DNA of 64,000 nucleotides from contig CAYSNL010000002.1 of assembly GCA_964432435.1 (NCBI GenBank), positions 18,454 to 82,453 on the forward strand. The letters run 5' to 3'. How positions within the stretch are numbered: position 1 is the stretch's first letter; each line of letters starts with the position of its first letter. This DNA comes from Candidatus Woesearchaeota archaeon (GTDB lineage: Archaea > Nanobdellota > Nanobdellia > SCGC-AAA011-G17 > JACPIM01). Shown piece by piece: positions 1 to 64,000 of the stretch. A program made the position numbers and the translations under genes. A model generated the notes under the pieces. It ran no database searches, had not been told where the DNA came from, and worked only from the letters and a program-made list of their open reading frames with translations.

Positions 1-267
1 TATATGTTCAGAGAACATTTTTGGTCTCATTATTGATTCTCCAAGCATTGGTTTTAATGGCCTTCTGATCGGGGCTTGAAATTCTTCAAATTCTGGGACT
101 CTATATCCCTGTTCTTCTTTTGGTTCTTCAAAAGGGGTTTCTTCTTCAATAGGCATTGAAATCTTTGGTAATGGTGGTAAAGAAGGCATTGGTCTTGGTC
201 TAATCTCCCTTGATTCTTCTGAGCCTTCTGAATATTTAGGAAAACTAGGTAAACTAGAACTCGTCAT
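1..267 (-). CDS. partial CDS (N-terminal part; 3' end runs off window start), Pro/Glu-rich hypothetical protein
   Basis: ATG at 267 on minus strand, open to position 1; translation MTSSSLPSFPKYSEGSEESREIRPRPMPSLPPLPK...; no recognisable family. Confidence 0.3.
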   Translation of the reverse strand, partial: MTSSSLPSFPKYSEGSEESREIRPRPMPSLPPLPKISMPIEEETPFEEPKEEQGYRVPEFEEFQAPIRRPLKPMLGESIMRPKMFSEHI

Positions 268-372
268 GCCTTTATTATCTAAATCGACCTGCTTTTTTTT
301 AAATAATCCCATTATAAATATAGTTCTCTATCTGAGTATATTAAACTTTTCTTATTATATTTGAGTGGTAAA

Positions 373-690
373 TTAGATATTACTGATTTTTGCAGCCAAA
401 ATAAAATCATTTTCTGATAATCCTTTAATTTTATGTGTTGTTAAAATTACTCTTATTTTTGAATAAGAGATGTATAAATCCGGGTGATGCTGTTCTTTTT
501 CTGCTATCCTTGCTATTTTATTTACTGAGGACATAGCCTGCTTGAAATCTTTAAATTTAAATTCTCTAATTATTTTATCATCTTTAAGTTTCCAATCTGG
601 AACTTGTTTTAGATATTCTTGAGCTTGTAGTTTAGTAAATGGTAGAACATTACCTTCGCAAGGTTTGCATCTCCTTTTTAATAACTCCAT
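373..690 (-). CDS. pterin-4a-carbinolamine dehydratase (PCD/DCoH family)
   Basis: 105 aa; 'EKEQHHPDLYISYSKIRVILTTH' matches the E-x-HHP signature of PCD. Confidence 0.7.
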   Translation of the reverse strand: MELLKRRCKPCEGNVLPFTKLQAQEYLKQVPDWKLKDDKIIREFKFKDFKQAMSSVNKIARIAEKEQHHPDLYISYSKIRVILTTHKIKGLSENDFILAAKISNI

Positions 691-972
691 ATTAAATACC
701 TTTGATAGTAATAAGGCTTTTAAACTTAATGTTTAATAATCTTTAATATGACTAGGTTAGAAGATAAGGTGGAGTTGAAGTTTAAAGATTTATTTAATGG
801 TAGAGATTTTATTCCTCTTTTCGGTGCGCCTATACATTTGGGTTCAATTGATGGTGGTTTTCATTATTCTATAAAAAATGTTTTAAAACAATGCACATAT
901 ACTGGTTTAGTTTGTGCTTATCAATCGCCTTTTTATGTTGGTTTATTCTATTTAATTGATAGAATATTTAAT

Positions 973-1623
973 TTAGAATTCTTCTAAACTTTTTTGTTCT
1001 TTATGATTTTTATGATTTTTCCAAGAAATCCAAGATTTTCTGAAAATTTCGGGGTGTTTTTCCCAATTTTCTTTTAAGAATTTTTGGGTTATTGGATTGG
1101 ACATGTAACCTGGTCCTATATTTCCGTATTTCTTTTTTATTTCTTTTATTATATTGTCTCCATAAACTTTTGAAATAATACTTGCTGCAGCAACAACTGG
1201 ATATTTTTCAGCTTTGTGTTCAATAACAAGTTCGATTTCTTTATTGTCTAAAAGATTTCTAAGATAGGCTTCATATCTTTTTTTATTCGGAGATGGACAG
1301 TCAATAAATGCTTTATCTGGTTTTAGTTCATTAATTATTTGTGCTGTTTTATGTGCTTCTAACAAGTTCAAGTTTAATTCTTGTGATTCTAATGCTGCGT
1401 CTATCTCTGTTGGTGAAACTTCAATTATTTTATAACCCTTAACAGTTTTTATTATTTTTGGGTATAGTTCTTCTCTTTTCTTAGGTGTTAATAATTTAGA
1501 ATCCTTTACTCCTAATTTTTTTAATTTTATTTCATCTCTTTCATCAATTGTTACTCCACTTATTATTAAAGGTCCTATTACCGGGCCACGTCGGGCTTCA
1601 TCTACTCCGAGGATGATTGTCAT
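973..1623 (-). CDS. rnhB: ribonuclease HII
   Basis: N-terminus 'ILGVDEARRGPVIGPLII' is the RNase HII catalytic D-E-A-G-R-G block; ~216 aa typical size. Confidence 0.85.
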   Translation of the reverse strand: MTIILGVDEARRGPVIGPLIISGVTIDERDEIKLKKLGVKDSKLLTPKKREELYPKIIKTVKGYKIIEVSPTEIDAALESQELNLNLLEAHKTAQIINELKPDKAFIDCPSPNKKRYEAYLRNLLDNKEIELVIEHKAEKYPVVAAASIISKVYGDNIIKEIKKKYGNIGPGYMSNPITQKFLKENWEKHPEIFRKSWISWKNHKNHKEQKSLEEF

Positions 1624-1668
1624 ATATTTTTATGAAAGAATTAACTTTTTAAGCTTTTTTAAAGAGTT

Positions 1669-1818
1669 AGCGGAGGTTGGAAATCCAGTTAAAGTTAACT
1701 TTAACATTTGAATTCGTCGGTATTATTATTACCGCCAACGATCTTCGGGTTATGAGCCCGACGGATACTCCAAATTGGATGGTTAGGAGTTTTGTCATAA
1801 CCTCTATCCCACTCCGCT
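1669..1818. ncRNA. hairpin-rich structured intergenic element (candidate small ncRNA, family unassigned)
   Basis: 7-bp closing helix agcggag(1669-1675)/ctccgct(1811-1817) enclosing at least four internal hairpins: gttaaag-ttaa-ctttaac (1688-1705); cgtcgg(1715-1720)...ccgacg(1759-1764) with inner cggg/cccg; ggtta(1781-1785)/taacc(1798-1802). The overlapping ORF 1677..1862 is probably not coding. Confidence 0.25.
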
Positions 1819-1904
1819 ATATCTCAAAAGTGCTTATTTTCCTTTTTAAAGCTTTTTATTGATATTTGCAAAATTTTATAACTATTAACATTTTATTATT
1901 TTTA

Positions 1905-2909
1905 ATGATAAAAGTAGATGGTTCATATGGTGAGTCTGGAGGTCAAATTTTGCGTAGCAGTCTAGGTTTAAGTGCTCTAACGGGTAAAAGTTTTGAGATA
2001 ATTAATATAAGAAAAAATAGAAGTAATCCTGGATTGCAGGAACAACATTTACAATGCGTTAAGGCTGTTAAAAAATTATGTAATGCAGAAGTTGATGGGG
2101 CTGAATTGTATAGTACAAAATTAAAATTTACCCCTGGTGAAATCAGCAAAAACAAATTAAAAATAAAGATAAACACAGCTGGAAGCGTTGCTTTAGTTTT
2201 GCAGTCTTTATTAATCGCTTCTTTAAATAATGATTTAAGAATAAGAATTGAAGGCGGAGGAACTTGGAATAAATGGGCTCCTTCGGTATTATACCTTAAG
2301 AAAGTTTTTGCTAAATTAATGGAAAAATTTGGTTATAGAATTGATATTAATATTTTAAAAGAGGGTTTTTATCCTAAAGGGGGAGCTTTAGTTGAGATTA
2401 ATGTAAAAAAATCAGATTTAAAAAAAATAGAGTTAGTGAATTTTGAGAAATTAAAAAAAATAACTTGTATGTCGGTTGCTACTACTGATTTAAAAAAAGG
2501 AAAAGTTGCTGAAAGACAAGCTACAAGCGCTAAGAATATTTTAGGGAGGAATATTGATTCAGAAATTCATGCTCATACTAGTTATGTTGACTCATTAAGT
2601 ACAGGTTCTGGTTTATTATTAAAGGCAGAGTTTGATAATACCATATTGGGATATGATATTGTTGGTGAAAAAGGAAAACAAAGTGAAAAAATAGGTGAAG
2701 AAGCTGCTGTTGGAATGTTAAGGCATTTGTTAGCTAAAGTTTGTGTTGATAATTTTATGTTTGATCAAATATTGCCTTTTTTAGCTATTGCTAAAGGTGA
2801 AGTGAGATTTTTAGATATGACAGAACATGCCAGAACTAATATTGAAATAATTAAAAAATTTTTAGATGTTGATTTTAAAATAGAAAATAAAGTAATAAAA
2901 GTGAATTAG
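1905..2909 (+). CDS. rtcA: RNA 3'-terminal phosphate cyclase
   Basis: 'MIKVDGSYGESGGQILRSSLGLSALTG' matches the RtcA N-terminal G-x-G-E-G-G-G-Q-x-L-R motif; ~335 aa. ORF-track start at 1866 is a TTG; the ATG at 1905 fits the family N-terminus better. Confidence 0.8.
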   Translation: MIKVDGSYGESGGQILRSSLGLSALTGKSFEIINIRKNRSNPGLQEQHLQCVKAVKKLCNAEVDGAELYSTKLKFTPGEISKNKLKIKINTAGSVALVLQSLLIASLNNDLRIRIEGGGTWNKWAPSVLYLKKVFAKLMEKFGYRIDINILKEGFYPKGGALVEINVKKSDLKKIELVNFEKLKKITCMSVATTDLKKGKVAERQATSAKNILGRNIDSEIHAHTSYVDSLSTGSGLLLKAEFDNTILGYDIVGEKGKQSEKIGEEAAVGMLRHLLAKVCVDNFMFDQILPFLAIAKGEVRFLDMTEHARTNIEIIKKFLDVDFKIENKVIKVN

Positions 2910-4390
2910 GTTAAATATTCTGCTGTGACTTTTCTGAAATGGTGTCCCATAATTGCTAGAGTAACTGCATCTGCTAATCTCACTCTATGATGCCTTAATA
3001 CTTTGTTAATATATTTCCAATATTCACTTCTATCCTTATCAAATACACCTTGTATAATTATAGACTTAAAACCTGCCCTAATATCACCCCATGATAAATG
3101 ATCGTAACCAACTTTAGTAGCATTCTTTGCTCTTTCTAAGAAAGTAAGCGCCCTATCGTAAAATTTTCCAGAAGAATATAATCTTTGCATTAACGTTCTA
3201 TAACTTGATACTAATCCATCTTTGTCAAGTTTTGGAACAAAATTTACTGTTCCATCGGTATTATTTCCTGTACCATTATCCAATATCCTGCCTTCACTTT
3301 CCAGTCTTTTGTATAGTCCTGTTCCCGGTATTGCGGTTAATAAACCCAACATTGCCGATGGTATCCCACTTTCTCTAATAAACTTTTCTTGTAAATCTGC
3401 AATATTTGGAGGATCATTATCAAAGCCCATTATAAATCCTGCCATGACTTCTATACCCTTTCTTTGTATTTGTTTTACTTTGTCTAATAGATTGTATCTA
3501 GTATTTTGTGTTTTACGTGTTTCCCTAAGGCTTGCTTCTACAGGTGTTTCTATTCCTATGAAGACTTTTCTGAATCCTGCAGTTACCATTTCTTCTAATA
3601 TATCGTCTGGTAGATTGGCTGATGCTTCTGTGAATAGTTTAAATGGATAGTCTCTATCTCTTTGCCATTTTGTTATTAGTGGGAGATTTTTTCTAATTGC
3701 AGGAAGATTTCCAATAAAGTTATCATCGACTATAAAAACCGAACCTTTCCAACCTGCTTGATAAAGTTGTTCTAACTCTGCTAGAAATCTATTAATTGGC
3801 TTGACTCTTGGGAGTCTACCATAAATCTTAGTTATATCACAAAATTCACAATCAAATGGGCATCCTCTTGAAAATTGAACTGACATTGAACTGTACCTAC
3901 CTAAACCTATTAAGTCTAATTTTGGCAATGGGACATTATCTAAATTTGGTCTTGCCTCTGCCTTATAGTGTTCTCTTGCTGTTCCATTTACTAGGTCTTC
4001 AAGTAAAGTCGGCATTATTGTTTCTGCTTCACCTTCAACTCTGTGGTCTGCTAATTTTGTAGCTGGTAAATGTGTTGATACAAATGGACCACCAAGAATT
4101 GTTTTTTTATTAAATCTTTTAGCTCTTTCAATGTCTTCAACTACTGATGGTTCTTGTACAGTCATAGCACTTATGAAAACAAAATCAGAATTTCTTAGTT
4201 CTTTATCTTTTAATGTTTTTACGTTTTGGTCTATGAGTTTAACTTTCCAATCATCATGAAAGAAACTTGCAATTGTTAGTGCTCCTAGTGGTGGAAAGGC
4301 AGAATCTTTTCCTTGAAAACTAATTGCATGTTTGAAGCTCCAATAGGTAGATGGTATTTCTGGGTATAATATCAAAGCTTTTTTGATCAT
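2906..4390 (-). CDS. B12-binding radical SAM protein (class B radical SAM)
   Basis: N-terminal cobalamin-binding-like domain followed by 'RGCPFDCEFCD' C-x3-C-x2-C radical SAM cluster motif; 494 aa. Confidence 0.75.
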   Translation of the reverse strand: MIKKALILYPEIPSTYWSFKHAISFQGKDSAFPPLGALTIASFFHDDWKVKLIDQNVKTLKDKELRNSDFVFISAMTVQEPSVVEDIERAKRFNKKTILGGPFVSTHLPATKLADHRVEGEAETIMPTLLEDLVNGTAREHYKAEARPNLDNVPLPKLDLIGLGRYSSMSVQFSRGCPFDCEFCDITKIYGRLPRVKPINRFLAELEQLYQAGWKGSVFIVDDNFIGNLPAIRKNLPLITKWQRDRDYPFKLFTEASANLPDDILEEMVTAGFRKVFIGIETPVEASLRETRKTQNTRYNLLDKVKQIQRKGIEVMAGFIMGFDNDPPNIADLQEKFIRESGIPSAMLGLLTAIPGTGLYKRLESEGRILDNGTGNNTDGTVNFVPKLDKDGLVSSYRTLMQRLYSSGKFYDRALTFLERAKNATKVGYDHLSWGDIRAGFKSIIIQGVFDKDRSEYWKYINKVLRHHRVRLADAVTLAIMGHHFRKVTAEYLT

Positions 4391-4494
4391 ATTACTTTTG
4401 TATAAATTTTTTATTTTATAAAGTTTGGCCTTAAATTTTTAAATAAGAATGCTATAGAAAACCTTAAAAGAAGCGTGTTGTTCTTTTATTTTAA

Positions 4495-4671
4495 GCCGGG
4501 ATGGCACAACCTGGTACTGCGCAGGATTGCTAGAACCTTTCTTAGGAAGAAATGTTCACGAAAGAGAGGCAAGGTTGTGATGATCCTGTTTCCGAAAGGA
4601 TATCCGGGTTCAAAAATAAGAACCCAGGTTTTTATTAACCCCTGGATTCATTGAGAGTCCCGGTCCCGGCG
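4495..4671 (+). tRNA. tRNA-Ser (anticodon GCU) interrupted by two introns (canonical 37/38 and T-loop)
   Basis: Perfect 7-bp acceptor stem GCCGGGA(4495-4501)/TCCCGGC(4664-4670), discriminator G. D-arm carries a GG. Anticodon stem CAGGA(4522-4526)/TCCTG(4584-4588) with loop TTGCTA|A. A 50-nt insert (4533-4582) lies between positions 37 and 38. Long variable arm (class II). T-stem CCGGG(4604-4608)/CCCGG(4659-4663), with a ~43-nt insert (4615-4657) inside the TTCAAA|T loop. Confidence 0.55.
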
Positions 4672-4756
4672 TTGTTATTTTTTAGATACACCTAGTGTGT
4701 TCAAGATTTATAATTAATTAAAATTATAACTGAAGGATATACTTTTTTAAGCTATT

Positions 4757-5761
4757 TCACCAAGCTCTTGCTCCATTTTTTAGCTTAAAATACTTGTATA
4801 CACCAAGAGCAAAACCCATTGTTACTATCATTGAAAATACGGGGTAATAAATAAATGCATATGGTATGGCTAGTAAGATATTACCTAACTCATTTAAATT
4901 ATTAATATTCATAGCTGAAAAAAAAGACGTTAGCAATATGTAAAGTAAACTTACTAGCAAAACAATATTTTCCGGTAAATGTGTAAATAAAGAAAAAAAG
5001 AATAGACTACTTATTATGCTATAGGAAAAAAGATATATAAAATAAAAAGGATTTTTTATGAATTGTTTTGGATGTTTCAAGAAACACTGCATCCCGCCAG
5101 AGGCCCACCTTATTTTTTGCTTAAACCAGGCTTTTAAGTTATTAGATTCATAAGTTTCGGCTGGCTCTAAGATTTGATCTAGTTTCCATCCCATTTCTTT
5201 TAAAGATAATGCCATATCCATATCTTCCGTAAGCATATTTTCTTGGAATAAACCGGCTCTTTCTAATAAATCTCTTTTTATAAACATACAACCACCCCAT
5301 AATGATATTGCTTTTATTGATTGGCTTAAGGCCAACATAGCGAACTCCACCCCTATCATCTGTGATATAAATCCTTCATTCTTTACCCTATACCTACAAC
5401 TTACAGCTCCTATGTTGTGTTTTTTTAACCTTGAAATGGAGTTGTTTATCATTTTCTTGTTTACAATGACATCAGAATCCAAAACAAAAATTATTTTTCC
5501 TTTTGTTCTTTTGAATGCTTTGTTTAATGATTTTACTTTACCTAAATTAATTTTATTATTAATAATACTAAATCTATACTTATTTTTTAAATTTTTTAAG
5601 ATATTTAATGTGCTATCTGTACTACGGTCGTTGATTACAAATAATTTAAAGTTAATATTCATACTATAATATAAGTTTCTTATGGTTTCAGCAATGGTAT
5701 TTGAATCATTGTACGTTGGTATTATCACCGAGATTTTTTCTCTAGTTAACTTTTTATTCAT
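4757..5761 (-). CDS. family 2 glycosyltransferase (dolichyl-phosphate sugar transferase-like) with C-terminal TM helices
   Basis: 'ISVIIPTYNDS' GT2 N-terminal motif, 'LDSDV' DxD; hydrophobic C-terminus. Confidence 0.8.
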   Translation of the reverse strand: MNKKLTREKISVIIPTYNDSNTIAETIRNLYYSMNINFKLFVINDRSTDSTLNILKNLKNKYRFSIINNKINLGKVKSLNKAFKRTKGKIIFVLDSDVIVNKKMINNSISRLKKHNIGAVSCRYRVKNEGFISQMIGVEFAMLALSQSIKAISLWGGCMFIKRDLLERAGLFQENMLTEDMDMALSLKEMGWKLDQILEPAETYESNNLKAWFKQKIRWASGGMQCFLKHPKQFIKNPFYFIYLFSYSIISSLFFFSLFTHLPENIVLLVSLLYILLTSFFSAMNINNLNELGNILLAIPYAFIYYPVFSMIVTMGFALGVYKYFKLKNGARAW

Positions 5762-5798
5762 ATTATATCTGCCTTTAGTTATCTGCGTGTTTTTTAAT

Positions 5799-6428
5799 TT
5801 ATAAATCTATTTGAATACTACCGACTTTTTTAAAAAACCAATTACTTAATCTATATGATCCGTAGGTTATAAAAAAAGCAGCAAAAACATCAATACTATA
5901 ATGAAGGTGCATCAATAAGACGGTGGCTGCTAAAATCAGCATTGCAATTAAAAAGAAAACACCTATTTTTTCTTTCCTAAATAATAAAAAACCGAGGAAC
6001 GGAATTGCTGTATGGCCTGAGAAGAAGAAGTCATTATTAAAAACAAGAGGAGTATAATTAAAGGTGAGACTCAAGATTATTGCGTTTGCTGGCGTACCTA
6101 AATGTGTTAATGTTATAAAAAAACTTCTTATTAATACAAGCAGGCTGAATTGGCTAATCATAATGTGAAATTCTTTTATTCTGAATAATAAAGGATAAAG
6201 GAATAAAACCAGGATTACAAAAATATATCCATAAATATAAAGAAAAGATAAATCAATTGTTGGTATATGATCTAATATCAGATCTGAAGCAATAACTACA
6301 TTTGTAGTGTCAACATATCTTCCAGCAATATAATTTAAAATTAAAGCAATTATAAGGAAAATGAATGAAACTAATATAGAAAATTTATTATCCTTGAATT
6401 CTGTTTTCCATTCTTTTATTTTTTTCAT
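5799..6428 (-). CDS. PAP2-superfamily membrane phosphatase-like protein
   Basis: Polytopic membrane protein with 'FSGHTA' and 'HLHYSIDV' blocks resembling PAP2 motifs 2/3; adjacent to GT2 (polyprenyl-phosphate metabolism context). Confidence 0.45.
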   Translation of the reverse strand: MKKIKEWKTEFKDNKFSILVSFIFLIIALILNYIAGRYVDTTNVVIASDLILDHIPTIDLSFLYIYGYIFVILVLFLYPLLFRIKEFHIMISQFSLLVLIRSFFITLTHLGTPANAIILSLTFNYTPLVFNNDFFFSGHTAIPFLGFLLFRKEKIGVFFLIAMLILAATVLLMHLHYSIDVFAAFFITYGSYRLSNWFFKKVGSIQIDL

Positions 6429-6519
6429 AATTCTGTGTTCTGTTTGTTCTTTTTATAATTAACTATCTTTTATGTATATTTTAACAAAATTTAAATAACC
6501 TTCATTCTTTAGATATTTT

Positions 6520-7023
6520 ATGGATAATAAAGGAATTTCACCATTAATTGCTACTGTTTTATTAATATCTTTTGTGGTAATATTAGCTGGTGCGGTGTAT
6601 TATTGGGCAAATACTTCTTTAGAAAAAGCAAAAGGACAAGCTGAAGAGGAATTGGATGTTATGGAGGCTTCAAATAAAATAGATTATAAGATTGATGATG
6701 CTACATATGTTACAGGCAATGTATTAAGAATTATTGAAGGATTAGTCATTGGTAATAATGCTAATATAAAGAAAGTAAGGATATCTTTAACAAATAATGG
6801 CGATTTGAAAATTGAAAAATTTATTGTACTGGTGTATGATATTAATGGTGATGTTTATGTTGATGGTAATTTCGTGGTTAATTTAGATCTATTGGAGCAT
6901 AAGGAAGTTGAATTTAAATTTGATGCTTCTAATTTAAGTGAAATAGATTATTTTGAAATTATACCAAAGATAGACGATAGAGCAATTGAAAGCAAAGCAA
7001 CAAAATTTAGGGCTCATAACTAA
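6520..7023 (+). CDS. archaeal type IV pilin-like protein (class III signal peptide)
   Basis: 'MDNKG|ISPLIATVLLISFVVILAGAVYYW': short basic n-region, KG cleavage site followed by a hydrophobic stretch, as in archaellin/pilin prepilins. Confidence 0.6.
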   Translation: MDNKGISPLIATVLLISFVVILAGAVYYWANTSLEKAKGQAEEELDVMEASNKIDYKIDDATYVTGNVLRIIEGLVIGNNANIKKVRISLTNNGDLKIEKFIVLVYDINGDVYVDGNFVVNLDLLEHKEVEFKFDASNLSEIDYFEIIPKIDDRAIESKATKFRAHN

Positions 7024-7024
7024 A

Positions 7025-7504
7025 ATGTTAGAATATTTAACTATAATAATAAGTTTTTTAGGTATATTTTTTGGATTTTTACTTAGAAGAATAGCTAAAG
7101 AGGAAATTAAGTTTGGAAAATTTGGCAACAGATATTTTATTTGGTTAAAAAGAGCGGTTTTTCTAATTCTAATACTTTTATTACTTTATCTTTCTAAAAG
7201 ATATTTAATTGTAATTATATTTGTGGTATTGGGCTTTTTAGCTGGAATTTTTTTAGATGAATATTTATTTTTAGGTAGTGCTATAGTTGTTGGTTTTTTA
7301 GATAAAAGTTTATTATTTTTAGTTTTAAGTTTGGTTTTTATTAATGGTTTGATTTATGGAAGTTTTTTAAGGAATTTTAAAAAAGCTTTACCAAGTTTAT
7401 TATTTTTTATTCCTTTTTTGTTTTTATTTTTCAATATTAATTATTATGATTATTTAATTGGATTTTCTTGTGGTGGTCTGTTTAATTATTTGATAAGAAA
7501 ATGA
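7025..7504 (+). CDS. polytopic membrane protein, unknown function
   Basis: Hydrophobic throughout (4-5 predicted TM helices); ORF-track start 6986 is TTG overlapping the upstream gene, ATG at 7025. Confidence 0.35.
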   Translation: MLEYLTIIISFLGIFFGFLLRRIAKEEIKFGKFGNRYFIWLKRAVFLILILLLLYLSKRYLIVIIFVVLGFLAGIFLDEYLFLGSAIVVGFLDKSLLFLVLSLVFINGLIYGSFLRNFKKALPSLLFFIPFLFLFFNINYYDYLIGFSCGGLFNYLIRK

Positions 7505-8019
7505 GATTAGAGAAAAAATCTGTTAAAGAGAGGAGATTTAATAAGAAATTATACGAAAAAATATTTAAAATAACTAGTAAACCTGATAAAATATTAGACT
7601 TGGGTTGTGGTTTAAGTCCTTTATATTTTCCTTATAATGATATTTATTATATTGCAACTGATATAAATAATAATATTTTAAAAAAAGTTAAAAAATATTT
7701 TAAAAAAAATAAAATCAAAAATAATGTGTTTTATTTAGATATTAATGATTTAGATGAGATTAAAAAAATAGAAGACGTTGATGTTGTTTTTTCTTTTAAA
7801 GTTTTTGATATCTTTAAGAGGAATAAGAAATTAGCTATTGAAGTCATTAGGAATTTAAAAACCAAATTTATCGTTGTTAGTTTTGCCACTAAAACCTCTT
7901 ATGGTAAAAAAATGAAAAATCCTAAAAGAAAATGGTTTGAGAATATTTTGAAAAAATTAGATTACGAATATACAACTATTAAGTTTTATAACGAAATATT
8001 CTATGTGGTGAAGAAATAG
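7501..8019 (+). CDS. small SAM-dependent methyltransferase-like protein
   Basis: 'ILDLGCGLSP' glycine-rich SAM-binding motif I; 172 aa. Confidence 0.45.
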   Translation: MRLEKKSVKERRFNKKLYEKIFKITSKPDKILDLGCGLSPLYFPYNDIYYIATDINNNILKKVKKYFKKNKIKNNVFYLDINDLDEIKKIEDVDVVFSFKVFDIFKRNKKLAIEVIRNLKTKFIVVSFATKTSYGKKMKNPKRKWFENILKKLDYEYTTIKFYNEIFYVVKK

Positions 8020-8052
8020 GTTTATAAATAGAATTTTTTTTCTTTTATAGTT

Positions 8053-8778
8053 ATGTTATATATGATTGGTCTTGGATTGAATGATGAGAAGGATATCAGT
8101 GTAAAAGGTTTGGAGGTTATTAAAAAATCTGATTTAATTTATTTTGAAAATTATACCTCTAAATTACAATGTAGTACAAAAAAATTAGAGAAATTTTACG
8201 GAAAAAAAATCATTAAGGCTGATAGAGATTTGGTTGAAAAAAATAATGAAATCTTAGAAAATGCTTTAAAGAAGAAAGTAGCTTTTTTAGTTATAGGTGA
8301 TGTATTCGGTGCAAGTACGCATATTGATTTATACTTAAGAGCTGTAAAGAAAAAAATTAAAGTTGAAGTTATTTATGGTAGTTCTATCCTAAGTGCTGTT
8401 GGCATTACTGGTTTAAGTTTGTATAAATTTGGTAAAACAACAAGTATTCCATTTGAAAATAAAAATATTAAAACACCAATTGAGACTTATGAAATCAATA
8501 AGAAAAACTGTTTACATACTTTGTTTTTATTGGATTTAGATCCTGTTAATAATAAATATTTGAATATTAAAGAAGCAGTTGAATATCTAATCAGGAATGG
8601 AATTTATGAAAATATTTATGCTTTAGGTTGTGCGAGAATTGGAAGTAAAGATCAAATTTTAAAATATAGACAATTAAAAGATTTAATGAGAATTAATTTT
8701 GGAGAACCGCCATATTGTTTAATAATACCTGGTAAATTACATTTTATTGAGGAAGAAGCTTTAAGTTTATGGAAATAA
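8053..8778 (+). CDS. dph5: diphthine synthase
   Basis: 'MLYMIGLGLNDEKDISVKGLEVIKKSDLIYFENYTS' matches the Dph5 N-terminus; tetrapyrrole-methylase fold size (241 aa). Confidence 0.85.
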   Translation: MLYMIGLGLNDEKDISVKGLEVIKKSDLIYFENYTSKLQCSTKKLEKFYGKKIIKADRDLVEKNNEILENALKKKVAFLVIGDVFGASTHIDLYLRAVKKKIKVEVIYGSSILSAVGITGLSLYKFGKTTSIPFENKNIKTPIETYEINKKNCLHTLFLLDLDPVNNKYLNIKEAVEYLIRNGIYENIYALGCARIGSKDQILKYRQLKDLMRINFGEPPYCLIIPGKLHFIEEEALSLWK

Positions 8779-8972
8779 AAGTTAATTCAGGAAAAAGAGA
8801 GACTAAGATTATTAAAGAAAAAGATGGTATATTATTTGTTGATGTAAAAGGAAAAGCTGAGGATAATGAGGCTAATAATGAGATTATAAGATTTTTTTCT
8901 AAAAAATTTAATAAAAATGTTAAAATTATTAGAGGATTTAAAAGTAAAAAGAAAATCATTAAGTTTTTCTGA
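8769..8972 (+). CDS. DUF167 (YggU-like) protein
   Basis: 67 aa, 'VKGKAEDNEANNEIIRFFSK' resembles the DUF167 core; 10-nt overlap with dph5. Confidence 0.5.
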   Translation: MEIKVNSGKRETKIIKEKDGILFVDVKGKAEDNEANNEIIRFFSKKFNKNVKIIRGFKSKKKIIKFF

Positions 8973-9030
8973 TGTCTTGATAACAGTAATGTTTATATAT
9001 TTTTTGGTATATCTATTTTAAGAGGTTAAA

Positions 9031-10179
9031 ATGAAAAATAGATCTTTCAGTATATTTTTGTTAGTTATTATGGTTTTAGTGTTTTCAGTTTTTACTGTAG
9101 GGGCTATTGATGAGTCTAAAGGTGGTAAAGTTAGGGTTGTTGCTCATACAAATAAAGAGGTTTCTGATGGTTTAGAAAATGGTTGTAAAATTGTAAGAGA
9201 AGCTAGGACTTTAAAAGCATTAGTTTGTTCTGTTAATGTTGCCGATTCCTTAGGGTTACAAGAGGATATAGAAGTATTTACAATGGACTCTGGTGCAAAT
9301 ACGCAAATAAAAGCTGATTTAGTGCAGGCTTCTGGAAATAATGGTAATGGAAGGAAAGTTGTTGTTTTAGATACCGGTTATAATTATGGTCATCAAGAAT
9401 TAAGTTCCAGTTATTTAGGTGGTTATGATTTTGTTAACGATGATAATGATCCGTTTGATGATAATGGTCATGGAAGTCATGTAGCTGGGATCATAACTGC
9501 TGATGGTATCGATAATAAGGCAAAGGGAGTAGCACCAGGAACAGGAATAATCTCTGGAAAAATATTAAGCGCTTCTGGTTCTGGATATTTTAGTGACGTT
9601 GTTGCAGCAATCTATTGGGCAGTGGATGGTTCAGATGGTATTTATGGGACTGAAGATGACTTCAATGTGGATGCAATAAGTATGAGTTTGGGAACTTCGC
9701 AACCATATACATATAAAGGATTTTGTGATAGTGTTTTACCAGATTTAACAAATGCAATTAAATATGCAATAGATAAAGGAATCATAATTGTTGTTGCTGC
9801 TGGTAATAGTGGTAATGCAGGAGTTTCAATTCCAGGTTGTATTAGTTACTCAACAACTGTAGGAGCAGTAGACAAATATGATAAAATTGCTTCTTTCTCT
9901 GGAAGAGGAAAAGCTGTTGATATTTCTGCTCCTGGTGTAAGTTTATATTCCTCTTGGTTAGGAAATTCATATGTAACAGCAAGTGGGACAAGTATGGCAA
10001 CACCCGTTGTTAGCGGAACTGTTGGATTAATTAAAGTTGCACATCCTGGTTATACAGTAGTTCAAGTGCAAGATGCTTTGTTTAAGACAGCTAAAGATTT
10101 AGGAAAGACTGGTAAAGATACAAGTTATGGCTATGGTAGAGTAGATGCTTATGGTGCAGTTAATTATTTGTTACCATAA
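9031..10179 (+). CDS. secreted subtilisin-like serine protease (peptidase S8)
   Basis: Signal peptide; catalytic triad blocks 'VVVLDTGY' (Asp), 'HGSHVAG' (His), 'GTSMATP' (Ser). Confidence 0.85.
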   Translation: MKNRSFSIFLLVIMVLVFSVFTVGAIDESKGGKVRVVAHTNKEVSDGLENGCKIVREARTLKALVCSVNVADSLGLQEDIEVFTMDSGANTQIKADLVQASGNNGNGRKVVVLDTGYNYGHQELSSSYLGGYDFVNDDNDPFDDNGHGSHVAGIITADGIDNKAKGVAPGTGIISGKILSASGSGYFSDVVAAIYWAVDGSDGIYGTEDDFNVDAISMSLGTSQPYTYKGFCDSVLPDLTNAIKYAIDKGIIIVVAAGNSGNAGVSIPGCISYSTTVGAVDKYDKIASFSGRGKAVDISAPGVSLYSSWLGNSYVTASGTSMATPVVSGTVGLIKVAHPGYTVVQVQDALFKTAKDLGKTGKDTSYGYGRVDAYGAVNYLLP

Positions 10180-10252
10180 TCTTTTATTTTTCTTATTTTT
10201 AATGCAATAGGAAGGTTTTTATATTTGTTTTTATTCTTTTTTTAATAAAAGG

Positions 10253-10897
10253 GTGATTATACTGCTAAAAAAAGGTTTTGAAGATGTGGTTAATGTTTTA
10301 ATCATAGTTTTAGTTATTTCTTTATCGGTATTATTTTCAATTCTTATTACACAATATTCATTATTAAGTATTACTGGTTTGGATATAGCTACAACACAAG
10401 GAAATGTAGAAGAAGGGATGGGAATAGGTTTAGATATAAGCTATAAATTAGTTGATTTTGGTAATGTTTATGGTGGTGAAACTAAAGACACTACCGCTTA
10501 TACAGACGTTGCACAGTTGCAACCTAAACCAATTATCGTTAGGAATATTGGCAGTGAGCCAATAGATGTTCAAATAAGTGCAACTCCTCTTTGGACGTCC
10601 GCTGATGCTGTTCCTGGTGATTATAAGTTTTCAGTTAGTAATCCGGGAATAACTAATGCTGGTTTAGATACGTGTAGTACGGCATGTTTTACTTCAACAC
10701 CTGCACCTAGAGCATTACCACAAATTATTCCTACACAACAACCTAGTCCAATACCTGCAAATGCTATTAATAATCTCAATTTTCAAGATGCTAATGATGA
10801 GGCAAGAATTGATATACATGTACATGTTCCTGTAAATCAACAAGGGGCAGTAAGTTCAACTGTAACTTTAACAGGAGTATATTCAAATACCTTTTAA
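10253..10897 (+). CDS. surface protein paralog A (pilin-like N-terminus)
   Basis: N-terminal 'LKKG|FEDVVNVLIIVLVISLSVLF' resembles a class III signal. Shares blocks with 11110..11769: 'PKPIIVRNIGSEPIDVQISATP' vs 'PKPILIRNDGSVDADVQVCASP', and C-terminal 'INNLNFQDANDEARIDIHVHVP' vs 'INNLKFANANDEAELNILIHVP'. Confidence 0.45.
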   Translation: MIILLKKGFEDVVNVLIIVLVISLSVLFSILITQYSLLSITGLDIATTQGNVEEGMGIGLDISYKLVDFGNVYGGETKDTTAYTDVAQLQPKPIIVRNIGSEPIDVQISATPLWTSADAVPGDYKFSVSNPGITNAGLDTCSTACFTSTPAPRALPQIIPTQQPSPIPANAINNLNFQDANDEARIDIHVHVPVNQQGAVSSTVTLTGVYSNTF

Positions 10898-10907
10898 AGA
10901 GGATAAA

Positions 10908-11117
10908 ATGGATGAAAAACAAAAAAAATTTTTTATTATGATGATAATTTTAGCTATTGTAATTTCGATAATAGCAACCCTAGTTGTTGTTAATTTTATG
11001 CCTGTTCAAGAAAAAGACGAGAAAGGCAGTTCAACTGTTATTATAGAACAACAAAAACAAGATAATAAAGCTATTGTGACTGCAGTCGTAAAAGAAGAAG
11101 AGGGAAAAAATGAATAA
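10908..11117 (+). CDS. small single-pass membrane protein
   Basis: 69 aa, one TM helix, between the two paralogs. Confidence 0.3.
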   Translation: MDEKQKKFFIMMIILAIVISIIATLVVVNFMPVQEKDEKGSSTVIIEQQKQDNKAIVTAVVKEEEGKNE

Positions 11118-11769
11118 AAATTATATATATTCTCTATTACTCATTGTAATAGTTGTTTCTATTTTTGTTTCGGTATTTACTAAGATTTACTTACCTATTC
11201 AAATAACAGGCAATCCTGTTACTGACACTGGCACTGTTCAAGCCAATGTTTTGTCTGGATTGGGTATTTCAGTAAGCACAGAGTATAATATAGTTAATTT
11301 TGGTAGTATTACAAGAACTTTTTCTTATGATACTCTAAGTAACAGTCCTAAACCAATATTAATAAGGAACGATGGTTCAGTAGACGCTGATGTTCAGGTT
11401 TGTGCTTCTCCTCAGTTTTGGGCTTCTGGCAATAGACTTGTTTCAGATTTTCAGTTTCAAGTTGATGTGCCAGGTGCAGGTGTTTTTCCTTTAGCTAGTG
11501 GCGGTGCTGGAGCTGATAATTGTGGTGCAGTAACATCTGGTACTTGTTTTACTTATAGTGGAACTAAAACTACTGCAACAAATATGCCTTTCCCAGTTGG
11601 AATTCCTCCAGTATGTACGCCAGCTGGGGCAATTAATAATCTCAAATTTGCTAATGCAAACGATGAAGCAGAATTAAACATATTAATACATGTTCCTGCA
11701 GATGAATCTACTGGCGCTAAAAGCACTCAAATAACTATTACTGGTGTAGATCCTGCAACAATACCATAG
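11110..11769 (+). CDS. surface protein paralog B
   Basis: N-terminal TM/signal; paralogous to 10253..10897 (see motifs there). Confidence 0.45.
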   Translation: MNKNYIYSLLLIVIVVSIFVSVFTKIYLPIQITGNPVTDTGTVQANVLSGLGISVSTEYNIVNFGSITRTFSYDTLSNSPKPILIRNDGSVDADVQVCASPQFWASGNRLVSDFQFQVDVPGAGVFPLASGGAGADNCGAVTSGTCFTYSGTKTTATNMPFPVGIPPVCTPAGAINNLKFANANDEAELNILIHVPADESTGAKSTQITITGVDPATIP

Positions 11770-11774
11770 TTATA

Positions 11775-13028
11775 ATGAAAAAGGTTAGGTTTTTACTTTA
11801 CTCATTTATTTTTTTGATTTCTTTAAATTATAGTGGCGCTTTTTTAATAAGTCCTTCTTACTATAATGTTGATTTTGTACCTAATGATGAAAAAACTTTA
11901 ATAATATCTTTAATAAATAATAATAAGGAAGATATAATATTGGATACTTATATCAAAACTGTTTTTTTACATCCTATAGCGGTTGAAGAACTTAAGAATT
12001 CTTTTTCATTAAATACTAGCCAAATTCATTTTAAAGAAAAGGATAGTGTTATTGTTTTTGCTTTGAATATTAAATTTCCTGAAAAATTAACTTTAAACGG
12101 AACAAATGATTTAAGAGTTGGTGCTGTTGAAAGTGCTGGTGTTGGAGAAGTTGCTTTTAGAGCTGCAAACGAAGTCAGGATTTTAATTAAGAATGGTGAA
12201 GGGGAAGTGATAACTCCACCAATTGAAGCTAGTGTAAGTGGCACAGCAGGACAAAAAGGGATAGAGGGAGTTGCAAATTCTGGTAATAAGAAATTTTTAG
12301 ATATAGATGTATTGGGGATTACTGCAACAGATGTTTATCTCGGGGAGAAATCAGAAATTACAATAAAAATTAAGAATAATGAAAAATTTAAAGTATATAT
12401 AAGTGGGATAATAAATATATTTAATGATAAAGAGGTAGCAGAGACTATTAATATTCCTTTTACAGGTATAGACCCTTTAAAAGAGATTAATCTTTTAGCT
12501 TACTGGGACTCTAAATTTGCTTCTGTTGGAAAGTATAATGTAGAGGCTGCCATTACATATGATGGTGGTTCTAAAAAAGTGGCAACGACAATGAATGTTA
12601 AGGAAAGGACAGTTAGATTAATCCCTCCAACAAATATGATTTTAATTCCAGTAGGAATTTTGTTTTTAATCTTGTTTATTATTTTTTTAATCTTATTTTT
12701 GTTAAGCAGGAAAGAAGAAGGAATTGAAATTGTTAGCGTTAATGTTATTAACTTAATTCCTAATGGGGTTGCTGATATAGATATAAAATATAAAAATAAA
12801 GATAATAAAGAGTATAAAAATTGTTATTTAATTATTAATATTAAAAACTTAAATAATGTTTTAGTAGATTCAATAAAATCTAATGAAGAAAACATTAAAA
12901 AAAAGGGAGAGGGTTGTTATTCTTTTGGTTGGGATGCTAGGAATATTCCATCAGGGGTTTATATGGTTTATGTTACTCTTGGTTATGAGAATAAACAGAC
13001 TAGTAAAGTAGTTGAGGTTAAATTATGA
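11775..13028 (+). CDS. secreted protein with C-proximal membrane anchor
   Basis: Signal peptide 'MKKVRFLLYSFIFLISLNYSGA'; TM segment 'ILIPVGILFLILFIIFLILFLL' near residue 300; no recognisable domain. Confidence 0.4.
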   Translation: MKKVRFLLYSFIFLISLNYSGAFLISPSYYNVDFVPNDEKTLIISLINNNKEDIILDTYIKTVFLHPIAVEELKNSFSLNTSQIHFKEKDSVIVFALNIKFPEKLTLNGTNDLRVGAVESAGVGEVAFRAANEVRILIKNGEGEVITPPIEASVSGTAGQKGIEGVANSGNKKFLDIDVLGITATDVYLGEKSEITIKIKNNEKFKVYISGIINIFNDKEVAETINIPFTGIDPLKEINLLAYWDSKFASVGKYNVEAAITYDGGSKKVATTMNVKERTVRLIPPTNMILIPVGILFLILFIIFLILFLLSRKEEGIEIVSVNVINLIPNGVADIDIKYKNKDNKEYKNCYLIINIKNLNNVLVDSIKSNEENIKKKGEGCYSFGWDARNIPSGVYMVYVTLGYENKQTSKVVEVKL

Positions 13029-13411
13029 AAAAAATCTTATTTTTAATTGGTGTAATAACCTTTGTTTTAACTTTAATAATCCTTAGTCTTATTAAAGTTC
13101 AGAGTTTTGATGTTAAAGTTAATGTTGATAATGCTGTTGGAATTGTGTTAGACAATAAAACTTTAAATTTTGGGACTGTTCCTAGTGCCAATAGTGCTTT
13201 TAAACAAATTAATTTTATCAATAAAGACAATCGAGGAAAATATCTTTACTTTACATCAAAAGGCGAAATAAGAAAATGGCTTGTTGTTGAAGATAACTGG
13301 TTTTATTTAGAACCTAGGACAAATAAAAATATGAAGCTTGAAATTTATATACCTGAAAATACAGAAAATGGTAATTATACTGGAAAGATAACGGTTGTTT
13401 TTTTAGGATGA
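13025..13411 (+). CDS. small secreted/anchored protein
   Basis: 128 aa, N-terminal hydrophobic segment; translationally coupled (ATGA overlap) to upstream gene. Confidence 0.35.
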   Translation: MKKILFLIGVITFVLTLIILSLIKVQSFDVKVNVDNAVGIVLDNKTLNFGTVPSANSAFKQINFINKDNRGKYLYFTSKGEIRKWLVVEDNWFYLEPRTNKNMKLEIYIPENTENGNYTGKITVVFLG

Positions 13412-13421
13412 AATAGTCTTC

Positions 13422-13898
13422 TTATTTTTTGAAATTCATAATGGAATCAAAACTTTGTGCAATTACTTTTGAGTTAATAGCATTAATTTTTATGTTGATT
13501 ATATTAAATACAGAGGTTATATATGAAATATTCCATAGTGGAGCATTAATGTGCTGTAAAATTATTATTTTTTTTGATACATAATCTGAAGGTGCTTTTT
13601 CTTCTTTTAATTTATCTGCCATTTCGATTGCTTGATCAAGCTCTATTTTTATCTCATTTAAATCTAATTTTTCTAAGTCTTCTGGTTTTTTTTGAAAAAC
13701 TCTTGAGTCTTCCTCAATTAAATTTACTTTGTCTTCTTCGATACTAAAAGAGGATACTTTTTTGGTTTCTCTAGAATAAAAAGCAAACTGCCATTTCTCA
13801 TCTAGTGAAAAACAACTTACTAAATAAGCTTCGGGATGATTCCAACTTTTAAAAGTATCAGAATTTTTTATTATGTTTAAACTTTCTTGAAAATTCAT
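13422..13898 (-). CDS. hypothetical protein
   Basis: 158 aa, 4-nt overlap with thrS stop; no motif recognised. Confidence 0.35.
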   Translation of the reverse strand: MNFQESLNIIKNSDTFKSWNHPEAYLVSCFSLDEKWQFAFYSRETKKVSSFSIEEDKVNLIEEDSRVFQKKPEDLEKLDLNEIKIELDQAIEMADKLKEEKAPSDYVSKKIIILQHINAPLWNISYITSVFNIINIKINAINSKVIAQSFDSIMNFKK

Positions 13899-15598
13899 CT
13901 TTTTTCTTTTATTTCATCCAGTATATTATTAATGAACTGGTCTAATTTAACACCAAATTGAACTTTTCCATCTAATGTTCTTATAGCTAATGTATTATTT
14001 TCTTGTTCTTTGTCACCGATGGTTATTGAATAATTTATTTTTTCAAGTTGAGAATCACGAACTTTTTTTCCGATGGATTCTGATCTGTCATCTAATTCAA
14101 CCCTTATATTATTATATTTTAGGTTGTTATAAACTTCTAGGGCAAATTCTTTGTTTCTATCTGTTAAAGTCAATATTTTTACTTGAATTGGGGAGAGCCA
14201 TAATGGGAATTTTCCTGCGTAATGTTCAATTAAAATACCCAAGAATCTCTCAATTGCACCATAAACCACCCTGTGAATCATTACAGGTCTATGTTTTTTT
14301 CCATCTTTTCCTTCATAAGTTAAATCAAATCTCTCTGGAAATGAAAAATCTAACTGTATTGTAGCTAATTGCCATGTTCTTCCTAGCGAATCCTCAACGT
14401 GAAAATCAATTTTAGGACCGTAAAAAGCTCCTTCTCCCTTATTGATTTTGTAATTTATTTTTTTATTATCTAAGGCTTCTTTTAATGCTTTTTCTGCTTT
14501 ATCCCACGTAGTTTTAGAGCCCATTGCTTTTTTTGGCTTTGTGGATAATTCAATATAATAGTTAAATTTGAAAACTTTTTTATAAAAGTAATCAATTAAA
14601 TCAATTATTCTAATGACCTCTTCTTTTATTTGGGATTCTTCTAAGAATATATGAGCATCATCTTGAGTAAATGATCTAAGTCTCAATAAACCGTTTAGAA
14701 CTCCTGATAATTCATGCCTATGGACTAAGCCTAATTCAGCTAATCTCAATGGAAATTCTTTGTAACTATGAAGACCCTCTTTATAGATTAAAACTGCCCC
14801 AGGACAATTCATTGGCTTGACTGCAAAGTCCCTGTTATCAACCTTTGTGAAATACATATTTTCTTTATAATGATCCCAATGACCTGATTCTTCCCACAAT
14901 TTTTTGCTTAATATTATTGGTGTTTTAATTTCTTTATAGTTTTCTTTTTCATGAACCTTGCGCCAAAAACTTATGAGTTCATTAATTATAACAACCCCTT
15001 TTGGATGCCAAAAAATAAATCCAGGACCTTCTTCATGTATTGAGAATAAATCTAATTGTTTTCCTAATTTCACATGATTCCTTTTTTCCGCTTCTTCTAA
15101 TCTTTTTAAATAAATATTTAATTCTTCTTTAGAAGCGAAAGCTGTACCATAAATTCTTTGTAATTGCTTGTTTTTGCGATCTCCTTTCCAATATGCCCCT
15201 GCAATTTTTAATAGTTTAAACGCTTTAATCTCCTTAGTGCTTTTTACATGTGGTCCAGCACATAAATCTATGAAACTGTCAAGAGAATAAAATATTATAT
15301 TATTATTTGGTAAATCTTTTAATAATTCTAGCTTGAATGGCTCGTTTTTTAAAATTCTTTTTGCTTGCTCCCTTGTTTTTTTTGATTTTTTAAAGATTAA
15401 GTTTTTATTTATTATCTCCTGCATCTTTTTTTCTATTTTTTTTAAATCCTCTGGTATAAGATTATGTTTTAAATCAAAGTCGTAATAGAAACCATCTTCA
15501 ATAGAAGGGCCAATGCCTAATTTTGCGTTTGGAAATAATTCCTTTACTGCTGAGGCTAGTACATGAGAAGCTGAGTGCCTAATTGTTTCTAAATTCAT
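13895..15598 (-). CDS. thrS: threonyl-tRNA synthetase (bacterial-type N2 editing + class II catalytic + anticodon-binding domains; no TGS domain)
   Basis: 'RHSASHVLASAVKELFPNAKLGIGPSIEDGFYYDFD' and 'IDLCAGPHV' editing-domain motifs; class II motifs 'FRLRSFTQDDAHIF', 'GRTWQLATIQLDF', 'HRPVMIHRVVYGAIERF'. Confidence 0.9.
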   Translation of the reverse strand: MNLETIRHSASHVLASAVKELFPNAKLGIGPSIEDGFYYDFDLKHNLIPEDLKKIEKKMQEIINKNLIFKKSKKTREQAKRILKNEPFKLELLKDLPNNNIIFYSLDSFIDLCAGPHVKSTKEIKAFKLLKIAGAYWKGDRKNKQLQRIYGTAFASKEELNIYLKRLEEAEKRNHVKLGKQLDLFSIHEEGPGFIFWHPKGVVIINELISFWRKVHEKENYKEIKTPIILSKKLWEESGHWDHYKENMYFTKVDNRDFAVKPMNCPGAVLIYKEGLHSYKEFPLRLAELGLVHRHELSGVLNGLLRLRSFTQDDAHIFLEESQIKEEVIRIIDLIDYFYKKVFKFNYYIELSTKPKKAMGSKTTWDKAEKALKEALDNKKINYKINKGEGAFYGPKIDFHVEDSLGRTWQLATIQLDFSFPERFDLTYEGKDGKKHRPVMIHRVVYGAIERFLGILIEHYAGKFPLWLSPIQVKILTLTDRNKEFALEVYNNLKYNNIRVELDDRSESIGKKVRDSQLEKINYSITIGDKEQENNTLAIRTLDGKVQFGVKLDQFINNILDEIKEKR

Positions 15599-15647
15599 AT
15601 ATTTTAATTAAATAAGTCGGTATTTAAATTTAACTAAGAAAAAGGTT

Positions 15648-15908
15648 TTACTTGATTATTCCTTTTAAATAAGGCATATTCGTTTCGATAAATCCTATAA
15701 TTTCTTTTTTATATTGAGTATTTAAAGAAATGCCTGTGAATTTAGGTTTATTATATATTATTATCCAACCAATTTTTGAAAGTTCTTCTATAGCTCCATT
15801 TAAATTTTGAAATCTTTTGAAATGTTCTGTTCTATCATATTTATTTCCCCAGTTGTTTTTTCTGGCCATTTTGAACATTATCTGGGCTTTTTCTAGATCA
15901 GAAACCAT
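15648..15908 (-). CDS. hypothetical protein
   Basis: 86 aa ORF, no recognisable motif. Confidence 0.25.
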   Translation of the reverse strand: MVSDLEKAQIMFKMARKNNWGNKYDRTEHFKRFQNLNGAIEELSKIGWIIIYNKPKFTGISLNTQYKKEIIGFIETNMPYLKGIIK

Positions 15909-16011
15909 AAAAAATACAATTAAACTGTATTTATAAATGTTGCTATTACTGAAATAATAATTTATGTTATAGAAAGATTTATATATAAGTTATTGGTTTT
16001 ATATTTACATT

Positions 16012-16344
16012 ATGGAAACCAAGAAAAATAAGTCTCTATTTTTAGAGCAGTTTGGAGATACACCTCAATTAAGAGTTTTGGATTTTTTAATAGACAACCA
16101 CTTCTTTGATTTTCCTATGACTGAAATAGCAAAAGGGAGTAATGTAAGTTATAATTCTTTAAAGTTATTTTTTCCTGATCTTATTAAGTCTAGTATTTTA
16201 ATAAAAACTAGAAAGATTGGAAAATCTGATTATTATAAACTTAATATGGATAATATATTTATTAAAAATTTAATTAAACTAGATTGGATTTTAACCAAAA
16301 AGAAAATGATACCGCAAACACAAGAGAATTCTATTACTGCTTGA
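16012..16344 (+). CDS. putative winged-helix DNA-binding protein
   Basis: 'MTEIAKGSNVSYNSLKLFF' HTH-like segment, TrmB/ArsR-like size (110 aa). Confidence 0.35.
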   Translation: METKKNKSLFLEQFGDTPQLRVLDFLIDNHFFDFPMTEIAKGSNVSYNSLKLFFPDLIKSSILIKTRKIGKSDYYKLNMDNIFIKNLIKLDWILTKKKMIPQTQENSITA

Positions 16345-16379
16345 ATCTTTATGTTAGGAAAGCTTTTATATAAATCAAA

Positions 16380-18251
16380 TTGTTATTAATACTTATGAAA
16401 TGGTTTATTTACTTAGGGGTATTTTTTTTATTTATTGGTAATGCTTATGGGTTAATTTTAGTTGATGATTTAGAAAAGGGAGTTTATAATCTTGGTGATT
16501 CTGTTCAAATTTCGGGGTATTTATTAAGAGATAAGGATGATTCAGGTAAATTTGAACTAAGTGTAGATTGTGGTAAAAAAACTGTGCTATTAATGAAATC
16601 AATTAATATAAAGAGGGGAGAAAAATATAATTTTAGTGAGGCCTTGCCTTTATTTTTAGATGTAACTGGCAAATGTAAAATATTGGTTTCGTTTGTAGTT
16701 AATGAGACTTCTGTTGATGATACGTCTACTGAAGATTTTGTTTTGACTTCTGATTTATATGGTAATTTCTCAATTGAGAATAATCTCATTCAATTAGGAA
16801 AAGATATTACGGTAAAAGGTAATGTGAAGAAGATGGATAATGAACCTGTTAATGGTGTTGGTTTATTATATTTTATTTTTGACAATGAAATTAGTTTTAT
16901 AGAGAAAGTAAATATTTTAAATGGAGAATTCGATGCTAGAATTAATACGAATAACAATATGCCTGGTAAGTACACGGCAGATATAGAAGTAAATGATCTT
17001 TATGGAAATAGAAAAAGATTTGATAATATTTTCCAATTTACAATAGTTAATGAAATACCGGTGTTTGTTGAAACAAATAAAAAAGTAGTTTGGCCTGAAG
17101 CTTCATTAACTGTTTTTGGTAAGGTTAATACGATATTAAGAGAAAATATTCGTGATGGTATTGTAATTATAAATTTTGATAATAAACAATTTAAAACAAA
17201 TTTGAAGAAAGATGGAGAGTTTGATTATCAAATAGAAATACCTAACAACATTAGAAGTGGTAAACATAAAATAAAAGCTATTGTACAAGATAACTTTGGT
17301 AATACTGGTGAAGATGAAACTTTAATTGATATTACTCCTATTCCGAGTGTTTTAGAGTTTGATGAAATAGATAAAAGGTTTAACCCAAATAATAATATAT
17401 TGATAAAACCTTATTTGTATGATCAAGCTGGAGATTTAATGGGAGAAGTTGTTACTATTAAAGTAATTGATCCAAATAAAAAAATTGTTTTTAATAAAGA
17501 TACTAAATCTGGTTCCGGTGTTGAATTTAAGTTTCCTGAAAATAGTTTAGTTGGGGTTTGGAAAATTAGAGCTGTTGCTGGTGGTATTCTTAAGGAATAT
17601 GAAACTTCAGTAGATGAGTTATATGCTTTAGATTTTGAAATGAGAAATCAGACTTTACTAGTTAAAAATAAAGGAAATATAAAATATAATGGAGAAATAA
17701 AGATAAAAATGATTAATCCTGATGTTGAATCAACTTTGGTTAAAAGGACTAGTTTGAATCCTGGCGATGTATTAGAAATTAATCTAAGGAGAGAAGTTAA
17801 AACTGGTGCTTATAATATTGAAGTAGGAGATAAAGAATTTAAAGAGATTTATATTGTTGGGATCAGTGCTGCTCCTTATAATACAATTTATTGGGTTATT
17901 ATTATAATTATTCTCTTATTGGTTTGTTATTTCTTCTTTTTTAGAAGAAGAAGGATGATAATTAAAAAAATCAGGGAAAAAAGATCTTTATTAAGGAAAA
18001 AAATGGGCGATGATCTTGAGAAAGTTAAAAAAGATATTTATAGAAATAATATTCTAAGGAAACTTGAAGAGCAGGAAAGAAAAGTAACAAAAAGTTTAAA
18101 ATTTAATTTTAAAAAGAAGAAAGGCGATGATGGGTTTTATTTATTAGGAAGAGAGCTAATCAGAAAAAAGGAAGAGCCTACTTTAGGATGGTCAAACAAA
18201 GAAGAAAAGAAAAAAGGTGGTGGTGATGGACTGTTTAATATGTTTGATTAA
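16380..18251 (+). CDS. large cell-surface protein (type I membrane topology) with highly charged cytoplasmic tail
   Basis: N-terminal signal/TM, ~500-aa beta-rich ectodomain. TM 'YWVIIIIILLLVCYFFFF' followed by 'RRRRMIIKKIREKRSLLRKK...' K/R/E-rich tail. Confidence 0.5.
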   Translation: MLLILMKWFIYLGVFFLFIGNAYGLILVDDLEKGVYNLGDSVQISGYLLRDKDDSGKFELSVDCGKKTVLLMKSINIKRGEKYNFSEALPLFLDVTGKCKILVSFVVNETSVDDTSTEDFVLTSDLYGNFSIENNLIQLGKDITVKGNVKKMDNEPVNGVGLLYFIFDNEISFIEKVNILNGEFDARINTNNNMPGKYTADIEVNDLYGNRKRFDNIFQFTIVNEIPVFVETNKKVVWPEASLTVFGKVNTILRENIRDGIVIINFDNKQFKTNLKKDGEFDYQIEIPNNIRSGKHKIKAIVQDNFGNTGEDETLIDITPIPSVLEFDEIDKRFNPNNNILIKPYLYDQAGDLMGEVVTIKVIDPNKKIVFNKDTKSGSGVEFKFPENSLVGVWKIRAVAGGILKEYETSVDELYALDFEMRNQTLLVKNKGNIKYNGEIKIKMINPDVESTLVKRTSLNPGDVLEINLRREVKTGAYNIEVGDKEFKEIYIVGISAAPYNTIYWVIIIIILLLVCYFFFFRRRRMIIKKIREKRSLLRKKMGDDLEKVKKDIYRNNILRKLEEQERKVTKSLKFNFKKKKGDDGFYLLGRELIRKKEEPTLGWSNKEEKKKGGGDGLFNMFD

Positions 18252-18395
18252 ATTATTTTTGTTCTTTCTAATACCCGGGGAATTGATTTTTAATGCAATG
18301 TTCTGAAAGCAAAAAATCAAAGTCGTAATTGTAAATTAGAGGGGTGAGGACGGCATACCAATAACTTTATATACCACTATAGAATTACTACTTTT

Positions 18396-18740
18396 ATGAA
18401 CTTGGACAATTATTTATTGAGAGGAGTTAAACCTGAAGAGTTTGCCGAATTGAAGAGGCAAGAAGTAGATTTAGTTAATTCTGTAATGGAGGGATTTAAC
18501 GAAACTTGGAAACTAAGAGTTCAAGGAATAAAAGCTACTTTTAAGTATAACCCCTTAAGAAATGTAATTGGAATCTATGTGGAAAGACAAGGACAACAAC
18601 AGCTTGTTGTTGAAGGGCGGGGATTGAGATTGAGTGTAGAAGAGGATGTTGTTGTTGGAAGTTTATATCAAAGAATTGAACAAAAATTAGATAGATTACG
18701 ATTGTTAAAAGAAGAATGGGTTGATTCTGTTTCTAATTAG
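18396..18740 (+). CDS. hypothetical protein
   Basis: 114 aa; composition slightly more GC-rich than neighbours; no motif. Confidence 0.3.
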   Translation: MNLDNYLLRGVKPEEFAELKRQEVDLVNSVMEGFNETWKLRVQGIKATFKYNPLRNVIGIYVERQGQQQLVVEGRGLRLSVEEDVVVGSLYQRIEQKLDRLRLLKEEWVDSVSN

Positions 18741-18831
18741 GGATACCATCTGGGTGAGGATTGGTAAATAAGAGATTTAAATTTCAGCCAAAGAAAAAAT
18801 CATTGAATTTGTGTTGGGTCTAATAAATTAG

Positions 18832-19299
18832 TCATTTAATGAAAATCCAATCTTTTTCTGAATCTATTTTTTTAAAGTCTTTAAATAAATTATTTTTTTC
18901 TAATTCTTTTGCTAATTCTGATTTTTTTAAAATTGTTAAAGCTATTTGTGCGTCTGGTTTTGCTACTCTGAAGATTTCTTTCAATGCTTTTTTTATGTTT
19001 GCATGATGTAATGCTGTGATAGAGACTATGATATCAAATGTGTTATTTTTAAAAGGGATATTTTCCGCTTTTGCCAATATTTTACTCCCTTCATATTGTT
19101 TTAGAAGCTCTTCTGATGGATCTAAAGCAATGCATTTACAATATTTTTCAAATGGTCTTGTTGAAATACCAGTTCCAGAGCCTACATCCAACAATAATCC
19201 TTTGGGTTTAATATTTTCTAGAATAATGTTGACTTTTTTTAGTTGTTCTTCTTTATGAAGTTCATTATACGATTTTGCTATTTTATTATAAAATTGCAT
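18832..19299 (-). CDS. class I SAM-dependent methyltransferase
   Basis: 'LLDVGSGTGIST' motif I, 'DIIVSITALHH' motif; internal Met at 19299 is the likely start (ORF-track start 19362). Confidence 0.65.
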   Translation of the reverse strand: MQFYNKIAKSYNELHKEEQLKKVNIILENIKPKGLLLDVGSGTGISTRPFEKYCKCIALDPSEELLKQYEGSKILAKAENIPFKNNTFDIIVSITALHHANIKKALKEIFRVAKPDAQIALTILKKSELAKELEKNNLFKDFKKIDSEKDWIFIK

Positions 19300-19320
19300 A
19301 AAACTACTAAAATAGAAATA

Positions 19321-19351
19321 TTTATATAGTATTAGTTCACACTGTGAACTA
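19321..19351 (+). promoter_or_regulatory. divergent promoter: TATA-like box (tttatata, 19321-19328) plus perfect 19-bp palindrome TAGTTCACA-C-TGTGAACTA (19333-19351) abutting the start codon at 19354
   Basis: Read directly; palindrome arms are exact reverse complements. TATA centre lies ~30 nt upstream of the ATG, consistent with a leaderless archaeal transcript. Confidence 0.45.
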
Positions 19352-19353
19352 TA

Positions 19354-19707
19354 ATGAAACAAAATTTCAATGAAATAGAAGTTTGGTATATTTTACCAAC
19401 AATCAGAAGAGAAATAGTTAAAACTCTTTTAAATAAAGGGCTTAGTCAAAATGAAATTGCTAAGAAATTATCCTTAAGGAAGTCTACAATATCACAGTAT
19501 GTTCATAATAAAAGAGGGAAAGAGGTTAAATTTGATGATAACATAAAGAAAGTAATTAATATTGCTGTTCAAAATATATTAATTGATAAGAATTCTAATA
19601 CTGAAATTATGAATGTTTGTAATCTTATTAAAAAAACAAAAACAATTTGTGATATACATAGAATGTATGAAGATGTCCCTTTAGGTTGTGAGGTTTGTAT
19701 AAGATGA
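19354..19707 (+). CDS. small HTH transcription regulator with C-terminal Cys cluster
   Basis: 'LSQNEIAKKLSLRKSTISQY' helix-turn-helix; C-terminal C-x9-C-x13-C-x2-C; immediately upstream of the suf operon. Confidence 0.45.
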   Translation: MKQNFNEIEVWYILPTIRREIVKTLLNKGLSQNEIAKKLSLRKSTISQYVHNKRGKEVKFDDNIKKVINIAVQNILIDKNSNTEIMNVCNLIKKTKTICDIHRMYEDVPLGCEVCIR

Positions 19708-20039
19708 GTAAATTTTTTTCAGGTAAAGTATCAATAAAATCCTTTCAAATAGGGCGTTCTATCGGATTTACACAAAAGGGAAGTAGGTATATACATTCTA
19801 CGATTTTTTATGGTATTTCAGATGGAAAGGACGGATTAGAAGCTCAGTTTATATTTTATCGATTCAGAGATAATCGTCTTGGTGTTTTAAGGTTACCAGT
19901 TCTAGGTTTGGATAATGGATCTGGGCACGTAGATTTCAGTAATGTTAATTTTGGTGACGAATTATTTCCTTATAAATCAGAAAATAGACCAAGGTCTGAG
20001 TATGATAGACTTTGTGAAATACTTATTGGTGGGGTATAA
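19695..20039 (+). CDS. hypothetical protein
   Basis: 114 aa, overlaps upstream gene by 13 nt and ends 2 nt before sufB; no motif. Confidence 0.3.
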   Translation: MYKMSKFFSGKVSIKSFQIGRSIGFTQKGSRYIHSTIFYGISDGKDGLEAQFIFYRFRDNRLGVLRLPVLGLDNGSGHVDFSNVNFGDELFPYKSENRPRSEYDRLCEILIGGV

Positions 20040-20041
20040 TA

Positions 20042-21445
20042 ATGTCAAAAGAACAATTTTTAATAAATAGAGAAATATTAGATCATAAAAATCCAGAAAG
20101 GGCAGTTTTAAAATCTCCTGAAGGATTAACTGATGAAACTGTTAGATTGATTTCAAAAGATAAAGATGAGCCTGAGTGGATATTGAAAAAAAGGTTAGCC
20201 GCTTTTAATTATTTTAAAGATATGCCTATGCCGAGTTGGGGCCCAAGTTTAGTTAATTTAGATTTAGATAAGATTGTTTATTATATCAAACCAGATGAAA
20301 AAGGTGGAGCTAGGAGTTGGGATGATGTTCCTGAAGATATTAAGAATACTTTTGAAAAGTTAGGAATACCAGAAATAGAAAGAAAATCTTTGGCTGGTGC
20401 TGGAGCTATTTACGAAAGTCAGGCTGCTTATCATAATTTAAAAAAGGAGTGGGAAAAGAAAGGGGTTATTTTTGAAGATATGGATGAAGCAGTTAAAAAA
20501 TATCCTGAATTAGTTAAAAAATATTTCATGACAAATTGTGTTCCTATTAATGACCACAAATTTGCTGCTTTACATGGTGCTGTTTGGTCGAGTGGTACAT
20601 TTATCTATGTTCCTAAAAATGTCAAAGTTACTATACCTTTACAAGCATATTTCAGAAAAAATGCTATAAGAGCAGGGCAGTTTGAACATACATTGATAAT
20701 TGCTGATGAAGGAAGTGAAGTTTCTTATGTGGAAGGTTGCTCTAGCCCACAATATAATGAAAGTTCTTTGCATGCTGGCTGTGTTGAGATTTATGTTATG
20801 AAAAACGCAAGAGCAAGATATAGCAGTATAGAAAACTGGAGCAAAGACACTTTTAACTTAAATACGAAAAGGGCCATAGTTGAAGAAAACGGAGTTATTG
20901 AGTGGATAAATGCAAATACTGGATCAGCTTGTACTATGTTATACCCTTCTTCAATATTAAAGGGAAAAAATTCGAAATCTGATTTTATTGGGGTTGCTTT
21001 GGCTGGAAAAGACCAAAACCAGGACACTGGGCATAAAGTCGTCCATTTGGCTGAGAACACTAGTTCAACTGTACAGAGTAAATCCATTAGTTTAGATGGT
21101 GGCATTACAACCTATAGAGGGCAACTTAAGATAGTAAAAGGAGCTAAAAATTCTAAATCAAGTGTTAAATGTGATGCTTTGATCTTGGATGATAAAAGTA
21201 AAAGTGATACGGTGCCATTTATTGAAATTAATGAAGAAAAAGTTGATATTGCTCATGAGGCTACAGCTGGAAAAATAGGTGCTGAGCAGTTATTTTATTT
21301 AATGTCTAGGGGATTAAGTGAAGAAGAGGCTATGAAAATGATTGTTTCTGGTTTTATTGAGCCGATAACCAAAGAATTACCTGGTGAATACGCCCTAGAA
21401 TTCAATAGACTGATAGAATTAGAGATGGAAGGCTCAGTAGGTTAA
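20042..21445 (+). CDS. sufB: Fe-S cluster assembly scaffold SufB
   Basis: 467 aa; SufB/SufD beta-helix family with long N-terminal region typical of SufB. Confidence 0.85.
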   Translation: MSKEQFLINREILDHKNPERAVLKSPEGLTDETVRLISKDKDEPEWILKKRLAAFNYFKDMPMPSWGPSLVNLDLDKIVYYIKPDEKGGARSWDDVPEDIKNTFEKLGIPEIERKSLAGAGAIYESQAAYHNLKKEWEKKGVIFEDMDEAVKKYPELVKKYFMTNCVPINDHKFAALHGAVWSSGTFIYVPKNVKVTIPLQAYFRKNAIRAGQFEHTLIIADEGSEVSYVEGCSSPQYNESSLHAGCVEIYVMKNARARYSSIENWSKDTFNLNTKRAIVEENGVIEWINANTGSACTMLYPSSILKGKNSKSDFIGVALAGKDQNQDTGHKVVHLAENTSSTVQSKSISLDGGITTYRGQLKIVKGAKNSKSSVKCDALILDDKSKSDTVPFIEINEEKVDIAHEATAGKIGAEQLFYLMSRGLSEEEAMKMIVSGFIEPITKELPGEYALEFNRLIELEMEGSVG

Positions 21446-21446
21446 A

Positions 21447-22547
21447 ATGCAAATTAATTTACCAATGGATGGTCCAGATTGGATTATGGAAAAAAGAAAA
21501 GAGTATTTTAACGAATTTGAAAATATGGAGTTAGATCTAAGTTTGAGATACGGGTTAAGTTTAAGGTTTGATTTAACTGGTCTGGATTTAAGTAATATAG
21601 AGTTGGGAAAGAGTAAAATTAAGGTTGATTGTGAAACTTTTGGGTTTGAAAACTTAGGTGAATATGAAGCCTTTTTTACGAATAACTTTGTAGCTGACCA
21701 AGATAAATTTACTTTATACCATGGTAGCTTATTCAATAATCTGGTAATAATGCATGTAAAAGAAGATAAAACTATCAATATTGACATTCTGTTGGAAGAT
21801 AAATATTATGCTGATCATATATTGATTATTATAGAAAAAAATATCAAAGCAAATATTATTGAAGATATAAAAGGGAATTGTAAATTTAGAACTGGTGTTG
21901 TTGAAATTTATTTAAAAGAGAATTCCAAATTAAATTACTTCTTAGTGGATGAGGTAAAGGAAGGGAACAACTTTACTATTTATAGGGGTTTATTAGATAA
22001 AGATAGTGAATTCAATATGGTTTCTAGTTTATTTTCTAATGGTATTAACAGAATGGAGAATAGTGTTGTGATGAAAGGTGAGAATGCTAGAAGCGAGGTA
22101 TATAATATTTATTTTGGAAATGAAAATAGTAGATATGATATTTATAATGCTATAATCCATAGAAACAGAGATTGTTTTAGCAATATGTTGAGTAAAGGCG
22201 TTGTGAAAGATAAAGCCCAAACTATTCATAGAGGGCTAATTGAAATTAAAAAAAATTTTCCAGGAAATAATGGTTATCAGAGAGAAGAGGCCTTAATCTT
22301 AAATGAAGGTGCAAAAGCGAATGCAGTTCCGAATTTAAAAATAGATAATGATGATGTTAGATGCACTCATGGAGTTGTTATAACTTATTTAGACGATGAG
22401 AAATTGTTTTATTTAATGAGCAGAGGGTTAAGTAGAGAAGAGGCTATTAGAAATTATCTGATTGGTTATTTTTTTCCTGTTATAACTAAATTTCCTGAAA
22501 ATTTGAAAGAAAAGATTATTAAAATAGTTTATGAGAAGTTAAAATGA
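21447..22547 (+). CDS. sufD: Fe-S cluster assembly protein SufD
   Basis: 366 aa SufB/D paralog directly after sufB; shared C-terminal 'KLFYLMSRGLS-EEA' block with SufB. Confidence 0.75.
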   Translation: MQINLPMDGPDWIMEKRKEYFNEFENMELDLSLRYGLSLRFDLTGLDLSNIELGKSKIKVDCETFGFENLGEYEAFFTNNFVADQDKFTLYHGSLFNNLVIMHVKEDKTINIDILLEDKYYADHILIIIEKNIKANIIEDIKGNCKFRTGVVEIYLKENSKLNYFLVDEVKEGNNFTIYRGLLDKDSEFNMVSSLFSNGINRMENSVVMKGENARSEVYNIYFGNENSRYDIYNAIIHRNRDCFSNMLSKGVVKDKAQTIHRGLIEIKKNFPGNNGYQREEALILNEGAKANAVPNLKIDNDDVRCTHGVVITYLDDEKLFYLMSRGLSREEAIRNYLIGYFFPVITKFPENLKEKIIKIVYEKLK

Positions 22548-23737
22548 GAAAAGAAGATTTTCCACTGTTGAATAAGAGAAAAATAATTTATTTAGATAGT
22601 GCTGCTACTACTCAGAAACCAGCTAGTGTAATTTATGCAATTAACGAGTTTTATACAAAATATAACTCTAATGTTCATAGGGGAGTTTATTCAATAAGTG
22701 AAGAGGCTACTTTAGAATATGAATCTTCAAGAGGAAAAGTTGCTGAGTTTATTAATGCTTTACCTTCTGAAATAATCTTTACAAAAGGAACAACTGAAAG
22801 CTTGAATTTGCTGGCTTATTCTTTGACTAGTGACTTAAAAGAAGATGATGAAATCTTATTAAGCGAAATGGAACATCACTCTAACCTAGTTCCCTGGCAA
22901 CAGTTAGCAAAAAAAAAGGACCTAAAGTTAAAATTCATTCCAATTAATGAAAATGGTGAACTAGAATTTAATCCGGATATTATAACTAAAGACACAAAGA
23001 TAGTTTCTATTACTCATGTTTCTAATGTTTTTGGAACTGTGAATGATATTAAAGCAATAGTTAAAGAAGCTCACAAGAAAGGAGCTTTAGTCATAGTGGA
23101 TGGAGCACAAAGTGTACCACATATGAAGGTCGATGTTAAAGATTTAAATGTTGATTTTTTAGTGTTTTCAGGACATAAAATGTTAGGGCCCATGGGTGTT
23201 GGTGTTTTATATGGTAAACTTGACTTATTAGACAGAATGACTCCGTTCAATTATGGAGGGGATATGATAAAAAAAGTATCATTAGAGAACACAGAATTCA
23301 ATGATATTCCTTGGAAATTTGAAGCTGGCACACCAAATGTTGTAGGTGTTATAGGATTAAAAAAAGCGATTGAGTATATTAACGAGGTTAGGATTGAGAA
23401 TATTGAAAAACATAGCAAGGAGCTAGCAAAATATGCAGTTGAAAAACTAAAAGAAATTGGGATTAAAGTTTATGGCAATCCCAGAAATAAATTGGGGATA
23501 GTTTCCTTTAACTTGAATGGAATGCATCCTCATGATGTTTCTAGTCTATTAGACCAGGAAGGAATATGTATAAGAGGCGGACATATGTGTTGCATGCCAT
23601 TAATGAATAAACTTGGTGTAAACGGAGCTTGTAGAATCAGTTTTTATATGTATAATGAGAAAGAAGAGGTTGATATGGTAATAAATACCTTAAATAAGAT
23701 TTTTGTTTTAGCAGGAAAAAATGGAATTACTTTATGA
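22544..23737 (+). CDS. sufS: cysteine desulfurase SufS (class V aminotransferase)
   Basis: 'FSGHKMLGPMGVGVLYG' PLP-lysine block, 'RGGHMCCMP' active-site Cys loop. Confidence 0.9.
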   Translation: MRKEDFPLLNKRKIIYLDSAATTQKPASVIYAINEFYTKYNSNVHRGVYSISEEATLEYESSRGKVAEFINALPSEIIFTKGTTESLNLLAYSLTSDLKEDDEILLSEMEHHSNLVPWQQLAKKKDLKLKFIPINENGELEFNPDIITKDTKIVSITHVSNVFGTVNDIKAIVKEAHKKGALVIVDGAQSVPHMKVDVKDLNVDFLVFSGHKMLGPMGVGVLYGKLDLLDRMTPFNYGGDMIKKVSLENTEFNDIPWKFEAGTPNVVGVIGLKKAIEYINEVRIENIEKHSKELAKYAVEKLKEIGIKVYGNPRNKLGIVSFNLNGMHPHDVSSLLDQEGICIRGGHMCCMPLMNKLGVNGACRISFYMYNEKEEVDMVINTLNKIFVLAGKNGITL

Positions 23738-24107
23738 AGAATTGATGGATCATTATAAAGATCCTAGGAATTATGGCATCTTAGAAGATTTTGATATTAG
23801 GCAATCTGACTCAAACCCCTTATGTGGTGATGAGGTTGTATTTACTGTTAAGATTGAAAATTCTAGGATTAAAGATATTAAATTTTCTGGTGCCGGATGC
23901 GCTATAAGTAAATCTTCTGATTCTATATTGACAGAATATGTTAAAGGTAAAACTATTATCGAGGTTCTGGAAATGAGTAGTGATGATTTTTTGAAGGTTT
24001 ATGGCTTCAAGCCAACTCCAATGAGGATAAAGTGCGCCTTACTCGGGTTTATTGCATTAAAGAAAGGTATTATTGTGTATTTGGGAGAAAAAAATGTTAG
24101 AGATTAG
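23721..24107 (+). CDS. sufU: SufU/IscU-like sulfur acceptor
   Basis: 'HYKDPRNYG', 'NPLCGDEV', 'SGAGCAIS' conserved Cys/Asp ligand blocks. Confidence 0.8.
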   Translation: MELLYEELMDHYKDPRNYGILEDFDIRQSDSNPLCGDEVVFTVKIENSRIKDIKFSGAGCAISKSSDSILTEYVKGKTIIEVLEMSSDDFLKVYGFKPTPMRIKCALLGFIALKKGIIVYLGEKNVRD

Positions 24108-24831
24108 GAATCTATGTGTAAATGTTGAAGGTAACCAAATATTAAAAGGTGTAAACTTAATAGCTAAAGATAATGAAGTAACTGTTTTAATGGGTCCGAA
24201 TGGTAGTGGTAAGTCAACTTTAGCAAATACTTTGATGGGTCATCCTAAATTTGAGGTTACTAAAGGAGAGATTGAATTAAACGGGGTTTCATTAAAAGAA
24301 CTAAGCCCTGATAAAAGAGCTAGGCTTGGATTATTTTTAAGTTTTCAATATCCACAAGAAATTTCTGGAATATCTGTTATAAACTTTTTGAGGGTTGCTT
24401 ATAATTCCATTAAAGAGAAGAAATTAGGCCTACTAGAGTTTAGGAAACTAATTGAGGGAAAAATGGAATTACTTAAAGTGGATAAAACTTTTGGTGATCG
24501 ATTTTTAAATCAAGGATTCTCTGGTGGAGAGAAAAAAAGAAATGAGATCCTACAGCTGGTTGTTTTAGAACCTAGATTTGCAATATTAGATGAAACCGAT
24601 TCTGGAACTGATGTAGACGCATTGAAAATAATAGCTAATGGATTAAATGCTGTTAAAAGTAATACTAAAATGGGTTGTCTTATTATAACTCATTATAGTA
24701 GAATACTCAAATATATAAAAGCAGATAGGGTTTTTATAATGGTGGATGGCAAGATGGTTAAAGAAGGTGGAAAAGAACTAGCTGATGAAATTGAGGATAA
24801 AGGATACTCAAAATACATCATAGATAAGTAG
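24094..24831 (+). CDS. sufC: Fe-S cluster assembly ATPase SufC
   Basis: Walker A 'GPNGSGKST', ABC signature 'GFSGGEKKR', Walker B 'ILDETDSG'. Confidence 0.9.
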   Translation: MLEIRNLCVNVEGNQILKGVNLIAKDNEVTVLMGPNGSGKSTLANTLMGHPKFEVTKGEIELNGVSLKELSPDKRARLGLFLSFQYPQEISGISVINFLRVAYNSIKEKKLGLLEFRKLIEGKMELLKVDKTFGDRFLNQGFSGGEKKRNEILQLVVLEPRFAILDETDSGTDVDALKIIANGLNAVKSNTKMGCLIITHYSRILKYIKADRVFIMVDGKMVKEGGKELADEIEDKGYSKYIIDK

Positions 24832-24920
24832 TTATGTTCCTACATAAAATATAAGCATATTAATTTTATCTAAAGATACTTTGTCAAGAAATTAGGCAGA
24901 TTATAGTATGTTATATTTAT

Positions 24921-25490
24921 TTAAGAAAAACTTTGTCCGCAACCACACGTTGATGTTGCGCTTGGATTTGAGACCTTGAAACCTGCTCCTTGTAATGCCT
25001 CTACATAATCTATAGTTGAGCCTTTTATCATATCTAAACTTTCTTGGTCGATTAAAACTTTGACTCCGTTTTCTTCTATTACAATGTCTCCATCTTCTTT
25101 GGAATCTGTTAGTTCAAAATCATAATGATAGCCAGCGCAACCACCAGGACTAACTCTTATCTTTAATCCTTCTATGTGTTTTTTTTGGTTAGAAGCGATT
25201 TCCTTTAATTTATCCATCGCTTTTCTTGTTAACGTTATTTGTTTATTTTCTTCTATGTCTGTTATAGAGTCTGAAATAGTTTTATTAATTTCATCTACTA
25301 GTTTATTCATTTGTTCCTCTGTCATTCCGTGACCTAAGGTTCCCTGTTCTAAAGTTTCCCAATAAGATACATGGCAGCCTATACAGTGTAGGCCATTTGC
25401 TAACATGACCTCAATAGCTGCAGGGTATTTTTGGACTATATCTCCCATTGTCATGTCTTTTGTGACATGTTGTTGAATTGTCTTTTGCAT
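24921..25490 (-). CDS. DUF1858-like domain fused to A-type Fe-S carrier (IscA/HesB)
   Basis: C-terminus 'TCGCGQSFS' = IscA C-GCG-SF signature plus upstream Cys ('GGCAGY'); N-terminal 'GLHCIGCHVS' domain. Confidence 0.6.
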   Translation of the reverse strand: MQKTIQQHVTKDMTMGDIVQKYPAAIEVMLANGLHCIGCHVSYWETLEQGTLGHGMTEEQMNKLVDEINKTISDSITDIEENKQITLTRKAMDKLKEIASNQKKHIEGLKIRVSPGGCAGYHYDFELTDSKEDGDIVIEENGVKVLIDQESLDMIKGSTIDYVEALQGAGFKVSNPSATSTCGCGQSFS

Positions 25491-25571
25491 ATTAATTTTA
25501 TAATTAAACTGATTTTATAAAGCTTGCGTTTATTTATTAAAACAGGCATATTGTTGTCTTTCGTTAACAAT

Positions 25572-26483
25572 CTACTTTATTTCCCCTAACAAAATACAAG
25601 CCTTACAAATCTCTTTTGAGGTAGCTGAACCACATTTTTTACAGCTATTTACTTTTGCGTTTTTGAAATTTTCTTTTATTGAAGGTAGGATTGATAAAAA
25701 AGACGAGACAATGTTATATTTTGTACCAGGATAATTTTTTTCAAATTGATTTAACAGCTCAAGAACAGAATTTCTGTAGCTTAATTTAGCGTTTGGGCAT
25801 TCAACATATTTATCCATGATGTGATTAATAAAAGCGAATGTTGCTATTTCTTTTTCAGTTAAAAAATAGAATGGTTTTATTCTTCTTATAAACTTAGAAT
25901 CCTCTACTATGCCGGTTACTGGTCCTAAAACCGCTGAAGCTCTTGTATTTTTTCTAAACTGGTTCATTAAAATTGTTTGTGCTTCATCATCTAAATTATG
26001 CCCTGTTGCCAGTTTATTAACTCCTAATTCTAACGCTTTATCATTTAATATTTTTCTCCTAAAAACACCGCAAAAAGTACATGGTATGGTTTCTGGTCTT
26101 TTCTTTTTTATTTCGTCTAATGTTTTTCCGAACTCTTTTTTAAAAGAAAAAATATGAAGTTTGATTTCGTTTTTTTTACAGAGATATTTTACAAATTTGA
26201 AATTTGGATCTCTATAATTTTTAATTCCTTCGTCTATTGATAAGGCTATTAATTTTACTTTTGTGGGCTTGAAAATTTTATTTAAAATATATAATAAAGA
26301 CATAGAATCCTTTCCACCACTTACAGCGATTCCAATAGTATCGTTTTTGTCAACCATATTATAGATTCTAATTGTCTTTCTTACTTTTCTTTCAAAATAA
26401 AGATTGAAATGTTTTTTACAAAGAGAAACATTGCTATTTGGAAGATTAATTACGGGGTTTATTTTACAATTATTACATCCCAT
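25572..26483 (-). CDS. tRNA thiolation PP-loop ATPase (Ncs6/Ctu1/TtuA family)
   Basis: PP-loop 'VSGGKDS'; N-terminal 'CNNCK...C' and C-terminal 'CKKCG...CKAC' zinc-finger pairs. Confidence 0.75.
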   Translation of the reverse strand: MGCNNCKINPVINLPNSNVSLCKKHFNLYFERKVRKTIRIYNMVDKNDTIGIAVSGGKDSMSLLYILNKIFKPTKVKLIALSIDEGIKNYRDPNFKFVKYLCKKNEIKLHIFSFKKEFGKTLDEIKKKRPETIPCTFCGVFRRKILNDKALELGVNKLATGHNLDDEAQTILMNQFRKNTRASAVLGPVTGIVEDSKFIRRIKPFYFLTEKEIATFAFINHIMDKYVECPNAKLSYRNSVLELLNQFEKNYPGTKYNIVSSFLSILPSIKENFKNAKVNSCKKCGSATSKEICKACILLGEIK

Positions 26484-26524
26484 AACGATACTTCAAAGTA
26501 TGTTATTTATAAGGTTTATCACTT

Positions 26525-26665
26525 TTATATCTGGATTAGTTGAAGAATTCCAGTTATTAATAACCAAAGACCTACTGCAATGTTCAGAGACTTTGGCCAA
26601 ATCAAAATAATTAAACCTACAATAATAGCCAATACGGCTGATATTGTTATAGAAACTATTGCCAT
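26525..26665 (-). CDS. small hydrophobic membrane protein (46 aa)
   Basis: Hand-translated minus-strand ORF MAIVSITISAVLAIIVGLIILIWPKSLNIAVGLWLLITGILQLIQI; two TM segments; not in the ORF track (too short). Confidence 0.3.
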   Translation of the reverse strand: MAIVSITISAVLAIIVGLIILIWPKSLNIAVGLWLLITGILQLIQI

Positions 26666-26707
26666 CTATTATTATAAATTGTTTGTATATTTAAAACTAA
26701 TCTTTAG

Positions 26708-26920
26708 TTAACCGCCAGAAATAACACTTAACAATTTAATTTCATCATTGTTATTTAATTTAGTTTTTTCTGTTATTAATTCGTTATTTCTTGTTATTAT
26801 AACTGTGTTAGGATCAATATTTATTTTATTGAATAATTCATTAAAATTATTAACATTTACTAATTTTTTTTCATTTGTTCTTTCAATAAAGACTTTAATT
26901 TTCATATTTTTAATTTCCAA
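26708..26920 (-). CDS. ubiquitin-like small archaeal modifier/sulfur-carrier protein (SAMP/MoaD/ThiS fold)
   Basis: 70 aa ending '...LLSVISGG*' with diglycine directly before the stop; 11-nt overlap with the upstream E1. Confidence 0.65.
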   Translation of the reverse strand: MEIKNMKIKVFIERTNEKKLVNVNNFNELFNKINIDPNTVIITRNNELITEKTKLNNNDEIKLLSVISGG

Positions 26921-27848
26921 TATATTTAGAATATAAACTTTTTGCTTCCTTTTCAGAATTAGCTTTTATTAAAACTGAATTTTTAAATATTGTTAAATTT
27001 TTGAATTGAAACGCTGTTTTAAAATCTTTAATTCCAAATCTTTTTAAGTTTGATTTTATTTTATTAAAGTTGAAGTCTCCATTTATTTTATAAGTCCCCG
27101 GGATGCAGTATCTTACAAAATTTAATTGTTTTTTATTACTTAAATATTCAAATTTTTTATTACAGTGGGTACAATTAGTGTCTTTTTTTACTTTTATTTT
27201 TAATAATTCATTTTTATTTATATTAAAGAAAATTAAATCTTTTTCTGGAGTTTTATTTGTTAATATCTTGATTGCTTCGTTTACTTGAAGTGAGGATATT
27301 AAACTTGTGATGGTGTTTAAAATTCCAGAAGTTGCACAAGTTTCTCCTGTTTTCAAATCTTTTAAGATACATTTTATGCAAGGTCCTTTAGGTAGGATAT
27401 TAAAAATGTAACCAGAATCTTTAATAGCTGATGAATAGATCCAAGGAATGTTATTTTTAGTACAAAATTCATTTATTAAAAATCTTGTTTCTAAATTATC
27501 AGTGCAGTCTAAAATTAAATCTGATTTTATTATATTTACATTTTTATAATTTAAATCATCAAAATAAGATTTGATTTTTATTTCAGAATTTATTTCATTT
27601 AAAACTTTTCTAACTATTACTGCTTTAGGTTTATTCAAATGTTTTTCTGTAAACAAAGTTTGTCTTTGTAGATTAGTTAGTTCTACTAAGTCACGGTCAA
27701 TTAATATTAATTTTCCAATTCCTGCTCTAGTTAATAAATTAGCTGATGTTGAACCAAGAGCACCTAATCCAACTATTGAAACTGTTGATTTTTTTAATTT
27801 TTCTTGAGCTTTTTTTCCAATTAAGATTTCCTGACGTAAATAGCGCAT
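26910..27848 (-). CDS. E1-like ubiquitin-activating enzyme homolog (MoeB/ThiF/UbaA)
   Basis: 'RQEILIG...VSIVGLGALGSTSANLLTRAGIGKLILIDRDLVELTNLQRQ' nucleotide-binding fold; CxxC pairs 'CIKC' and 'CATSG'; ~90-aa extra C-terminal region containing 'CTHC'. Confidence 0.8.
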   Translation of the reverse strand: MRYLRQEILIGKKAQEKLKKSTVSIVGLGALGSTSANLLTRAGIGKLILIDRDLVELTNLQRQTLFTEKHLNKPKAVIVRKVLNEINSEIKIKSYFDDLNYKNVNIIKSDLILDCTDNLETRFLINEFCTKNNIPWIYSSAIKDSGYIFNILPKGPCIKCILKDLKTGETCATSGILNTITSLISSLQVNEAIKILTNKTPEKDLIFFNINKNELLKIKVKKDTNCTHCNKKFEYLSNKKQLNFVRYCIPGTYKINGDFNFNKIKSNLKRFGIKDFKTAFQFKNLTIFKNSVLIKANSEKEAKSLYSKYIGN

Positions 27849-27879
27849 GTAACTATTTTAGTAGTAAACATTTAAAAAA

Positions 27880-28203
27880 TTAACTAAAATCAAAAAAAAG
27901 TTTAAATTCTGGCACTAATCTTGGATATTTTTTTCTAAGCCACTCTTCAATGAAGTTTGTGTAACAATACGCACAGGAATTCATGTTATTTTTACAAAAT
28001 AAACATGGAAGGTTATTGGAGTAATCTGTAATGGTTTTAAACTCTTTAGTTTGTTTTTTAAGACTTGGTATAAGTCTTGGTTCTCTTTTTCTAAGCCATA
28101 CTTCTATTTCTTTTTCTAAACAGTCTTGGCATACCGGGTTAGTTATTGCTTCCTGGCATGCAATGCATACATTTTCCATATTTTTTTGTTTCATTTTTAA
28201 CAC
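27880..28203 (-). CDS. internally duplicated zinc-ribbon protein, unknown function
   Basis: Two repeats of C-x2-C-x6/7-C-x2-C followed by 'E(V/E)WLRK(R/K)xPRL(I/V)P': CIACQEAITNPVCQDC..EVWLRKREPRLIP / CLFCKNNMNSCAYC..EEWLRKKYPRLVP. Confidence 0.4.
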   Translation of the reverse strand: MLKMKQKNMENVCIACQEAITNPVCQDCLEKEIEVWLRKREPRLIPSLKKQTKEFKTITDYSNNLPCLFCKNNMNSCAYCYTNFIEEWLRKKYPRLVPEFKLFFDFS

Positions 28204-28414
28204 CCCACGAGAATGAAAAAGTTATAAATGAAGATTAAAAGCCTTTGACAATAAATGTCGGACAGGCTAATCTAAATAAAATAGAATTAATATTCCATGT
28301 ATATAAACTTAAATGCATAAGAAAAAATGAGATTTTTTTATTTAAAAGGATTTGCTATATTAAGTATATACTTTAAAAAATTATTTAAACCTTTAAAATG
28401 TACTAATAACCAAG

Positions 28415-29677
28415 ATGAATAGAGGTTTTTTTATATTGCTTGTTTTAATACTAAATATGAATTTAGTTTTTTCTAGTAAAAATATTCCAGATGAATGTAT
28501 TTTTGTAAGTTCAAGTGATAAAAACAATTTAAACTTGATAGATGGTCCTAAGGTAGTATTACAGAAATATATTAATTCACAAGGTAATGAGGAAATTTTA
28601 ATGTTTTTTTATGAAAAAGATAAAAGTCAAGGTGATATAGGTGCTTTAAGGTTAATTTTAAATTATAAAAAAAGTGAAGATGTATACAGTTTTTGGTCTA
28701 CTAATTTAAATGAATGCAAAGAGAATGAAAATGGATGTAGAGAATATTTTATTAAGAAAGATATACCTGAAATTTGTAGAAGATCTGGTCTTGAAATAAT
28801 CAGACCTATACCCTCTAAAGAAGGTATAGAAGAAAAACTTAAAGGAATAAATATAATTGATAATTGTGCTAATCTACCCAAGGAGCCTTCTTATTGTTCA
28901 GATAATATATTTATAAGAGGTATTGGAAAGTTTTATTATTTTTTAAAATCTATTTTTAATCCTGAATTAAAATCTTTAGACCTAAATGAATGTAAAAAAA
29001 TAAATATAGTAATAACTGGCCAAGGTTTTATAAATGAACAAGAGAAAGGAGAATTTACAGATTTAGCAAGAGAGGCAATTATTGAAGGTTTTTTTAAAAA
29101 CGATGTAATATCTTCAAATGCTTTTAGATTTAATTTTTATTTGTTAGATCCTTCAAATGATTTTAATTGTGCGACTAATTGTTTAGGTATTGATCGGGCT
29201 CTTTGCTGTGATAATACGAAGATTATTAATAAAGTTTCAGAATGCCCTAATGATTTTGTTTATGTTTTTGTTAATTCTAATAAAGATGCTGGGAGCAGTA
29301 CCGGGGTTATTTCAATGTCCACTTCATTTAATTTTGATCCTGGTGTTGTTGAGCATGAACTAATAGGGCATGGAGTTGGTGATTTAAGGGACGAGTATGT
29401 TGATGAATATTTTAGAACTATTGGTGAAAAACCTGAAAGAAATTGTTATGGAGATAAAAGTTGTAGGGCTTGGTGTAAATCTAGCGATGATTGTATTATT
29501 GGGACTGGTTGTTTTGAGGGTTGTGAATTATCTGAATGGTATAGGCCACATAGAACTAGTTTCATGAAGGTCTCTGGGAGAGAGATTGGTAGATATAATG
29601 AGATATTAATATGCGAAAGGATAAAAGAGTTTACTAATAAAGTTTCAGGATATTGTAATGAAATAGGTGTAGAATGA
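28415..29677 (+). CDS. secreted Cys-rich zinc metallopeptidase-like protein (HExxH; M64-like)
   Basis: Signal peptide; 'VEHELIGHGVGDLRDEY' HExxGH...DEY block; more than 20 Cys. Confidence 0.4.
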   Translation: MNRGFFILLVLILNMNLVFSSKNIPDECIFVSSSDKNNLNLIDGPKVVLQKYINSQGNEEILMFFYEKDKSQGDIGALRLILNYKKSEDVYSFWSTNLNECKENENGCREYFIKKDIPEICRRSGLEIIRPIPSKEGIEEKLKGINIIDNCANLPKEPSYCSDNIFIRGIGKFYYFLKSIFNPELKSLDLNECKKINIVITGQGFINEQEKGEFTDLAREAIIEGFFKNDVISSNAFRFNFYLLDPSNDFNCATNCLGIDRALCCDNTKIINKVSECPNDFVYVFVNSNKDAGSSTGVISMSTSFNFDPGVVEHELIGHGVGDLRDEYVDEYFRTIGEKPERNCYGDKSCRAWCKSSDDCIIGTGCFEGCELSEWYRPHRTSFMKVSGREIGRYNEILICERIKEFTNKVSGYCNEIGVE

Positions 29678-30159
29678 GTAAAAAATATTTATTGATTTTA
29701 GCATTATTTTTAATAATTAATAGTGTTAACGCTGAAAGAATTTATTTATTTAATTTTAATTATGATAATGGAGAAATTTCTTTAATTAAGGTTAATAAAA
29801 TGGATGGATATGTTCCAGATATTAAAGAAGGTGATTATTCTTTTGTTATTTTAAATAAAAATAATAGGGTTTTAGATAAAACTGATTTTAAGATGCCTAA
29901 AGTGTTAGAGATTGTACCTACTGAAAAGTACAATGGCAAATATTTTGAATTGAAGAATTTTAATTTTACAATACCTTCTGACTATAAAAGGGGAATGGCT
30001 AAAATAAGAATTATGAAAGATAATGAACTATTATTTGAGGAAAATATAGAAAAATATAATTTAGGTTATGAGAATAATTATTGGACTTGGTTAATTTCTG
30101 GTTTAATTATTTTAATAACCCTTGTTGGTTATTTATTTTATAAGATAAAGAAAACTTAG
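29674..30159 (+). CDS. secreted protein with C-terminal TM anchor
   Basis: Signal peptide 'MSKKYLLILALFLIINSVNA', C-terminal 'WLISGLIILITLVGYLFY' helix. Confidence 0.35.
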   Translation: MSKKYLLILALFLIINSVNAERIYLFNFNYDNGEISLIKVNKMDGYVPDIKEGDYSFVILNKNNRVLDKTDFKMPKVLEIVPTEKYNGKYFELKNFNFTIPSDYKRGMAKIRIMKDNELLFEENIEKYNLGYENNYWTWLISGLIILITLVGYLFYKIKKT

Positions 30160-30160
30160 C

Positions 30161-30283
30161 CTATTTTTCTTCTATTTTTGTTGATCTAAATTTCCCGCCT
30201 TTTTTGTAGACTCTAAAACGGCGTTTTAGTTTACTATCTCTTTTAGATTTTCTATTTCCAGCTGAATAATCATAGTCTGACAT
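30161..30283 (-). CDS. small basic protein (40 aa), speculative
   Basis: Hand-translated: MSDYDYSAGNRKSKRDSKLKRRFRVYKKGGKFRSTKIEEK; strongly Lys/Arg-rich; not in ORF track. Confidence 0.2.
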   Translation of the reverse strand: MSDYDYSAGNRKSKRDSKLKRRFRVYKKGGKFRSTKIEEK

Positions 30284-30319
30284 ATTAATAGAATAATTTT
30301 ACGTATATATAAATCTTAT

Positions 30320-30583
30320 TCATAAATTGTTTGAAGTTAATTTCAATAATCTTCTTAATTTGGGTTCATCAAAACCCACAACTATATTCCCGTCAATGTC
30401 TATTACTGGAACGCCTTGTTGACCTGATTTTTCAATCATCTCTTGTGCCGCTTTAAAATTTCTTCCCACATCTATCGATTTGAATTCTATCTTGTGTTCT
30501 TTAAAAAATTCTTCGGCCTTATGACACCAAGGACAGGTTTGTGTTCTATAAAGCAATACTTTGTGATCTGTCATTTTATTCAT
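30320..30583 (-). CDS. glutaredoxin/NrdH-like redoxin
   Basis: 'CPWCHKAEEFF' CxxC active site, 'GVPVIDIDG' cis-Pro region; 87 aa. Confidence 0.7.
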   Translation of the reverse strand: MNKMTDHKVLLYRTQTCPWCHKAEEFFKEHKIEFKSIDVGRNFKAAQEMIEKSGQQGVPVIDIDGNIVVGFDEPKLRRLLKLTSNNL

Positions 30584-30761
30584 CCAATGATTATGCTTGA
30601 TTTATTTTTATTGTCTGGTTTTATTTAAATCTATTGTTTATAAAGACTTTAGGTTAAAGTCTTAAAAAGATCTTTAAGGTTTTCTAATAGTTGAGATCTG
30701 ATTATAGACAGATTTAAGACAACGTTTATAAAGAGTTTAATTTTTCTAAGTTAAGATTAAA

Positions 30762-31943
30762 ATGGATTTAAAAGAAGAAGCACTAAAGATGCATAGGATA
30801 AATAAAGGTAAATTAGAGACAAGGTCTAAAATTTTAGTTGATACAAAGCAAAAATTAAGCTTAGTTTACACTCCTGGGGTCGCAGAGGTTTCTAAAGAAA
30901 TTGCACTAGATAAAACTAAGATATATGATTATACCTTTAAATCTAATTCTGTTGCTGTTATTACTGATGGCAGTGCTGTGCTTGGCTTAGGAAATATCGG
31001 AGCAGAGGCTTCATTGCCTGTTATGGAAGGTAAATGTGTTCTTTTTAAAGAATTAGCTAATATAGATGCTTTTCCAATTTGTATAAAAACACAAGAGGAG
31101 AGGGAAATAATAAATATAGTAAAAAATATAGCTACTGTTTTTGGTGGAATTAATCTCGAGGATATATCTGCTCCTAGGTGTTTTAAAATAGAAGAAGCTT
31201 TGCTCGATATTGGCATTCCTGTGATGCATGATGATCAACATGGAACAGCTATCGTTGTTTTAGCTGCTTTAATAAATTCTGTAAAAGTTGTAAACAAAAA
31301 AATTGAGAATTTAAAAGTTGTTATTAATGGAGCAGGAGCAGCTGGAATAGCTATAACTAAGCTACTGATGTGTTTAGATATAGATAAAAAAATATGTACT
31401 TCTGTCAAAGAAATAGTTCTTTGTGATAGCAAAGGTATTATTTATGATGGTAGGCCAGACTTGAATGAGTTCAAAACAAAAATGGCAAAGATAACAAATC
31501 AGTCTATGAGAAAAGGGACATTAAAAGATGCGTTAGAAGGAGCAGATGTTTTTATTGGTGTTTCAAGTGGGAATTTAGTAACAGCAAATGATTTAAAAAA
31601 AATGAATGAAAGGGCAATTGTATTTGCTATGGCAAATCCTGTCCCCGAGATAATGCCTGATGAAGCAAATAAAATTGCTGTTGTTGTTGGTACTGGTAGG
31701 AGTGATTTTCCGAATCAGATAAATAATTCTTTAGCTTTTCCTGGGGTGTTTAGAGGGGCTTTAGACGTGAAAGCAACTAAAATAAATAATGAAATGAAGA
31801 TTGCTGCTGCCTATGCGTTAGCTAATTATATAAAACCAACAGTAAATAATATATTACCTTATACTTTAGACAAGGGTGTTGTATCAAAAGTTGCGCAAGC
31901 AGTAAAGAAAGCAGCAATAGAAACAAACGTGGTTAGACATTAG
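30762..31943 (+). CDS. NAD(P)-dependent malic enzyme
   Basis: 'YTPGVAEVS', 'MHDDQHGTAIVVLAALINS', 'INGAGAAGIA' malic-enzyme blocks. Confidence 0.85.
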   Translation: MDLKEEALKMHRINKGKLETRSKILVDTKQKLSLVYTPGVAEVSKEIALDKTKIYDYTFKSNSVAVITDGSAVLGLGNIGAEASLPVMEGKCVLFKELANIDAFPICIKTQEEREIINIVKNIATVFGGINLEDISAPRCFKIEEALLDIGIPVMHDDQHGTAIVVLAALINSVKVVNKKIENLKVVINGAGAAGIAITKLLMCLDIDKKICTSVKEIVLCDSKGIIYDGRPDLNEFKTKMAKITNQSMRKGTLKDALEGADVFIGVSSGNLVTANDLKKMNERAIVFAMANPVPEIMPDEANKIAVVVGTGRSDFPNQINNSLAFPGVFRGALDVKATKINNEMKIAAAYALANYIKPTVNNILPYTLDKGVVSKVAQAVKKAAIETNVVRH

Positions 31944-31951
31944 TCTATCAT

Positions 31952-32617
31952 TTAAAGAATACATATACCTTCTTTCCCCTCTTTTTTGATTTTATACATA
32001 GCATGATCAGCTGTAGTTAATAAGGCATCTCTTATATCTTGAACATGATACCGATCTAATATTAAATCTCCAAAACCATTAACTTTACCTTTTTCTAGAG
32101 AACTTATTCCAGCACTAAAAGTAATTCCATTTACTTGATATTCTGGGAATATTATTCCAGTTGAACTTTTTTCATAAATTCTAGAAACAACGTGATTAGC
32201 TAATTTTTTACTAGCTTGTGGTAAGACTATAACAAATTCATCTCCACCAACTCTAGAAGCTTGATCATGTGGTCTTATTTGAGAAAGTAAACTTCTTGCA
32301 AATGCTTTCAAGATTTGGTCGCCTGCTTCGTGTTTATATGAATCATTTACTATTTTAAAATTATTAAGATCTAGGTAAGCAAGTGATAATGGTGGATGAT
32401 CTAGATTATGGTTTCTCATACTTCTTAGAATATTTTGAATTTCTTTTTCTAGGAATGTGTATAATCCTCTTCTATTTGGTATTTCGGTAAGAGGATCTAC
32501 AGTAGCCATTTCTCTATACATCATTAATTCGTGTCTAGTTACTTCAAGTTCATTTCTTAATCTAACTATTTCTCTTTCCAAGTTAGATTCCTGAGTTTCT
32601 TGTTGGTTGTTTGACAT
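31952..32617 (-). CDS. GGDEF-domain protein (diguanylate cyclase) with N-terminal coiled coil
   Basis: 'DPLTEIPNRRGL', 'LDLNNFKIVNDSYKHEAGDQIL', 'RVGGDEFVIVLP', 'SAGISS', 'ADHAMYKIKKEGKEG': all canonical GGDEF blocks, including an intact GGDEF. Confidence 0.8.
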   Translation of the reverse strand: MSNNQQETQESNLEREIVRLRNELEVTRHELMMYREMATVDPLTEIPNRRGLYTFLEKEIQNILRSMRNHNLDHPPLSLAYLDLNNFKIVNDSYKHEAGDQILKAFARSLLSQIRPHDQASRVGGDEFVIVLPQASKKLANHVVSRIYEKSSTGIIFPEYQVNGITFSAGISSLEKGKVNGFGDLILDRYHVQDIRDALLTTADHAMYKIKKEGKEGICIL

Positions 32618-32679
32618 GTAAAAAAGAAGACGAAGCCAATTTATAAATCTTTCGTTATGTTACTTTTGTTTAGTAGTGA

Positions 32680-33108
32680 TTATTTAACTATTAAATTTCC
32701 TTTCATTTCTTTATGTCCTGAACCACAAAATACATTACAGAAAAAAGTAAACTCTCCTGATTTATCAGCTATAAACTCTATAGTCTCAGTTTTACCGACA
32801 TCTACTTTCTGGCTTATTCCATATTCTGGAATAGCTATGCCGTGATTTACATCTGTACTTGTTAATTTAATCTTAACTTTATCTCCTTTGTTTACTGTTA
32901 TGGTTGATGGATCAAATTCAAATTTTTTTGCAGTCATATCTATTTCTACTGTTTTCCCAGTTAGTTGATAATTTGTATCGTCATTTCCTGTGTTTACTAC
33001 ATTAACTTGGGGTAAAGTTGTAGAAATTGTTTCTTGTTGTGTTTTAGACTGACATCCGGCCAAAATAAATAAGGCAAGTATTAAAAAAATTAATAAAATA
33101 TTTTTCAT
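32680..33108 (-). CDS. CuA-type cupredoxin lipoprotein
   Basis: Lipobox 'LAGC' after signal peptide; C-terminal 'FFCNVFCGSGHKEM' = C-x3-C-G-x2-H-x2-M CuA-type ligand set with upstream 'HG'; internal Met start (ORF-track start 33153). Confidence 0.6.
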   Translation of the reverse strand: MKNILLIFLILALFILAGCQSKTQQETISTTLPQVNVVNTGNDDTNYQLTGKTVEIDMTAKKFEFDPSTITVNKGDKVKIKLTSTDVNHGIAIPEYGISQKVDVGKTETIEFIADKSGEFTFFCNVFCGSGHKEMKGNLIVK

Positions 33109-33149
33109 AACTCTTTTTTTAAATTCTATTTTATTTAAAAACTTTTTCT

Positions 33150-33515
33150 TCAATCTCTAAATTTTGAGTCCAAACTTAATTTTTTATTTTCTGATAAAGA
33201 TAAAGATAAAAGAGCTGTAAAAATACCTAAATCCCTTACTGCAATATCATTATAACCCAAAGACATGATTATAGGAATCATGCTTATTGCTAGTAACAGA
33301 GAAGCCAATCTAGTAAATAAACCAATTATTAATAAAATTGCCATTAATACTTGAAAAATTGCCATTATAATTATTACTGTATTACCCGATATTGGAATAA
33401 GAGATGGTACTAAAGAAGACCAGATTTCCGGTTGTAGAATACTAGTTACACCAAACCACAGGAAAACTATTCCTAACCCTATTCTTAAAATTAATGTACT
33501 ATAGTCCTTAAGCAT
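33150..33515 (-). CDS. DoxX-family membrane protein
   Basis: 121 aa, 3-4 TM helices, 'RIGLGIVFLWFG' DoxX-like N-terminus; 4-nt overlap with the cupredoxin gene. Confidence 0.55.
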   Translation of the reverse strand: MLKDYSTLILRIGLGIVFLWFGVTSILQPEIWSSLVPSLIPISGNTVIIIMAIFQVLMAILLIIGLFTRLASLLLAISMIPIIMSLGYNDIAVRDLGIFTALLSLSLSENKKLSLDSKFRD

Positions 33516-33663
33516 AAAAAATAAAATATTCTTTAGTTTAAAAGTTTTTTTGAATATACTGGCTTTGTCTAAATAGTCTTCAAAACATTTTACTCTTTAC
33601 ACAAAAATTAGACTTTATACCCAAGAGTTACTTATTACACGAAGCTGAATATACTTAAATAAA

Positions 33664-34755
33664 TTAACCAAAAGTAAAAGCACTAAATTTAAATTCTTTT
33701 GATGAAGTTGTTAGTTTTAATGTGTAGGTCCCATATTTTGAATTAACCACGCTATATAGTCTTGCCTCTTTGATTAAAATAATTGCTTTGTTGTTTTTAA
33801 ACTGAACGTCAGATCCAGTCTGTTCTTTTGTTATTATATTACCGTCAATATAAACTTCTAATTCTATTGGTTTAATAGGTTTATCTGTTACTATATTAAC
33901 TGTTGATGCTGTGAATTTAAGAATTATAGATCCATTCTCGTCTTGATTTTCTAAGCTATCTGGATTGTTTTTCCACTTTCCATCCAAATAAAGCTTGTCT
34001 GGTTGAATGTCCTCTGGTGATTTGTAATCTACTATTTGGTCTGGTTTATATCCTTCTTTATTTCCTAAATTTTGTCCTCTTGGTGTTGCAAATTGATAAC
34101 CAGCATATGTTTCTGGTGTTATTCTGAACCTTATTGCTGTTTCTGGTTCTTTAGTCAAATTCATATTTGTTACATTCTCGCCTAATTCTTTTAATAGCTC
34201 TTGTATTTTCTTCTCTATTTCTTCATAATTACCTTCTCCAAAATGAAAATATTTTATATAACCATCTTTATCTATTAAATATTTAGCTGGCCAATATCTA
34301 TTTTCATAATTATTCCATGTAGAGTAATCATTATCCATTCCAACAGGATATTTTATTTTAAAATCTTTTACAGCCTGCTCAACGTTTTCTGTTTTCTTTT
34401 CAAAATCAAATTCAGGTGTATGAATCCCTATTATTTGCAATCCTTTTTTAGAATATTTTTCATCCCATTCTTTTAAATATGGCAAAGTTCTGATGCAGTT
34501 TATGCAAGTATAAGTCCAGAAGTCAACTAAAACCACTTTTTTCCCTTGAAATTCATTTATTGTTAGCGGATTTGAATTTATCCAGTGTTTAATTCCGATT
34601 ATCTCAGGTGCTTTGCCAGTTTCTGATTTTTCAGAAACGTTAATTATTTTACAACCTATACCTGGAATGCAAACTCCTCTTTCTACCATTATTATCACTC
34701 CTACTATTATGATTATAGTAAATATTAATAAAGTTCTTCTAATTCTGGTTTCCAT
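33664..34755 (-). CDS. membrane-anchored TlpA/AhpC-TSA-like thioredoxin-fold protein with extra C-terminal domain
   Basis: 'LVDFWTYTCINCIRTLPYL' Trx-like CxxC; ~150-aa C-terminal beta-rich extension. Confidence 0.65.
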   Translation of the reverse strand: METRIRRTLLIFTIIIIVGVIIMVERGVCIPGIGCKIINVSEKSETGKAPEIIGIKHWINSNPLTINEFQGKKVVLVDFWTYTCINCIRTLPYLKEWDEKYSKKGLQIIGIHTPEFDFEKKTENVEQAVKDFKIKYPVGMDNDYSTWNNYENRYWPAKYLIDKDGYIKYFHFGEGNYEEIEKKIQELLKELGENVTNMNLTKEPETAIRFRITPETYAGYQFATPRGQNLGNKEGYKPDQIVDYKSPEDIQPDKLYLDGKWKNNPDSLENQDENGSIILKFTASTVNIVTDKPIKPIELEVYIDGNIITKEQTGSDVQFKNNKAIILIKEARLYSVVNSKYGTYTLKLTTSSKEFKFSAFTFG

Positions 34756-35497
34756 TTTTTATTGTTATCGATGTCAAATAAACTAAAAATGCAGGTATTA
34801 ATGGTAATACACAAGGACTTAAAAACGAAATTAAGCCAGCCAAAAAAGCTATTCCTAGATTTATGGATGATCCTAAGTCTATGTAATTTAAATTAAATTT
34901 TAAAAGTAAATTTGCTACAAATGACAAATTTGCTATTTTAGCTAAATTGCTTGTGAAAACTAATATACCCATAGTAATTAATATAGTTCCAAAAATATAA
35001 TTTATGTATTTTAAATAAGGTAGCATTTTTTGAATAAATTTATTTGCCTGATTTGTGAATAATCCAACTAAAAGAAAAGGTATTCCTAATCCTAATGAAT
35101 AAGAAAACAATAATAAAAATGCCTTTGTTGGCTGTGTTATAGCTAATGTTAAAATTCCTCCTAAAATCGCACCTATGCAAGGAGTCCACCCAACTGCAAA
35201 AGCAGAGCCGAACAAAAATGATGCTACATATGAAGATCTAAATTTTCTTTTAATTTGAAATTTATGTTCTTTTTCTAGGAATGGTATTTTTAGTAAATTT
35301 AACAAATAAAGTCCAAAGATCATTATTATTATACCACCGACTCTGCTTAGCCATTTTAAAACTATTAAAGAAGAGTTTGAGAATATTGTTTGAAGTAAAA
35401 TACCGACTAATGAAAAAACTATGCTGAAACCAAGAACAAAGAAAAAACTATTAATAAAAATATTCCATTGATTTTTTGCCATATTTAACAACCACAC
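34739..35497 (-). CDS. ccdA: cytochrome c-type biogenesis/thiol-disulfide transporter CcdA (DsbD transmembrane core)
   Basis: Polytopic; conserved Cys in TM1 ('WTPCIGAILG') and TM4 ('FLSPCVLPLIP'); likely start at second Met (35482). Confidence 0.75.
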   Translation of the reverse strand: MWLLNMAKNQWNIFINSFFFVLGFSIVFSLVGILLQTIFSNSSLIVLKWLSRVGGIIIMIFGLYLLNLLKIPFLEKEHKFQIKRKFRSSYVASFLFGSAFAVGWTPCIGAILGGILTLAITQPTKAFLLLFSYSLGLGIPFLLVGLFTNQANKFIQKMLPYLKYINYIFGTILITMGILVFTSNLAKIANLSFVANLLLKFNLNYIDLGSSINLGIAFLAGLISFLSPCVLPLIPAFLVYLTSITIKNGNQN

Positions 35498-35613
35498 ATA
35501 TTTGAATATATTTTTATTGTATTTTTTATATCAACCATTTTTAGACCACAACATTTTTTTAATCTATCTGCTTTAAAACCACAATGTTCACATATGTAGA
35601 TTTTTTCATCCAT
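35485..35613 (-). CDS. small zinc-ribbon protein (42 aa)
   Basis: Hand-translated MDEKIYICEHCGFKADRLKKCCGLKMVDIKNTIKIYSNMCGC; stop 2 nt from the probable ccdA start. Confidence 0.3.
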   Translation of the reverse strand: MDEKIYICEHCGFKADRLKKCCGLKMVDIKNTIKIYSNMCGC

Positions 35614-35813
35614 TTCTAAGTAGAAAATGATAAGTTTAATTTATATTCTATGTTAATCTGCTAAACTCAAATTTAATAATTAAATCTAGTTTAAGTGCGG
35701 TTAAGTTCTCGTAAATACTTGAAGTGACCGGAGTGCAATTTTTATAGTGAATTAATTTTTAGGATTGGAAATAAAAATGGTACTCTTTAAAATAAATAGA
35801 AAACCAAAAAGTT

Positions 35814-36122
35814 TTATTCTCTAGAAAAGCCAACTTTTACGCCTTCTGCTTTTGCGTAAAGCTCGAATAATTGCTGTATTTCGTTAGCATATTTTTGTGG
35901 AAAATTTCCCTTAAGTGTCACGCCAATTGCTCTGCTTTTGTCTGTTTGATGTTCTCTTAATCCACAAACTGCTTCAACCAAAAGGCATTCAAGAGTAAAA
36001 CCTCCTGTTCCTTGAACCATTCCTCTTGCTGGACTATATCTAACTTCATATCTATTTACATCCGCGCTTGAGTGTTCTGATTTTTCTCTTATAGGTTTTG
36101 CAATAAATGTTATATGATGCAT
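35814..36122 (-). CDS. hypothetical protein
   Basis: 102 aa, no recognised family. Confidence 0.3.
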   Translation of the reverse strand: MHHITFIAKPIREKSEHSSADVNRYEVRYSPARGMVQGTGGFTLECLLVEAVCGLREHQTDKSRAIGVTLKGNFPQKYANEIQQLFELYAKAEGVKVGFSRE

Positions 36123-36318
36123 TGTAATATTTGATTATATAATATCTTTATAAACCTTTTGTTTTATAACTACCATAGAGTTACTAAGGAATTCTCATTA
36201 AATTTGGGTGGATCTCTAATAAGTAAGATAGAAAATTATCGGACGTAACAGATTATTGGAACTGTTAAAGGAAAAATTTAAATAGTAAAAATTTTAATAA
36301 TTAAATAGTGGGTTTAAA

Positions 36319-36960
36319 ATGAAATATACTGTTATTGCTCCTGTTGGGGATTATATGGATGATTTATTTGTGGGTGTTAGAGAGTTTCCTACTGAGAGAA
36401 TTATCTTGGTTAGCTCCAAAGAAAGATTAAAAGATGCTGATGAGACTAAGAAAAAATTAGAGCAATTTAAGATACCTAGTCAGATCAAGGAAGTAAGAAG
36501 TGATACTCATATATGGGAGGCTACATTTGAAGCTATTGCACAGATTAAGGCGCTTGAGAAAGATAAAGAACTTTTGATTAATGTTAGTACTGGAGATAGA
36601 GAAACAAGATGTGCTGCAACATCTGCTGCCTTTGTTAACGGAATAAAAGCCTTTGGTGTAGATGGTAATGAGGCGATGTTATTGCCAATATTAAAGTTTT
36701 CATATTATAAAATATTAACTGATAAAAAACTAGAAGTCTTAAAGGTTCTTGCTAATGATCCTAAGTGTTGTGCGTCTTTAGATGAGTTAAGCAAAAAAAC
36801 AGGGATGAGCTTGCCTTTAATTAGCTATCACATTAATGGAACTTTAAAAAGTGAAGGTTTGAAAGAATTGGGTCTTGTTGAAACTACTGAAAAAAAAGGC
36901 AGAATGGAAATCAACTTAAGTATGATGGGTAGGTTATTAGTTAAGGGGTATATAAGATAA
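36319..36960 (+). CDS. putative ligand-sensing regulator: N-terminal Rossmann-like (CARF/Csa3-like) domain + C-terminal winged HTH
   Basis: 'MKYTVIAPVGDYMDD...ERIILVSS' Rossmann-like start; C-terminal 'LEVLKVLANDPKCCASLDELSKKTGMSLPLISYHINGTLKSEGL' ArsR-like wHTH. Confidence 0.4.
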   Translation: MKYTVIAPVGDYMDDLFVGVREFPTERIILVSSKERLKDADETKKKLEQFKIPSQIKEVRSDTHIWEATFEAIAQIKALEKDKELLINVSTGDRETRCAATSAAFVNGIKAFGVDGNEAMLLPILKFSYYKILTDKKLEVLKVLANDPKCCASLDELSKKTGMSLPLISYHINGTLKSEGLKELGLVETTEKKGRMEINLSMMGRLLVKGYIR

Positions 36961-37008
36961 AGATTTTTCAATAAAGCTTAAATACTCGTTTTTTAAGGTT
37001 TTTCTAAA

Positions 37009-38073
37009 ATGCTTTATAAATATTTTATTAGACCTATCTTATTTAGAATTGATCCTGAAAAAACACATGATATGGTTATTTGGGTTGGTAGAATCTTAGA
37101 AAGTAATGTTTTTACTAGGTTTTTATTAAGAAAAATTTATTCTTATAATAATAAGAAATTAGAACAAGAAATTTTAGGAATTAAATTTTTTAATCCTTTA
37201 GGGCTCGCTGCAGGTTTTGATAAAAATGGGAAATTAACAAAACTGTTTCCTGAGATCGGTTTTGGTTTTATGGAAATTGGTAGTATAACTGCCAAATATT
37301 GTAAAGGTAATGAAAAACCAAGATTGTTTAGGTTACCTAAAGATAAGGCAATTGTTGTTAATTATGGGTTAGCTAATGATGGTACTGATAAAATATATGA
37401 AAGATTAAAAGATTTGAAATTTAAAATCCCACTAATTATTAGTGTTGCAAAAACTAACAATGATAAGATTAAAGGTGATGAATCTGTTAACGATTATTAC
37501 TATAGTTATAAGAAATTTGAGAGTTTAAGTGATTTTATAACTTTAAACATAAGTTGTCCTAATACAGGAGATGGAAAAAGTTTTGAAGATGTTGTATTAT
37601 TAGAGAAATTATTAAAAAAGGTTAATAGTAAAAAAAATATTTTTTTAAAAATCTCTCCTGATTTAACAAAAGAAAATATTGATGAAATTATTTCTGTTAT
37701 TAGTGATTATAATATTAAAGGGTTTATAATTAGTAATTTAACTAAAAAAAGAGAGAATTTGAAAAGTAAAAAAGAAGAATATCAGAATATGAAAGGAGCT
37801 ATTAGTGGACCTATTGCTGGTAAGAAGTCTTTAGAATTAATAAAATATGTTTATAAAAAAACAGAAGGAAAATATGTGATTGTTGGTTGTGGTGGTATAA
37901 CTAGTGCGGAAGATGCTTATGAAAGAATAAAAGCTGGTGCTTCTTTAATACAAATAATAACCTCTATGATATATGAAGGGCCCGGTGTTATTAAAAAAAT
38001 AAATAAAGGTTTAGTTAGATTGTTAGAAAAAGATGGTTATAAAAACATAAGTGAAGCTATTGGTAAAATGTAG
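37009..38073 (+). CDS. pyrD: dihydroorotate dehydrogenase with family-2-type N-terminal extension
   Basis: 'FIRPILFRIDPEKTHDMV', 'NPLGLAAGFDKNG', 'EKPRLFRL', 'NISCPNTG', 'IVGCGGITSAEDAYERIKAGASLIQI'. Confidence 0.85.
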   Translation: MLYKYFIRPILFRIDPEKTHDMVIWVGRILESNVFTRFLLRKIYSYNNKKLEQEILGIKFFNPLGLAAGFDKNGKLTKLFPEIGFGFMEIGSITAKYCKGNEKPRLFRLPKDKAIVVNYGLANDGTDKIYERLKDLKFKIPLIISVAKTNNDKIKGDESVNDYYYSYKKFESLSDFITLNISCPNTGDGKSFEDVVLLEKLLKKVNSKKNIFLKISPDLTKENIDEIISVISDYNIKGFIISNLTKKRENLKSKKEEYQNMKGAISGPIAGKKSLELIKYVYKKTEGKYVIVGCGGITSAEDAYERIKAGASLIQIITSMIYEGPGVIKKINKGLVRLLEKDGYKNISEAIGKM

Positions 38074-38075
38074 AA

Positions 38076-38423
38076 TTATTGAACTAGTTTTAAAAAAAGT
38101 TTTTCCATATCTGATCTAACCATTATTTCTAATCTTGTTTTTGAGTTTATCTTGTTTATTAAATCCTTAAGCGCTTGATCATCACATTCAAATTTTTTAA
38201 TACTAGAAGTAGTTACATTTGTTTCGTTTAAAGTTCTACCTTCTGCTATTTCTCTTGCTCTCTTTAATAATGGTGGTGCGTTGGTTAAAGAATACGCCAG
38301 GTTTCCATATCTTTTCTTGTATAGTATTACTACTTCTTCTGGTATGTAAAAGCAATCTATAATATGTTGGCCATTAATGTTCCCTTCTTTTTGTTGAATT
38401 ACCTCAAAATAAACTACTTGCAT
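38076..38423 (-). CDS. hypothetical protein
   Basis: 115 aa, no motif. Confidence 0.3.
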   Translation of the reverse strand: MQVVYFEVIQQKEGNINGQHIIDCFYIPEEVVILYKKRYGNLAYSLTNAPPLLKRAREIAEGRTLNETNVTTSSIKKFECDDQALKDLINKINSKTRLEIMVRSDMEKLFLKLVQ

Positions 38424-38563
38424 TCAATACAAGATTTATAATCACTTTAAAACATTTACGTGATTACCTGGAGTAATAAAAATAGTTATTTTATCAGAAT
38501 TAATTATGTTAGTAAGTTTTTTATTTAATAATATTTAAATACTGGTTTGTTTTTTAATATATT

Positions 38564-39913
38564 ATGAAAAAAAGAGGGCAGGTTACTGTTTTTGTTATTA
38601 TTGGTTTTTTAATTTTAATAATTATTGGTGTTATTTTTTTTATAATTAGTGCTAAAAACAAATTTTCTGAAAGTGAAATTACTGCTTCTAGCATAGATGA
38701 GGTTAGAAGGCAAGTTAATTTGGATGTTAAATTATGTTTTGAAAATATTGTTGAAAATGGAATATTAGATGGGGCTAGACATGGAGGTAATGCTGTTTTA
38801 ATGAATAAACTTGGTTCTGATTCTGTTCGTGAGAGTGGGTTGGATATTTGTAAAACCTTGTTAACGGCTACACAAGAAATAAGACTTGCTTTTGGGCCAA
38901 ATAGGAAATATACTCAAGATAGTGTGTGTGTTTTATATGATTCTAATAACATTGCAATAAATGAAGAACAGATTAATGATGATACAGTGCTTAACTTTGT
39001 TAGTGCTCCTCTTGACCTTAATAATTTTGAGAATTCTTTAAAGAATTATCTTAGCGATAGATTACCTAGGTGTCTTAATGAATTTAATCAATATAAAACT
39101 AAAGGCTGGGGTATTGGGACATTGAATGTAGAAAACATTGATGATGTTGGTGGTGTTGCTGAGCTATTAAAACAACGTAAAGATGAATATATCATTATTA
39201 ATCCAGGATTTGATACTTCTTGTCCGATGGAGGGGAAATTTGTTGCTTCTTTGAAAATGCCTTTAAAATTTTCAAGAGTAAGGTCTATTGGCAATGAAGA
39301 GTCTTTTGTACTTGATAATCAGGAATTCATATATAATGCAAATCTTAAATATTTTTATACAAAATCAGATGAGCTATTAAAAGATCTTCTTTCTATCGGG
39401 TTTGAACAAACAAAAATTTCTGAAATGCCGAATGCTGGCGTATGTAAAAACTGTTGGGATATAAAGGATGGGCTTGTCGAATTTGAAAGAAAGGTTGAAG
39501 ATCCATCTTCTGGTGGTTGTGATGGCTGTCATTTTTACAAAGCTACAGATCCTAATACTGGTGCGTATTTTTTTAATATTAAATGTGGCGAGTATTTTAT
39601 GAGTTTAAATAATCCAATAAATGTTAATGGTAAGGAAATTGTTTTAAAAGAAGCTAATGTAGACAATATTATAGTTAGTGTTGATGGTGTTTCTGGAGAA
39701 ACAATTAATAAAGATTCTACTGTTGATGTTGGTGGTATTGACTTTACTTTTGATAATTATGATCAAGATACTGGGAAGGTTACTCTAATAATTGGGGAGA
39801 GTTTAAGTTACTTATGGGGTTATTATTTTGGTTGTAGTTCAAATGTTGATATTTGTTTTATAGAATGTGATAATAATATGGGGCCTGCAACAATGCAGCC
39901 TAATGATTGTTAA
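38564..39913 (+). CDS. Cys-rich secreted/anchored protein
   Basis: N-terminal TM 'VTVFVIIGFLILIIIGVIFFII'; ~17 Cys including a C-terminal 'GCSSNVDICFIECDNN' cluster. Confidence 0.45.
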   Translation: MKKRGQVTVFVIIGFLILIIIGVIFFIISAKNKFSESEITASSIDEVRRQVNLDVKLCFENIVENGILDGARHGGNAVLMNKLGSDSVRESGLDICKTLLTATQEIRLAFGPNRKYTQDSVCVLYDSNNIAINEEQINDDTVLNFVSAPLDLNNFENSLKNYLSDRLPRCLNEFNQYKTKGWGIGTLNVENIDDVGGVAELLKQRKDEYIIINPGFDTSCPMEGKFVASLKMPLKFSRVRSIGNEESFVLDNQEFIYNANLKYFYTKSDELLKDLLSIGFEQTKISEMPNAGVCKNCWDIKDGLVEFERKVEDPSSGGCDGCHFYKATDPNTGAYFFNIKCGEYFMSLNNPINVNGKEIVLKEANVDNIIVSVDGVSGETINKDSTVDVGGIDFTFDNYDQDTGKVTLIIGESLSYLWGYYFGCSSNVDICFIECDNNMGPATMQPNDC

Positions 39914-39914
39914 T

Positions 39915-40445
39915 ATGAAAAAAATAATTTTAATTTTATTTTTTGTAATGATTTTTGTTAGTCTGGTGAGTGCTAGTGGATTGTATCCTGTTTCTATGGA
40001 AGACTTAGTTCATCCGGCTTGTAATAATAATGGCAGATGCGATTATTTTGAAAGTTCTCAAACTTGTCCTAATGAATGTAATGCAGAAACTTTTAATACA
40101 GATACTGTTAGCGGTGAGACTAGTACTACTACAATAATTAGTTCATCATATACAACTATTCCTGTTATAAATGAACAAATCAATGAACAAGTGGATGAAA
40201 TTAATGAACAATCTTCTGTGGTTAGTATTATAGCAAAACAACCAGTAAAAATACCTTGGACTTTAATTTTGGCTTTTGGGTTTACTATTGGAATTATTTT
40301 TTTGGTTGTAGTACTTTATTTGTGGATTAAGGGACAAACTAAAACATCAAAACAAAGTGAAAATAAAAAAAGAAAGGTTAGATCTAATAATGAAGAAGAT
40401 GAATTTGGATTACCATCTAGGCCTAAACGCGGGTTTGGTGTTTAA
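39915..40445 (+). CDS. secreted Cys- and Thr-rich protein with C-terminal TM anchor
   Basis: Signal 'MKKIILILFFVMIFVSLVSA'; 'CNNNGRCDYFESSQTCPNECN'; Thr-rich linker; TM 'ILAFGFTIGIIFLVVVLYLWI' + basic tail. Confidence 0.4.
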   Translation: MKKIILILFFVMIFVSLVSASGLYPVSMEDLVHPACNNNGRCDYFESSQTCPNECNAETFNTDTVSGETSTTTIISSSYTTIPVINEQINEQVDEINEQSSVVSIIAKQPVKIPWTLILAFGFTIGIIFLVVVLYLWIKGQTKTSKQSENKKRKVRSNNEEDEFGLPSRPKRGFGV

Positions 40446-40869
40446 GTTTATAGGTTAGTATTAAGTTTATTATTATTAAAACATCTAATACTAAACAACC
40501 CATACAAAACGCTTTTAAAATAAAAATTTCTATGAACAATAAATAGAAAGCAAAGAATAAAGAAAATATGGTTAGCAAATAAATGTAATTAATGGTATGT
40601 TTCTCTTTTTCTGGATTTTTATAAGCTATTCTTGATAAAACCAAGATTACTGTGAAAAAGAGTATTCCTAAAAAAGCTACTGGAATACCTATCTTTGGTG
40701 GAAATAATGAGTAAATGCTTTTATTAACCACATCACAAGAAAAAATCTCTCCTATGTCGCAGAATCGTTTTCCTGGTTTAGAATAGTGCAAATAAATTAA
40801 ATAAATTGACACTAATGTTGATAATACAGAAGTAATTGAGATATAATTCAATAGTTTTTTTTCTTTCAT
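40423..40869 (-). CDS. vitamin K epoxide reductase (VKOR) family membrane oxidoreductase
   Basis: Four TM helices; loop Cys pair 'CDIGEIFSCD' and TM4 'CMGC' CxxC, the arrangement characteristic of VKOR. Confidence 0.6.
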   Translation of the reverse strand: MKEKKLLNYISITSVLSTLVSIYLIYLHYSKPGKRFCDIGEIFSCDVVNKSIYSLFPPKIGIPVAFLGILFFTVILVLSRIAYKNPEKEKHTINYIYLLTIFSLFFAFYLLFIEIFILKAFCMGCLVLDVLIIINLILTYKLKHQTRV

Positions 40870-40915
40870 CTTGTTTTTAGAAAAATTTATATTTATAACT
40901 CTTTTGATATTAAGA

Positions 40916-41695
40916 ATGATTAATTTTAATATTGACCCGGTACTTTTAAGATTAGGACCTATTCAAATAAGATATTATGGGCTTGTTTATGTTATTGGAC
41001 TTTTACTTGGTTTGTACATATTAAATAAAGCAAGGAAAAAAGGTATTTTGGATTTAAAAGATGGTCAAGAATATGATCTAATATTTTATATAATGTTGGG
41101 TATGTTGATTGGTGCTAGGTTATTTCATGTTATCTTTTGGGGTTTAAATTATTATATTAGTAATCCTTTAAAAATATTTTATTTGTGGGAAGGAGGAATG
41201 AGTTTTCATGGGGGTCTAATTGGTATTCTAGTAAGCGGATATATTTACTGTGAAAAAAATAAGATAAATGTGGCAAAACTAGCAGATGTTTTAACTTTAC
41301 CTGCTGTTTTTATTTTAGCCTTAGGGAGGATTGTAAATTTTATTAATCAAGAAATATATGGAACAATAACGGCTTTGCCTTGGTGTGTAGAATTTAAAAG
41401 CATAGAAGGTTGTAGACATCCTGTGCAACTTTATGCAGCTTTAGGTAGATTTATAGCTTTTTTTATATTATTAAAATTTGGAAATAAACATAAAGAAGGC
41501 TTTGTTTTTTGGAATTTTGTTTTTCTTTTTGGTCTAGGTAGATTATTTTTAGATTTTTTAAGAGAGGATATAAGATATCTTGGGCTAAGCTTTGGACAGT
41601 GGTTTAGCTTAATTATGTTAATTTTAAGCGGTTATGTTCTATTTAGATTTTATATGGAGGATATTAAAAAAGTATTTTCTTTTAAGAAGAAATAA
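40916..41695 (+). CDS. lgt: prolipoprotein diacylglyceryl transferase homolog
   Basis: 'IDPVLLRLGPIQIRYYGLVYVIGLLLGLYI', 'GARLFHVIFWG', 'PLKIFYLWEGGMSFHGGLIG' match Lgt signature blocks; ATG 40916 (ORF-track TTG start 40871). Confidence 0.7.
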   Translation: MINFNIDPVLLRLGPIQIRYYGLVYVIGLLLGLYILNKARKKGILDLKDGQEYDLIFYIMLGMLIGARLFHVIFWGLNYYISNPLKIFYLWEGGMSFHGGLIGILVSGYIYCEKNKINVAKLADVLTLPAVFILALGRIVNFINQEIYGTITALPWCVEFKSIEGCRHPVQLYAALGRFIAFFILLKFGNKHKEGFVFWNFVFLFGLGRLFLDFLREDIRYLGLSFGQWFSLIMLILSGYVLFRFYMEDIKKVFSFKKK

Positions 41696-42259
41696 ACCAA
41701 AGACTATAATTATTATACTTAAAATAAATGAATTAAAAAATAATTTATACGCAAAGTCTTTAAAAAATTCATAAGGGAATAAATTAATTAAATTATCTTT
41801 TGAAGGGTCTAATAAATATAAATCATTATTAAAGAGCAGTTTATGAAAAGTGTTGTTGAAAAAGTCCTCAAAATTTATAAAATAAAAAGATAAAATTATG
41901 ATTATTGATGTTATACCTGAAATTATGAGTGATTTTCCCAGGGTTTTATAGTTTAAGATTATTAGGACTATTAATAATACTATGATTATATACAATAAGA
42001 TTAATGTTTTGTATATTAGGTTCTTAACATCTTTTAAATGAAACTTTTCCCTTTCATTAAAGAAATCTGTTGTTAAATCTTTATTATTTTGGAAATAGGA
42101 GAACAGATTCTTTGTGTTTGTTAGTGCTAATTCTTTCGGTATGGAAATATTTAGTTTATCAAATTCCTTCTGATAGAAACTTAGGTTATAAATTAAAAGC
42201 CTAAAATTAAATAAAAAAATGAATAATACTAATATGATTATTAAAAGTGTTTTTCTCAT
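41639..42259 (-). CDS. polytopic membrane protein, unknown function
   Basis: 206 aa, 4-5 hydrophobic segments. Confidence 0.3.
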   Translation of the reverse strand: MRKTLLIIILVLFIFLFNFRLLIYNLSFYQKEFDKLNISIPKELALTNTKNLFSYFQNNKDLTTDFFNEREKFHLKDVKNLIYKTLILLYIIIVLLIVLIILNYKTLGKSLIISGITSIIIILSFYFINFEDFFNNTFHKLLFNNDLYLLDPSKDNLINLFPYEFFKDFAYKLFFNSFILSIIIIVFGLFLLKRKYFFNILHIKSK

Positions 42260-42396
42260 GGGTGTTAGATTTGATATATTTTAGTAAAATTAACTATAGT
42301 AAGCTTTATATATTAAACTTTTATTGTTTTTTAGGGATTATTAATATTACGGCTAAAATATGGATAATAATCAAATAAAAGGGTAGAAAACGAAAC

Positions 42397-43365
42397 ATGG
42401 GAGAAAAAATGGAAAATAATAGTGTTAATGATAAAAAATCAAGTTTCTTGGGTAAAATCAAGTTTTGGCAAATTTCTAGTATTGTGCTATTAATATTATT
42501 TGTAGTGTCTATAATAGCTAATTTTTCAGGCAGAGGTTTATCTGGTGCTATTAGTAAAGATGATGCACAAGGAAAAATACAGCAATATGCTAATATTGTT
42601 ACAGGTGGGGCTATTGTTGATGTTGGTAGTATATCTGATGACGGGGAAAATGGGTTGTATAAAGTACCTCTTACTGTAAAAGGGCAAATTATGACTGGTT
42701 ATATAACGAAAGATGGGAAATTATTTTTTCCTGCAGCTGTTAATCTAGATGATTTTTTTAAACAGGTTGGAGACATAGAGGGTAAAACAACTGAACTACT
42801 TGATAATGAGCAAGTTCAAGTACCTAATGAACCTGTTAGGGTTAGTGTAGATGACGATCCTGTTTTAGGGGATAAAAATGCTCCTGTGATTATTCTAGAA
42901 TTTAGTGATTTCCAATGTCCTTATTGTGGTAGATTTGAGAGCCAAGCCTTTGATCAAATTAAGAAAGATTATATTGATACTGGCAAGGTTAAGTTTGTTT
43001 ATAGGGATTTTCCATTAAACAGCATACATCCTTATGCACAAAAAGCTGCTGAAGCTTCTGAATGTGCCGATGAACAAGGGAAATACTGGGAATATCACGA
43101 TAAATTGTTTGAAAATCAGCAGGCTTTGACTGTTGAAGATTTAAAGGAATACGCAAAAGAATTAAAACTGAGCATAGATAAGTTTAACGATTGTTTAGAC
43201 TCAGATGCTATGGTGGAAGAAGTTCAGAAAGATCTTAGTGAAGGTGAAAGCTATGGTGTTACTGGTACACCTGCTTTTTTTATTAACGGTCTTTTATTAG
43301 AGGGAGCTCAGCCATTTGAGAACTTCAAGAAAATCATTGACGAGGAATTAAGCAAAACAGCTTAA
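42397..43365 (+). CDS. membrane-anchored DsbA-like thiol:disulfide oxidoreductase
   Basis: N-terminal TM; 'FSDFQCPYCGRFE' CPYC active site, 'GVTGTPAFFING' cis-Pro loop. Confidence 0.65.
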   Translation: MGEKMENNSVNDKKSSFLGKIKFWQISSIVLLILFVVSIIANFSGRGLSGAISKDDAQGKIQQYANIVTGGAIVDVGSISDDGENGLYKVPLTVKGQIMTGYITKDGKLFFPAAVNLDDFFKQVGDIEGKTTELLDNEQVQVPNEPVRVSVDDDPVLGDKNAPVIILEFSDFQCPYCGRFESQAFDQIKKDYIDTGKVKFVYRDFPLNSIHPYAQKAAEASECADEQGKYWEYHDKLFENQQALTVEDLKEYAKELKLSIDKFNDCLDSDAMVEEVQKDLSEGESYGVTGTPAFFINGLLLEGAQPFENFKKIIDEELSKTA

Positions 43366-43382
43366 TTTTTTTATTTTTTAAA

Positions 43383-43646
43383 ATGGAAAACGGCTTAAGA
43401 AGAAATAATATAATCTATTTGGCCTGTTTGGCTTCTCAACTAGATAAATTAGCTGTTGAATTTGATAATACTACTTTAGTAGAACCCACGGCTAGGATGT
43501 TTTTAGATCTTTTTGGGAGATTATTCCAAAGTGAAAGTGGTGAATATTGGGGACAAAGGAGGGAACATCTTAAGTCTGATCTAAGTGAACTTAATAGGCG
43601 ATTGGGAGAAGTTGAATGCCAATATTCCTTTGGTAATTGGTACTAA
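43383..43646 (+). CDS. hypothetical protein
   Basis: 87 aa; no motif. Confidence 0.25.
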   Translation: MENGLRRNNIIYLACLASQLDKLAVEFDNTTLVEPTARMFLDLFGRLFQSESGEYWGQRREHLKSDLSELNRRLGEVECQYSFGNWY

Positions 43647-43649
43647 TGG

Positions 43650-44033
43650 GTGGAAATGAAAAAAAGTTTTTTGGTTATCTTAATCATTTTTGCTTTAGGC
43701 ATTTTTGGTTATTGGGGATTTACCTTTTATGTAGTTAAAGGTAATAGTGTTAGTCCTGCGTTTGTTGATTGTTTAGTTGATAACGGTGTTGTTATGTATG
43801 GTTCTGCTACATGTCCGTACTGTCAAACACAAAAAGAAATGTTTGGAAGAAGTGCAACAAAAGAATTATATAATAAAGATGGATATATTGAATGCCCTGA
43901 AAACCAGAAATTATGTGAATCTAAGGGTATAACAGGCTATCCGACATGGATTATCAATGGCACTAAATATGAAGGAGTTCAAAGCATAGAATTATTATCA
44001 AGTATAACTGGATGTGAATTATCTTATGAGTAG
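43650..44033 (+). CDS. membrane-anchored thioredoxin-like protein
   Basis: TM then 'YGSATCPYCQTQK' CxxC and 'GYPTWIING'. Confidence 0.55.
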   Translation: MEMKKSFLVILIIFALGIFGYWGFTFYVVKGNSVSPAFVDCLVDNGVVMYGSATCPYCQTQKEMFGRSATKELYNKDGYIECPENQKLCESKGITGYPTWIINGTKYEGVQSIELLSSITGCELSYE

Positions 44034-44102
44034 GGTATTTTATTTGTTATTTTTAAGTTAATATATCTTTAAATATAAGTTTTAGTTTTTGAGATGTGGG
44101 TG

Positions 44103-44126
44103 CCTCTAAATTTGTTGTTTTAGAGG
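44103..44126. promoter_or_regulatory. inverted repeat CCTCTAAA-n8-TTTAGAGG directly upstream of 44137 start
   Basis: 8-bp perfect arms read from sequence; function (operator or terminator of upstream gene) unknown. Confidence 0.3.
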
Positions 44127-44136
44127 ATTGTAAAAT

Positions 44137-44793
44137 ATGTTTGAAGTTTTTAAGAAGAAATATTTATACTTTCCAGGATGTTTAACTAATTATGCTCTTC
44201 CTGAAATTGTTGAGAATTACAAAAAAATCTTTCTTAAACTAAAAATTCAGGTTTATAGCTTAGGCGCTTTAAACTGTTGTGGTGCAATAGCATACAATAA
44301 TGGATATAGCAAGGATTTTGAAGAAATAAGAGGTAGAAACATAGATGCGTTAAATCAGAATGGTGTAAAAAACATAGTAACTAATGATTCTGGCTGCTTA
44401 AAAGTCTTTAATGAATTGTATAGCATTAATGCTTTACATGTTTCTCAATTATTACTTAAAAACGTAAAAAAACTACCAGTAAAGTTTGACGAGAAAGTGA
44501 ATTATTATGATGGTATTCAACTAGGAATTTATGATGAACCTAGGAAAGTGTTAGGGGCTTTGGGCTTTGATGTTATTGAATTAAGAATGAACAAGCAAAA
44601 TTCTATACTTTGCGGTGCAGAAGGTGGTTTAATACAAAATTTGCCTTCTTTAGCAAATAAAATTAGTAAAGATGTTTTTGATTCGTGTACTGAAAAAAAA
44701 TTGATAGTGTCAGATCCTTTAATATATTACCATTTAAAGAATAATGCCCCTAAAAATATACAAGTTTTAGAGTTAAGTGAGGTAATCTTATGA
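44137..44793 (+). CDS. CCG-domain Cys-rich subunit (GlcF/HdrD/LutA-like C-terminal half)
   Basis: 'FPGC', 'LNCCGA' CCG-domain signatures. Confidence 0.55.
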   Translation: MFEVFKKKYLYFPGCLTNYALPEIVENYKKIFLKLKIQVYSLGALNCCGAIAYNNGYSKDFEEIRGRNIDALNQNGVKNIVTNDSGCLKVFNELYSINALHVSQLLLKNVKKLPVKFDEKVNYYDGIQLGIYDEPRKVLGALGFDVIELRMNKQNSILCGAEGGLIQNLPSLANKISKDVFDSCTEKKLIVSDPLIYYHLKNNAPKNIQVLELSEVIL

Positions 44794-45938
44794 GCATAGT
44801 TTGGTTTGAAAATTTAGTCGGAAAGGAAAATGTTTCTGATGAAATAGTTGATAGAGAAGTTTATGGTACTGATGCCAGTCAAATTAAAGGTAAATGCGAT
44901 AAGGTAATTTGGGCTACTGAAGTTAAACATTTGCATCAAATAGTTCTTTACGCAAAAAGAAATAAATTAAATATTGTTCCAAGAGGGGCAGGAACAAATC
45001 TAGTTGGGGCTACTGTTCCTGATAATTCTATAGTAATAGATTTTAGCAAGATGAATAATATTTTGGCCTTAACCAGCAATTATGTTGTTGTTGAGCCGGG
45101 TGTTGTATTAGATGATTTAAATATTGTTTTAAGAGATAAGTTTTTTCCAATACAACCAGAAGATAGTGCAACTTGCACTATAGGTGGCATGGTCGGGATT
45201 AATTCTACTGGTTTCTATGAAAAAAAATATGGAAGGATGAAAGACTGGGTTTTAGAGGTTGAAATGATTGATGGAAATGGTAGACTAAAAACATATGATA
45301 ACAAGGTTGTTGGAAAAGAAGGGATTTTGGGTTTAATAACTAAAGTAAAACTAAAGATTATAGATAGGGTAAATGACAGAAGTTTAAATGTTTTTAAATT
45401 TGAAAAACTAACAGATGTTTTTAATAAAGTTAGTGAACTAAAGAAGAATGAGGAAGTTAATGCTATTGAGTTTATTGATTCAATTGCTGCTAGGTTAATT
45501 GGTTTAGAGGATAAATATTATTTAATTATTGAATATATTGGTCTAGAGGGTTCAATAAGAGATTATAATGAGATTAACAGGTTATGGTATATAAGAAAAA
45601 AAGTTTTTCACAAATTAGCTTCAAATGGGTTTATTTATTTGGAAGATCCATTAATACCATATGAGAACTTAGCTGAGTTTTTGTTTTATTTAGAAGATAA
45701 AGGAATACCTTGTTACGGGCCTATAGGGGTAAACGTTTTATATCCTTGTTTTTTAAATAGAGAGGACATAAAAGATATGTACGATCTCGTTTTAAAATTA
45801 AGAGGGGTGGTAGGAGCTAGACAAGGTATTGGTCTTTTGAAAAAAAATTATTTAAATGAAGTTACCAAAGATGAATTAAAAAGTTTAAAGGAACAAATGG
45901 ATCCTTTATATATTATGAATAGGGGGAAGGTGATTTAA
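44790..45938 (+). CDS. FAD-binding oxidoreductase (PCMH-type FAD domain; GlcD/D-lactate dehydrogenase-like)
   Basis: 'IVPRGAGTNLVGATVP' FAD-binding motif; 382 aa (shorter than typical GlcD). Confidence 0.7.
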   Translation: MSIVWFENLVGKENVSDEIVDREVYGTDASQIKGKCDKVIWATEVKHLHQIVLYAKRNKLNIVPRGAGTNLVGATVPDNSIVIDFSKMNNILALTSNYVVVEPGVVLDDLNIVLRDKFFPIQPEDSATCTIGGMVGINSTGFYEKKYGRMKDWVLEVEMIDGNGRLKTYDNKVVGKEGILGLITKVKLKIIDRVNDRSLNVFKFEKLTDVFNKVSELKKNEEVNAIEFIDSIAARLIGLEDKYYLIIEYIGLEGSIRDYNEINRLWYIRKKVFHKLASNGFIYLEDPLIPYENLAEFLFYLEDKGIPCYGPIGVNVLYPCFLNREDIKDMYDLVLKLRGVVGARQGIGLLKKNYLNEVTKDELKSLKEQMDPLYIMNRGKVI

Positions 45939-45939
45939 G

Positions 45940-46419
45940 ATGGTGTATATAGGCGATGCAATAGCAGAAAAAATTGAATGTTTTTCAAGCCTTGATGTAA
46001 ATACATTTGAAAGTGAAATTCTTGGTGGTTTAGAATACTTAACTTCATTAGGAAAAAACGATGAAGTTGTTTTTCAAGTTGGTGGAAATAAACTTGTGGA
46101 TGAGTTATTGAATGGTGCTGATGCTATAGCTTATCTTTATCATAATAGAATGCCAATGGAGCATAATAGTAGAATTATTCCTATTGGGATATATGGTACG
46201 CCCCAAGCAAATGGGCTTTATGATGAAAGTCCAATAAGAGACGGAACTTATGAAGTGCTGAGTTTAGATGACATAAATAAATTAGATTATCCTTTGTTCT
46301 GTTTTGAAATTGATATCAAAATAGCCTATGCTAATGGGTTGAATTTGGCTTTATGGGTATCCAGAAAAAAACCAAAGGCAGTTGACCTAAATCAATTATT
46401 GCTCTTTGAGGTGATTTAA
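45940..46419 (+). CDS. hypothetical protein (possibly the detached C-terminal part of the FAD oxidase)
   Basis: Starts 2 nt after the previous stop; no motif. Confidence 0.3.
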   Translation: MVYIGDAIAEKIECFSSLDVNTFESEILGGLEYLTSLGKNDEVVFQVGGNKLVDELLNGADAIAYLYHNRMPMEHNSRIIPIGIYGTPQANGLYDESPIRDGTYEVLSLDDINKLDYPLFCFEIDIKIAYANGLNLALWVSRKKPKAVDLNQLLLFEVI

Positions 46420-46420
46420 A

Positions 46421-46762
46421 ATGCCAGGAGTAGATAAATGTATATTATGCGGTAAGTGTAGGGCAGACTCAGCTTTATTAAAAGCTACTGGTAAAGAAAT
46501 ATTAACTGCTAGGGGCAAGGCGTTGTTAATAATGAAAGGAATTCTAGATAAAGTTTTTTATATTGATCCTTTAAATGATGTTACTGTTAGGAGTTGTCCT
46601 ACTGATGTTGAAATTAGCGAAGAAGTTAGAAAACAAAGAGAAAGATTAGTGGAAAATGGGATGGAAACTAAAGCCAACAGAAGGATGATAGAGAATATAA
46701 GGGAATTTGGGAATCCATATGGTAATTTAGAGAAGAAAGACATAAAAGAGGTTTACAGTTAG
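46421..46762 (+). CDS. small Fe-S ferredoxin-like protein (GlcF/HdrD N-terminal-like)
   Basis: 'CILCGKCRADS' C-x2-C-x2-C and distal 'RSCPT'. Confidence 0.4.
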   Translation: MPGVDKCILCGKCRADSALLKATGKEILTARGKALLIMKGILDKVFYIDPLNDVTVRSCPTDVEISEEVRKQRERLVENGMETKANRRMIENIREFGNPYGNLEKKDIKEVYS

Positions 46763-46774
46763 GAGGAGATTAAA

Positions 46775-47089
46775 ATGAATAATGGACTAGTTTTTTTAAT
46801 TGAAGATAAAAATAAAATGTATAGAAAGATAACACCTAATTCTTTAAGGGGTGTTTTTGAACCTACTAGAGAGACTGTATTTGTTACGGATATTATTCCT
46901 TTTGGTTTTGAAACTAATGTGGAACAATATGGTAATGAAAAAAGAGATGTATTAATGGATACAGTAAATTTTTTAGCAGAACAAGCTAAGGAAAAAGGAG
47001 CTGAATTGGTATTGACTGATTTTAGATATGCAGATGGGAAAGATAGATATGGGATTCATGGAAAAGTACAATTTTATTTATATAGATAG
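46775..47089 (+). CDS. hypothetical protein
   Basis: 104 aa; strong GGAGG ribosome-binding-like sequence 8 nt upstream. Confidence 0.3.
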   Translation: MNNGLVFLIEDKNKMYRKITPNSLRGVFEPTRETVFVTDIIPFGFETNVEQYGNEKRDVLMDTVNFLAEQAKEKGAELVLTDFRYADGKDRYGIHGKVQFYLYR

Positions 47090-47125
47090 GTAATTTTATA
47101 TATTTGGTTTTTTTGTCTTCTTTAT

Positions 47126-49693
47126 ATGTATTATCAACAAGAGATAAAAGATGTTTTAAGAGAGTTAAGTAGTTTTGAGAAAGGTTTATCTGAAAAGGAA
47201 GCTCAAAGAAGATTAGAAAAATACGGAAAAAATATTATAGAAAGAAAACATAGAATAAGTGCCTTAAAAATATTTTTAAAACAATTTCTAAATCCTTTAG
47301 TTATTATTTTAATAATAGCAACTGTTGTAGTTTTTATATTTAAAGAGTATTTAGATGGAATTGCAATATTAATAATCTTATTATTGAACGCTATTCTAGG
47401 ATTTTTCCAAGAATATAAAGCTGAAAAAGCCATAGAATTATTAAGAAAGTTAAGTACACCAAACTCTAGAGTTGTAAGAGACGGAAAAGAGAAAATTATT
47501 TCTTCTGAATTATTAGTTCCTGGAGATATTATAATTTTTGAAACTGGCGATAAAATTAATGTTGATGCTAGACTAATTGAAGTTTTAAACTTAAATTTAG
47601 ATGAATCTGTTTTAACTGGCGAGAGCATACCTGTAAATAAACAAATTAAACCAATTAAAGAAGATGTTATGATTGCTGATCAAAACAATATGGTTTTTTC
47701 TGGTAGTTTGGTTGTTGATGGTAAAGGAAAAGCAGTAGTCACCTATACTGGTATGTATACCGAGATAGGTAAGATTGCAAAACTTGTTGAAGAAACAAAT
47801 ACTGGAGAAACACCATTACAAAAAGAATTAAAAAAATTGGGTAATATTTTGGGCATTTTTGCAATAATAATTGCCTTTGTTGTTTTCTTATTAGGATTAT
47901 TAAAACAACTAAGCTTGTTTGAAGTTTTTAAGACTTCTATTTCTTTAGCTATTGCAATCATTCCTGAAGGTTTGCCTGCTGTTGTTACAATAAGTTTAGC
48001 GCTAGGTGTACAAAAAATGTTAAAGAAAAAAGCGTTAATAAGAAAATTACATGCCGTTGAGACCCTGGGAAGTACAAATGTCATATGTTCGGATAAAACA
48101 GGAACTTTAACAAAAAACGAGATGACTGTAACTGACTTATTTGCTAATAACGAGGAAATTAAAGTTACTGGGAAAGGTTATGAAACAAAAGGAATCTTTT
48201 TATTGAATAATAAGAAAACAGACCCTAAAAAATTTATTAATTTAATTAAAGTTTGTGCTGGGTGTAATAACGCTACCTTGCCTGATGTCGGGGATCCCAC
48301 TGAAAAAGCTTTACTAGTTTTAGCGAAAAAAGCAAACATTAACAAATTTGAGGGAAGACTTGAGGAGGAGCAATTTAATTCTGAGAAAAAATATATGTCT
48401 GTTACTTATAGGATGGATAACGAGAAAGTTAGATTTATCAAAGGGGCCCTTGAAAAAATAGTTAAATTTTGTGATTCTATTGAGATAAATAATAAAATAA
48501 TAAAATTTAGTGCTAAGGAAAAAGAGTTTATTTTGAAGAAAAATTCTGAGATGGCTTCAAGAGCCTTGAGGGTTTTAGGGTTTGCATATGAAAAAAATAA
48601 TAGAACTATATTTGTTGGTTTAGCTGGAATGATTGATCCTCCTAGGAAAGAAGTTAAAGTAGCTATAAAGATTGCTAAAGATGCCGGGATAAGAGTTATA
48701 ATGATTACTGGTGATCATAAAGAGACCGCACTAGCGATAGGTAAAGAAATTGGAATTTCTGGTAAAGCTATTAGTGGTGAAGAGCTTGATGAATATGATA
48801 TTGAGGATTATATTGATCATGTTAATGTTTACGCTAGGGTAAGTGCAGAGCATAAAGTAAGAATTTTAGAGGCTTTGCAAAGAAAAAATAATGTTGTTGC
48901 TATGACGGGTGATGGTATTAATGATGCTCCTGCCTTAAAAAAAGCGGATATTGGGGTTGCAATGAATATTAAAGGCACAGATGTTGCGAGAGATGCTTCG
49001 GATATGATTTTGGTTGATGATAATTTTGCATCTATTATAAATGCTGTTAAAGAAGGTAGAGTGATTTATGATAATATCAAGAAATTTGTTAAATATTTAT
49101 TAAGTGCTAATTTGGGTGAAATTTTTATAATATTGTTTAGTTTAGTTTTAAATTTGCCCTTGCCTTTATTGCCTTTGCAAATATTATGGGTAAATTTAGT
49201 TACAGATGGATTGCCAGCCTTGGCTTTAGGTATTGATCCTCCAAGCGGTAATGTTATGAAGAAAAAACCACGAGATAAAAATGAGAATATTTTGAAAAAC
49301 ACTTTTTCATTTATTTTTTTAGCTGGGGTTTTAAGCACTTTAATAACCTTAATTTTATTTAAGATTAATTTAGGTTTAGGATTAAATAAAGCCAGAACGA
49401 TTGCATTAACTACTTTAATACTATTTGAACTATTTTTAGTTTTTAGTATTAGAAGCGAGGAAGTCTTAATTAAAATAAAAAGTAACAAATACCTATGGTT
49501 GGCTGTTATATCTAGTCTTGTTTTGCATTTGATTGTTATGTATACATTATTAAATACTTTTTTTAGATTGGTTCCATTAAACATTCACGAGTGGTTGGTT
49601 ATTATATTATGGAGCGGTAGTGGGTTTGCGTTTTTTGAATTAATTAAAATAGTAAGAAAAAGATTTTCTAAATCAATAATAAAAAATATTTAA
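47126..49693 (+). CDS. P-type cation-transporting ATPase (type IIA, Ca2+/cation)
   Basis: 'CSDKTGTLT', 'PEGLP', 'TGDGINDAPALKKADIGVAM'; 855 aa, 10 TM helices. Confidence 0.9.
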   Translation: MYYQQEIKDVLRELSSFEKGLSEKEAQRRLEKYGKNIIERKHRISALKIFLKQFLNPLVIILIIATVVVFIFKEYLDGIAILIILLLNAILGFFQEYKAEKAIELLRKLSTPNSRVVRDGKEKIISSELLVPGDIIIFETGDKINVDARLIEVLNLNLDESVLTGESIPVNKQIKPIKEDVMIADQNNMVFSGSLVVDGKGKAVVTYTGMYTEIGKIAKLVEETNTGETPLQKELKKLGNILGIFAIIIAFVVFLLGLLKQLSLFEVFKTSISLAIAIIPEGLPAVVTISLALGVQKMLKKKALIRKLHAVETLGSTNVICSDKTGTLTKNEMTVTDLFANNEEIKVTGKGYETKGIFLLNNKKTDPKKFINLIKVCAGCNNATLPDVGDPTEKALLVLAKKANINKFEGRLEEEQFNSEKKYMSVTYRMDNEKVRFIKGALEKIVKFCDSIEINNKIIKFSAKEKEFILKKNSEMASRALRVLGFAYEKNNRTIFVGLAGMIDPPRKEVKVAIKIAKDAGIRVIMITGDHKETALAIGKEIGISGKAISGEELDEYDIEDYIDHVNVYARVSAEHKVRILEALQRKNNVVAMTGDGINDAPALKKADIGVAMNIKGTDVARDASDMILVDDNFASIINAVKEGRVIYDNIKKFVKYLLSANLGEIFIILFSLVLNLPLPLLPLQILWVNLVTDGLPALALGIDPPSGNVMKKKPRDKNENILKNTFSFIFLAGVLSTLITLILFKINLGLGLNKARTIALTTLILFELFLVFSIRSEEVLIKIKSNKYLWLAVISSLVLHLIVMYTLLNTFFRLVPLNIHEWLVIILWSGSGFAFFELIKIVRKRFSKSIIKNI

Positions 49694-49697
49694 AAAA

Positions 49698-49925
49698 TTA
49701 TTTTTTTGAAAACCAGCAAAGTCCTATTAATAGAAAGACTACAGTATACCAGTTAAGTCTCCACCATAAAGGACCACCAGTGTAATCTTGAATTAAATAA
49801 ATCAATCCTATTAATAATATGATTAAACCCCATCTTTTGTGATTTGGGCAACACACATAACACATATTTGAAGAATTAGATTGCATATTTGCAACTTTAG
49901 TTGTCTTTCTTTTTCTTTTAGCCAT
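49698..49925 (-). CDS. small membrane protein
   Basis: 75 aa, two hydrophobic segments, basic N-terminus. Confidence 0.3.
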   Translation of the reverse strand: MAKRKRKTTKVANMQSNSSNMCYVCCPNHKRWGLIILLIGLIYLIQDYTGGPLWWRLNWYTVVFLLIGLCWFSKK

Positions 49926-49996
49926 TAATTTTCCCCCCTTTTTAAATAATTGATATTAAATTTTACATTTTCTTTATTTATAAAAAAGTGTTTTAT

Positions 49997-50236
49997 TTAT
50001 TGAGTAGTTAAACCAAGAACTTCTTTTAATTTTTCCCTATCAAAACCCAAAAAGACCTTATCTTCCACTTTGATTACGGGTGTGTTTGATTGTCCTGATA
50101 TTTCCTGCATTTCTTCGAACTTTTCTTTATTTCGTGATACGTCAATTATTTCAAAATTTATATTATTAGATTTAAGTAAATTGCGTATCATATCAGAATA
50201 GATATCGTTTTTTCCAGTATAAATTTTAACTATCAT
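49997..50236 (-). CDS. glutaredoxin/NrdH-fold protein lacking active-site cysteines
   Basis: 79 aa; aligns with 30320..30583 redoxin ('TPVIKVEDKVFLGFDREKLKEVL' vs 'GVPVIDIDGNIVVGFDEPKLRRLL') but CxxC replaced by 'GKNDIYSD'. Confidence 0.45.
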   Translation of the reverse strand: MIVKIYTGKNDIYSDMIRNLLKSNNINFEIIDVSRNKEKFEEMQEISGQSNTPVIKVEDKVFLGFDREKLKEVLGLTTQ

Positions 50237-50249
50237 TTATGAATCCTTT

Positions 50250-51722
50250 TTATATATCTAGCAATTTATCTTGTGTGTATTGTTTGCCTGTTTTTAAAGC
50301 AATTTCTGCCTTTTGTAGTTCTGATCCTAAGTCTAGAGCATGGGAGATCTCTGATAGAACATTGTTATTTGCTAGTTGTGCAATTAATTCTCCGGCTACT
50401 TTTCCTTCATACTCTTTTATTGGTGAACTATCAGTGTTTAAGTGAGTTACTGTAATTTTTTCATTATTAAGTTTTATAATAAAATTTCCTTTTGGATCTT
50501 CTTTAAAATTTACTAAATTCCCCAATGGACTTGCCTTTATTAATTCTTTATCTCTATATTTTTCTATTATGTCTTTTGCATCTGTCCAGTTTTTTTCATA
50601 AATATGTGCACTACCGGAAATAATTGTTAATGTTCCTAGTTTTAGTTGTGTTTCTTTTGAGATTTCTTTTACTATATTGCCCTGTAATCTTCTTAAGGCA
50701 AATGCATTTCTTGGCCAGGCTTCATACATGTCATTACTTCTAATATAGGAGGTCATATGTAATGTATCGTCTTGTACTAGGCAATGTACAAAATTAATGC
50801 ATGGTGGTTCATCTCCTGATGAATCTTTATCATAATTCCAGGTAAAAGCTATTGCGCTTCTTTTATGTGGTTTTTTCTTTAATAGATCAATTATGAATTG
50901 GATTTGATCGACTTTTGTTCCATCTTTTAATTCTGCAGCTCTTAATCTTTGTCCATATGTGTAGTTTACATCCGGAATTTCTAGATTGGTTGTTACTTGA
51001 GGTATGTATCCTTCTAATTCTTCTTTGGTAAATTGAAAATACTCTTCCCATTTGTAATTGTCTGGGTCTTCATCTGAAATTACTGTTGAGATGTTGATTA
51101 ATTCTTTTTGGTCACCGCCATATGAAGAAGCTTTAGTAGCACCAAACCTCATGATATTATAAAGAATTTCCAGCCATGCGCTGCCAGTTGTTCTTTCCCT
51201 TATTTTATGAACTGTTGGGTCTGATGGGAATCTTTCTGGAGCTTCAATTTTATTTTCAGGGAATGTTTCTGGTTCTCCATAACTTGGTTTTTTTTCAAGT
51301 TCTTGTATTTTTACAGATATATCTGAGGGAGTTTTTCCTCTCATATCTATTATTTCTACGTTATTTCTGAAATTATCAATTGCTTCTTTTGGGATCGCTT
51401 TATGTAATTTAGAGTTTTGTATTCCTTTGATACAATGTTCTTCATCTACGCCTTTTTCTTTTAGTGCTAATAATGCCTCACCTGATTTTGCTAGGTCTTG
51501 TCCTGTTATAATTAGATATCTGATATTTTTATTAGCTAAACAATTCCTTATAAGAAAGCTTATTCCTCCATTAAAGTATAGTTGACCTATTGCTGAATAT
51601 AGGTTAGAATCTAAATTATCTGCAATTATCTTTCTAGGACTCCATAAAGTAATTACACCAATATTGGATTCTTGATTTCCTAGGATTACATTCTCTTTTT
51701 CATATAAAGGCCAATCAAACAA
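50250..51722 (-). CDS. thymidylate synthase (ThyA)-like domain with ~190-aa N-terminal and ~100-aa C-terminal extensions
   Basis: Core 'PPCINFVHCLVQDDTLHMTSYIRSNDMYEAWPRNAFAL' matches the ThyA active-site Cys-to-R-S-x-D block; flanking extensions unassigned. Confidence 0.65.
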   Translation of the reverse strand: MFDWPLYEKENVILGNQESNIGVITLWSPRKIIADNLDSNLYSAIGQLYFNGGISFLIRNCLANKNIRYLIITGQDLAKSGEALLALKEKGVDEEHCIKGIQNSKLHKAIPKEAIDNFRNNVEIIDMRGKTPSDISVKIQELEKKPSYGEPETFPENKIEAPERFPSDPTVHKIRERTTGSAWLEILYNIMRFGATKASSYGGDQKELINISTVISDEDPDNYKWEEYFQFTKEELEGYIPQVTTNLEIPDVNYTYGQRLRAAELKDGTKVDQIQFIIDLLKKKPHKRSAIAFTWNYDKDSSGDEPPCINFVHCLVQDDTLHMTSYIRSNDMYEAWPRNAFALRRLQGNIVKEISKETQLKLGTLTIISGSAHIYEKNWTDAKDIIEKYRDKELIKASPLGNLVNFKEDPKGNFIIKLNNEKITVTHLNTDSSPIKEYEGKVAGELIAQLANNNVLSEISHALDLGSELQKAEIALKTGKQYTQDKLLDI

Positions 51723-52084
51723 GATATATTCCCCCTGTTTTTTATAAAGTTAAAACATAGCATTTATAAAAATTACTATTATGGAGATATTATGTTAATA
51801 ACTATGGTTCTTTCTCTTAGTCCATCAAGCTCAACTATTGTGGAGATTGCCTTTGGCCTGGTTCTAACTTATTATTAGAGCAGAAGTTGTATGTTTGTTA
51901 TATAAAAAACAGATTCCTTGTTTAATTTTTGACTTTTTTACTCTTTTTTGTATTTGATTTTTGATGCCAATACATTCTTGTTTTTTTGTTGTATCTATTG
52001 TTAATTCCATTTTGAAATTGATTAAAATTTGTTTTATAAAGGTATTGCAAAAACCTTTTAAATTATAAAAAACAATCATGGTGC

Positions 52085-52375
52085 ATGGAGAAAGTAACTA
52101 AAGAAAAATTAGATAAATATTTTCAAGTTAGTAAAAGTGCGTTAGAAGAAGCTAAAAAATCAACTGAAAATGTTGATATTAATGATTCTACAAGAAAAGA
52201 TTTTATTGATACTGTTGAAAGATATATAAGTGATGCAGAACATTTTGCTTCTAAGGGTGATTTAGTAAATGCCTTTGCTGCCCTAAATTATGCCCATGGT
52301 TGGTTAGACGCAGGTGCTAAAATTGGTGTTTTTGATGTTGATAATTCTGAACTGTTTGCTGGTGTAGATAAATAA
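52085..52375 (+). CDS. conserved small archaeal hypothetical protein
   Basis: 96 aa, helical; 'AFAALNYAHGWLDAG' block. Confidence 0.35.
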   Translation: MEKVTKEKLDKYFQVSKSALEEAKKSTENVDINDSTRKDFIDTVERYISDAEHFASKGDLVNAFAALNYAHGWLDAGAKIGVFDVDNSELFAGVDK

Positions 52376-52421
52376 TATGTGAAGCATAAAAAATATAAAC
52401 AATGAGAGTTGTTACATAATA

Positions 52422-52631
52422 ATGCAACGTTTTTTGGATGTGTTAAAAAGAAGTAAATATTCTTATATTATTGCTGTTAGTTTGGTTACAACAATTATAC
52501 TTATAAATTCTATTTTAGACTTTACTGATAGGATTAAGGATAATAAATTTTTAATAGTTTTGAGCCTAGTAATATTTTACTTTTTCGTAGTAATATCAAT
52601 AAAGGAGGAAATTTGGAAAAATGGAGAATAA
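52422..52631 (+). CDS. small membrane protein
   Basis: 69 aa, two TM segments. Confidence 0.25.
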   Translation: MQRFLDVLKRSKYSYIIAVSLVTTIILINSILDFTDRIKDNKFLIVLSLVIFYFFVVISIKEEIWKNGE

Positions 52632-52724
52632 GAATGGAATGTCACAACTGGCATGGTTTATTATTGTAGTAATAATCATTATAATTATTGCCAGATACCT
52701 GGGTTGGATTTAATAAAATAAAAT

Positions 52725-53405
52725 ATGGTGAAAGTAATCAGTTTAGGTGGGAGTTTAATAGTCCCAAATGAAATAGATTCCGATTATTTAAATAGATTTA
52801 AAAAATTAATGATCAATCTTTCTAAAAAAGAGAAATTTGTAATTGTTTGTGGTGGTGGAAAAACTGCTAGAATATATATTAATGCTTTAAGAAAAAATGG
52901 TATAAGTGAAAAAATCTGTAGCTATATAGGGATTAGAATTACTAGGTTAAATGCTTGGTATATTATTAATCTATTTGGCAAATACACTTCTCAAAAACTT
53001 AGCAAGTCATTGCAGGAAGTTAAAAATTTATTAAAGAAAAGAAACATAGTTGTTGTTGGTGGATTAAGATATAGACCAAATAACACAAGTGATGGAACGG
53101 CTGCAAATATTGCTGGAATGTTAAAATGCGATTTTATTAACTTAACTAATGTTAAAGGTTTGTATAATAAAGATCCGAAACTAAAAGGGGCGAAGTTTAT
53201 TCCTAAAATTTCATTTAATGCCTTTTATAAAATGGTTAATAGGATTAAATATAAAGCAGGTCAACATTTTGTTTTAGATCAGACGGCTTCTAGAATAATA
53301 AAACAAAATAAAATAAAAACCTATATTTTAAGCGGTGATTTAAAAAATTTAGAAAATATGATAAAAGGAAAAAAATTTATTGGTACTGTTATTGATAAAG
53401 CTTAG
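52725..53405 (+). CDS. pyrH: UMP kinase (archaeal type)
   Basis: 'MVKVISLGGSLIV', 'VIVCGGGKTAR', 'VVVGGL...SDGTAANIA' amino-acid-kinase fold blocks. Confidence 0.85.
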   Translation: MVKVISLGGSLIVPNEIDSDYLNRFKKLMINLSKKEKFVIVCGGGKTARIYINALRKNGISEKICSYIGIRITRLNAWYIINLFGKYTSQKLSKSLQEVKNLLKKRNIVVVGGLRYRPNNTSDGTAANIAGMLKCDFINLTNVKGLYNKDPKLKGAKFIPKISFNAFYKMVNRIKYKAGQHFVLDQTASRIIKQNKIKTYILSGDLKNLENMIKGKKFIGTVIDKA

Positions 53406-53583
53406 GCTTTGAACTAATCTTTCTTTGAATCTGTTCTATTTCTTCTCTTCTTCTTAGTTCATCTAATCTCTTATAAGGATCATCACATTCTTCACATGCT
53501 TTAATCCCTTGCCTTAGATATACTAAAGATACATCACCATGTGCTGCCCTTTGGGCATATTGACTTTGTCGTATAAAACCCAT
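53389..53583 (-). CDS. small hypothetical protein (64 aa from internal Met; ORF extends to 53634)
   Basis: 'MGFIRQSQYAQRAAHGDVSLVYLRQGIKACEECDDPY...' ; start at internal Met gives a 7-nt operon-type overlap with the upstream ORF. Confidence 0.3.
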   Translation of the reverse strand: MGFIRQSQYAQRAAHGDVSLVYLRQGIKACEECDDPYKRLDELRRREEIEQIQRKISSKPKLYQ

Positions 53584-53588
53584 TTTAC

Positions 53589-53843
53589 TTACCTCCCAAT
53601 TAGTATAATAGGAAATTTCGTTCTTCCTAAACATAATCTGTCTATTTCGCTTAATCTTCCATTTAACAAAGTTGGCGGAATAGAAATACGTTGATTATAA
53701 GGGTAAACAACAGAATAATCAATCCTAACTTGACTATCATAATTTGTTATTGTTACTCCCTTTAATTTATTACTACCATATACACGATGCTGTTTGGTTA
53801 TTTCATCAATGATCAAATCAAAAAGATTATTTTGTTCTTTCAT
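53589..53843 (-). CDS. small hypothetical protein
   Basis: 84 aa ORF, no motif. Confidence 0.3.
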   Translation of the reverse strand: MKEQNNLFDLIIDEITKQHRVYGSNKLKGVTITNYDSQVRIDYSVVYPYNQRISIPPTLLNGRLSEIDRLCLGRTKFPIILIGR

Positions 53844-53922
53844 TTTAGTATATACATTATATAAATTATATATATTTTATCTATTCTCATAATTTATAAA
53901 CTTTATTATTTTTCTTTGTTTT

Positions 53923-54393
53923 ATGGTTATAATAATCGTAACTGGAACACCCGCTACAGGAAAAACAAAAATAGCAAAATTAATATCCAAAAAATACAAA
54001 TTAAAGTATGTAGATGTAGGCAAATTAGTGAAGGATAATAAAGTATATGACAAATATGACAAGAAATTAAGAACTTATATTGTTGATGTAAAAAAATTAA
54101 ATAAATCTTTAATGAATTTAATTAAAAAAGAAAAAAATCTAGTTTTAGATTCTCATTTAACCCATTATTTAGATAAAAAATATGTTGATTTATGCATTGT
54201 TACTAAGTGTGATATAAAGGTTTTGAAAAAAAGATTAGAAAAAAGAAAGTATCCAAAAGAAAAAATAAGAGAAAATTTAGATTCAGAAATTTTAGATGTT
54301 TGCCTAGTTGAGTCTTTAGAAAAAGGGTATAAAGTTAAAGTAATTGACACTACAAAAGGTTTAAATAAAAAAGATTTAGAATTAAACATATGA
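53923..54393 (+). CDS. adenylate kinase isoenzyme 6 / Fap7-type NTPase
   Basis: P-loop 'IVTGTPATGKTKIAK'; 156 aa; position at head of the exosome superoperon typical for Fap7. Confidence 0.75.
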   Translation: MVIIIVTGTPATGKTKIAKLISKKYKLKYVDVGKLVKDNKVYDKYDKKLRTYIVDVKKLNKSLMNLIKKEKNLVLDSHLTHYLDKKYVDLCIVTKCDIKVLKKRLEKRKYPKEKIRENLDSEILDVCLVESLEKGYKVKVIDTTKGLNKKDLELNI

Positions 54394-54869
54394 TAGATAT
54401 AATCGATTTTGAATATAAGGGAGAGATGTTGGGATTTACTAAGTTTTATACTTTTAAAGATTTCAAAATAGAAGTTGGTGGTGATGATAAAAAAAATAGG
54501 AAAATTGTTGAAAATAAAAATGTTGATATTTTTTTAAGCCCGGAGAAAACAAGGGATAAAGACTTTATGCATTCAAGGGATTCTGGATTAAATCAGGTGT
54601 TATGCAAGCTGGCTAATAAAAACAATATTGCAATTGGATTCAACTTCAATGATCTTTTAAAAAGTAAAAATAGGGCTTCAGTTTTAGGTAAAATGATACA
54701 AAATGTGGGATTATGCAGAAAATATAAAGTTAAAATGATTATTATAAGTGGGGCTATGAATAAATGTGAATTAAGAGCAGCTAAAGATCTTGTTAGCTTT
54801 GGAAGAATCATAGGAATGACTCCTGGAGAGGCAAAAAAAGCCTTAAATTTTGAAAGGAAAAAGGTTTAA
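54390..54869 (+). CDS. RNase P protein subunit Rpp30 (reduced)
   Basis: C-terminal 'CRKYKVKMIIISGAMNKCELRAAKDLVSFGRIIGMTPGEA' matches the Rpp30 C-terminal block; only 159 aa vs ~220. Confidence 0.55.
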   Translation: MIDIIDFEYKGEMLGFTKFYTFKDFKIEVGGDDKKNRKIVENKNVDIFLSPEKTRDKDFMHSRDSGLNQVLCKLANKNNIAIGFNFNDLLKSKNRASVLGKMIQNVGLCRKYKVKMIIISGAMNKCELRAAKDLVSFGRIIGMTPGEAKKALNFERKKV

Positions 54870-54898
54870 ATATTCATTAAATCAAAAAATAATTAAAA

Positions 54899-57421
54899 GT
54901 GGTGAATTTTAAAAACAAGTTGGTTTTTTTAACTGTAATCATTATATTAATTTTTGGTTTAATTGTTTTTTTGCCTAAAGAAGTAAGATCTGAAAAAATT
55001 AGTTCTGAGGTAGAAAAAGAGTTAGAAAATAATAAAGAAGTTCCTGTTATAGTAAGGTTCAGTGATTCTAATGTTGGTATTGCAAAGGCCAGTATTAGTT
55101 TTAAATCAGCCAAGGAAGAGTTAAAAAATAAAGGTTTTAAAGAAAAAATAAACTTAGAAAGTTTTAATGCTGTTGCTGGAAATGTGACAGAAGAAGTGTT
55201 AAAAGAATTAAAAGAAAATCCTAATGTTGAAAGCATACAATTTGATCATAGATTTTCAGTTGCTTTAGCAGATTCAACAAATATAATCAATGCTACTTTG
55301 GTGCATACTTTTGTTTTAAAGAATAATATTACTGGACTAGGTTTTGGGATTTGTATTTTAGATACTGGTGTAAATTATAGTCATGTTGATTTTGGTGGTT
55401 GTTTTGGTAATGGATGTAGAATTGTTGATGGATACGATTATATAAACTTAGATAGTGATCCTTATGATGATCATGGTCATGGAACTCATGTTACTGGAAT
55501 TGTTAATAAGATAGTACCTAATGCTAATTTAATACATATCAAGGTTTTGAGTTCTGGTGGTGGTGGTACTGAAAGTGGCATAAGTTCTGGGATAGACTGG
55601 TGTGTTAGTAATAAAACGAAATACAATATAACTGCGATATCAATGAGTATTGGTAGCGATAATACTTTTAGTAATTATTGTGATAGTACTTTTCCAACTT
55701 TAACTGCCGCTATTAATAATGCTATAAAAAATAATATTACTGTTTTTGCTGCAAGTGGTAATAATGGTGTTACAAGTGGTATAACAAGTCCTGCATGCAT
55801 TAAAAATGCCACTTCTGTTGGCGGAACAAATAAAGATGATACTATGGGTAGTTATACTAATAGGAATGATTTATTAGATTTATTAGCTCCAGGTTCTGAT
55901 ATAACATCTACATCTATTACTGGTGGTTATGTTAGTATGAGCGGTACAAGTATGGCAACACCTCATGCTGCGGGGGTAGTTGCTTTATTACAACAATATG
56001 ATTATGAACAAAATAATTCTTATTTAGACCCTTATAAAGTCCAAAGTGTTTTAAATGATACTGGAAGATTGATAGATAGCTGGAGGAGAATTAATATTAA
56101 GAATGCAATAGCTAGTATTGACATTATTTTTCCTGAATTATATTTAGATAAGCCTACAAATGGAACTATTTTTAATTCTATGAATAATATAAGTCTAAAT
56201 TATACAGCTAAAGACAGATTTTTAAATAAAGTTTGGTATAATATAGATTCTTTAAATAATATAAGTTTACTTGGGAATACTTCTTTTTTTCCTTTAGGCG
56301 GAAATCATATATTGACTATATTTGCAAATGATACAAGTGGGAGTACTAATTTTACAAAAATTAGTTTTGGGTTAGATATACCAAGAGTTACTTTAAATAT
56401 CCCTATAAATAATTATAATGCTTTAAATGGAAACTTGATTTTTAATTGTAGTGCATCTGATTTAACTGGGTTGGTTAATGTTAGTTTATTACATAACTTG
56501 ACTGGTCAATGGTTAATAAATCAAACTAAAGGTGTGAATGGGCTGCGAGCCAATGTTTCCTTTAGTCTAAATCTGAGTGGTAATTTAACATTTGGTTGGA
56601 ATTGTATAAGTTATGACACTAGTGGTTTTTTTGCTTTAGATGAAAATAGGACTATAAGAGTTAATTTTAATAGTGTACCTGTCGTAAATTCATTCTTTCC
56701 AAATAAAACGAATGTAACAATAGTCGAACCTCAAAATCAGAGCTTCAATATTAGTTATGGTGATGCAGATGGTGATTTGTTAAGTGTTAAATGGTATCTA
56801 AACAATAATGTTGCGAGTGAGACAGATAATTATACTTTTTATGGAAGTTATTCTAGTAGTAGGAATTATAATGTGACTGTTGTTGTAAATGATAGTTTAA
56901 GTTATAACTCGACTTTTTGGAATTTGACTGTTGAGAATTTGGAGTTTTGTGGTGATAATGTGAAAAATTCCACAGAAGCTTGTGATGGAAGTGATTTTGG
57001 TGGTGATAGTTGTTCTAATAGAGGATTTAATTCTGGTAGTTTAAGTTGTAATAGTGCTTGTTCAAGTATAGATGCTAATGCATGTAAAAATGAGGCTTCT
57101 GGTGGTGGAGGTGGTGGAGGCGGTGGTGGTACTCCTTTACCAACTGAAAAATTAGAACCAGCCCCATTCTTAGAAAGTTCTCCCGGAGAAGAGCTAAAAT
57201 CCGAAAAAGCATCTGAGAATCTAGAAGTTGCTGAAGAACCACAAGAAGAAAAGGTCCCAGAACCTGAGAAGGTTGAAATTATCAAAAAAGAAGGGATTTT
57301 AAATGGTAAATTAAGAAATATAATAATTGGTTCTATTGTTGGATTATTGATATTTTCCTCCTTAATCTTCTTTTTCAGGAAGGAATACATGTTGATTAAA
57401 AGCAAAAATAAGAAAGATTAA
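54899..57421 (+). CDS. large subtilisin-like serine protease (S8) with C-terminal beta-rich domains, poly-Gly linker and TM anchor
   Basis: 'ICILDTGV', 'HGTHVTG', 'GTSMATP' triad; many N-x-[ST] sequons; 'GGGGGGGGGG' then acidic stretch and C-terminal TM. Confidence 0.85.
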   Translation: MVNFKNKLVFLTVIIILIFGLIVFLPKEVRSEKISSEVEKELENNKEVPVIVRFSDSNVGIAKASISFKSAKEELKNKGFKEKINLESFNAVAGNVTEEVLKELKENPNVESIQFDHRFSVALADSTNIINATLVHTFVLKNNITGLGFGICILDTGVNYSHVDFGGCFGNGCRIVDGYDYINLDSDPYDDHGHGTHVTGIVNKIVPNANLIHIKVLSSGGGGTESGISSGIDWCVSNKTKYNITAISMSIGSDNTFSNYCDSTFPTLTAAINNAIKNNITVFAASGNNGVTSGITSPACIKNATSVGGTNKDDTMGSYTNRNDLLDLLAPGSDITSTSITGGYVSMSGTSMATPHAAGVVALLQQYDYEQNNSYLDPYKVQSVLNDTGRLIDSWRRINIKNAIASIDIIFPELYLDKPTNGTIFNSMNNISLNYTAKDRFLNKVWYNIDSLNNISLLGNTSFFPLGGNHILTIFANDTSGSTNFTKISFGLDIPRVTLNIPINNYNALNGNLIFNCSASDLTGLVNVSLLHNLTGQWLINQTKGVNGLRANVSFSLNLSGNLTFGWNCISYDTSGFFALDENRTIRVNFNSVPVVNSFFPNKTNVTIVEPQNQSFNISYGDADGDLLSVKWYLNNNVASETDNYTFYGSYSSSRNYNVTVVVNDSLSYNSTFWNLTVENLEFCGDNVKNSTEACDGSDFGGDSCSNRGFNSGSLSCNSACSSIDANACKNEASGGGGGGGGGGTPLPTEKLEPAPFLESSPGEELKSEKASENLEVAEEPQEEKVPEPEKVEIIKKEGILNGKLRNIIIGSIVGLLIFSSLIFFFRKEYMLIKSKNKKD

Positions 57422-57512
57422 TCTTATTTTAACATTTAAATTATAAAACGCAAGATTTATATAGTACTTTTTTATTAATATAAATTTGTGAAGAGAAGAA
57501 AGGCTTGAAAGC

Positions 57513-57821
57513 TTGTTTCTCGGGGTGATAAAAATTAAGAATTTATTGCCGAGTTTAAAAGAAAGGAAGAGATATATTTTATATCAAATTAATAAGAAAA
57601 TGGATAAATATGAAATAGAGAGAAGTTTAAAGGATTTCATAGGAGAATTAGGATTGGCTAAATCTGGTTTAAGGTTTATTAAACATCAAGGAGAAAAAGG
57701 TATAATCCAAGTTAATCATAATTTTGTTGATCATGTTAAAACTGGTTTGGCCCTAATCTATAGACCGGATATTACTATAAGAACTGTTAAAGTTTCTGGT
57801 AGTTTAAATGGGGTAAATTAA
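57513..57821 (+). CDS. RNase P protein subunit Pop5 (Rpp14)
   Basis: 'LKERKRYILYQI' N-terminal Pop5 block, ~100 aa, position next to psmA. Confidence 0.55.
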   Translation: MFLGVIKIKNLLPSLKERKRYILYQINKKMDKYEIERSLKDFIGELGLAKSGLRFIKHQGEKGIIQVNHNFVDHVKTGLALIYRPDITIRTVKVSGSLNGVN

Positions 57822-57822
57822 G

Positions 57823-58068
57823 ATGGGTTTTCCTAGAGAAGTTACTAATGAGGATTTAAGATGGTATGCCGGATTACAAAGAAGGTTTCCTGATGAATCT
57901 GATACCAAATATTTTTTAAAAAGAACAGATCAGCTTGGGAGATATTTGTTTGTAAGTGGTGTTATTGGTAGGGGTAACTGTGTTATGAGTGAATATCAAA
58001 GGTTAATGCAAGAAGAACAAGGAGAGTTACAAATAGCCTTATTAGAACAAGTTTTAAATTTAGATTAA
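57823..58068 (+). CDS. hypothetical protein
   Basis: 81 aa; sits where Rpp30 is found in many archaeal superoperons, but no similarity recognised. Confidence 0.3.
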   Translation: MGFPREVTNEDLRWYAGLQRRFPDESDTKYFLKRTDQLGRYLFVSGVIGRGNCVMSEYQRLMQEEQGELQIALLEQVLNLD

Positions 58069-58078
58069 TAAAGGAGGA

Positions 58079-58813
58079 ATGAAAATGCAACCACAAATGT
58101 CACATCAGGTAATGGGTTATGATAGAACAAGTACTATGTTTAGCCCTGATGGCAGGTTATTGCAAGTTGAATATGCTAAAAAAACAGTTAAACAAGGTAC
58201 AAGTGCAGTTGGTATTGTCTGTAAAGATGGTGTAGTTTTGGTAGCTGATAAAAGAATAGTTGAAAAATTAATAGTCCCTGAAAGTGTTGAAAAAGTTTTT
58301 CAAGTTGATGATCATGTAGCTGCAACAGCTTCTGGTATATTGAGTGATGGCAGAATCTTGATTGAGAGAGCACAAGTTTTAGCACAACAGCATAAAGTTA
58401 CTTATGACTCACCAATAGATGTTCAAAGCATTGTTAAAGATATTTGCAATATAAAACAACAATTTACGCAATATGGCGGGGCAAGGCCATTTGGTGTAAG
58501 TATTTTATTTGCTGGTGTTGATGGCGATGAAAATGAAGGGGTTCCTAAGTTATTCTTAACTGATCCGACAGGAATCTTCTTTGAGTTTAAAGCTACAGCA
58601 ATTGGTGAAGGTGAAATTGAGATAAAGGAAATTTTAGATAGTGAATATAAAGAGAATATTACTATTGAAGATGGTATAAAATTAGCTATGAAGACTATAA
58701 AAAAGGTTTTAGGGAAAGAGTTTGATATTTCAAGAATTGATGGAGCATATATCACTGTTAGCGAGAAGAAGTTTAATAGGTTAACGCAAGATAAACTTTC
58801 TAAATATAAGTAA
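58079..58813 (+). CDS. psmA: proteasome alpha subunit
   Basis: 'YDRTSTMFSPDGRLLQVEYAKK' alpha-subunit N-terminal signature; AAGGAGG upstream. Confidence 0.9.
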   Translation: MKMQPQMSHQVMGYDRTSTMFSPDGRLLQVEYAKKTVKQGTSAVGIVCKDGVVLVADKRIVEKLIVPESVEKVFQVDDHVAATASGILSDGRILIERAQVLAQQHKVTYDSPIDVQSIVKDICNIKQQFTQYGGARPFGVSILFAGVDGDENEGVPKLFLTDPTGIFFEFKATAIGEGEIEIKEILDSEYKENITIEDGIKLAMKTIKKVLGKEFDISRIDGAYITVSEKKFNRLTQDKLSKYK

Positions 58814-58814
58814 G

Positions 58815-59510
58815 ATGGTTAACGTAGATAAAGCAGTAGTTGCTAGATTAGAAAAGAATGGAAAGAAATTCGAAATTTTAGTAGATTGTGATAAAGCATT
58901 AGAACTGAAGCAAGGCAAAAGTATTTCTATAGATGATGTACTTGCTGTTGATGCAATTTACAAAGATGTAAAGAAAGGAGATAAAGCTAGTGAGCATGAT
59001 TTACAGAACATATTCAAGACTAATGATGTTAGAGAAATAAGTAAGATAATTATTATTAAAGGAACTGTACAATTAACTAGAGAGCATTTAGCCAAACAAA
59101 GGGAAGAAGTTAAAAAACAGATAATTAATCTTATACATAGAAATGCGGTTGATCCTAAAACTGGTTTACCACATCCGCCGCAAAGAATAGAAAGTGCAAT
59201 GGAAGAAGCTAAAGTTCACATTGATGAAAATAAATCTGCCGCAGACCAAGTTGATGATATTTTAAAGAAATTAAGGGTGATAATACCAATTAAATTTGAG
59301 ACGAAAAAAATCGAGGTTGTTATACCGGCCAGATTTGCGGGTCAAAGTTTTCATGTTTTAAAAAGTTACGGGAACCCAAGCAACGAATGGTTAAATAACG
59401 GTAATCTAAAATCAACTTTAGAATTGCCTGGTGGTTTAATTGATGAATTTTTTTCTAAATTAAATGGATTATGCCATGGAGAGGTGGAGAGTAAAATATT
59501 GGAGGAATAA
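58815..59510 (+). CDS. SBDS-family ribosome maturation protein
   Basis: 'VVARLEKNGKKFEILVDCDKALELKQG' FYSH domain. Confidence 0.85.
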   Translation: MVNVDKAVVARLEKNGKKFEILVDCDKALELKQGKSISIDDVLAVDAIYKDVKKGDKASEHDLQNIFKTNDVREISKIIIIKGTVQLTREHLAKQREEVKKQIINLIHRNAVDPKTGLPHPPQRIESAMEEAKVHIDENKSAADQVDDILKKLRVIIPIKFETKKIEVVIPARFAGQSFHVLKSYGNPSNEWLNNGNLKSTLELPGGLIDEFFSKLNGLCHGEVESKILEE

Positions 59511-59512
59511 AG

Positions 59513-60220
59513 ATGGGAGAACTTAAAGTAAAAGATAAGGATATAGTAGTCCCTGGAGATATATTAGCTGCCGGTATGGATTTTTTACCAGCAGGAGGAG
59601 CTTTTAGAGAAGGAGAAGATATTATTGCTTCTCAAGTTGGAGTCGTAAACGTAAGTGGAAGATTAATAAAATTAGTTCCATTAAATGTAAAATATATACC
59701 TAAAAGAGGAGATACTGTTATTGGAAAAGTTGTTGATGTTACAAATAGTTGTTGGTTTGTTGATATAGGTTATTCAAATCAGGCATGTATCCCTCTTAGG
59801 GATGGAAGCATGGATTATATACCAAAAGGTGCAGATTTAACACAATATTACACTTATGACGATTTTGTAGTTGCGAATATTACTAGTGTTTCTAAAGATA
59901 AAGAAATAGATTTATCTATGAAGGGTCCTGGATTAAGGAAACTATCTGAAGGTAGGATGATAAAAGTTAATTCTGCAAAAGTACCAAGAATAATTGGTAA
60001 GCAGGGAAGTATGATTTCTATGATTAAACAAATGACAGATTGCAGGATAATTGTTGGCCAGAACGGTTATGTATGGTTGTATAGCATTGATCCTGCAAAA
60101 GAGTTAATAGCTGTTGATGCTATTAAAAGAATTGAAGATAGGGCGCATATTCATGGATTAACAGATGAAATTAAAGCATATTTAGAAAGTAAGGTAGGTG
60201 TTAAAAATGCCGTACAATAA
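59513..60220 (+). CDS. rrp4: exosome RNA-binding subunit Rrp4 (S1 + KH)
   Basis: S1 block 'PKRGDTVIGKVVDVTNSCWFVDIG', KH block 'IIGKQGSMISMIKQMTDCRIIVGQNGYVWL'. Confidence 0.8.
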   Translation: MGELKVKDKDIVVPGDILAAGMDFLPAGGAFREGEDIIASQVGVVNVSGRLIKLVPLNVKYIPKRGDTVIGKVVDVTNSCWFVDIGYSNQACIPLRDGSMDYIPKGADLTQYYTYDDFVVANITSVSKDKEIDLSMKGPGLRKLSEGRMIKVNSAKVPRIIGKQGSMISMIKQMTDCRIIVGQNGYVWLYSIDPAKELIAVDAIKRIEDRAHIHGLTDEIKAYLESKVGVKNAVQ

Positions 60221-60905
60221 AAGATTTGATGGTAGAAAATTTGACGAACTAAGGGAAATTAGTGCTGAAGTTGGTGTAATTCCTAATGCTGATGGTAGTG
60301 CAAAATTTAAGATTGGTAAAACAATAGCTGTTGCTGCTGTTTATGGCCCAAGAGTATTGCATCCTAGATTCCTTCAGAATCCTACAAAGGGTGTTTTGAG
60401 ATGTAATTACAATATGATGAGTTTTTCTGGTTCTGGTGAGAGAATCAGGCCTGGTCCAAGTAGGAGAAGTAAAGAAATTAGTTATATAACAGAAAGAGCT
60501 TTAGAACCTGTTTTAGATTTAAATGAATTTCCAGGAGCTGTGATTGATGTATTTATTGAATTAATACAAACAGATGCTGGGACCAGATGTGCAGGTATTA
60601 CAGCTGCTGCTTTAGCTTTAGCAGATGCAGGTTTTCCTATGAAAGATTTAGTTTCAGCTATTGCCGCTGGAAGGATAGAAGATAAAATAGTCGTTGATGT
60701 TTCTAAGGAAGAAGAAGACTATGAAGGTGGAATGGCTGATATCCCGGTTGCAATAATGCCTAGGACTGGTGAAATAACTTTATTACAAATGGATGGTTTA
60801 GTTACATTAGCCGAGCTGAAAGAAGTTTTAAAAGCTGTAAAAAAGGCATGCGATCAAATCTATAAAGCACAAAAAGATGCTTTAAAATTGAGGTATTCAA
60901 AATGA
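60198..60905 (+). CDS. rrp41: exosome catalytic subunit Rrp41 (RNase PH fold)
   Basis: 'RFDGRKFDELREI', 'DGSAKFKIGKT', 'QTDAGTRCAGITAAALALADAG' RNase PH blocks. Confidence 0.85.
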   Translation: MLKMPYNKRFDGRKFDELREISAEVGVIPNADGSAKFKIGKTIAVAAVYGPRVLHPRFLQNPTKGVLRCNYNMMSFSGSGERIRPGPSRRSKEISYITERALEPVLDLNEFPGAVIDVFIELIQTDAGTRCAGITAAALALADAGFPMKDLVSAIAAGRIEDKIVVDVSKEEEDYEGGMADIPVAIMPRTGEITLLQMDGLVTLAELKEVLKAVKKACDQIYKAQKDALKLRYSK

Positions 60906-61690
60906 ATAATAATATAGTCACAAATCACGTTGTTAATCTTTTAGAAAAGGAGTTTAGATTAGACGGCAGAAAATTAGATCAATTTAGAGATATAAAAATT
61001 GAATATGGAATAAGCAATAAATCTGCTGAAGGTAGTGCTTTGGTAAAAATTGGTAAAACAGAAGTTATTGCTGGTGTTAAGATGGATGTTGGTGCACCAT
61101 ATCCAGATAAGCTTGATGAAGGAACTATTATAGTTAATGTTGAACTAATACCTTTAAGTTCTGCTGAGTTTGAGTCTGGACCACCATCAATTAAAAGTAT
61201 TGAAATGGCTAGGTCTGTAGTTGATAGGGGGTTAAGGGAAAGCAAGGCTATTGATTTTAAGAAATTATGCATTAAGAAGGGAGAAAAGGTATGGACTATC
61301 TTAATTGATGCCTATAGTCTGAATGATGATGGAAATCTAGCTGATGCTATGGGGTTAGCTACTTTAGCTGCTATTAAAGATGCTAAATATCCTAAATATG
61401 ATGAAAAAACTGAAAAAATTGATTATATAGAAAAAACAAAGAAAGGTGTCGATTTAAAAGAGATTCCAATACCTGTGACTATTTTAAAAATAAAAAATAA
61501 ATTTATTGTTGATCCTGTATTAGATGAAGAGAATGCTATGAGTGCTAGATTAACTGTAACGACTGTGGAAGATGGAAGAATATGTGCTTTGCAGAAAGGC
61601 GGAGACTTGGCTTTAACTATAGATGATGTAGAGAAAATGATTGAACTAGCTACTAAGAAAGGTAAAGAGTTAAGAAAGCTTTTTAAATAA
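60902..61690 (+). CDS. rrp42: exosome subunit Rrp42 (RNase PH-like, non-catalytic)
   Basis: 'RLDGRKLDQFRD', 'EGSALVKIGKTEVIAGVK'. Confidence 0.85.
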   Translation: MNNNIVTNHVVNLLEKEFRLDGRKLDQFRDIKIEYGISNKSAEGSALVKIGKTEVIAGVKMDVGAPYPDKLDEGTIIVNVELIPLSSAEFESGPPSIKSIEMARSVVDRGLRESKAIDFKKLCIKKGEKVWTILIDAYSLNDDGNLADAMGLATLAAIKDAKYPKYDEKTEKIDYIEKTKKGVDLKEIPIPVTILKIKNKFIVDPVLDEENAMSARLTVTTVEDGRICALQKGGDLALTIDDVEKMIELATKKGKELRKLFK

Positions 61691-61771
61691 ACCTTTCTTT
61701 TAAAAAAAGAAACCCAGATTGTTTATACAATTGGGGTCCAAATAAAAGCTTTGTGTGTTTGTGAAAGAAAA

Positions 61772-61984
61772 ATGGATAAAAAAATTATTTATACAAAATA
61801 TGAAAAAGCTAGAATAATAGGTGCTAGGGCTTTGCAATTAGCTATGGGGGCGCCACTTCTTATCAAAATGAGTAAAAAAGACTTTGAAAATATAAAGTTT
61901 AGCCCTATTGAAATTGCTAAAAAAGAATTTGAAGAAGGAATATTACCTATAACAATAAAAAGACCCTTACCTGGTAGAGTTTAG
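61772..61984 (+). CDS. rpoK: DNA-directed RNA polymerase subunit K (Rpb6 homolog)
   Basis: '[21 protein letters not shown]' conserved Rpb6 block; ATG 61772 (ORF-track TTG 61751). Confidence 0.75.
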
Positions 61985-61997
61985 GGGGCGGAGACTA

Positions 61998-62444
61998 ATG
62001 GAAGATTTGGATGTAAGTGAGAAAAGAATTGGTACTACAGAAACTCTTCTTGGTTTGATTGCAGTAGCATGTGAAAAAGCACAAGAAAGAACTAATAACG
62101 TCTTTGCAGGTTTCACCTATGGAGAATTATTTAATGGTATTCATAAATTGCAACTTGATCCAAAGTTTGAAAAGGAGCTTAAATATTTAGACTTTGAACT
62201 AGTTGGCCCTGATTCATGGTATTCCCGATCATTAGATGATTTTCTTTTTATGACAGGGGTTCCTTGGGGCGGTGTTGGCTTTCATCAGACTGTAATTGAA
62301 TATGGTATGCATATACTAACTGTAGAACCTAGTGCTGCTAAAAAAAGAATAAGATGGTTAAGAGAAAAATATGGAGAAGAATCAGTAAGCAGGATAGAAG
62401 AAATGGCTGATGCTTTAATAAAGGTTATGCCGAGATATAGTTAA
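61998..62444 (+). CDS. hypothetical protein
   Basis: 148 aa, no family recognised; GGGGG(A)GG upstream. Confidence 0.3.
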   Translation: MEDLDVSEKRIGTTETLLGLIAVACEKAQERTNNVFAGFTYGELFNGIHKLQLDPKFEKELKYLDFELVGPDSWYSRSLDDFLFMTGVPWGGVGFHQTVIEYGMHILTVEPSAAKKRIRWLREKYGEESVSRIEEMADALIKVMPRYS

Positions 62445-62486
62445 TTAAATAAAATTTATATACTAACTAATTCTTATTTTTGTTTA

Positions 62487-63638
62487 ATGAGGATAAAAAA
62501 AATAAAAGGTGAAGTTATTTTAAATTCTAGAGGAGAAAGAACAATTGAAATTATGGTTAATAGGAGATTTAGTGGGAGTGCTCCACTAGGAGCTTCTGTA
62601 GGGAAACATGAAGTTTTTCCTTTTCCAAAAACTGGAGTTCCTTTAAGTTTTGTTAATAGGGTTTTGCATAAAGCATTGAAAGGATTTAGATTTGACGGTT
62701 TCGAAGATCTTGAAGAAATAGAAGATATTATTTTTAAGTATGATGATACTGAAAAACTTGAGAAAGTAGGTGGAAATGTAATCATAGCATTAGAATACGC
62801 TTTGTTGAGGGCAATAAGTGGAAATGAGGTTTGGAGTTTTTTAAATCAAAGTCCTGATTCCTTACCAATACCTCTTGGTAATTGCATTGGGGGAGGAAAA
62901 CATTATAGGGGAGAGAGTACTGATTTTCAGGAATTTTTATTAATGCCAGGGGCTGATAATTTCAAGGAAAATGCCTTTGCTAATCATTATATTTATAAAA
63001 TGATTGAAAAAAATTTAAAGCCAATAGGTAGAAATGATGAAGGTGCTTGGATAACAACCTTAGATGCTGTTACAATTTTGGATTTTTTGAAAAATTTAAC
63101 CGAAGAATTCTTTGAAAAGTTTGATATCTTTGTTGGGTTAGGTATTGATGTTGCTGCAACTAGCCTTCATAGTGGGGGGTTTTATTTTTATAAAAAAGGG
63201 AGATTAAGAAAAGAACATCAAGTCAAATATGTAAACGGATTAATATCAAAATATGGATTAGAATATATTGAGGATCCATTGGAGGAAAATGATTTCGATG
63301 GTTTTTCGAGAATAAAATGTGAAATGGTCTGTGGTGATGATTTAATATGCACAAATTTAGAGAGATTAAGAAAAGCTGGTGATTCAATTAATGCTGTGAT
63401 TATTAAACCTAACCAAATTGGTTCTTTAATCAAAACAAAAAGAGTTGTTGATTGGGCAAAAATGAATAATATTATTCCTGTAATCTCTCATAGAAGTGGT
63501 GAAACCAGTGATAGTATGATCTCTGATTTGGCTGTTGGTTGGGATATACCATATATTAAATGTGGAATATTTGGTAAAGAAAGACTAACAAAAATAAATA
63601 GATTAAAATATATTGAAAATAAAATTAAAAAGAGCTAG
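62487..63638 (+). CDS. eno: enolase-like protein (short, divergent)
   Basis: 'KIKGEVILNSRGERTIEIMV' N-terminal enolase block and 'ISHRSGETSDSMISDLAVG' (cf. SHRSGETED); only 383 aa. Confidence 0.65.
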   Translation: MRIKKIKGEVILNSRGERTIEIMVNRRFSGSAPLGASVGKHEVFPFPKTGVPLSFVNRVLHKALKGFRFDGFEDLEEIEDIIFKYDDTEKLEKVGGNVIIALEYALLRAISGNEVWSFLNQSPDSLPIPLGNCIGGGKHYRGESTDFQEFLLMPGADNFKENAFANHYIYKMIEKNLKPIGRNDEGAWITTLDAVTILDFLKNLTEEFFEKFDIFVGLGIDVAATSLHSGGFYFYKKGRLRKEHQVKYVNGLISKYGLEYIEDPLEENDFDGFSRIKCEMVCGDDLICTNLERLRKAGDSINAVIIKPNQIGSLIKTKRVVDWAKMNNIIPVISHRSGETSDSMISDLAVGWDIPYIKCGIFGKERLTKINRLKYIENKIKKS

Positions 63639-63891
63639 TTGCTTTCTTTAATAACGTCTTGAGCTTCTTATTTTCATCAAATACCCACTCTATACCTTCA
63701 TCACCAATATAAATCTTGTTGCTTAATTCTAAATATTCTAAAACAATGTTTAATGTTTGCCTCATAGTCTTCTTTGGTAGACTATTTAATATTGCATTTT
63801 TGCTAACAGGTTTTCTTTGTTCTTGTAAAAAACCCTCTACCATAAGAACTGTTTTCAAATTTGGATAATGAATTGGTTTTTGTTGGAACAT
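63625..63891 (-). CDS. hypothetical protein
   Basis: 88 aa, convergent with eno, no motif. Confidence 0.3.
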   Translation of the reverse strand: MFQQKPIHYPNLKTVLMVEGFLQEQRKPVSKNAILNSLPKKTMRQTLNIVLEYLELSNKIYIGDEGIEWVFDENKKLKTLLKKATSSF

Positions 63892-64000
63892 AGTGTATAA
63901 GTTTATATATATGTTGATTTATTAAATATTATAAAAATCAGGTAGTATATAAAATTATATATCATTTATTGGTTATGTTACAATTATTAAGTGCTAATGA

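Follow-up and report, generated by a model that had tools for sequence, protein, structure and literature searches.

Does the GC-rich segment at positions 4495–4671 (+ strand) encode a tRNA that can only be formed once two introns, one of them within the T-loop, have been taken out of its precursor, or is it a tRNA gene broken by insertions? The question arises in a 64-kb window (the whole stretch of DNA that was analysed, 64,000 nucleotides), where this segment is one of the few GC-rich islands outside open reading frames (ORFs) and lies in a gap (4390–4757) that is overlapped by no ORF of at least 80 amino acids and contains neither an integrase nor a directly repeated tRNA 3' end. Our answer, to which we assign a probability of about 0.9, is that a DPANN archaeon of the Woesearchaeota type has here a real and very probably functional tRNA-Ser(GCU) gene, whose exons are colinear and interrupted by two protein-spliced introns of the BHB type (a 4-bp central helix between two 3-nt bulges).

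Read from 5' to 3', the gene has the layout GCCGGGA TG GCAC AACCTGGTA CTGC G CAGGA TTGCTA (50 nt) A TCCTG TTTCCGAAAGGATAT CCGGG TTCAAA (43 nt) T CCCGG TCCCGGC G, a complete precursor body of 177 nt in which three exons were assigned from the sequence and the ARAGORN fold. Exon 1 (38 nt, 4495–4532, + strand) supplies the 5' strand of the acceptor stem (4495–4501), the D-arm (4504–4520), the 5' strand of the anticodon stem (4522–4526), the anticodon GCT (4529–4531) and A37 (4532). Exon 2 (32 nt, 4583–4614, + strand) runs from A38 through the 3' strand of the anticodon stem (4584–4588), the variable arm (4589–4603) and the 5' strand of the T-stem (4604–4608) to T-loop positions 54–59 (TTCAAA, 4609–4614), and exon 3 (14 nt, 4658–4671, + strand) consists of T60, the 3' strands of the T-stem (4659–4663) and the acceptor stem (4664–4670) and the discriminator base G73 (4671). 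When both introns were removed in silico, ARAGORN recognised the joined exons, 84 nt in all, as tRNA-Ser(gct); in this class II cloverleaf the acceptor stem is 7/7, the anticodon stem and the T-stem are 5/5 each, and the T-loop reads TTCAAAT. The initial annotation had thus been correct in the coordinates, the identity and the anticodon of the gene and in all three of these stems, as well as in placing a 50-nt insert at 37/38 (4533–4582, after A37); the T-loop insert, which it had put at roughly 43 nt, is exactly 43 nt long (4615–4657) and lies between positions 59 and 60. Its description of the product as a clean class II cloverleaf also holds, with two weaker points that it had not mentioned: the D-stem has just 3 bp and a C.C mismatch, and the variable region of 15 nt forms a stem of only 3 bp, closed by a GAAA loop. 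The variable arm, the GCT anticodon and G73 are all those of a class II tRNA-Ser, and CCA is not encoded in the gene. A split or circularly permuted tRNA gene was also considered and dropped, as the three exons are colinear within 177 nt. When both strands of the window were scanned for a split T-arm combined with an acceptor stem, the tRNA-Ser locus and one spurious match within a protease ORF were the only results, and the locus stands far above chance.

The exon–intron junctions were assigned to BHB motifs by hand and checked by script, and both introns display the 4-bp central helix between two 3-nt bulges. In intron 1 (50 nt, 4533–4582, + strand; canonical position 37/38), the central helix is formed by TTGC (4527–4530) and GTGA (4577–4580) with 4/4 bp, so that U32-U33-G34-C35 pairs with GUGA; the bulges are TA|G (4531–4533) and TG|A (4581–4583), the inner helix is AACCTT (4534–4539) with AAGGTT (4571–4576; 6 bp), and the outer helix, scored at 6 bp, is the anticodon stem CAGGA/TCCTG. 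The motif is a strict hBHBh', and its pairing of G34 and C35 with the intron is the same as that of canonical archaeal introns (PMC4090602). In intron 2 (43 nt, 4615–4657, + strand; T-loop position 59/60), TTCA (4609–4612) and TGAG (4652–4655) likewise form a 4/4-bp central helix, in which U54-U55-C56-A57 pairs with UGAG; the bulges are AA|A (4613–4615) and AG|T (4656–4658), and the outer helix is the 5-bp T-stem CCGGG/CCCGG. The inner helix of this intron starts with only two contiguous A-U pairs (AT/AT), followed by an internal loop and then by GAA/TTC and CCAGG/CCTGG, and the two A-U pairs next to the bulges are left open by RNAfold, because of which the motif is borderline between a strict hBHBh' and a relaxed hBH. 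A cut after the second nucleotide of the bulge gives 37/38 for intron 1, and the same rule gives 59/60 for intron 2, a position which in the T-arm (5-bp stem, 7-nt loop) is the geometric counterpart of 37/38 in the anticodon arm. The initial annotation had named the folding of the junctions as a check of its reading, and both can form a BHB, strict at intron 1 and with a weak inner helix at intron 2.

These conformations are not the minimum-free-energy folds of the precursor. The anticodon arm has a folding energy of −11.9 kcal/mol when constrained to the BHB versus −18.2 kcal/mol unconstrained, the T-arm −15.0 versus −21.5 kcal/mol, and the whole precursor −49.0 kcal/mol under the constraint of a cloverleaf and two BHBs versus −66.7 kcal/mol; neither the cloverleaf nor the BHBs were recovered when RNAfold was run on the precursor unconstrained. 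We ascribe this to the limits that nearest-neighbour folding has with protein-bound motifs, while the energies are still not evidence in favour of the motifs, and in judging the BHBs comparative evidence was preferred to thermodynamic folding.

The claim of the initial annotation that default tRNA scans miss the gene was reproduced. On the 64-kb window, ARAGORN reported no tRNA gene either with or without its intron option, and in the Rfam search there were no hits at gathering scores and still no tRNA at E ≤ 5. When the T-loop intron was removed beforehand, ARAGORN with the option -i placed a 41-nt intron at '39/40' and left a poor anticodon stem; this parse was rejected, and the 50-nt intron that the BHB defines at 37/38 was retained. 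The same behaviour was seen with related genes from metagenomes (described below), for which the Rfam tRNA model gave 54.5 and 55.9 bits with two intron-less genes (L091 and L029, respectively; gathering score 29) and missed the intron-bearing genes of L082, L094 and L016 and the gene of L103, which has an intron at 59/60.

The related genes were collected by scanning metagenome contigs with an exact 23-nt pattern that lies in exon 1 only and is therefore blind to introns. The scan yielded 106 tRNA-Ser(GCU) loci, from which 78 unique genes were parsed (3 loci could not be parsed). No intron is present in 35 of the 78 orthologues, 26 have the 37/38 intron only, 14 have introns at both 37/38 and 59/60, two (L047 and L089) have these two and a third intron in the 3' strand of the acceptor stem, and one (L103) has the 59/60 intron only. 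The introns are 12–66 nt long at 37/38 and 30–112 nt at 59/60, and their sequences are widely divergent; even so, the 4/4-bp central helix is kept at 37/38 in 40 of the 42 introns and at 59/60 in 13 of the 17. An inner helix is possible in all of the 59/60 introns of the orthologues, in each case from a different sequence of its own, and in four of them the BHB-constrained fold is identical to the unconstrained optimum. The spliced tRNA-Ser of the window is identical at 81 of 84 positions to those of three orthologues that have no T-loop intron (L082, L090 and L093) and at 76 of 84 to that of the intron-less L091, and G73 is present in 78/78 orthologues. When the 68 unique mature sequences were aligned, pairing was seen in 99.4% of stem cells, a percentage that is inflated for the intron-bearing genes as the parser picked the segments of the 3' exon by complementarity. 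Compensatory changes occur in 13 of the 23 stem pairs of this alignment, in which the anticodon and D stems were fixed by the search pattern, and they include pairs of the T-stem and the acceptor stem that span introns. Overall, the orthologues show that the exons are conserved while the introns turn over.

The flanks of the gene are also consistent with expression. A TATA-box-like sequence, CTTAAAAG, lies on the + strand at −32 to −25 (4463–4470) and is preceded on its 5' side by the purine-rich TAGAAAAC (4454–4461, + strand). A TTTAAAA-like box is found at −33 to −26 in the tRNA-Ser orthologues, where it gives an information peak, the only one upstream besides the last bases before the gene; the sequence and this position in the orthologues mark the box in the window as a putative archaeal promoter. 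Downstream, a run of six T (4678–4683, + strand) is a putative archaeal transcription terminator, and a run of at least four T occurs within 25 nt of the gene end in 51 of the 78 orthologues. The TATA-like box and the T6 run would fit an archaeal promoter and terminator.

The tRNA-Ser gene is not the only hidden tRNA gene in the window. In a GC-rich island between the genes for RNase HII and RtcA we located an initiator-like tRNA-Met(CAU) gene (1818–1668, − strand), which has three non-canonical introns and no intron at 37/38 and whose spliced product was recognised by ARAGORN as a 75-nt tRNA-Met(cat); like archaeal initiators, it pairs A1 with U72 and has three G-C pairs in its anticodon stem. 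BHB scoring placed the introns, all on the − strand, at 15/16 (29 nt, 1803–1775), 53/54 (22 nt, 1734–1713) and 59/60 (25 nt, 1706–1682). At 59/60, a 4/4 central helix is combined with an inner helix of 7 bp, and the 5-bp outer helix of this intron forms only once the 53/54 intron is gone. The introns at 15/16 and 53/54 also have 4/4 central helices, with inner helices of 5 and 4 bp, respectively, and are essentially without an outer helix (HBh' type). For the D-loop intron, a parse of 31 nt (73-nt product) was dropped as it gives no BHB, whereas the 29-nt parse at 15/16 gives the 4/4 central helix, the 5-bp inner helix, the 75-nt product and a 4-bp D-stem. Judging by these modelled helices, the introns of tRNA-Met may have to be removed in a set order. 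As a second multi-intron tRNA gene is present in the window, the organism must be able to splice such genes, and it is implied that tRNA-Met and tRNA-Ser are matured in the same organism by the same splicing system.

The window has a GC content of ~29% and contains genes of archaeal type (Rrp4, Rrp41, Rrp42, proteasome alpha, SBDS, Rpp30, Rpo6 and an archaeal pilin). Its SufB falls into one 90% cluster with proteins that carry the labels Candidatus Woesearchaeota and Nanoarchaeota, and all named relatives of its Rrp41, with up to 90% identity, are labelled Woesearchaeota, Nanoarchaeota or Nanoarchaeia (89–90% identity for the relatives of Rrp41 and SufB together). Judged by these proteins, the host is a DPANN archaeon of the Woesearchaeota/Nanoarchaeota type. 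The samples of SRR12113430 and SRR12113384 contain its genome. The neighbouring RtcA protein matched only Endomicrobia bacteria (40–44% identity) in a scan of contigs, a result that informs neither taxonomy nor synteny. The closest relatives of the adjacent B12/radical-SAM gene have 86%, 66% and 62% identity, and because its named relatives beyond 62% identity are Acidobacteria, its sequence suggests a bacterial origin. In two of the three loci of its relatives this gene adjoins RtcA, with no tRNA-Ser or tRNA-Met nearby, and the position of the tRNAs is not syntenic with the B12/radical-SAM gene across the three loci.

From these elements the following path to the mature tRNA-Ser can be proposed. 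Transcription would start from a TATA/BRE-type promoter ~30 nt upstream of the gene and end at the downstream T-run, and RNase P and RNase Z would trim the ends of the precursor. At each exon–intron boundary the BHB would be recognised by EndA, the tRNA splicing endonuclease, which would cut every 3-nt bulge after its second nucleotide and so release the 50-nt intron from 37/38 and the 43-nt intron from 59/60. The three exons, with 2',3'-cyclic phosphate and 5'-OH ends, would then be joined by an RtcB-type ligase, and CCA would be added after the joining. Transcription, cleavage, ligation and the enzymes named for them are all inferred here; among the ORFs of the window of at least 150 amino acids, no EndA domain (Pfam and NCBIfam scans, which also covered a few shorter ORFs) or RtcB domain was found. 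The initial annotation had further held that such a gene implies a splicing endonuclease of relaxed specificity. This does not follow from tRNA-Ser by itself, because the motif of intron 1 is strict (hBHBh'), that of intron 2 retains the 3-4-3 core of bulge, helix and bulge with only a weak inner helix, and 59/60 in the T-arm is geometrically equivalent to 37/38 in the anticodon arm; for the organism, the idea is plausible, and a broad-specificity endonuclease in the host is better argued by the modelled 15/16 and 53/54 introns of tRNA-Met, which have no outer helix.

It could be objected that the segment is a decaying pseudogene, in which two unrelated insertions are never removed from a tRNA-Ser sequence while a functional copy resides elsewhere. 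Such a reading would account for the failure of ARAGORN and Rfam to recognise the unspliced sequence and for BHB folds that are not the thermodynamic optimum, and the evidence comes from one 64-kb window, outside which the genome may carry a second, uninterrupted tRNA-Ser(GCU) copy. However, two unrelated insertions would hardly both fall exactly where a 3-4-3 BHB forms and leave, upon exact removal, a perfect T-loop and a perfect anticodon loop, and a decaying gene is at odds with exons that are identical to those of orthologues at 81 of 84 positions and contain no stem-breaking change. Moreover, 17 orthologues have a 59/60 intron that differs in sequence and is the same in architecture, the promoter-like and terminator-like signals are kept, and the neighbouring tRNA-Met, which is of the initiator type, is interrupted likewise; initiator-type tRNA-Met genes are usually single-copy and essential. 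We consider a pseudogene very improbable.

Two further alternatives accept the tRNA and concern its inserts. The T-loop intron might be spliced at a neighbouring position, 57/58 or 58/59, since, on sequence alone, the run of A at its 5' junction (TTCAAA|AATAAG) would let the cut slide. Against this, the rule of cutting after the second bulge nucleotide, which gives 37/38 at intron 1, gives 59/60 here, and only 59/60 yields the T-loop TTCAAAT, which is also that of the closest orthologues whose T-loop has no intron, while a shifted cut would produce TTCAAGT; a shifted site is, in our estimate, slightly less probable even than a pseudogene. It is least probable, to the point of being negligible, that one of the inserts is an element of another kind, such as a group I or group II intron, a C/D-box guide RNA like that of euryarchaeal tRNA-Trp, or the scar left by the integration of a mobile element, with part of the tRNA duplicated. 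Resemblances exist, in that GTGATGA at the junction of intron 1 and exon 2 (4577–4583) fits the C-box consensus RUGAUGA and the 3' part of intron 2, CCTGGATTCAT, is similar to the T-arm sequence CCGGGTTCAAA. A box C/D guide RNA of the tRNA-Trp type, however, has a C box RUGAUGA and a D box CUGA, with the guide upstream of the D box, and a D box (CTGA) is in neither intron. Group I and II introns measure hundreds of nucleotides and have a catalytic core that covariance models recognise, whereas the inserts, at 50 and 43 nt, are far below that size and Rfam found no intron or snoRNA match at E ≤ 5; the gap at 4390–4757, in which there is no integrase, no ORF and no directly repeated copy of the tRNA 3' end, speaks against a mobile element. 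Two BHB-type introns, at 37/38 and 59/60, are accordingly the reading that we retain for this gene.

Intron 1 has one further property. Its segment AGGUUGUG (4572–4579) is the perfect complement of CACAACCU in the D-arm (4505–4512), and in the in-silico optimum of the tRNA-Ser precursor the D-arm is paired with intron 1. A complement of the D-arm of 6–9 nt recurs in the 37/38 introns of about nine orthologues, and the two partners covary, with C13 of the D-arm accompanied by TTGTG in the intron and U13 by TTATG. The complementarity is specific to the 5' region of the D-arm (z = 4.5 versus shuffled introns, against |z| < 2 in four control regions; the strand of the central helix was excluded from the test). 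A common origin of the matching introns is probable, and because they look homologous, the complementarity may reflect a single evolutionary event, or it may be a relic of the origin of the intron. It is unlikely, though worth stating, that the 37/38 intron of this tRNA-Ser family, besides forming the BHB, engages the 5' half of the D-arm in a pairing that could be functional. If it did, the pairing might maintain an alternative precursor fold up to splicing, and in relatives with introns of 13–15 nt that have no inner helix of their own it might provide an h'-like helix in trans.

The value of the tRNA-Ser finding is practical and lies in annotation, and knowledge of tRNA splicing is unchanged by it. 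A genome annotated with ARAGORN or Rfam-type tools would seem to have no decoder of the AGY serine codons and, as the neighbouring tRNA-Met(CAU) gene is likewise hidden, no initiator tRNA either; hidden genes of this kind feed the common impression that DPANN archaea have incomplete tRNA sets. The orthologue series, in which one and the same tRNA has from 0 to 3 introns, with lengths of 30–112 nt at 59/60, is a compact natural dataset that lends itself to studies of how BHB introns are gained, lost and turned over in DPANN and to the training of a clade-specific BHB model. The current BHB models of tRNAscan-SE are derived from introns of Crenarchaeota/Euryarchaeota and Thaumarchaeota.

Several known systems resemble the one described here. 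Canonical tRNA introns of euryarchaea are single and occupy the 37/38 site (PMC4090602); intron 1 matches this type exactly (a strict BHB, in euryarchaea with an alpha4 or alpha'2 EndA), but the euryarchaeal genes have this one intron only, and the tRNA-Ser gene adds a second in the T-loop. Non-canonical sites of archaeal tRNA introns, 53/54 and 59/60 among them, are documented, as are colinear tRNA genes with up to three BHB introns in the Thermoproteales (e.g. Pyrobaculum and Thermofilum), which standard scans miss; the tRNA-Pro(UGG) gene of P. islandicum, for example, has introns at 25/26, 37/38 and 56/57 (PMC4090602, PMC4033280, PMC8450103). Like the tRNA-Ser gene, these multi-intron genes usually combine one 37/38 intron with non-canonical others. 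The comparison is one of architecture, and whereas the Thermoproteales are crenarchaeotes with an (alpha-beta)2 EndA that has a Crenarchaea-specific loop, the host here is a DPANN archaeon with 29% GC. In Thaumarchaeota (Nitrososphaerota), too, BHB introns occur outside 37/38, in some genes several at a time, and tRNAscan-SE 2.0 needed a clade-specific BHB model for them (PMC8450103); in this case the lineage differs (TACK) and the comparison is one of position.

A further parallel comes from the same superphylum and probably the same phylum. The DPANN survey of Kaneta et al. 2018, which included Woesearchaeota RBG_13_36_6 and Pacearchaeota RBG_13_33_26, reported increased disruption of tRNA genes, tRNAs with multiple introns and incomplete tRNA sets, and linked these to an alpha4-type EndA with an L3 loop (PMC5829648). 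It related the incomplete sets to hidden disrupted genes and called for manual searches and curation, and ARMAN-1/2, which have an epsilon2 EndA, are a further case of disrupted tRNA genes (PMC5829648). The survey gives proportions per genome and not this tRNA-Ser gene (PMC5829648), and in a limited literature search we found no report of a 59/60 intron family of tRNA-Ser(GCU) with the pattern of presence and absence seen in the 78 orthologues, nor of the triple-intron initiator-like tRNA-Met. Because disrupted tRNAs have already been reported in DPANN (PMC5829648), the tRNA-Ser gene is an expected and not an exceptional case: its kind is known, its lineage had been flagged, and the specific genes described here are new instances.

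A second tRNA gene lies in the window at 1668-1818 (-), an initiator-like tRNA-Met(CAU) whose unspliced form was missed by all scanners and whose spliced product, at 75 nt, was called as tRNA-Met by ARAGORN. Its initiator-like traits are an A1:U72 pair and an anticodon stem with GGG/CCC. The gene carries three introns, all at non-canonical positions, namely 15/16 (1803-1775, minus strand), 53/54 (1734-1713, minus strand) and 59/60 (1706-1682, minus strand), and has no intron at 37/38; two of the three lack the outer helix and are of the HBh' type.

Between tRNA-Met and tRNA-Ser lies the gene for RtcA (1866-2909, +), an RNA 3'-terminal phosphate cyclase that belongs to RtcB ligation/repair chemistry. 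In two metagenome loci with relatives of the window's B12/radical-SAM gene (L113 and L114), RtcA adjoins that gene or stands one gene off, and neither locus has a tRNA near the pair. Since the pairing of RtcA with the radical-SAM gene is kept there without a neighbouring tRNA, the closeness of RtcA to the two tRNA genes in the window is probably a coincidence. The closest syntenic relative is L113, whose radical-SAM protein is 86% identical to that of the window. A LAGLIDADG_3 homing-endonuclease-like gene (L113, 3318-4067, -) adjoins RtcA in this locus, at the place that the triple-intron tRNA-Met holds in the window.

Several genes of this archaeal window are bacterial-looking (at 2906-4390 (-), 31952-32617 (-) and 40871-42259). 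Among them is the one for the B12/radical-SAM DUF4070 protein, whose relatives past 62% identity, where named, belong to Acidobacteria. Others encode a GGDEF diguanylate cyclase and the lipoprotein-modification enzymes Lgt and Lit. A genome scan with RtcA as query likewise gave matches in Endomicrobia only. The protein of a 490-aa ORF at 50250-51722 (-) combines three kinds of match, namely to MtrA-like, methanogen-type thymidylate-synthase and dihydropteroate-synthase-like sequences, and so is an unusual fusion.

In the tRNA-Ser(GCU) gene, the D-arm (4505-4512, +) is perfectly complementary over 8 nt to the 3' part of intron 1 (4572-4579, +), and this pairing pulls the in-silico minimum-free-energy structure of the precursor off the cloverleaf. 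Complementarity of 6-9 nt is also present in metagenome relatives (L016, L017, L034, L047, L078, L089, L094 and L097), is specific to the 5' region of the D-arm (z=4.5) and involves covariation of the intron with D-arm position 13, the intron reading TTGTG where this is C13 and TTATG where it is U13. The complementarity may be functional or else a relic.

Other intron types occur among the tRNA-Ser(GCU) orthologues. L047 and L089 have triple-intron genes, the third intron (36 nt and 28 nt, respectively) being located in the acceptor 3' strand, 3 nt past the T-stem, and each forming a 4/4 central helix and an inner helix of 6-8 bp. In L103, an archaeal SRP RNA (9387-9655, +; Rfam, 101 bits) ends 1 base before a tRNA-Ser(GCU) gene that has the 59/60 intron only, which suggests cotranscription or else very tight packing. 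Many orthologues (L005, L009, L016, L034, L035, L038 and others) have 37/38 introns of 12-15 nt, which keep the central helix and 3' bulge and are too short for an inner helix; this is the bulge-helix-loop type, said to require a broad-specificity endonuclease. In one subgroup (L019, L023, L028, L071, L079, L090 and L093) the 37/38 introns measure 54-58 nt and share the pattern GTGTT-TGA ... GATGA-GAACA(C/T), which is not found in the window's own intron. The pattern has complementary arms on both sides and resembles a kink-turn or C/D-like module.

Follow-up and report, generated by a model that had tools for sequence, protein, structure and literature searches.

A probable tRNA 2-thiouridine sulfur-relay operon beside the suf genes of a Woesearchaeota archaeon, and a linked family of small zinc-ribbon proteins

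The stretch of Candidatus Woesearchaeota archaeon DNA that we analyzed (64 kb; referred to here as the window) carries at positions 25572-28203 a row of genes that are read from the minus strand. In the order of reading, they encode a duplicated zinc-ribbon protein (ZnR), a ThiF/MoeB-type E1 enzyme, a small Gly-Gly carrier, a DUF3096 peptide and a PP-loop thiolase of the TtuA/NcsA type, and they are followed by a gene for a DUF1858-IscA fusion protein. The intergenic gaps of 4-81 nt and the use of a single strand suggest that the relay genes are co-transcribed. Open reading frames and searches with Pfam, NCBIfam and PDB profiles bear out the identities, strand and positions that a preliminary description of this DNA had assigned to these genes. 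By Pfam search, all five components of the SUF system (SufBCD plus SufS/SufU) were found side by side on the plus strand at 20042-24831: sufB (20042-21445) and sufD (21447-22547), each with a SUFBD_core domain, sufS (22544-23737; Aminotran_5, 505 bits, 1.6e-151), sufU (23721-24107; NifU_N, 94 bits, 8e-27) and sufC (24073-24831; ABC_tran). The preliminary description had placed sufBDSUC downstream of the relay genes. The suf genes do adjoin them, but since the two rows are convergent on opposite strands, suf does not lie downstream within the same transcript.

The E1 gene (26910-27848, minus strand) encodes a member of the ThiF family (PF00899; 215 bits, 9.7e-64). Its adenylation domain, supported by the PF00899 match, an alignment with E. 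coli ThiF (1zud) and an AF2 model, comprises residues 1-231 (27156-27848) and possesses the features that characterize ThiF/MoeB/UbaA-type E1 enzymes: a Rossmann adenylation domain, a GxGxxG loop, a pair of zinc CxxC motifs (C157/C160 and C226/C229) and a loop cysteine, Cys171, which aligns with the catalytic-loop cysteine of ThiF (1.4e-36). All five of these cysteines are invariant among 48 homologues. When compared by Foldseek with the ThiF/MoeB structures 1zud and 1jw9, the E1 model (pLDDT 91.6) gave TM scores of 0.88-0.90 on the target. The best curated models are MoeB/ThiF families, PRK12475 (228 bits; curated cut-off 510) and TIGR02356 ThiF (200 bits), both of which score under their cut-offs, and the UbaA equivalog NF047750 is missed as well (137 bits; cut-off 450).

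Residues 232-312 of the E1 (26910-27155, including the stop codon) form a C-terminal domain, as seen in the PRK12475 match and in structure models. This Cys-containing extension of some 90 aa had been singled out as unusual; both the extension and its cysteine are real, but the domain is the widespread one described in 2010 and 2013 as TBP-like (PMC2948915, PMC3597702). The window E1 resembles the PRK12475-type enzymes that combine an E1 core with this domain (Makarova & Koonin 2010; Brindefalk et al. 2013) collinearly over its full length, from model position 4 to 338 of 338 with the C-terminal domain included, and shares with them the motifs CG[SR], (L/M)T(I/V)F.D.R..(I/V)K and A(K/R)SLYS(K/R)Y(I/V)G. 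Domain and cysteine are kept in at least 70 archaeal and bacterial homologues, including those from Woesearchaeota, Acidobacteria, Planctomycetes, Cyanobacteria and Cohnella. The structure prediction that had been suggested for the extension returned a confident fold (pLDDT ~90), predicted to be a compact beta-alpha-beta4-alpha module; the strand in front of it bears the conserved Cys248. This predicted topology (S21-25, H30-38, S43-44, S48-51, S54-57, S60-64, H68-80) is compatible with a TBP-like (helix-grip) fold. We take the fold label itself from the two published reports (PMC2948915, PMC3597702), as it was not reproduced by a Foldseek search of the domain against the PDB (nothing under E 0.48) or by hhalign against 14 TBP half-domains (probability 0.4%); the Pfam TBP model matched one of 31 members of the domain family (E 0.056). 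An origin of the extension in a frameshift artefact is ruled out by this confident fold and by a query coverage of 100% in more than 100 homologues. To our knowledge, the C-terminal domain has not been studied experimentally in any PRK12475-type E1. By analogy to the rhodanese cysteine of Uba4 and MoeZ, its invariant cysteine may be a site of persulfide relay.

Four nucleotides past the E1 stop codon (26910-26912), an ATG at 26905 opens the gene for the Gly-Gly carrier (26708-26905, minus strand). The carrier had been given as a 70-aa protein whose gene overlaps that of the E1 by 11 nt; this was an artefact of taking the first TTG as the start. From the ATG the product is 65 aa long and there is zero overlap; the orthologues measure 63-68 aa and start with MK(I/V), and a 65-aa product is on record. 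The protein ends in SVISGG and scores 30.4 bits with the ThiS family (PF02597; cut-off 22.5), so that both the beta-grasp family membership and the terminal Gly-Gly of the preliminary description hold. While ThiS is its best single-sequence match, a profile built from 28 orthologues and searched against the PDB found TtuB (5ztb_E, 1.7e-13) as its best solved-structure match. Pyrococcus SAMP2 (5lda_B, 2.8e-11) and PF1061 (4e-11) were also found, whereas MoaD (1e-3) and E. coli ThiS (0.1) matched far more weakly than TtuB. TtuB has been solved in complex with TtuA. The carrier falls short of the SAMP2 equivalog NF041919 (20.2; cut-off 70) and of PF21965 (15.5; cut-off 27).

The thiolase gene (25572-26483, minus strand; 303 aa) belongs to the TtuA/NcsA (Ncs6/Ctu1-type) PP-loop enzymes (PF01171, 7e-20). 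Its product aligns end to end with the TtuA protein PH0300 (1.8e-52) and with NcsA of M. maripaludis (3.8e-49), and its AVSGGKDS motif, which contains the SGGxDS signature, aligns with the PH0300 PP-loop. The cysteines of PCTFCG and ECP (CxxC...C) line up with the corresponding ones of PH0300, which in this enzyme family bind the catalytic [4Fe-4S] cluster. Zinc-finger patterns are present at both ends (CxxC...CxxH and CxxC...CxxC), and they match TtuA_LIM_N (residues 3-27) and zn-ribbon_14 (280-300), each under its gathering score. The PP-loop family, the alignments and the cysteine triad thus uphold the description of this protein as a putatively Fe-S-dependent tRNA thiolase. Its top NCBIfam model is NcsA (228.8 bits; equivalog cut-off 500), and the Pyrococcus TtuA model gave 209.3 bits (cut-off 450). 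Since the NcsA, TtuA, UbaA and SAMP2 equivalog cut-offs are all missed, the scores do not fix exact orthology or the choice between U34 and U54 as the target.

Two further genes accompany this set. The 46-aa peptide encoded at 26525-26665 (minus strand) is a DUF3096 protein (PF11295, 29.8 bits; cut-off 23.3). It exists and is hydrophobic, in agreement with its designation as a membrane peptide, but it is not a conserved member of the operon: homologues are absent from all 170 related loci that we compared, and in close relatives the corresponding gaps contain different small genes. The peptide is a lineage-specific insert that probably stands outside the relay. The gene at 24921-25490 (minus strand; 189 aa) fuses DUF1858 (PF08984, 4.7e-15), a redox-disulfide domain with a CxxC motif, to an A-type Fe-S carrier of the IscA/ErpA/SufA type (PF01521, 3.1e-22). 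TIGR00049 (125.3 bits; cut-off 58.8) and TIGR03980 (74 bits; cut-off 45) were both exceeded, and the C...CGC ligand motif of A-type carriers is present as GGCAGY and CGCGQSF.

ZnR (27880-28194, minus strand) is an open reading frame of 104 aa when read from its ATG; an alternative GTG start at 28203 would extend it to 107 aa. Comparison of its halves gave 41% identity across 37 aa (E 5e-10), demonstrating a true internal duplication; each half consists of a CxxC-x6-8-CxxC knuckle followed by a W-L-x4-P-x-L helix. No family in Pfam, NCBIfam or the PDB was found above any cut-off for ZnR. We collected 352 representative relatives, 93 of them with E<=1e-10; the family has eight invariant or near-invariant cysteines and the signature C..C.E.[IV]TNP[IVL]C..C[LI]. 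Nearly half of the members searched (31 of 66) match zf-C4pol (PF14260) weakly, all under the gathering cut-off (best E 1.3e-5), and matches to DZR are likewise sub-threshold. What ZnR has in common with DZR and with zf-C4pol, which is the metal-binding CysA/CysB module found in DNA polymerases of the B family, are two successive Cys4 motifs. Unlike zf-C4pol, ZnR is a stand-alone protein of ~100 aa that occurs without a polymerase context, and the likeness to zf-C4pol may reflect the cysteine pattern alone.

The genomic surroundings of ZnR suggest a connection to sulfur metabolism. In 33 of 65 distinct lineages, ttuA, thiS, E1 or suf genes (mostly sufS/sufU) lie within 3 kb of it, compared with a rough expectation of ~4%; the remaining 32 have no such neighbor. 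The arrangements are of at least five kinds (ZnR>E1>; <ttuA<thiS ZnR>; thiS>ZnR>ttuA>; ZnR> <sufU<sufS; and ZnR>ttuA> <sufU<sufS), and the ZnR proteins concerned share only 30-45% identity with the copy in the window. ZnR adjoins the E1 gene only in close relatives of the window, and a TBP gene is found close to ZnR at 15 of 81 loci, mostly as the next gene. This recurrent linkage supports the inclusion of the zinc-ribbon protein in the cluster. What is new here is ZnR itself, an uncharacterized family that recurs beside sulfur genes in related genomes.

For the relay genes themselves, we inspected 59 archaeal E1 loci for partners within 10 kb of the E1 gene. Both thiS and ttuA were present in this distance at 29 of them, with thiS immediately beside ttuA at about half of the loci, and suf genes were present at nine. 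Clustering is not obligatory, since 23 of the 59 loci have no partner gene in this range. In close relatives of the window (L006-L009, L091, L094), the row ZnR-E1-(insert)-thiS-ttuA is convergent on sufC and sufU. In four other species (L012-L015), which count among the nine loci with suf, sufB-D-S-U-C-iscA-thiS-ttuA form one co-directional array that is divergent from E1, and an unfused iscA occupies the position between sufC and thiS. Such recurrence lends support to the earlier notion of a sulfur-trafficking supercluster that includes the Suf machinery. At another locus (L003), an Elp3-like gene adjoins ttuA, an arrangement compatible with a U34 modification. The cluster as such is of a largely familiar kind, since the association of archaeal ThiS-family ubiquitin-like proteins with PP-loop ATPases and E1 enzymes has been known since 2010 (PMC2948915).

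Taken together, we consider it likely that this locus of a DPANN archaeon (Woesearchaeota/Nanoarchaeota-type) is a sulfur-relay operon for tRNA 2-thiouridine, located beside the SUF operon that serves it. The organism is uncultivated, and the mechanism outlined here is modeled on the homologous Thermus TtuA/TtuB/TtuC and archaeal NcsA/SAMP2/UbaA proteins. SufS, a PLP-dependent cysteine desulfurase, would form a persulfide and pass it to SufU. The E1 would adenylate the C-terminal Gly-Gly of the 65-aa carrier, and the acyl-adenylate would be converted into a thiocarboxylate. SufBCD would build the [4Fe-4S] cluster that TtuA/NcsA is predicted to hold on three cysteines, with delivery probably occurring via the adjacent A-type carrier. 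TtuA/NcsA would then adenylate C2 of the target uridine, and the sulfur of the carrier thiocarboxylate would be transferred to yield 2-thiouridine. Since the host probably is a mesophile with a reduced genome, the wobble position U34 is the most likely target, with U54 as the alternative.

The relay might operate as just outlined while its adjacency to suf, iscA and ZnR is simply a gene order inherited in small genomes, with no functional coupling; ZnR could then have a different role, such as that of a small transcription factor. We regard this as unlikely, yet it deserves to be weighed. It would account for the position of suf on the other strand of the window, for the scarcity of suf (9 of 59) and the frequent lack of any partner (23 of 59) around E1 genes, and for the restriction of the ZnR-E1 pair to close relatives; moreover, at many loci ZnR directly precedes TBP, and it is oriented divergently from thiS-ttuA, a layout that is typical of regulators. 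However, the suf linkage survives rearrangement, being convergent in the clade of the window and a single co-directional array in L012-L015, and ZnR keeps company with ttuA, thiS, E1, sufS or sufU in at least five arrangements and at a frequency well above the rough 4% expected. The need of TtuA/NcsA for an Fe-S cluster and for cysteine-derived sulfur also offers a biochemical reason for the linkage.

The names UbaA and SAMP used in the preliminary description imply protein conjugation. SAMP2/UbaA of Haloferax and TtuB/TtuC of Thermus are dual-function systems (PMC2948915), and given this precedent and the match of the carrier profile to Pyrococcus SAMP2 (2.8e-11), conjugation (sampylation/urmylation) by a UbaA-type E1 might be the main role of the locus, with tRNA thiolation secondary. 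We find this improbable: the proteins score far under the equivalog cut-offs that would justify these names (UbaA, 137 versus 450; SAMP2, 20 versus 70), the desampylase search that had been suggested revealed no JAMM/MPN motif within the 64-kb window, which also lacks a second Gly-Gly ORF, and the genes that are conserved alongside belong to tRNA thiolation and Fe-S assembly rather than to the proteasome or JAMM families. A secondary conjugation role for carrier and E1 is possible. That E1 and carrier instead serve thiamine or molybdopterin synthesis as ThiF/ThiS or MoeB/MoaD, next to TtuA/NcsA by accident, is very improbable. Such a view would build on the MoeB/ThiF models that top the E1 search and on the ThiS match of the carrier, but the curated cut-offs concerned are all missed, the carrier profile favors TtuB over ThiS and MoaD, thiS directly neighbors ttuA at about half of the archaeal loci, neither the cluster nor the scanned ORFs of the window include a thiG, thiH, thiE or moaE, and archaeal ThiS genes have no contextual link to thiamine genes (PMC2948915).

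The sulfur relay that we favor has a close counterpart in the TtuA-TtuB-TtuC(-TtuD) system for s2T54 of Thermus thermophilus (together with the Pyrococcus and Thermotoga TtuA enzymes), with which it shares a PP-loop thiolase of the [4Fe-4S] type that carries two zinc fingers, a beta-grasp Gly-Gly carrier of ~65 aa, a ThiF/MoeB-type E1 and sulfur that would ultimately derive from a cysteine desulfurase. It differs in that the E1, carrier and thiolase genes stand in one row beside suf and iscA, in the TBP-like C-terminal domain of the E1 with its conserved cysteine, and in the additional linked ZnR gene; furthermore, no rhodanese (TtuD-like) protein was seen within the window. The same three protein families constitute the archaeal NcsA-SAMP2-UbaA system (Haloferax volcanii, and NcsA of M. 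maripaludis) and the eukaryotic Ncs6/Ctu1-Urm1-Uba4 system. Their chemistry, proceeding from adenylation via the thiocarboxylate to Fe-S-dependent s2U34 formation, is assumed to be alike here from our reading of the genes. In contrast to the archaeal system, the window proteins score under the NcsA, SAMP2 and UbaA equivalog cut-offs, and their genes form an operon-like row, whereas those of Haloferax are dispersed. Uba4 has a rhodanese as its C-terminal domain, while that of the window E1 is a non-rhodanese, TBP-like one.

From its genomic association, we propose that ZnR is an accessory factor of sulfur and Fe-S traffic; it could act as an adaptor or reductant, or as a carrier that binds metal or Fe-S. 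More specifically, and with somewhat less than even confidence, we suggest that it is an undescribed accessory component of DPANN sulfur trafficking that works with SufS/SufU and the E1/TtuB/TtuA relay. ZnR might be a persulfide adaptor between the desulfurase and the E1-carrier pair, a task that falls to rhodanese, TtuD or Tum1 elsewhere, or else a reductant or cluster carrier that is rubredoxin-like or binds Fe-S; likewise, the E1 cysteine may relay persulfide.

The core operon on its own is of a textbook kind and adds a new example from a DPANN genome. Its setting unites the complete predicted path of sulfur from cysteine to tRNA at a single locus of a minimal genome, with SufS/SufU, SufBCD, the A-type carrier, E1, carrier and TtuA/NcsA. 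The linkage of suf and relay genes is kept through rearrangements, which speaks for the idea that these archaea operate Fe-S assembly and tRNA thiolation as a single module. The locus also bears on the pathway step in which desulfurase sulfur reaches the thiocarboxylate of the ubiquitin-like carrier without a rhodanese, and it offers two leads on it: an unannotated family of ~100-aa double Cys4 proteins that tracks the relay genes, and a widespread TBP-like E1 domain with an invariant cysteine.

Six genes form a row on the minus strand (24921-28203), with intergenic gaps of 31, 4, 42, 41, and 81 nt. They encode, in this order, a duplicated zinc-ribbon protein (ZnR; 104 aa; 27880..28194), a ThiF/MoeB-type activating enzyme (E1; 312 aa; 26910..27848), a Gly-Gly protein (65 aa), a hydrophobic peptide (46 aa), a PP-loop enzyme (303 aa), and an IscA-type protein (189 aa). 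The sufB, sufD, sufS, sufU, and sufC genes (20042-24831) are located on the plus strand and are transcribed toward this row. We thereby confirm the gene row given in the preliminary description, with corrections that concern the start of the carrier gene, the E1 extension, and the 46-aa peptide. The window has a G+C content of about 29%, and its proteins have their close homologues in metagenome-assembled genomes of Nanoarchaeota/Woesearchaeota. Rfam and tRNA scans of the whole window were empty, promoter-like and terminator-like matches within it stayed at background level, and the iscA-sufC intergenic region folded no better than shuffled sequence.

The Gly-Gly protein scored above the Pfam ThiS threshold. 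A profile built from 28 orthologues of this carrier matched the solved TtuB of T. thermophilus at 1.7e-13 and SAMP2 of Pyrococcus at 2.8e-11, and E. coli ThiS at merely 0.1. It had been described as a 70-aa protein whose gene overlaps that of E1 by 11 nt, features that both depend on a TTG start. Both are rejected on account of the orthologues (63-68 aa, with the N-terminus MK(I/V)) and of the 65-aa product on record, which point to the ATG located 4 nt past the E1 stop codon.

The PP-loop enzyme aligned end to end with TtuA of P. horikoshii (1.8e-52) and NcsA of M. maripaludis (3.8e-49) and possesses the SGGKDS loop, the CxxC...C triad, and both zinc fingers. Its scores with the NcsA (229 bits) and TtuA (209 bits) equivalog models are both under the cut-offs, so that the sequence is compatible with U34 as well as with U54 as the target. 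We favour U34, because the hosts are groundwater DPANN archaea and not thermophiles, because the NcsA score is slightly above that of TtuA, and because an Elp3-like gene adjoins ttuA in L003, one of the genomic loci (L numbers) fetched around relatives of the window E1 or ZnR. The last gene of the row (24921-25490) encodes a DUF1858 redox-disulfide domain fused to an A-type Fe-S carrier; unlike this fusion, the iscA products of L012-L015 are devoid of DUF1858. In L112 (7489-7692, minus strand), DUF1858 forms a separate protein of 67 aa, encoded near ttuA and ZnR.

E1 matched Pfam ThiF with 215 bits. Its best curated match was the MoeB/ThiF subfamily PRK12475 of NCBIfam, whose whole model was aligned (positions 4-338 of 338), and its UbaA equivalog score reached 137 of the 450 bits required. 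Alignment with ThiF and MoeB of E. coli shows that E1 retains the loop Cys and the two CxxC zinc motifs. These Cys residues are invariant among 48 homologues. An AlphaFold2 model of E1 (pLDDT 91.6) superimposed on ThiF and MoeB with TM values of 0.88-0.90. The C-terminal extension (residues ~232-312), initially regarded as unusual, represents the PRK12475 architecture found in many bacteria; Acidobacteria, Planctomycetes, Cyanobacteria, and a Cohnella possess it as well, the Cys being part of a CG[SR] motif. Structure prediction, as had been proposed for this segment, yielded a confident predicted fold consisting of a strand and a beta-alpha-beta4-alpha unit. A frameshift artefact as the origin of the extension, which the preliminary description had named as grounds for refutation, is ruled out by this confident model and by more than 100 archaeal homologues in which the extension is full-length (100% of the query covered).

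A ThiF-MoeZ-MoeB group whose members bear a TBP domain at the C-terminus has been listed, without experimental data, by Brindefalk et al. (PMC3597702). The TBP-like label of the extension is literature-based, and the fold assignment was not reproduced by Foldseek on the isolated extension (nothing significant; best E 0.48), by hhalign against TBP halves taken from the fetched loci (probability 0.4%), or by Pfam, which gave a weak TBP match in 1 of 31 extension members scanned. A profile search of the extension against PDB sequences gave no match, and the neighbourhoods of bacterial PRK12475 genes, where ORF calling was noisy at high GC, offered no clear conserved neighbour as a clue to this domain. 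Short Woesearchaeota E1 homologues (228-248 aa) without the TBP-like domain are present in L059, L062, L064, L066, L068, and L073, and homologues with a divergent C-terminus in L053, L054, L057, and L063. Such natural variation of the E1 C-terminus might be set against the occurrence of ZnR or of rhodanese.

We searched 80 genomic loci around E1 relatives, 59 of them archaeal, iteratively with the window proteins. Both thiS, the carrier gene, and ttuA were found within 10 kb of E1 in 29 of the 59 archaeal loci, usually within 3.5 kb and on the same strand; suf genes were found within 10 kb in nine, and 23 contained no partner gene at all. The linkage of relay and suf genes is not universal. 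In four species (L012-L015), sufB-sufD-sufS-sufU-sufC-iscA-thiS-ttuA form an array on one strand with E1 divergent, and E1 also faces sufB in L016, L021, and L027. The close relatives of the window (E1 75-79% identical) retain ZnR-E1-(variable insert)-thiS-ttuA, convergent on sufC and sufU. The occurrence of both the convergent layout and the one-strand array indicates that the linkage survives rearrangement. TtuA/NcsA is known to require a [4Fe-4S] cluster as well as sulfur derived from cysteine, and the linkage is consistent with this need. The main claim of the preliminary description, a sulfur relay co-localised with the Suf machinery, is supported by the gene identities and by the recurrent linkage. 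As early as 2010, archaeal ThiS-family genes were reported to associate with PP-loop ATPases and E1 (PMC2948915); the core system is of a known kind, and its conserved physical union with suf and iscA makes it a modest variant.

In another Woesearchaeota clade (L028, L034, L041, L046, L066), the row thiS-ttuA-E1 continues with a short gene, located ~1-3 kb downstream of E1 and identified as ThiI-like by its N-terminal sequence only, and then with TBP. ZnR lies between thiS-ttuA and TBP in several of the loci fetched with it. These layouts suggest an ancestral tRNA-sulfur neighbourhood beside TBP.

The match of the 46-aa peptide to DUF3096 is genuine, but the peptide is not conserved as a member of the cluster. 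We reject the role of system component that it had been given, as no homologue was found among 170 related loci and as unrelated small genes (a DUF4258/DUF2283 pair, unknown ORFs) occupy the equivalent intervals of close relatives. The E1-thiS and thiS-ttuA intervals are insertion hot spots for small genes (L006 11010-11442; L008 10664-10951; L003 5301-6059); the inserts comprise DUF3096, DUF5652, unknown ORFs of 82-159 aa, and the DUF4258/DUF2283 pair, a possible toxin-antitoxin-like unit.

At the level of sequence, nothing supports protein conjugation by the window system: a motif scan of all ORFs of the 64-kb window revealed no JAMM motif, and thus no JAMM desampylase of the kind proposed as a search target; the window contains no second Gly-Gly ORF, and its proteins missed both the SAMP2 and the UbaA equivalog cut-offs. 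Pfam scans of ~45 window proteins detected no JAMM, rhodanese, Elp3, ThiG, or MoaE. In the working scheme that we propose on the basis of homology, SufS/SufU would mobilise sulfur, and SufBCD together with the A-type carrier would assemble the [4Fe-4S] cluster and bring it to TtuA/NcsA. E1 would adenylate the terminal Gly of the Gly-Gly carrier, which would then be turned into a thiocarboxylate, and TtuA/NcsA would use the sulfur of the latter to make 2-thiouridine. Two candidates emerge from our analysis for a rhodanese-free transfer of sulfur to the acyl-adenylate, namely ZnR and the invariant Cys in the C-terminal domain of E1.

Just past the operon lies a thiol-redox island (30320-35497 and 42397-44033) with glutaredoxin, cupredoxin-like, DoxX, thioredoxin-like/AhpC (with a Thioredoxin_10 tail), DsbD, and DsbA-like proteins; close relatives (L006) share this island in synteny. 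The host, apparently a DPANN archaeon, encodes a protein with a diguanylate-cyclase domain and an intact GGDEF motif (31952-32617, minus strand; PF00990 1.6e-31), with syntenic copies in the relatives L006 and L007; to our knowledge, archaea are not expected to encode proteins of c-di-GMP signalling. The genes for the prolipoprotein diacylglyceryl transferase Lgt (40871-41695, plus strand; PF01790 3e-62) and the lipoprotein intramolecular transacylase Lit (41639-42259, minus strand; PF07314 1.8e-26) adjoin each other, a bacterial-type lipoprotein machinery that is unusual in an archaeal genome and may have been acquired by gene transfer. In a 490-aa protein (50250-51722, minus strand), an MtrA-like N-terminus is joined to a thymidylate-synthase core and to a DUF4346 domain that binds pterin. 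In one Woesearchaeota genome (L001 1892-5737), a ribonucleotide reductase gene with an intein (LAGLIDADG endonuclease) adjoins a stand-alone E1, which is followed by RtcA; an RtcA gene is also present in the window (1866-2909).

The two halves of ZnR are homologous (41% identity, E 5e-10). A word-based search recovered four close relatives only; a full profile search recovered 352 representative proteins, most of which are ~100-120 aa in length and 93 of which scored E<=1e-10. Eight Cys are conserved across the family, whose signature is C..C.E.[IV]TNP[IVL]C..C[LI]. Searches of Pfam, NCBIfam, and PDB returned no family above threshold, with sub-threshold zf-C4pol matches in 31 of 66 members. 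Domain fusions gave no functional clue, as longer members merely gain a third zinc ribbon. Among the loci of this E1 family, ZnR is confined to the close relatives of the window. We then assembled 80 metagenomic loci centred on ZnR, found with a motif-selected alignment subset; grouping at 80% identity reduced them to 65 lineages. In 33 of these lineages, a sulfur-relay or suf gene is located no more than 3 kb from ZnR, as it is in 23 of the 41 lineages whose flanks extend over 4 kb or more; by a rough estimate rather than a measurement, a random gene in a genome of ~1 Mb would be this close to these few loci in ~4% of cases. The neighbours, by lineage, are ttuA (14), thiS (13), sufS (10), sufU (10), E1 (7), sufC (3), and iscA (1), and the arrangements include ZnR>E1>, <ttuA<thiS ZnR>TBP>, thiS>ZnR>ttuA>, ZnR> <sufU<sufS, ZnR>ttuA> <sufU<sufS, and sufS>sufU> <ttuA ... 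ZnR>. This link to sulfur genes is a strong guilt-by-association signal that is silent on mechanism. Since ZnR often diverges from thiS-ttuA and immediately precedes TBP, a regulator is a fair alternative to the candidate role of ZnR in the sulfur route. We found no paper describing the association of ZnR with sulfur genes. This recurrent, unannotated partner is the chief point that sets the cluster apart from the known kind, and it merits a follow-up experiment.

Follow-up and report, generated by a model that had tools for sequence, protein, structure and literature searches.

A GGDEF gene behind an archaeal promoter

The window, by which we mean the whole stretch of 64,000 nucleotides that was analysed, carries on its minus strand (31952..32617) an ORF that starts with ATG and encodes a 221-aa protein consisting of a coiled coil and a GGDEF domain. 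This ORF and the four sequence blocks quoted for it in a preliminary description of the DNA are present exactly as given there, and the identical protein is on record in a 96,082-bp NCBI contig. Its N-terminus (MSNNQ) matches the MANNQ of the orthologue at a related locus, L031, and the common N-terminus supports the ATG as the start. Upstream, on the same strand, lie the genes of a CuA-type cupredoxin lipoprotein (32680..33153; Pfam Cupredoxin_1 and COX2, lipobox LAGC), a DoxX-family membrane protein (33150..33515), which is syntenic in all five lineages considered below, a TlpA-like redoxin with a Thioredoxin_10 domain (33664-34755) and a CcdA/DsbD_TM protein (34739-35497), the last two forming a pair that spans 33664..35497. 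The same neighbours had been named in the preliminary description, and this is confirmed here by profile matches and, for the cupredoxin, by the C-x3-C-x3-H-x2-M CuA-type motif in the alignment. As listed, with a TTG start at 33153, the cupredoxin ORF is overlapped by that of DoxX by 4 nt; its true start is probably the ATG at 33108.

The HMM check proposed in the preliminary description identifies the 221-aa product as a member of the GGDEF domain family, with 109.7 bits against Pfam PF00990 (cutoff 23.8; residues 38-215, profile positions 1-159 of 161) and 116.3 bits against TIGR00254 (cutoff 37.4); as a protein it is an ordinary representative of this very large family. Ahead of its last helix, the catalytic domain (31973..32506, minus strand) has about 20 extra residues (~175-196), a clade-specific insertion that is also found in the L031 orthologue and is missing from two aligned bacterial homologues (P0002 and P0004). 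All 13 columns that are invariant among 80 homologues are kept (D41, D83, K88, N91, D92, H96, G99, D100, R122, E127, G170, D204 and K211). They comprise the metal-binding residues D83 and E127, each found in 80/80, as well as N91, D100, K88 and K211, which belong to guanine recognition or phosphate contact. The A-site motif G124-G-D-E-F128 (32234..32248, minus strand) is intact, the corresponding columns of the 80 homologues showing G in 74, G in 79, D in 50 or E in 30, E in 80 and F in 78. The one departure beside the guanine-binding residues is K95, within the xxGHxxGD segment, where 76 of the 80 homologues (95%) have a Gly that the L031 orthologue retains. Hypr GGDEF domains, which make cGAMP, reportedly carry Ser for Asp at the position equivalent to PleD D344 (Hallberg et al. 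are said to have described this in 2016). The equivalent residue here is D100, in a column with Asp in 80/80 homologues, and Asp rather than Ser argues for GTP specificity.

An RxxD I-site had been reported as absent. This proved wrong, since R115-P-H-D118 (32264..32275, minus strand) is followed by Q-A-S-R-V and then by GGDEF, which is the canonical I-site spacing. The motif aligns with REYD of SiaD (7e6g) and RKSD of DgcR (6zxm), is kept as RGND in the L031 orthologue, and falls in columns with R in 68/80 and D in 70/80 homologues. With RxxD five residues before GG(D/E)EF, the protein is predicted to belong to the product-inhibited (I-site) class of diguanylate cyclases. The presence of the A-site and of the metal-, guanine- and phosphate-contact residues indicates that the domain, as had been proposed, is intact and is probably an active diguanylate cyclase.

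The N-terminal coiled coil of the preliminary description is likewise borne out. AlphaFold2 (mean pLDDT 92.8, with lower confidence at the insertion, 71 for block 181-190) places a 36-residue helix at residues 3-38 (32504..32611, minus strand), and from L13 onwards its a/d positions in the heptad register are occupied by L, I, L, L, T, L, Y, A, of which 7/8 are hydrophobic. The best fold matches obtained with Foldseek were all dimeric coiled-coil diguanylate cyclases, namely the GCN4 zipper-WspR fusion 3i5c, SiaD (7e6g) and the DgcB coiled coil plus GGDEF (6ttr), with E-values of 3e-15 to 3e-14, TMq of up to 0.79 (6ttr) and 22-28% identity in the structural alignments. On this model the helix is a presumed stalk through which the protein would dimerise. 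No transmembrane segment, signal peptide or secretion signal was found in the 221 residues, and the protein is predicted to be soluble.

The gene has a promoter of its own. A BRE-like cgAAAGA followed by the TATA box TTTATAAA (32647-32640) makes up an archaeal-type element at 32640..32654 on the minus strand, 62 nt downstream of the cupredoxin stop codon, and the TATA box begins 30 nt before the ATG. This geometry is genome-typical: across the window, TATA-like 8-mers peak at -35..-26 of start codons (25/60 hits in 10 of the 80 positions scanned). No Shine-Dalgarno sequence precedes the gene, which implies a leaderless mRNA. A AAAGRTTTATAAAT element stands at the equal distance in L030, L031, L039 and L038. 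As indicated by its own promoter, the gene is probably expressed.

Residency in a Woesearchaeota genome

The archaeal surroundings noted in the preliminary description are confirmed by marker genes on both sides of the GGDEF gene. Diphthine synthase (268.8 bits, cutoff 114.3) is located on one side, at 8 kb of the window, and RNase P p30, the archaeal proteasome alpha subunit (305.5 bits, cutoff 287.35), SBDS and Rrp4/41/42 are on the other, at 54-62 kb. SufB shares a 90%-identity cluster with proteins that bear the names Ca. Woesearchaeota and Nanoarchaeota. The GGDEF gene itself has a GC content of 0.306, a GC3 of 0.135 and a codon-usage z-score of +0.84, and the tetranucleotide correlation is at least 0.95 in all 4-kb windows. 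Moreover, five independent assemblies, each made from a single run, match the window at 100% identity and jointly cover 31019-34261, so that both junctions of the gene are reproduced. These results show that the GGDEF gene truly belongs to the genome of a Woesearchaeota (DPANN) archaeon.

That an assembly or binning artefact fused a bacterial GGDEF fragment to an archaeal contig is the default concern for such matches in archaeal MAGs (Galperin 2018, PMC5847659; Romling 2022, PMC10086821), and the named homologues outside the clade are indeed all bacterial, but this has practically no chance of being the explanation and is effectively refuted by the two junctions seen at full identity in five separate assemblies, by the same gene order in four other lineages assembled independently in different projects, by host-typical codon usage and tetranucleotides with no deviating 4-kb stretch between the gene and the flanking archaeal markers, by a flanking TlpA gene whose named relatives among the top 120 hits are archaeal only, and by the genome's own promoter geometry in front of the gene.

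Word-indexed searches, GTDB species representatives and HMMER gave named matches outside the clade that were all bacterial and at most 43% identical. Of 1.84 billion representatives, all searched exhaustively with HMMER, none but the protein itself and P0253, the L031 orthologue, scored above 140 bits, and none qualified as a bacterial donor at more than 43% identity. The first word-indexed homology search had missed P0253, although it is 50% identical; it was found by synteny and then by profile search. The gene is ultimately of bacterial type, and a lateral origin is the natural reading of these sequence comparisons.

The preliminary description had considered a laterally acquired module. 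The part concerning the GGDEF gene stands, as its bacterial type makes lateral origin natural, but a recent acquisition together with the whole operon does not, because the CcdA-TlpA pair is widespread in Woesearchaeota and the GGDEF gene has its own archaeal promoter. All named proteins among the top 120 TlpA hits are from Woesearchaeota, Nanoarchaeota, Nanoarchaeia or an unclassified archaeon; distant Woesearchaeota relatives possess CcdA-TlpA without GGDEF, and the farther cupredoxin loci L040 and L041 lack GGDEF as well. The pair is long-resident in Woesearchaeota and stands apart from the GGDEF acquisition, and co-acquisition of GGDEF with the entire redox operon was rejected on account of this wide occurrence of CcdA-TlpA without it.

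A slot with two allele types

The arrangement DoxX-cupredoxin-[GGDEF] behind a conserved promoter is found in L030 (GCA_016188045.1), L031-33, L038 and L039, and more distant relatives are without the GGDEF gene. Since four related lineages carry it behind the same promoter, the gene has been inherited within a narrow Woesearchaeota subclade. The slot proved hypervariable, which was unexpected: it holds either a type-1 allele, such as that of the window, or a type-2 allele, a deeply divergent GGDEF with no coiled coil, an insertion of about 40 aa and altered conserved residues. P0253, which matches the 221-aa protein with E 1e-67, is of type 1 and has the clade-specific insertion and the I-site in common with the 221-aa protein.

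Comparison of L030 with L031 gave nucleotide identities of 78-97% up to the start codon, 7-58% in the CDS and 85-92% from the stop codon on; the boundaries of the replacement coincide with the start and stop codons of the slot gene. The allele type is at odds with the tree of the flanks, and pS is 0.66-0.68 in the slot versus 0.45-0.60 in the flanks. Gradual decay was discarded as the source of the L030-L031 difference because of these boundaries, the intact ORFs, the elevated synonymous divergence and the intact type-2 copies in L039. Similarly, the idea that type 2 is a recent derivative of type 1 was not supported, since type 2 resembles type 1 no more closely than it resembles bacterial GGDEFs; its matches to the bacterial proteins (E 1e-17 to 1e-18) are at least as good as those to type 1 (E 1e-13 to 1e-14), in a comparison set that is biased towards relatives of type 1. 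A second CDS-limited divergent block was observed at an ordinary SDR gene, which means that such mosaicism is not specific to the GGDEF slot.

Purifying selection acts on both allele types, as indicated by an omega of 0.27 in type 1 and of 0.125 in type 2; like the inference of older alleles, these values are approximate because dS for distant pairs is near saturation. The slot gene is the fastest-evolving of the 11 syntenic genes compared, with a dN about 5 times that of TlpA. In L030 the type-2 allele is degenerate (GQGEEF, with several invariant residues lost), and in L038 it is split by an IS200-like element; this tolerance of loss means that at least some lineages can dispense with the function.

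Putative function and comparison with known systems

Taken together, we consider it reasonably probable that this is a resident Woesearchaeota gene for a soluble, sensor-less diguanylate cyclase, of bacterial type and acquired, whose alleles were afterwards recombined in the slot. The N-terminal coiled coil would form a parallel dimer and bring two GGDEF domains together, each of them holding one GTP, with the metal bound by D83 together with D126/E127, the guanine read by N91 and D100, and the phosphates contacted by K88, K211 and K215. Condensation of the two GTP molecules would then yield c-di-GMP, and its binding to the RxxD I-site (R115, D118) would limit output. As there is no sensor domain, output might be set mainly by transcription driven from the BRE/TATA element, or by a partner that binds the stalk. 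As to its history, the ancestor of the narrow Woesearchaeal subclade probably acquired a bacterial-type GGDEF gene, which became established downstream of the DoxX-CuA cupredoxin pair under an archaeal promoter of its own. Since then, recombination would have swapped the CDSs of two GGDEF lineages, deeply divergent from each other, in and out of the slot.

A search for partners, proposed in the preliminary description, came back empty: no EAL, HD-GYP or PilZ domain was present among the ~72 window ORFs scanned or in the precomputed Pfam annotation of the genes called in L030-L033, a scope of 64 kb of this genome and, for each relative, at most about 21 kb. Rfam gave no c-di-GMP riboswitch hits in the window or in four related loci. 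It is possible, though on balance unlikely, that the 221-aa protein is catalytically weak or dead, a relic drifting to loss or to non-enzymatic reuse, for example in protein-protein interaction or nucleotide binding, in an organism with no c-di-GMP signalling. Besides the turnover and receptor genes not seen in the sequence covered, the change from Gly to Lys at the near-invariant residue 95, the decay of the slot gene in L030 and L038 and its high dN relative to TlpA are in line with this, as is the reported failure to detect c-di-GMP in Haloferax and Sulfolobus, the two model archaea examined so far (PMC8646023). However, with an overall identity of only 50%, both type-1 proteins retain the I-site and all invariant residues of catalysis, metal binding and base binding, the pattern expected of selection on catalysis and feedback control. 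An omega of ~0.27 is well below 1, and the dedicated promoter is kept in every lineage examined.

The strict conservation of the cupredoxin-GGDEF adjacency in five lineages invites another reading, to which we assign a low probability, namely that the cyclase is the cytoplasmic output of the CcdA-TlpA-DoxX-CuA cupredoxin module and reports extracytoplasmic thiol, copper or oxygen status, perhaps via a stalk-binding partner in the way that SiaC binds SiaD. SiaD, a stalk-regulated enzyme, is the best PDB sequence match and the second-best fold match, and bacterial c-di-GMP is often tied to redox and oxygen sensing. Against this, the promoter past the cupredoxin stop makes co-transcription unnecessary, the protein is without a sensor domain, nothing resembling SiaA/B/C is encoded in the vicinity, and the score against the SiaD equivalog model is far below the cutoff. 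Other Woesearchaeota carry CcdA-TlpA without GGDEF, and the adjacency may merely reflect insertion history.

Less probable still is a role of the locus in inter-organism interaction, between an episymbiont and its host or a virus, in which diversifying or balancing selection would maintain the two allele families and a partner cell would be the target of the protein or of its product. DPANN archaea are generally host-dependent, and a CDS-limited replacement that disagrees with the flank phylogeny, a synonymous divergence above that of the flanks and the fastest evolution among the syntenic genes would suit such a role; but the protein is predicted to be soluble and carries neither a signal peptide nor any other secretion signal, positive selection is not seen, omega being well below 1, and the mosaicism recurs at the ordinary SDR gene. 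Nor is there a match to a known defence system, PADLOC having given no hits for the proteins of either allele type or for the neighbours that lack annotation, a result on which a defence role was rejected. The idea of a symbiont that makes a bacterial second messenger, raised in the preliminary description, is neither favoured nor contradicted by these results.

Returning to the resident, acquired cyclase that we favour, a bolder extension of it, which we regard as doubtful, is that the subclade runs a working c-di-GMP circuit with non-canonical receptors, two ancient and functionally different GGDEF lineages, one a canonical cyclase under feedback inhibition and the other a variant with an insertion and altered conserved residues, being swapped by recombination in the promoter-driven slot. 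Candidate receptors noticed in the window are a PgaC/IcaA-like GT2 (4757-5761) and an HFX_2341-type regulator (36319-36960). If true, c-di-GMP signalling in Archaea would have its first concrete and testable case, and the circuit and the allele swap would point to selection on signalling output linked to a symbiotic or surface-attached lifestyle. Archaeal use of c-di-GMP is still debated, and the locus offers a well-validated candidate: resident in an archaeon, with its own promoter and under purifying selection, it encodes a small (221 aa) protein, easy to express and predicted to be soluble, in which all catalytic and feedback residues are in place. The two-allele slot also illustrates the way in which DPANN populations domesticate signalling genes of lateral origin and later exchange them.

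Like the DgcB fragment of Caulobacter (6ttr), SiaD of Pseudomonas (7e6g) and the WspR fusion (3i5c), the protein has one long N-terminal helix directly before the GGDEF domain, an intact GG(D/E)EF A-site and RxxD five residues upstream. Unlike them, it is shorter (221 aa) and has no REC, transmembrane or other sensory module; further differences are the ~20-aa insertion that precedes the last helix, a Lys for Gly at 95 and the archaeal TATA/BRE promoter. Although SiaD is its best PDB sequence match, the protein does not classify as a SiaD, scoring 108.6 bits against NF038266 (cutoff 290) and having no SiaABC partners among its neighbours. PleD of Caulobacter is the reference diguanylate cyclase with both A-site and I-site, and its D327, K332, N335, D344, R359xxD362, R366, G368GEEF372 and K442 presumably correspond to D83, K88, N91, D100, R115xxD118, R122, G124GDEF128 and K211, so that the equivalent residues and motifs are all present here. 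The differences from PleD are that REC domains are missing from the 221-aa protein and that K215 occupies what we take to be the position of R446, where Lys is common in the family (R in 38 and K in 26 of 80).

The statement in the preliminary description that c-di-GMP signalling is very rare in archaea needs qualifying, as Braun et al. (2021) counted over 300 GGDEF hits by BLAST among archaeal records, unvalidated and many of them from Asgard and DPANN archaea (PMC8646023), though archaeal GGDEF hits have been considered unconfirmed and possible contamination (Galperin 2018, PMC5847659; Romling 2022, PMC10086821). Among those described earlier are Methanocella arvoryzae CAJ37382 and the REC plus inactivated GGDEF of Ca. 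Micrarchaeum (Galperin 2018, PMC5847659). The present gene resembles these in encoding a bacterial-type domain in an archaeal sequence, and DPANN had already been mentioned as carriers. In contrast to the Ca. Micrarchaeum proteins, compared here by their description, its GGDEF domain is catalytically intact as judged by residues. In the literature, matches to GGDEF in MAGs of DPANN archaea had been noted but never validated, whereas for the present gene residency has been tested by its promoter, its codon usage, the junctions in several assemblies and synteny across lineages.

Archaeal residency and inheritance of the GGDEF gene

The preliminary description reported an intact GGDEF gene in an archaeal neighbourhood, and this observation is confirmed here. 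The ORF (31952-32617, minus strand) has an ATG start and encodes 221 aa, and archaeal or eukaryal-type markers flank it on both sides: diphthine synthase (8053-8778; TIGR00522, 268.8 bits versus 114.3) on one, and RNase P p30 (54390-54869), the archaeal proteasome alpha subunit (58079-58813; 305.5 bits versus 287.35) and, after it, SBDS, Rrp4, Rrp41 and Rrp42 (58.8-61.7 kb) on the other. For archaeal GGDEF matches, contamination or chimeric assembly is the default view in the literature (PMC5847659, PMC10086821). The window is included in a 96,082-bp NCBI contig, and its SufB belongs to a 90%-identity cluster shared with proteins named "Candidatus Woesearchaeota archaeon" and "Nanoarchaeota archaeon". 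The GGDEF gene (GC 0.306, GC3 0.135) showed a codon-usage z-score of +0.84 with the other 71 genes as reference, and tetranucleotide frequencies correlated with the whole at r of at least 0.95 in every 4-kb interval. Moreover, both gene junctions were covered by contigs from five sequencing runs, each assembled on its own; these five contigs were 100% identical to the window and jointly cover 31019-34261. Because of these markers, composition and junctions, together with the archaeal promoter described below, contamination or a chimera is effectively excluded for this gene.

Across the window, TATA-like 8-mers pile up 26-35 nt before start codons (10 of the 80 scanned positions account for 25 of the 60 matches), a peak that points to archaeal promoters and leaderless mRNAs. 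Upstream of the GGDEF gene we found cgAAAGATTTATAAAt, with a TATA box from -30 and no Shine-Dalgarno sequence, and the gene is probably expressed. The genome-wide architecture consists of a BRE-like AAAG(G/C/A) plus TTTAWAWA starting 26-35 nt upstream of start codons (for example at 8053, 16012, 24921-25490, 35814-36122, 54390 and 54899). Most genes with a TTTAWAWA promoter lack a Shine-Dalgarno sequence, so that their mRNAs would be mostly leaderless; operon-internal genes often carry GGAGG-like sites instead.

The TlpA-like redoxin beside the GGDEF gene has thousands of homologues, and all the named matches among the top 120 were Woesearchaeota, Nanoarchaeota, Nanoarchaeia or an unclassified archaeon. 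The "bacterial-type" CcdA-TlpA pair has thus long been resident in this lineage, and the idea that the GGDEF gene was acquired together with the redox operon does not hold for these two genes. The order CcdA-TlpA-DoxX-cupredoxin-GGDEF is common to L030 (GCA_016188045.1, Ca. Woesearchaeota) and L031-L033, the contigs with the two closest TlpA proteins (83-84% identity), and to L038 and L039, the two informative loci added by a cupredoxin-anchored scan of JGI metagenomes. No GGDEF gene was found near TlpA in more distant Woesearchaeota (TlpA 52-59% identical) or near more distant cupredoxin loci. The promoter element AAAGRTTTATAAAT keeps the same spacing to the start codon in every lineage. Given this, the shared gene order and the lack of the gene in distant relatives, the GGDEF gene is inherited within a narrow subclade.

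The GGDEF protein and its relatives

A profile search confirmed the domain and set its boundaries: the protein matched Pfam GGDEF (PF00990) over residues 38-215 and nearly the entire profile with 109.7 bits (gathering score 23.8), and TIGR00254 with 116.3 bits (cutoff 37.4). When aligned with 79 homologues, it kept all 13 invariant columns of the 80 sequences (D41, D83, K88, N91, D92, H96, G99, D100, R122, E127, G170, D204 and K211), the one notable departure being K95, at a position where 76 of the 80 have Gly. An RxxD I-site, previously described as absent, does exist: R115-P-H-D118 lies exactly five residues upstream of G124-G-D-E-F128 and aligns with REYD of SiaD (7e6g) and RKSD of DgcR (6zxm), in columns holding R in 68 and D in 70 of the 80 homologues. 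The AlphaFold2 model was confident (pLDDT 92.8, pTM 0.86) and displayed a helix at residues 3-38, with a heptad pattern, followed by the GGDEF fold; as there is no hydrophobic segment, the protein is predicted to be soluble. It fell short of the SiaD equivalog model. The protein is an ordinary, conventional member of the GGDEF family and a putative diguanylate cyclase.

Close relatives of the protein are almost absent: among 5.8 billion proteins, a word-indexed search retrieved only the protein itself and then matches of at most 44% identity (31-33% for the best-scoring three), and an exhaustive HMMER search of 1.84 billion representatives retrieved itself (457 bits) and P0253, the L031 protein (195 bits, 51% identity), below which scores fall to 137 bits, with at most 43% identity among the matches listed. 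All 23 related loci in GTDB species representatives were bacterial. The contexts of two near-full-length matches, P0002 and P0004, were examined, and both adjoin genes typical of bacteria: flagellar genes for one, Lgt plus SLT/LysM for the other, although Lgt does not reliably mark bacterial DNA in this case, as the archaeon has an Lgt gene of its own. None of the word-indexed, GTDB representative and HMMER searches yielded a nameable donor.

Two GGDEF types in one slot

The gene occupies a promoter-driven slot downstream of DoxX-cupredoxin. P0253 (244 aa) is a true orthologue (50% identical, E 1e-67) in which RIGGDEF is intact, the I-site reads RGND and the coiled coil is longer; it shares with the window protein an insertion of about 20 aa before the last helix that is absent from P0002 and P0004. 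The same slot contains a second, deeply divergent GGDEF type in L030 (6516-7313, versus 12461-13195 in L031), L038 (3354-4163) and L039 (5453-6226). Type 2 proteins (257-269 aa) have no coiled coil, carry an insertion of about 40 aa ahead of the motif, and show K88-to-H, D92-to-E and S/K/D in place of N48/R49/R50. The L039 copy is intact (GGEEF, Pfam 86.7 bits), that of L030 is degenerate (GQGEEF, Pfam 46.1 bits), and that of L038 is interrupted, about 41 codons in, by an IS200-like Y1 transposase (2951-3361, minus strand; Pfam Y1_Tnp, 96.4 bits), which indicates mobile-element activity at the slot.

The proteins encoded on either side of the slot are 80-99% identical between the close relatives L030 and L031. 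Nucleotide identity between these two loci is 78-97% as far as the start codon, drops to 7-58% over the coding sequence and returns to 85-92% from the stop codon, so that the boundaries of the replacement are exactly the start and stop codons. The flank tree, ((L030, L031), (L038, L039)) with the window as outgroup, conflicts with the distribution of types (type 1 in L031 and the window, type 2 in L030, L038 and L039). Proteins of one type share only 50-53% identity with each other, versus 65-94% for flanking genes. By the Nei-Gojobori method, omega was 0.27 for type 1 (window versus L031; pS 0.66), and 0.125 (L038 versus L039; pS 0.35) and 0.22 (L030 versus L039; pS 0.68) for type 2; flanking genes of the same pairs gave 0.07-0.23 (pS 0.37-0.60, and 0.45-0.60 for the two distant pairs), the values of the two distant pairs being approximate because pS is near saturation. 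The matches of type 2 to bacterial GGDEFs are as good as, or better than, its matches to type 1. The simplest reading of these sequences is that two old GGDEF lineages, both functional in the past, are swapped by homologous recombination in the conserved flanks.

A second divergent block confined to one coding sequence was observed in the SDR (short-chain dehydrogenase) gene (L030 8475-9239 versus L031 14384-15133; 28-65% nucleotide identity, with flanks of about 82-95%), so that the GGDEF slot is not alone in its mosaicism. On the downstream side of the slot, the window carries a malic enzyme gene (30762-31943, plus strand) convergent with the GGDEF gene and 8 nt apart, and L030 (7526-9239) and L031 (13416-15133) carry a small ORF, then GTP cyclohydrolase I, PTPS and SDR; synteny resumes farther downstream with glutaredoxin, two unannotated secreted proteins and ThiF.

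Other window genes, the search for signalling partners, and known systems

The window also contains a bacterial-type lipoprotein and disulfide cluster (40423-43365; L031 296-4652), syntenic in related Woesearchaeota, with VKOR (40423-40869, minus), Lgt (40871-41695, plus; TIGR00544 NCBIfam equivalog, 160.9 bits versus 118.9), Lit (41639-42259, minus; Pfam family match) and a DsbA-like gene (42397-43365, plus). It encodes lipobox-bearing proteins, and the cupredoxin adjoining the GGDEF gene has the lipobox LAGC. According to a 2025 Nat Commun paper, which proposes AliA/AliB instead, bacterial Lgt had no identified homologues in archaea (PMC12462473); if genuine, the Lgt of this DPANN archaeon would be noteworthy. 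An unusual 490-aa fusion (50250-51722, minus) joins an MtrA-like N-terminus, an archaeal-type thymidylate synthase and a C-terminal pterin-binding DUF4346. Neither Pfam nor PADLOC gave a match for several sizeable ORFs (420, 161, 417 and 449 aa) at 28415-30159 (plus), 11775-13028 and 38564-39913. Of these, the 420-aa and 161-aa products carry N-terminal hydrophobic segments and probably lie at the surface or are secreted; L030 and L031 retain the pair with identities of only 58-60%. In the 64-kb window, ARAGORN detected no tRNA genes and Rfam no RNA families at gathering score.

We detected no EAL, HD-GYP or PilZ domain in the approximately 72 window ORFs scanned, which represent a fraction of the genome, or in the Pfam annotation precomputed for genes called in L030-L033. 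Similarly, there were no c-di-GMP riboswitches in the window or in four related loci, also a fraction of the genome, and no defence-system match. A GT2 glycosyltransferase (4757-5761, minus) had as its best NCBIfam match the PgaC/IcaA poly-beta-1,6-GlcNAc synthase (129.9 bits, short of the 422-bit cutoff), with no PilZ domain detected in it; since enzymes of this class are classic targets of c-di-GMP in bacteria, it is a candidate effector.

GGDEF matches in archaeal records were already known. Galperin et al. (2018) reported a single archaeal GGDEF (Methanocella) and doubted others (PMC5847659), Braun et al. (2021) obtained more than 300 BLAST matches, many in Asgard and DPANN, with c-di-GMP undetected in two model archaea (PMC8646023), and Romling (2022) considered that such proteins in archaeal contigs need confirmation (PMC10086821). 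What is new here is that one such match is validated as a native, probably expressed and selected archaeal gene, and that a two-allele slot is described. The earlier interpretation is partly supported, and the locus is a good experimental entry to whether archaea use c-di-GMP.

By analogy with characterised coiled-coil diguanylate cyclases, the stalk would hold two GGDEF domains as a parallel dimer, each binding GTP-Mg2+, and the pair would form c-di-GMP, which may bind RxxD and limit output. D100 instead of Ser argues for a preference for GTP over ATP. As there is no sensor domain, control would fall to transcription or to a putative stalk-binding partner. The closest PDB fold matches are coiled-coil GGDEF proteins, namely the GCN4 zipper-WspR fusion (3i5c), SiaD (7e6g) and DgcB (coiled coil plus GGDEF, 6ttr; TMq 0.79), and stalk-GGDEF cyclases are the nearest architecture to the window protein.
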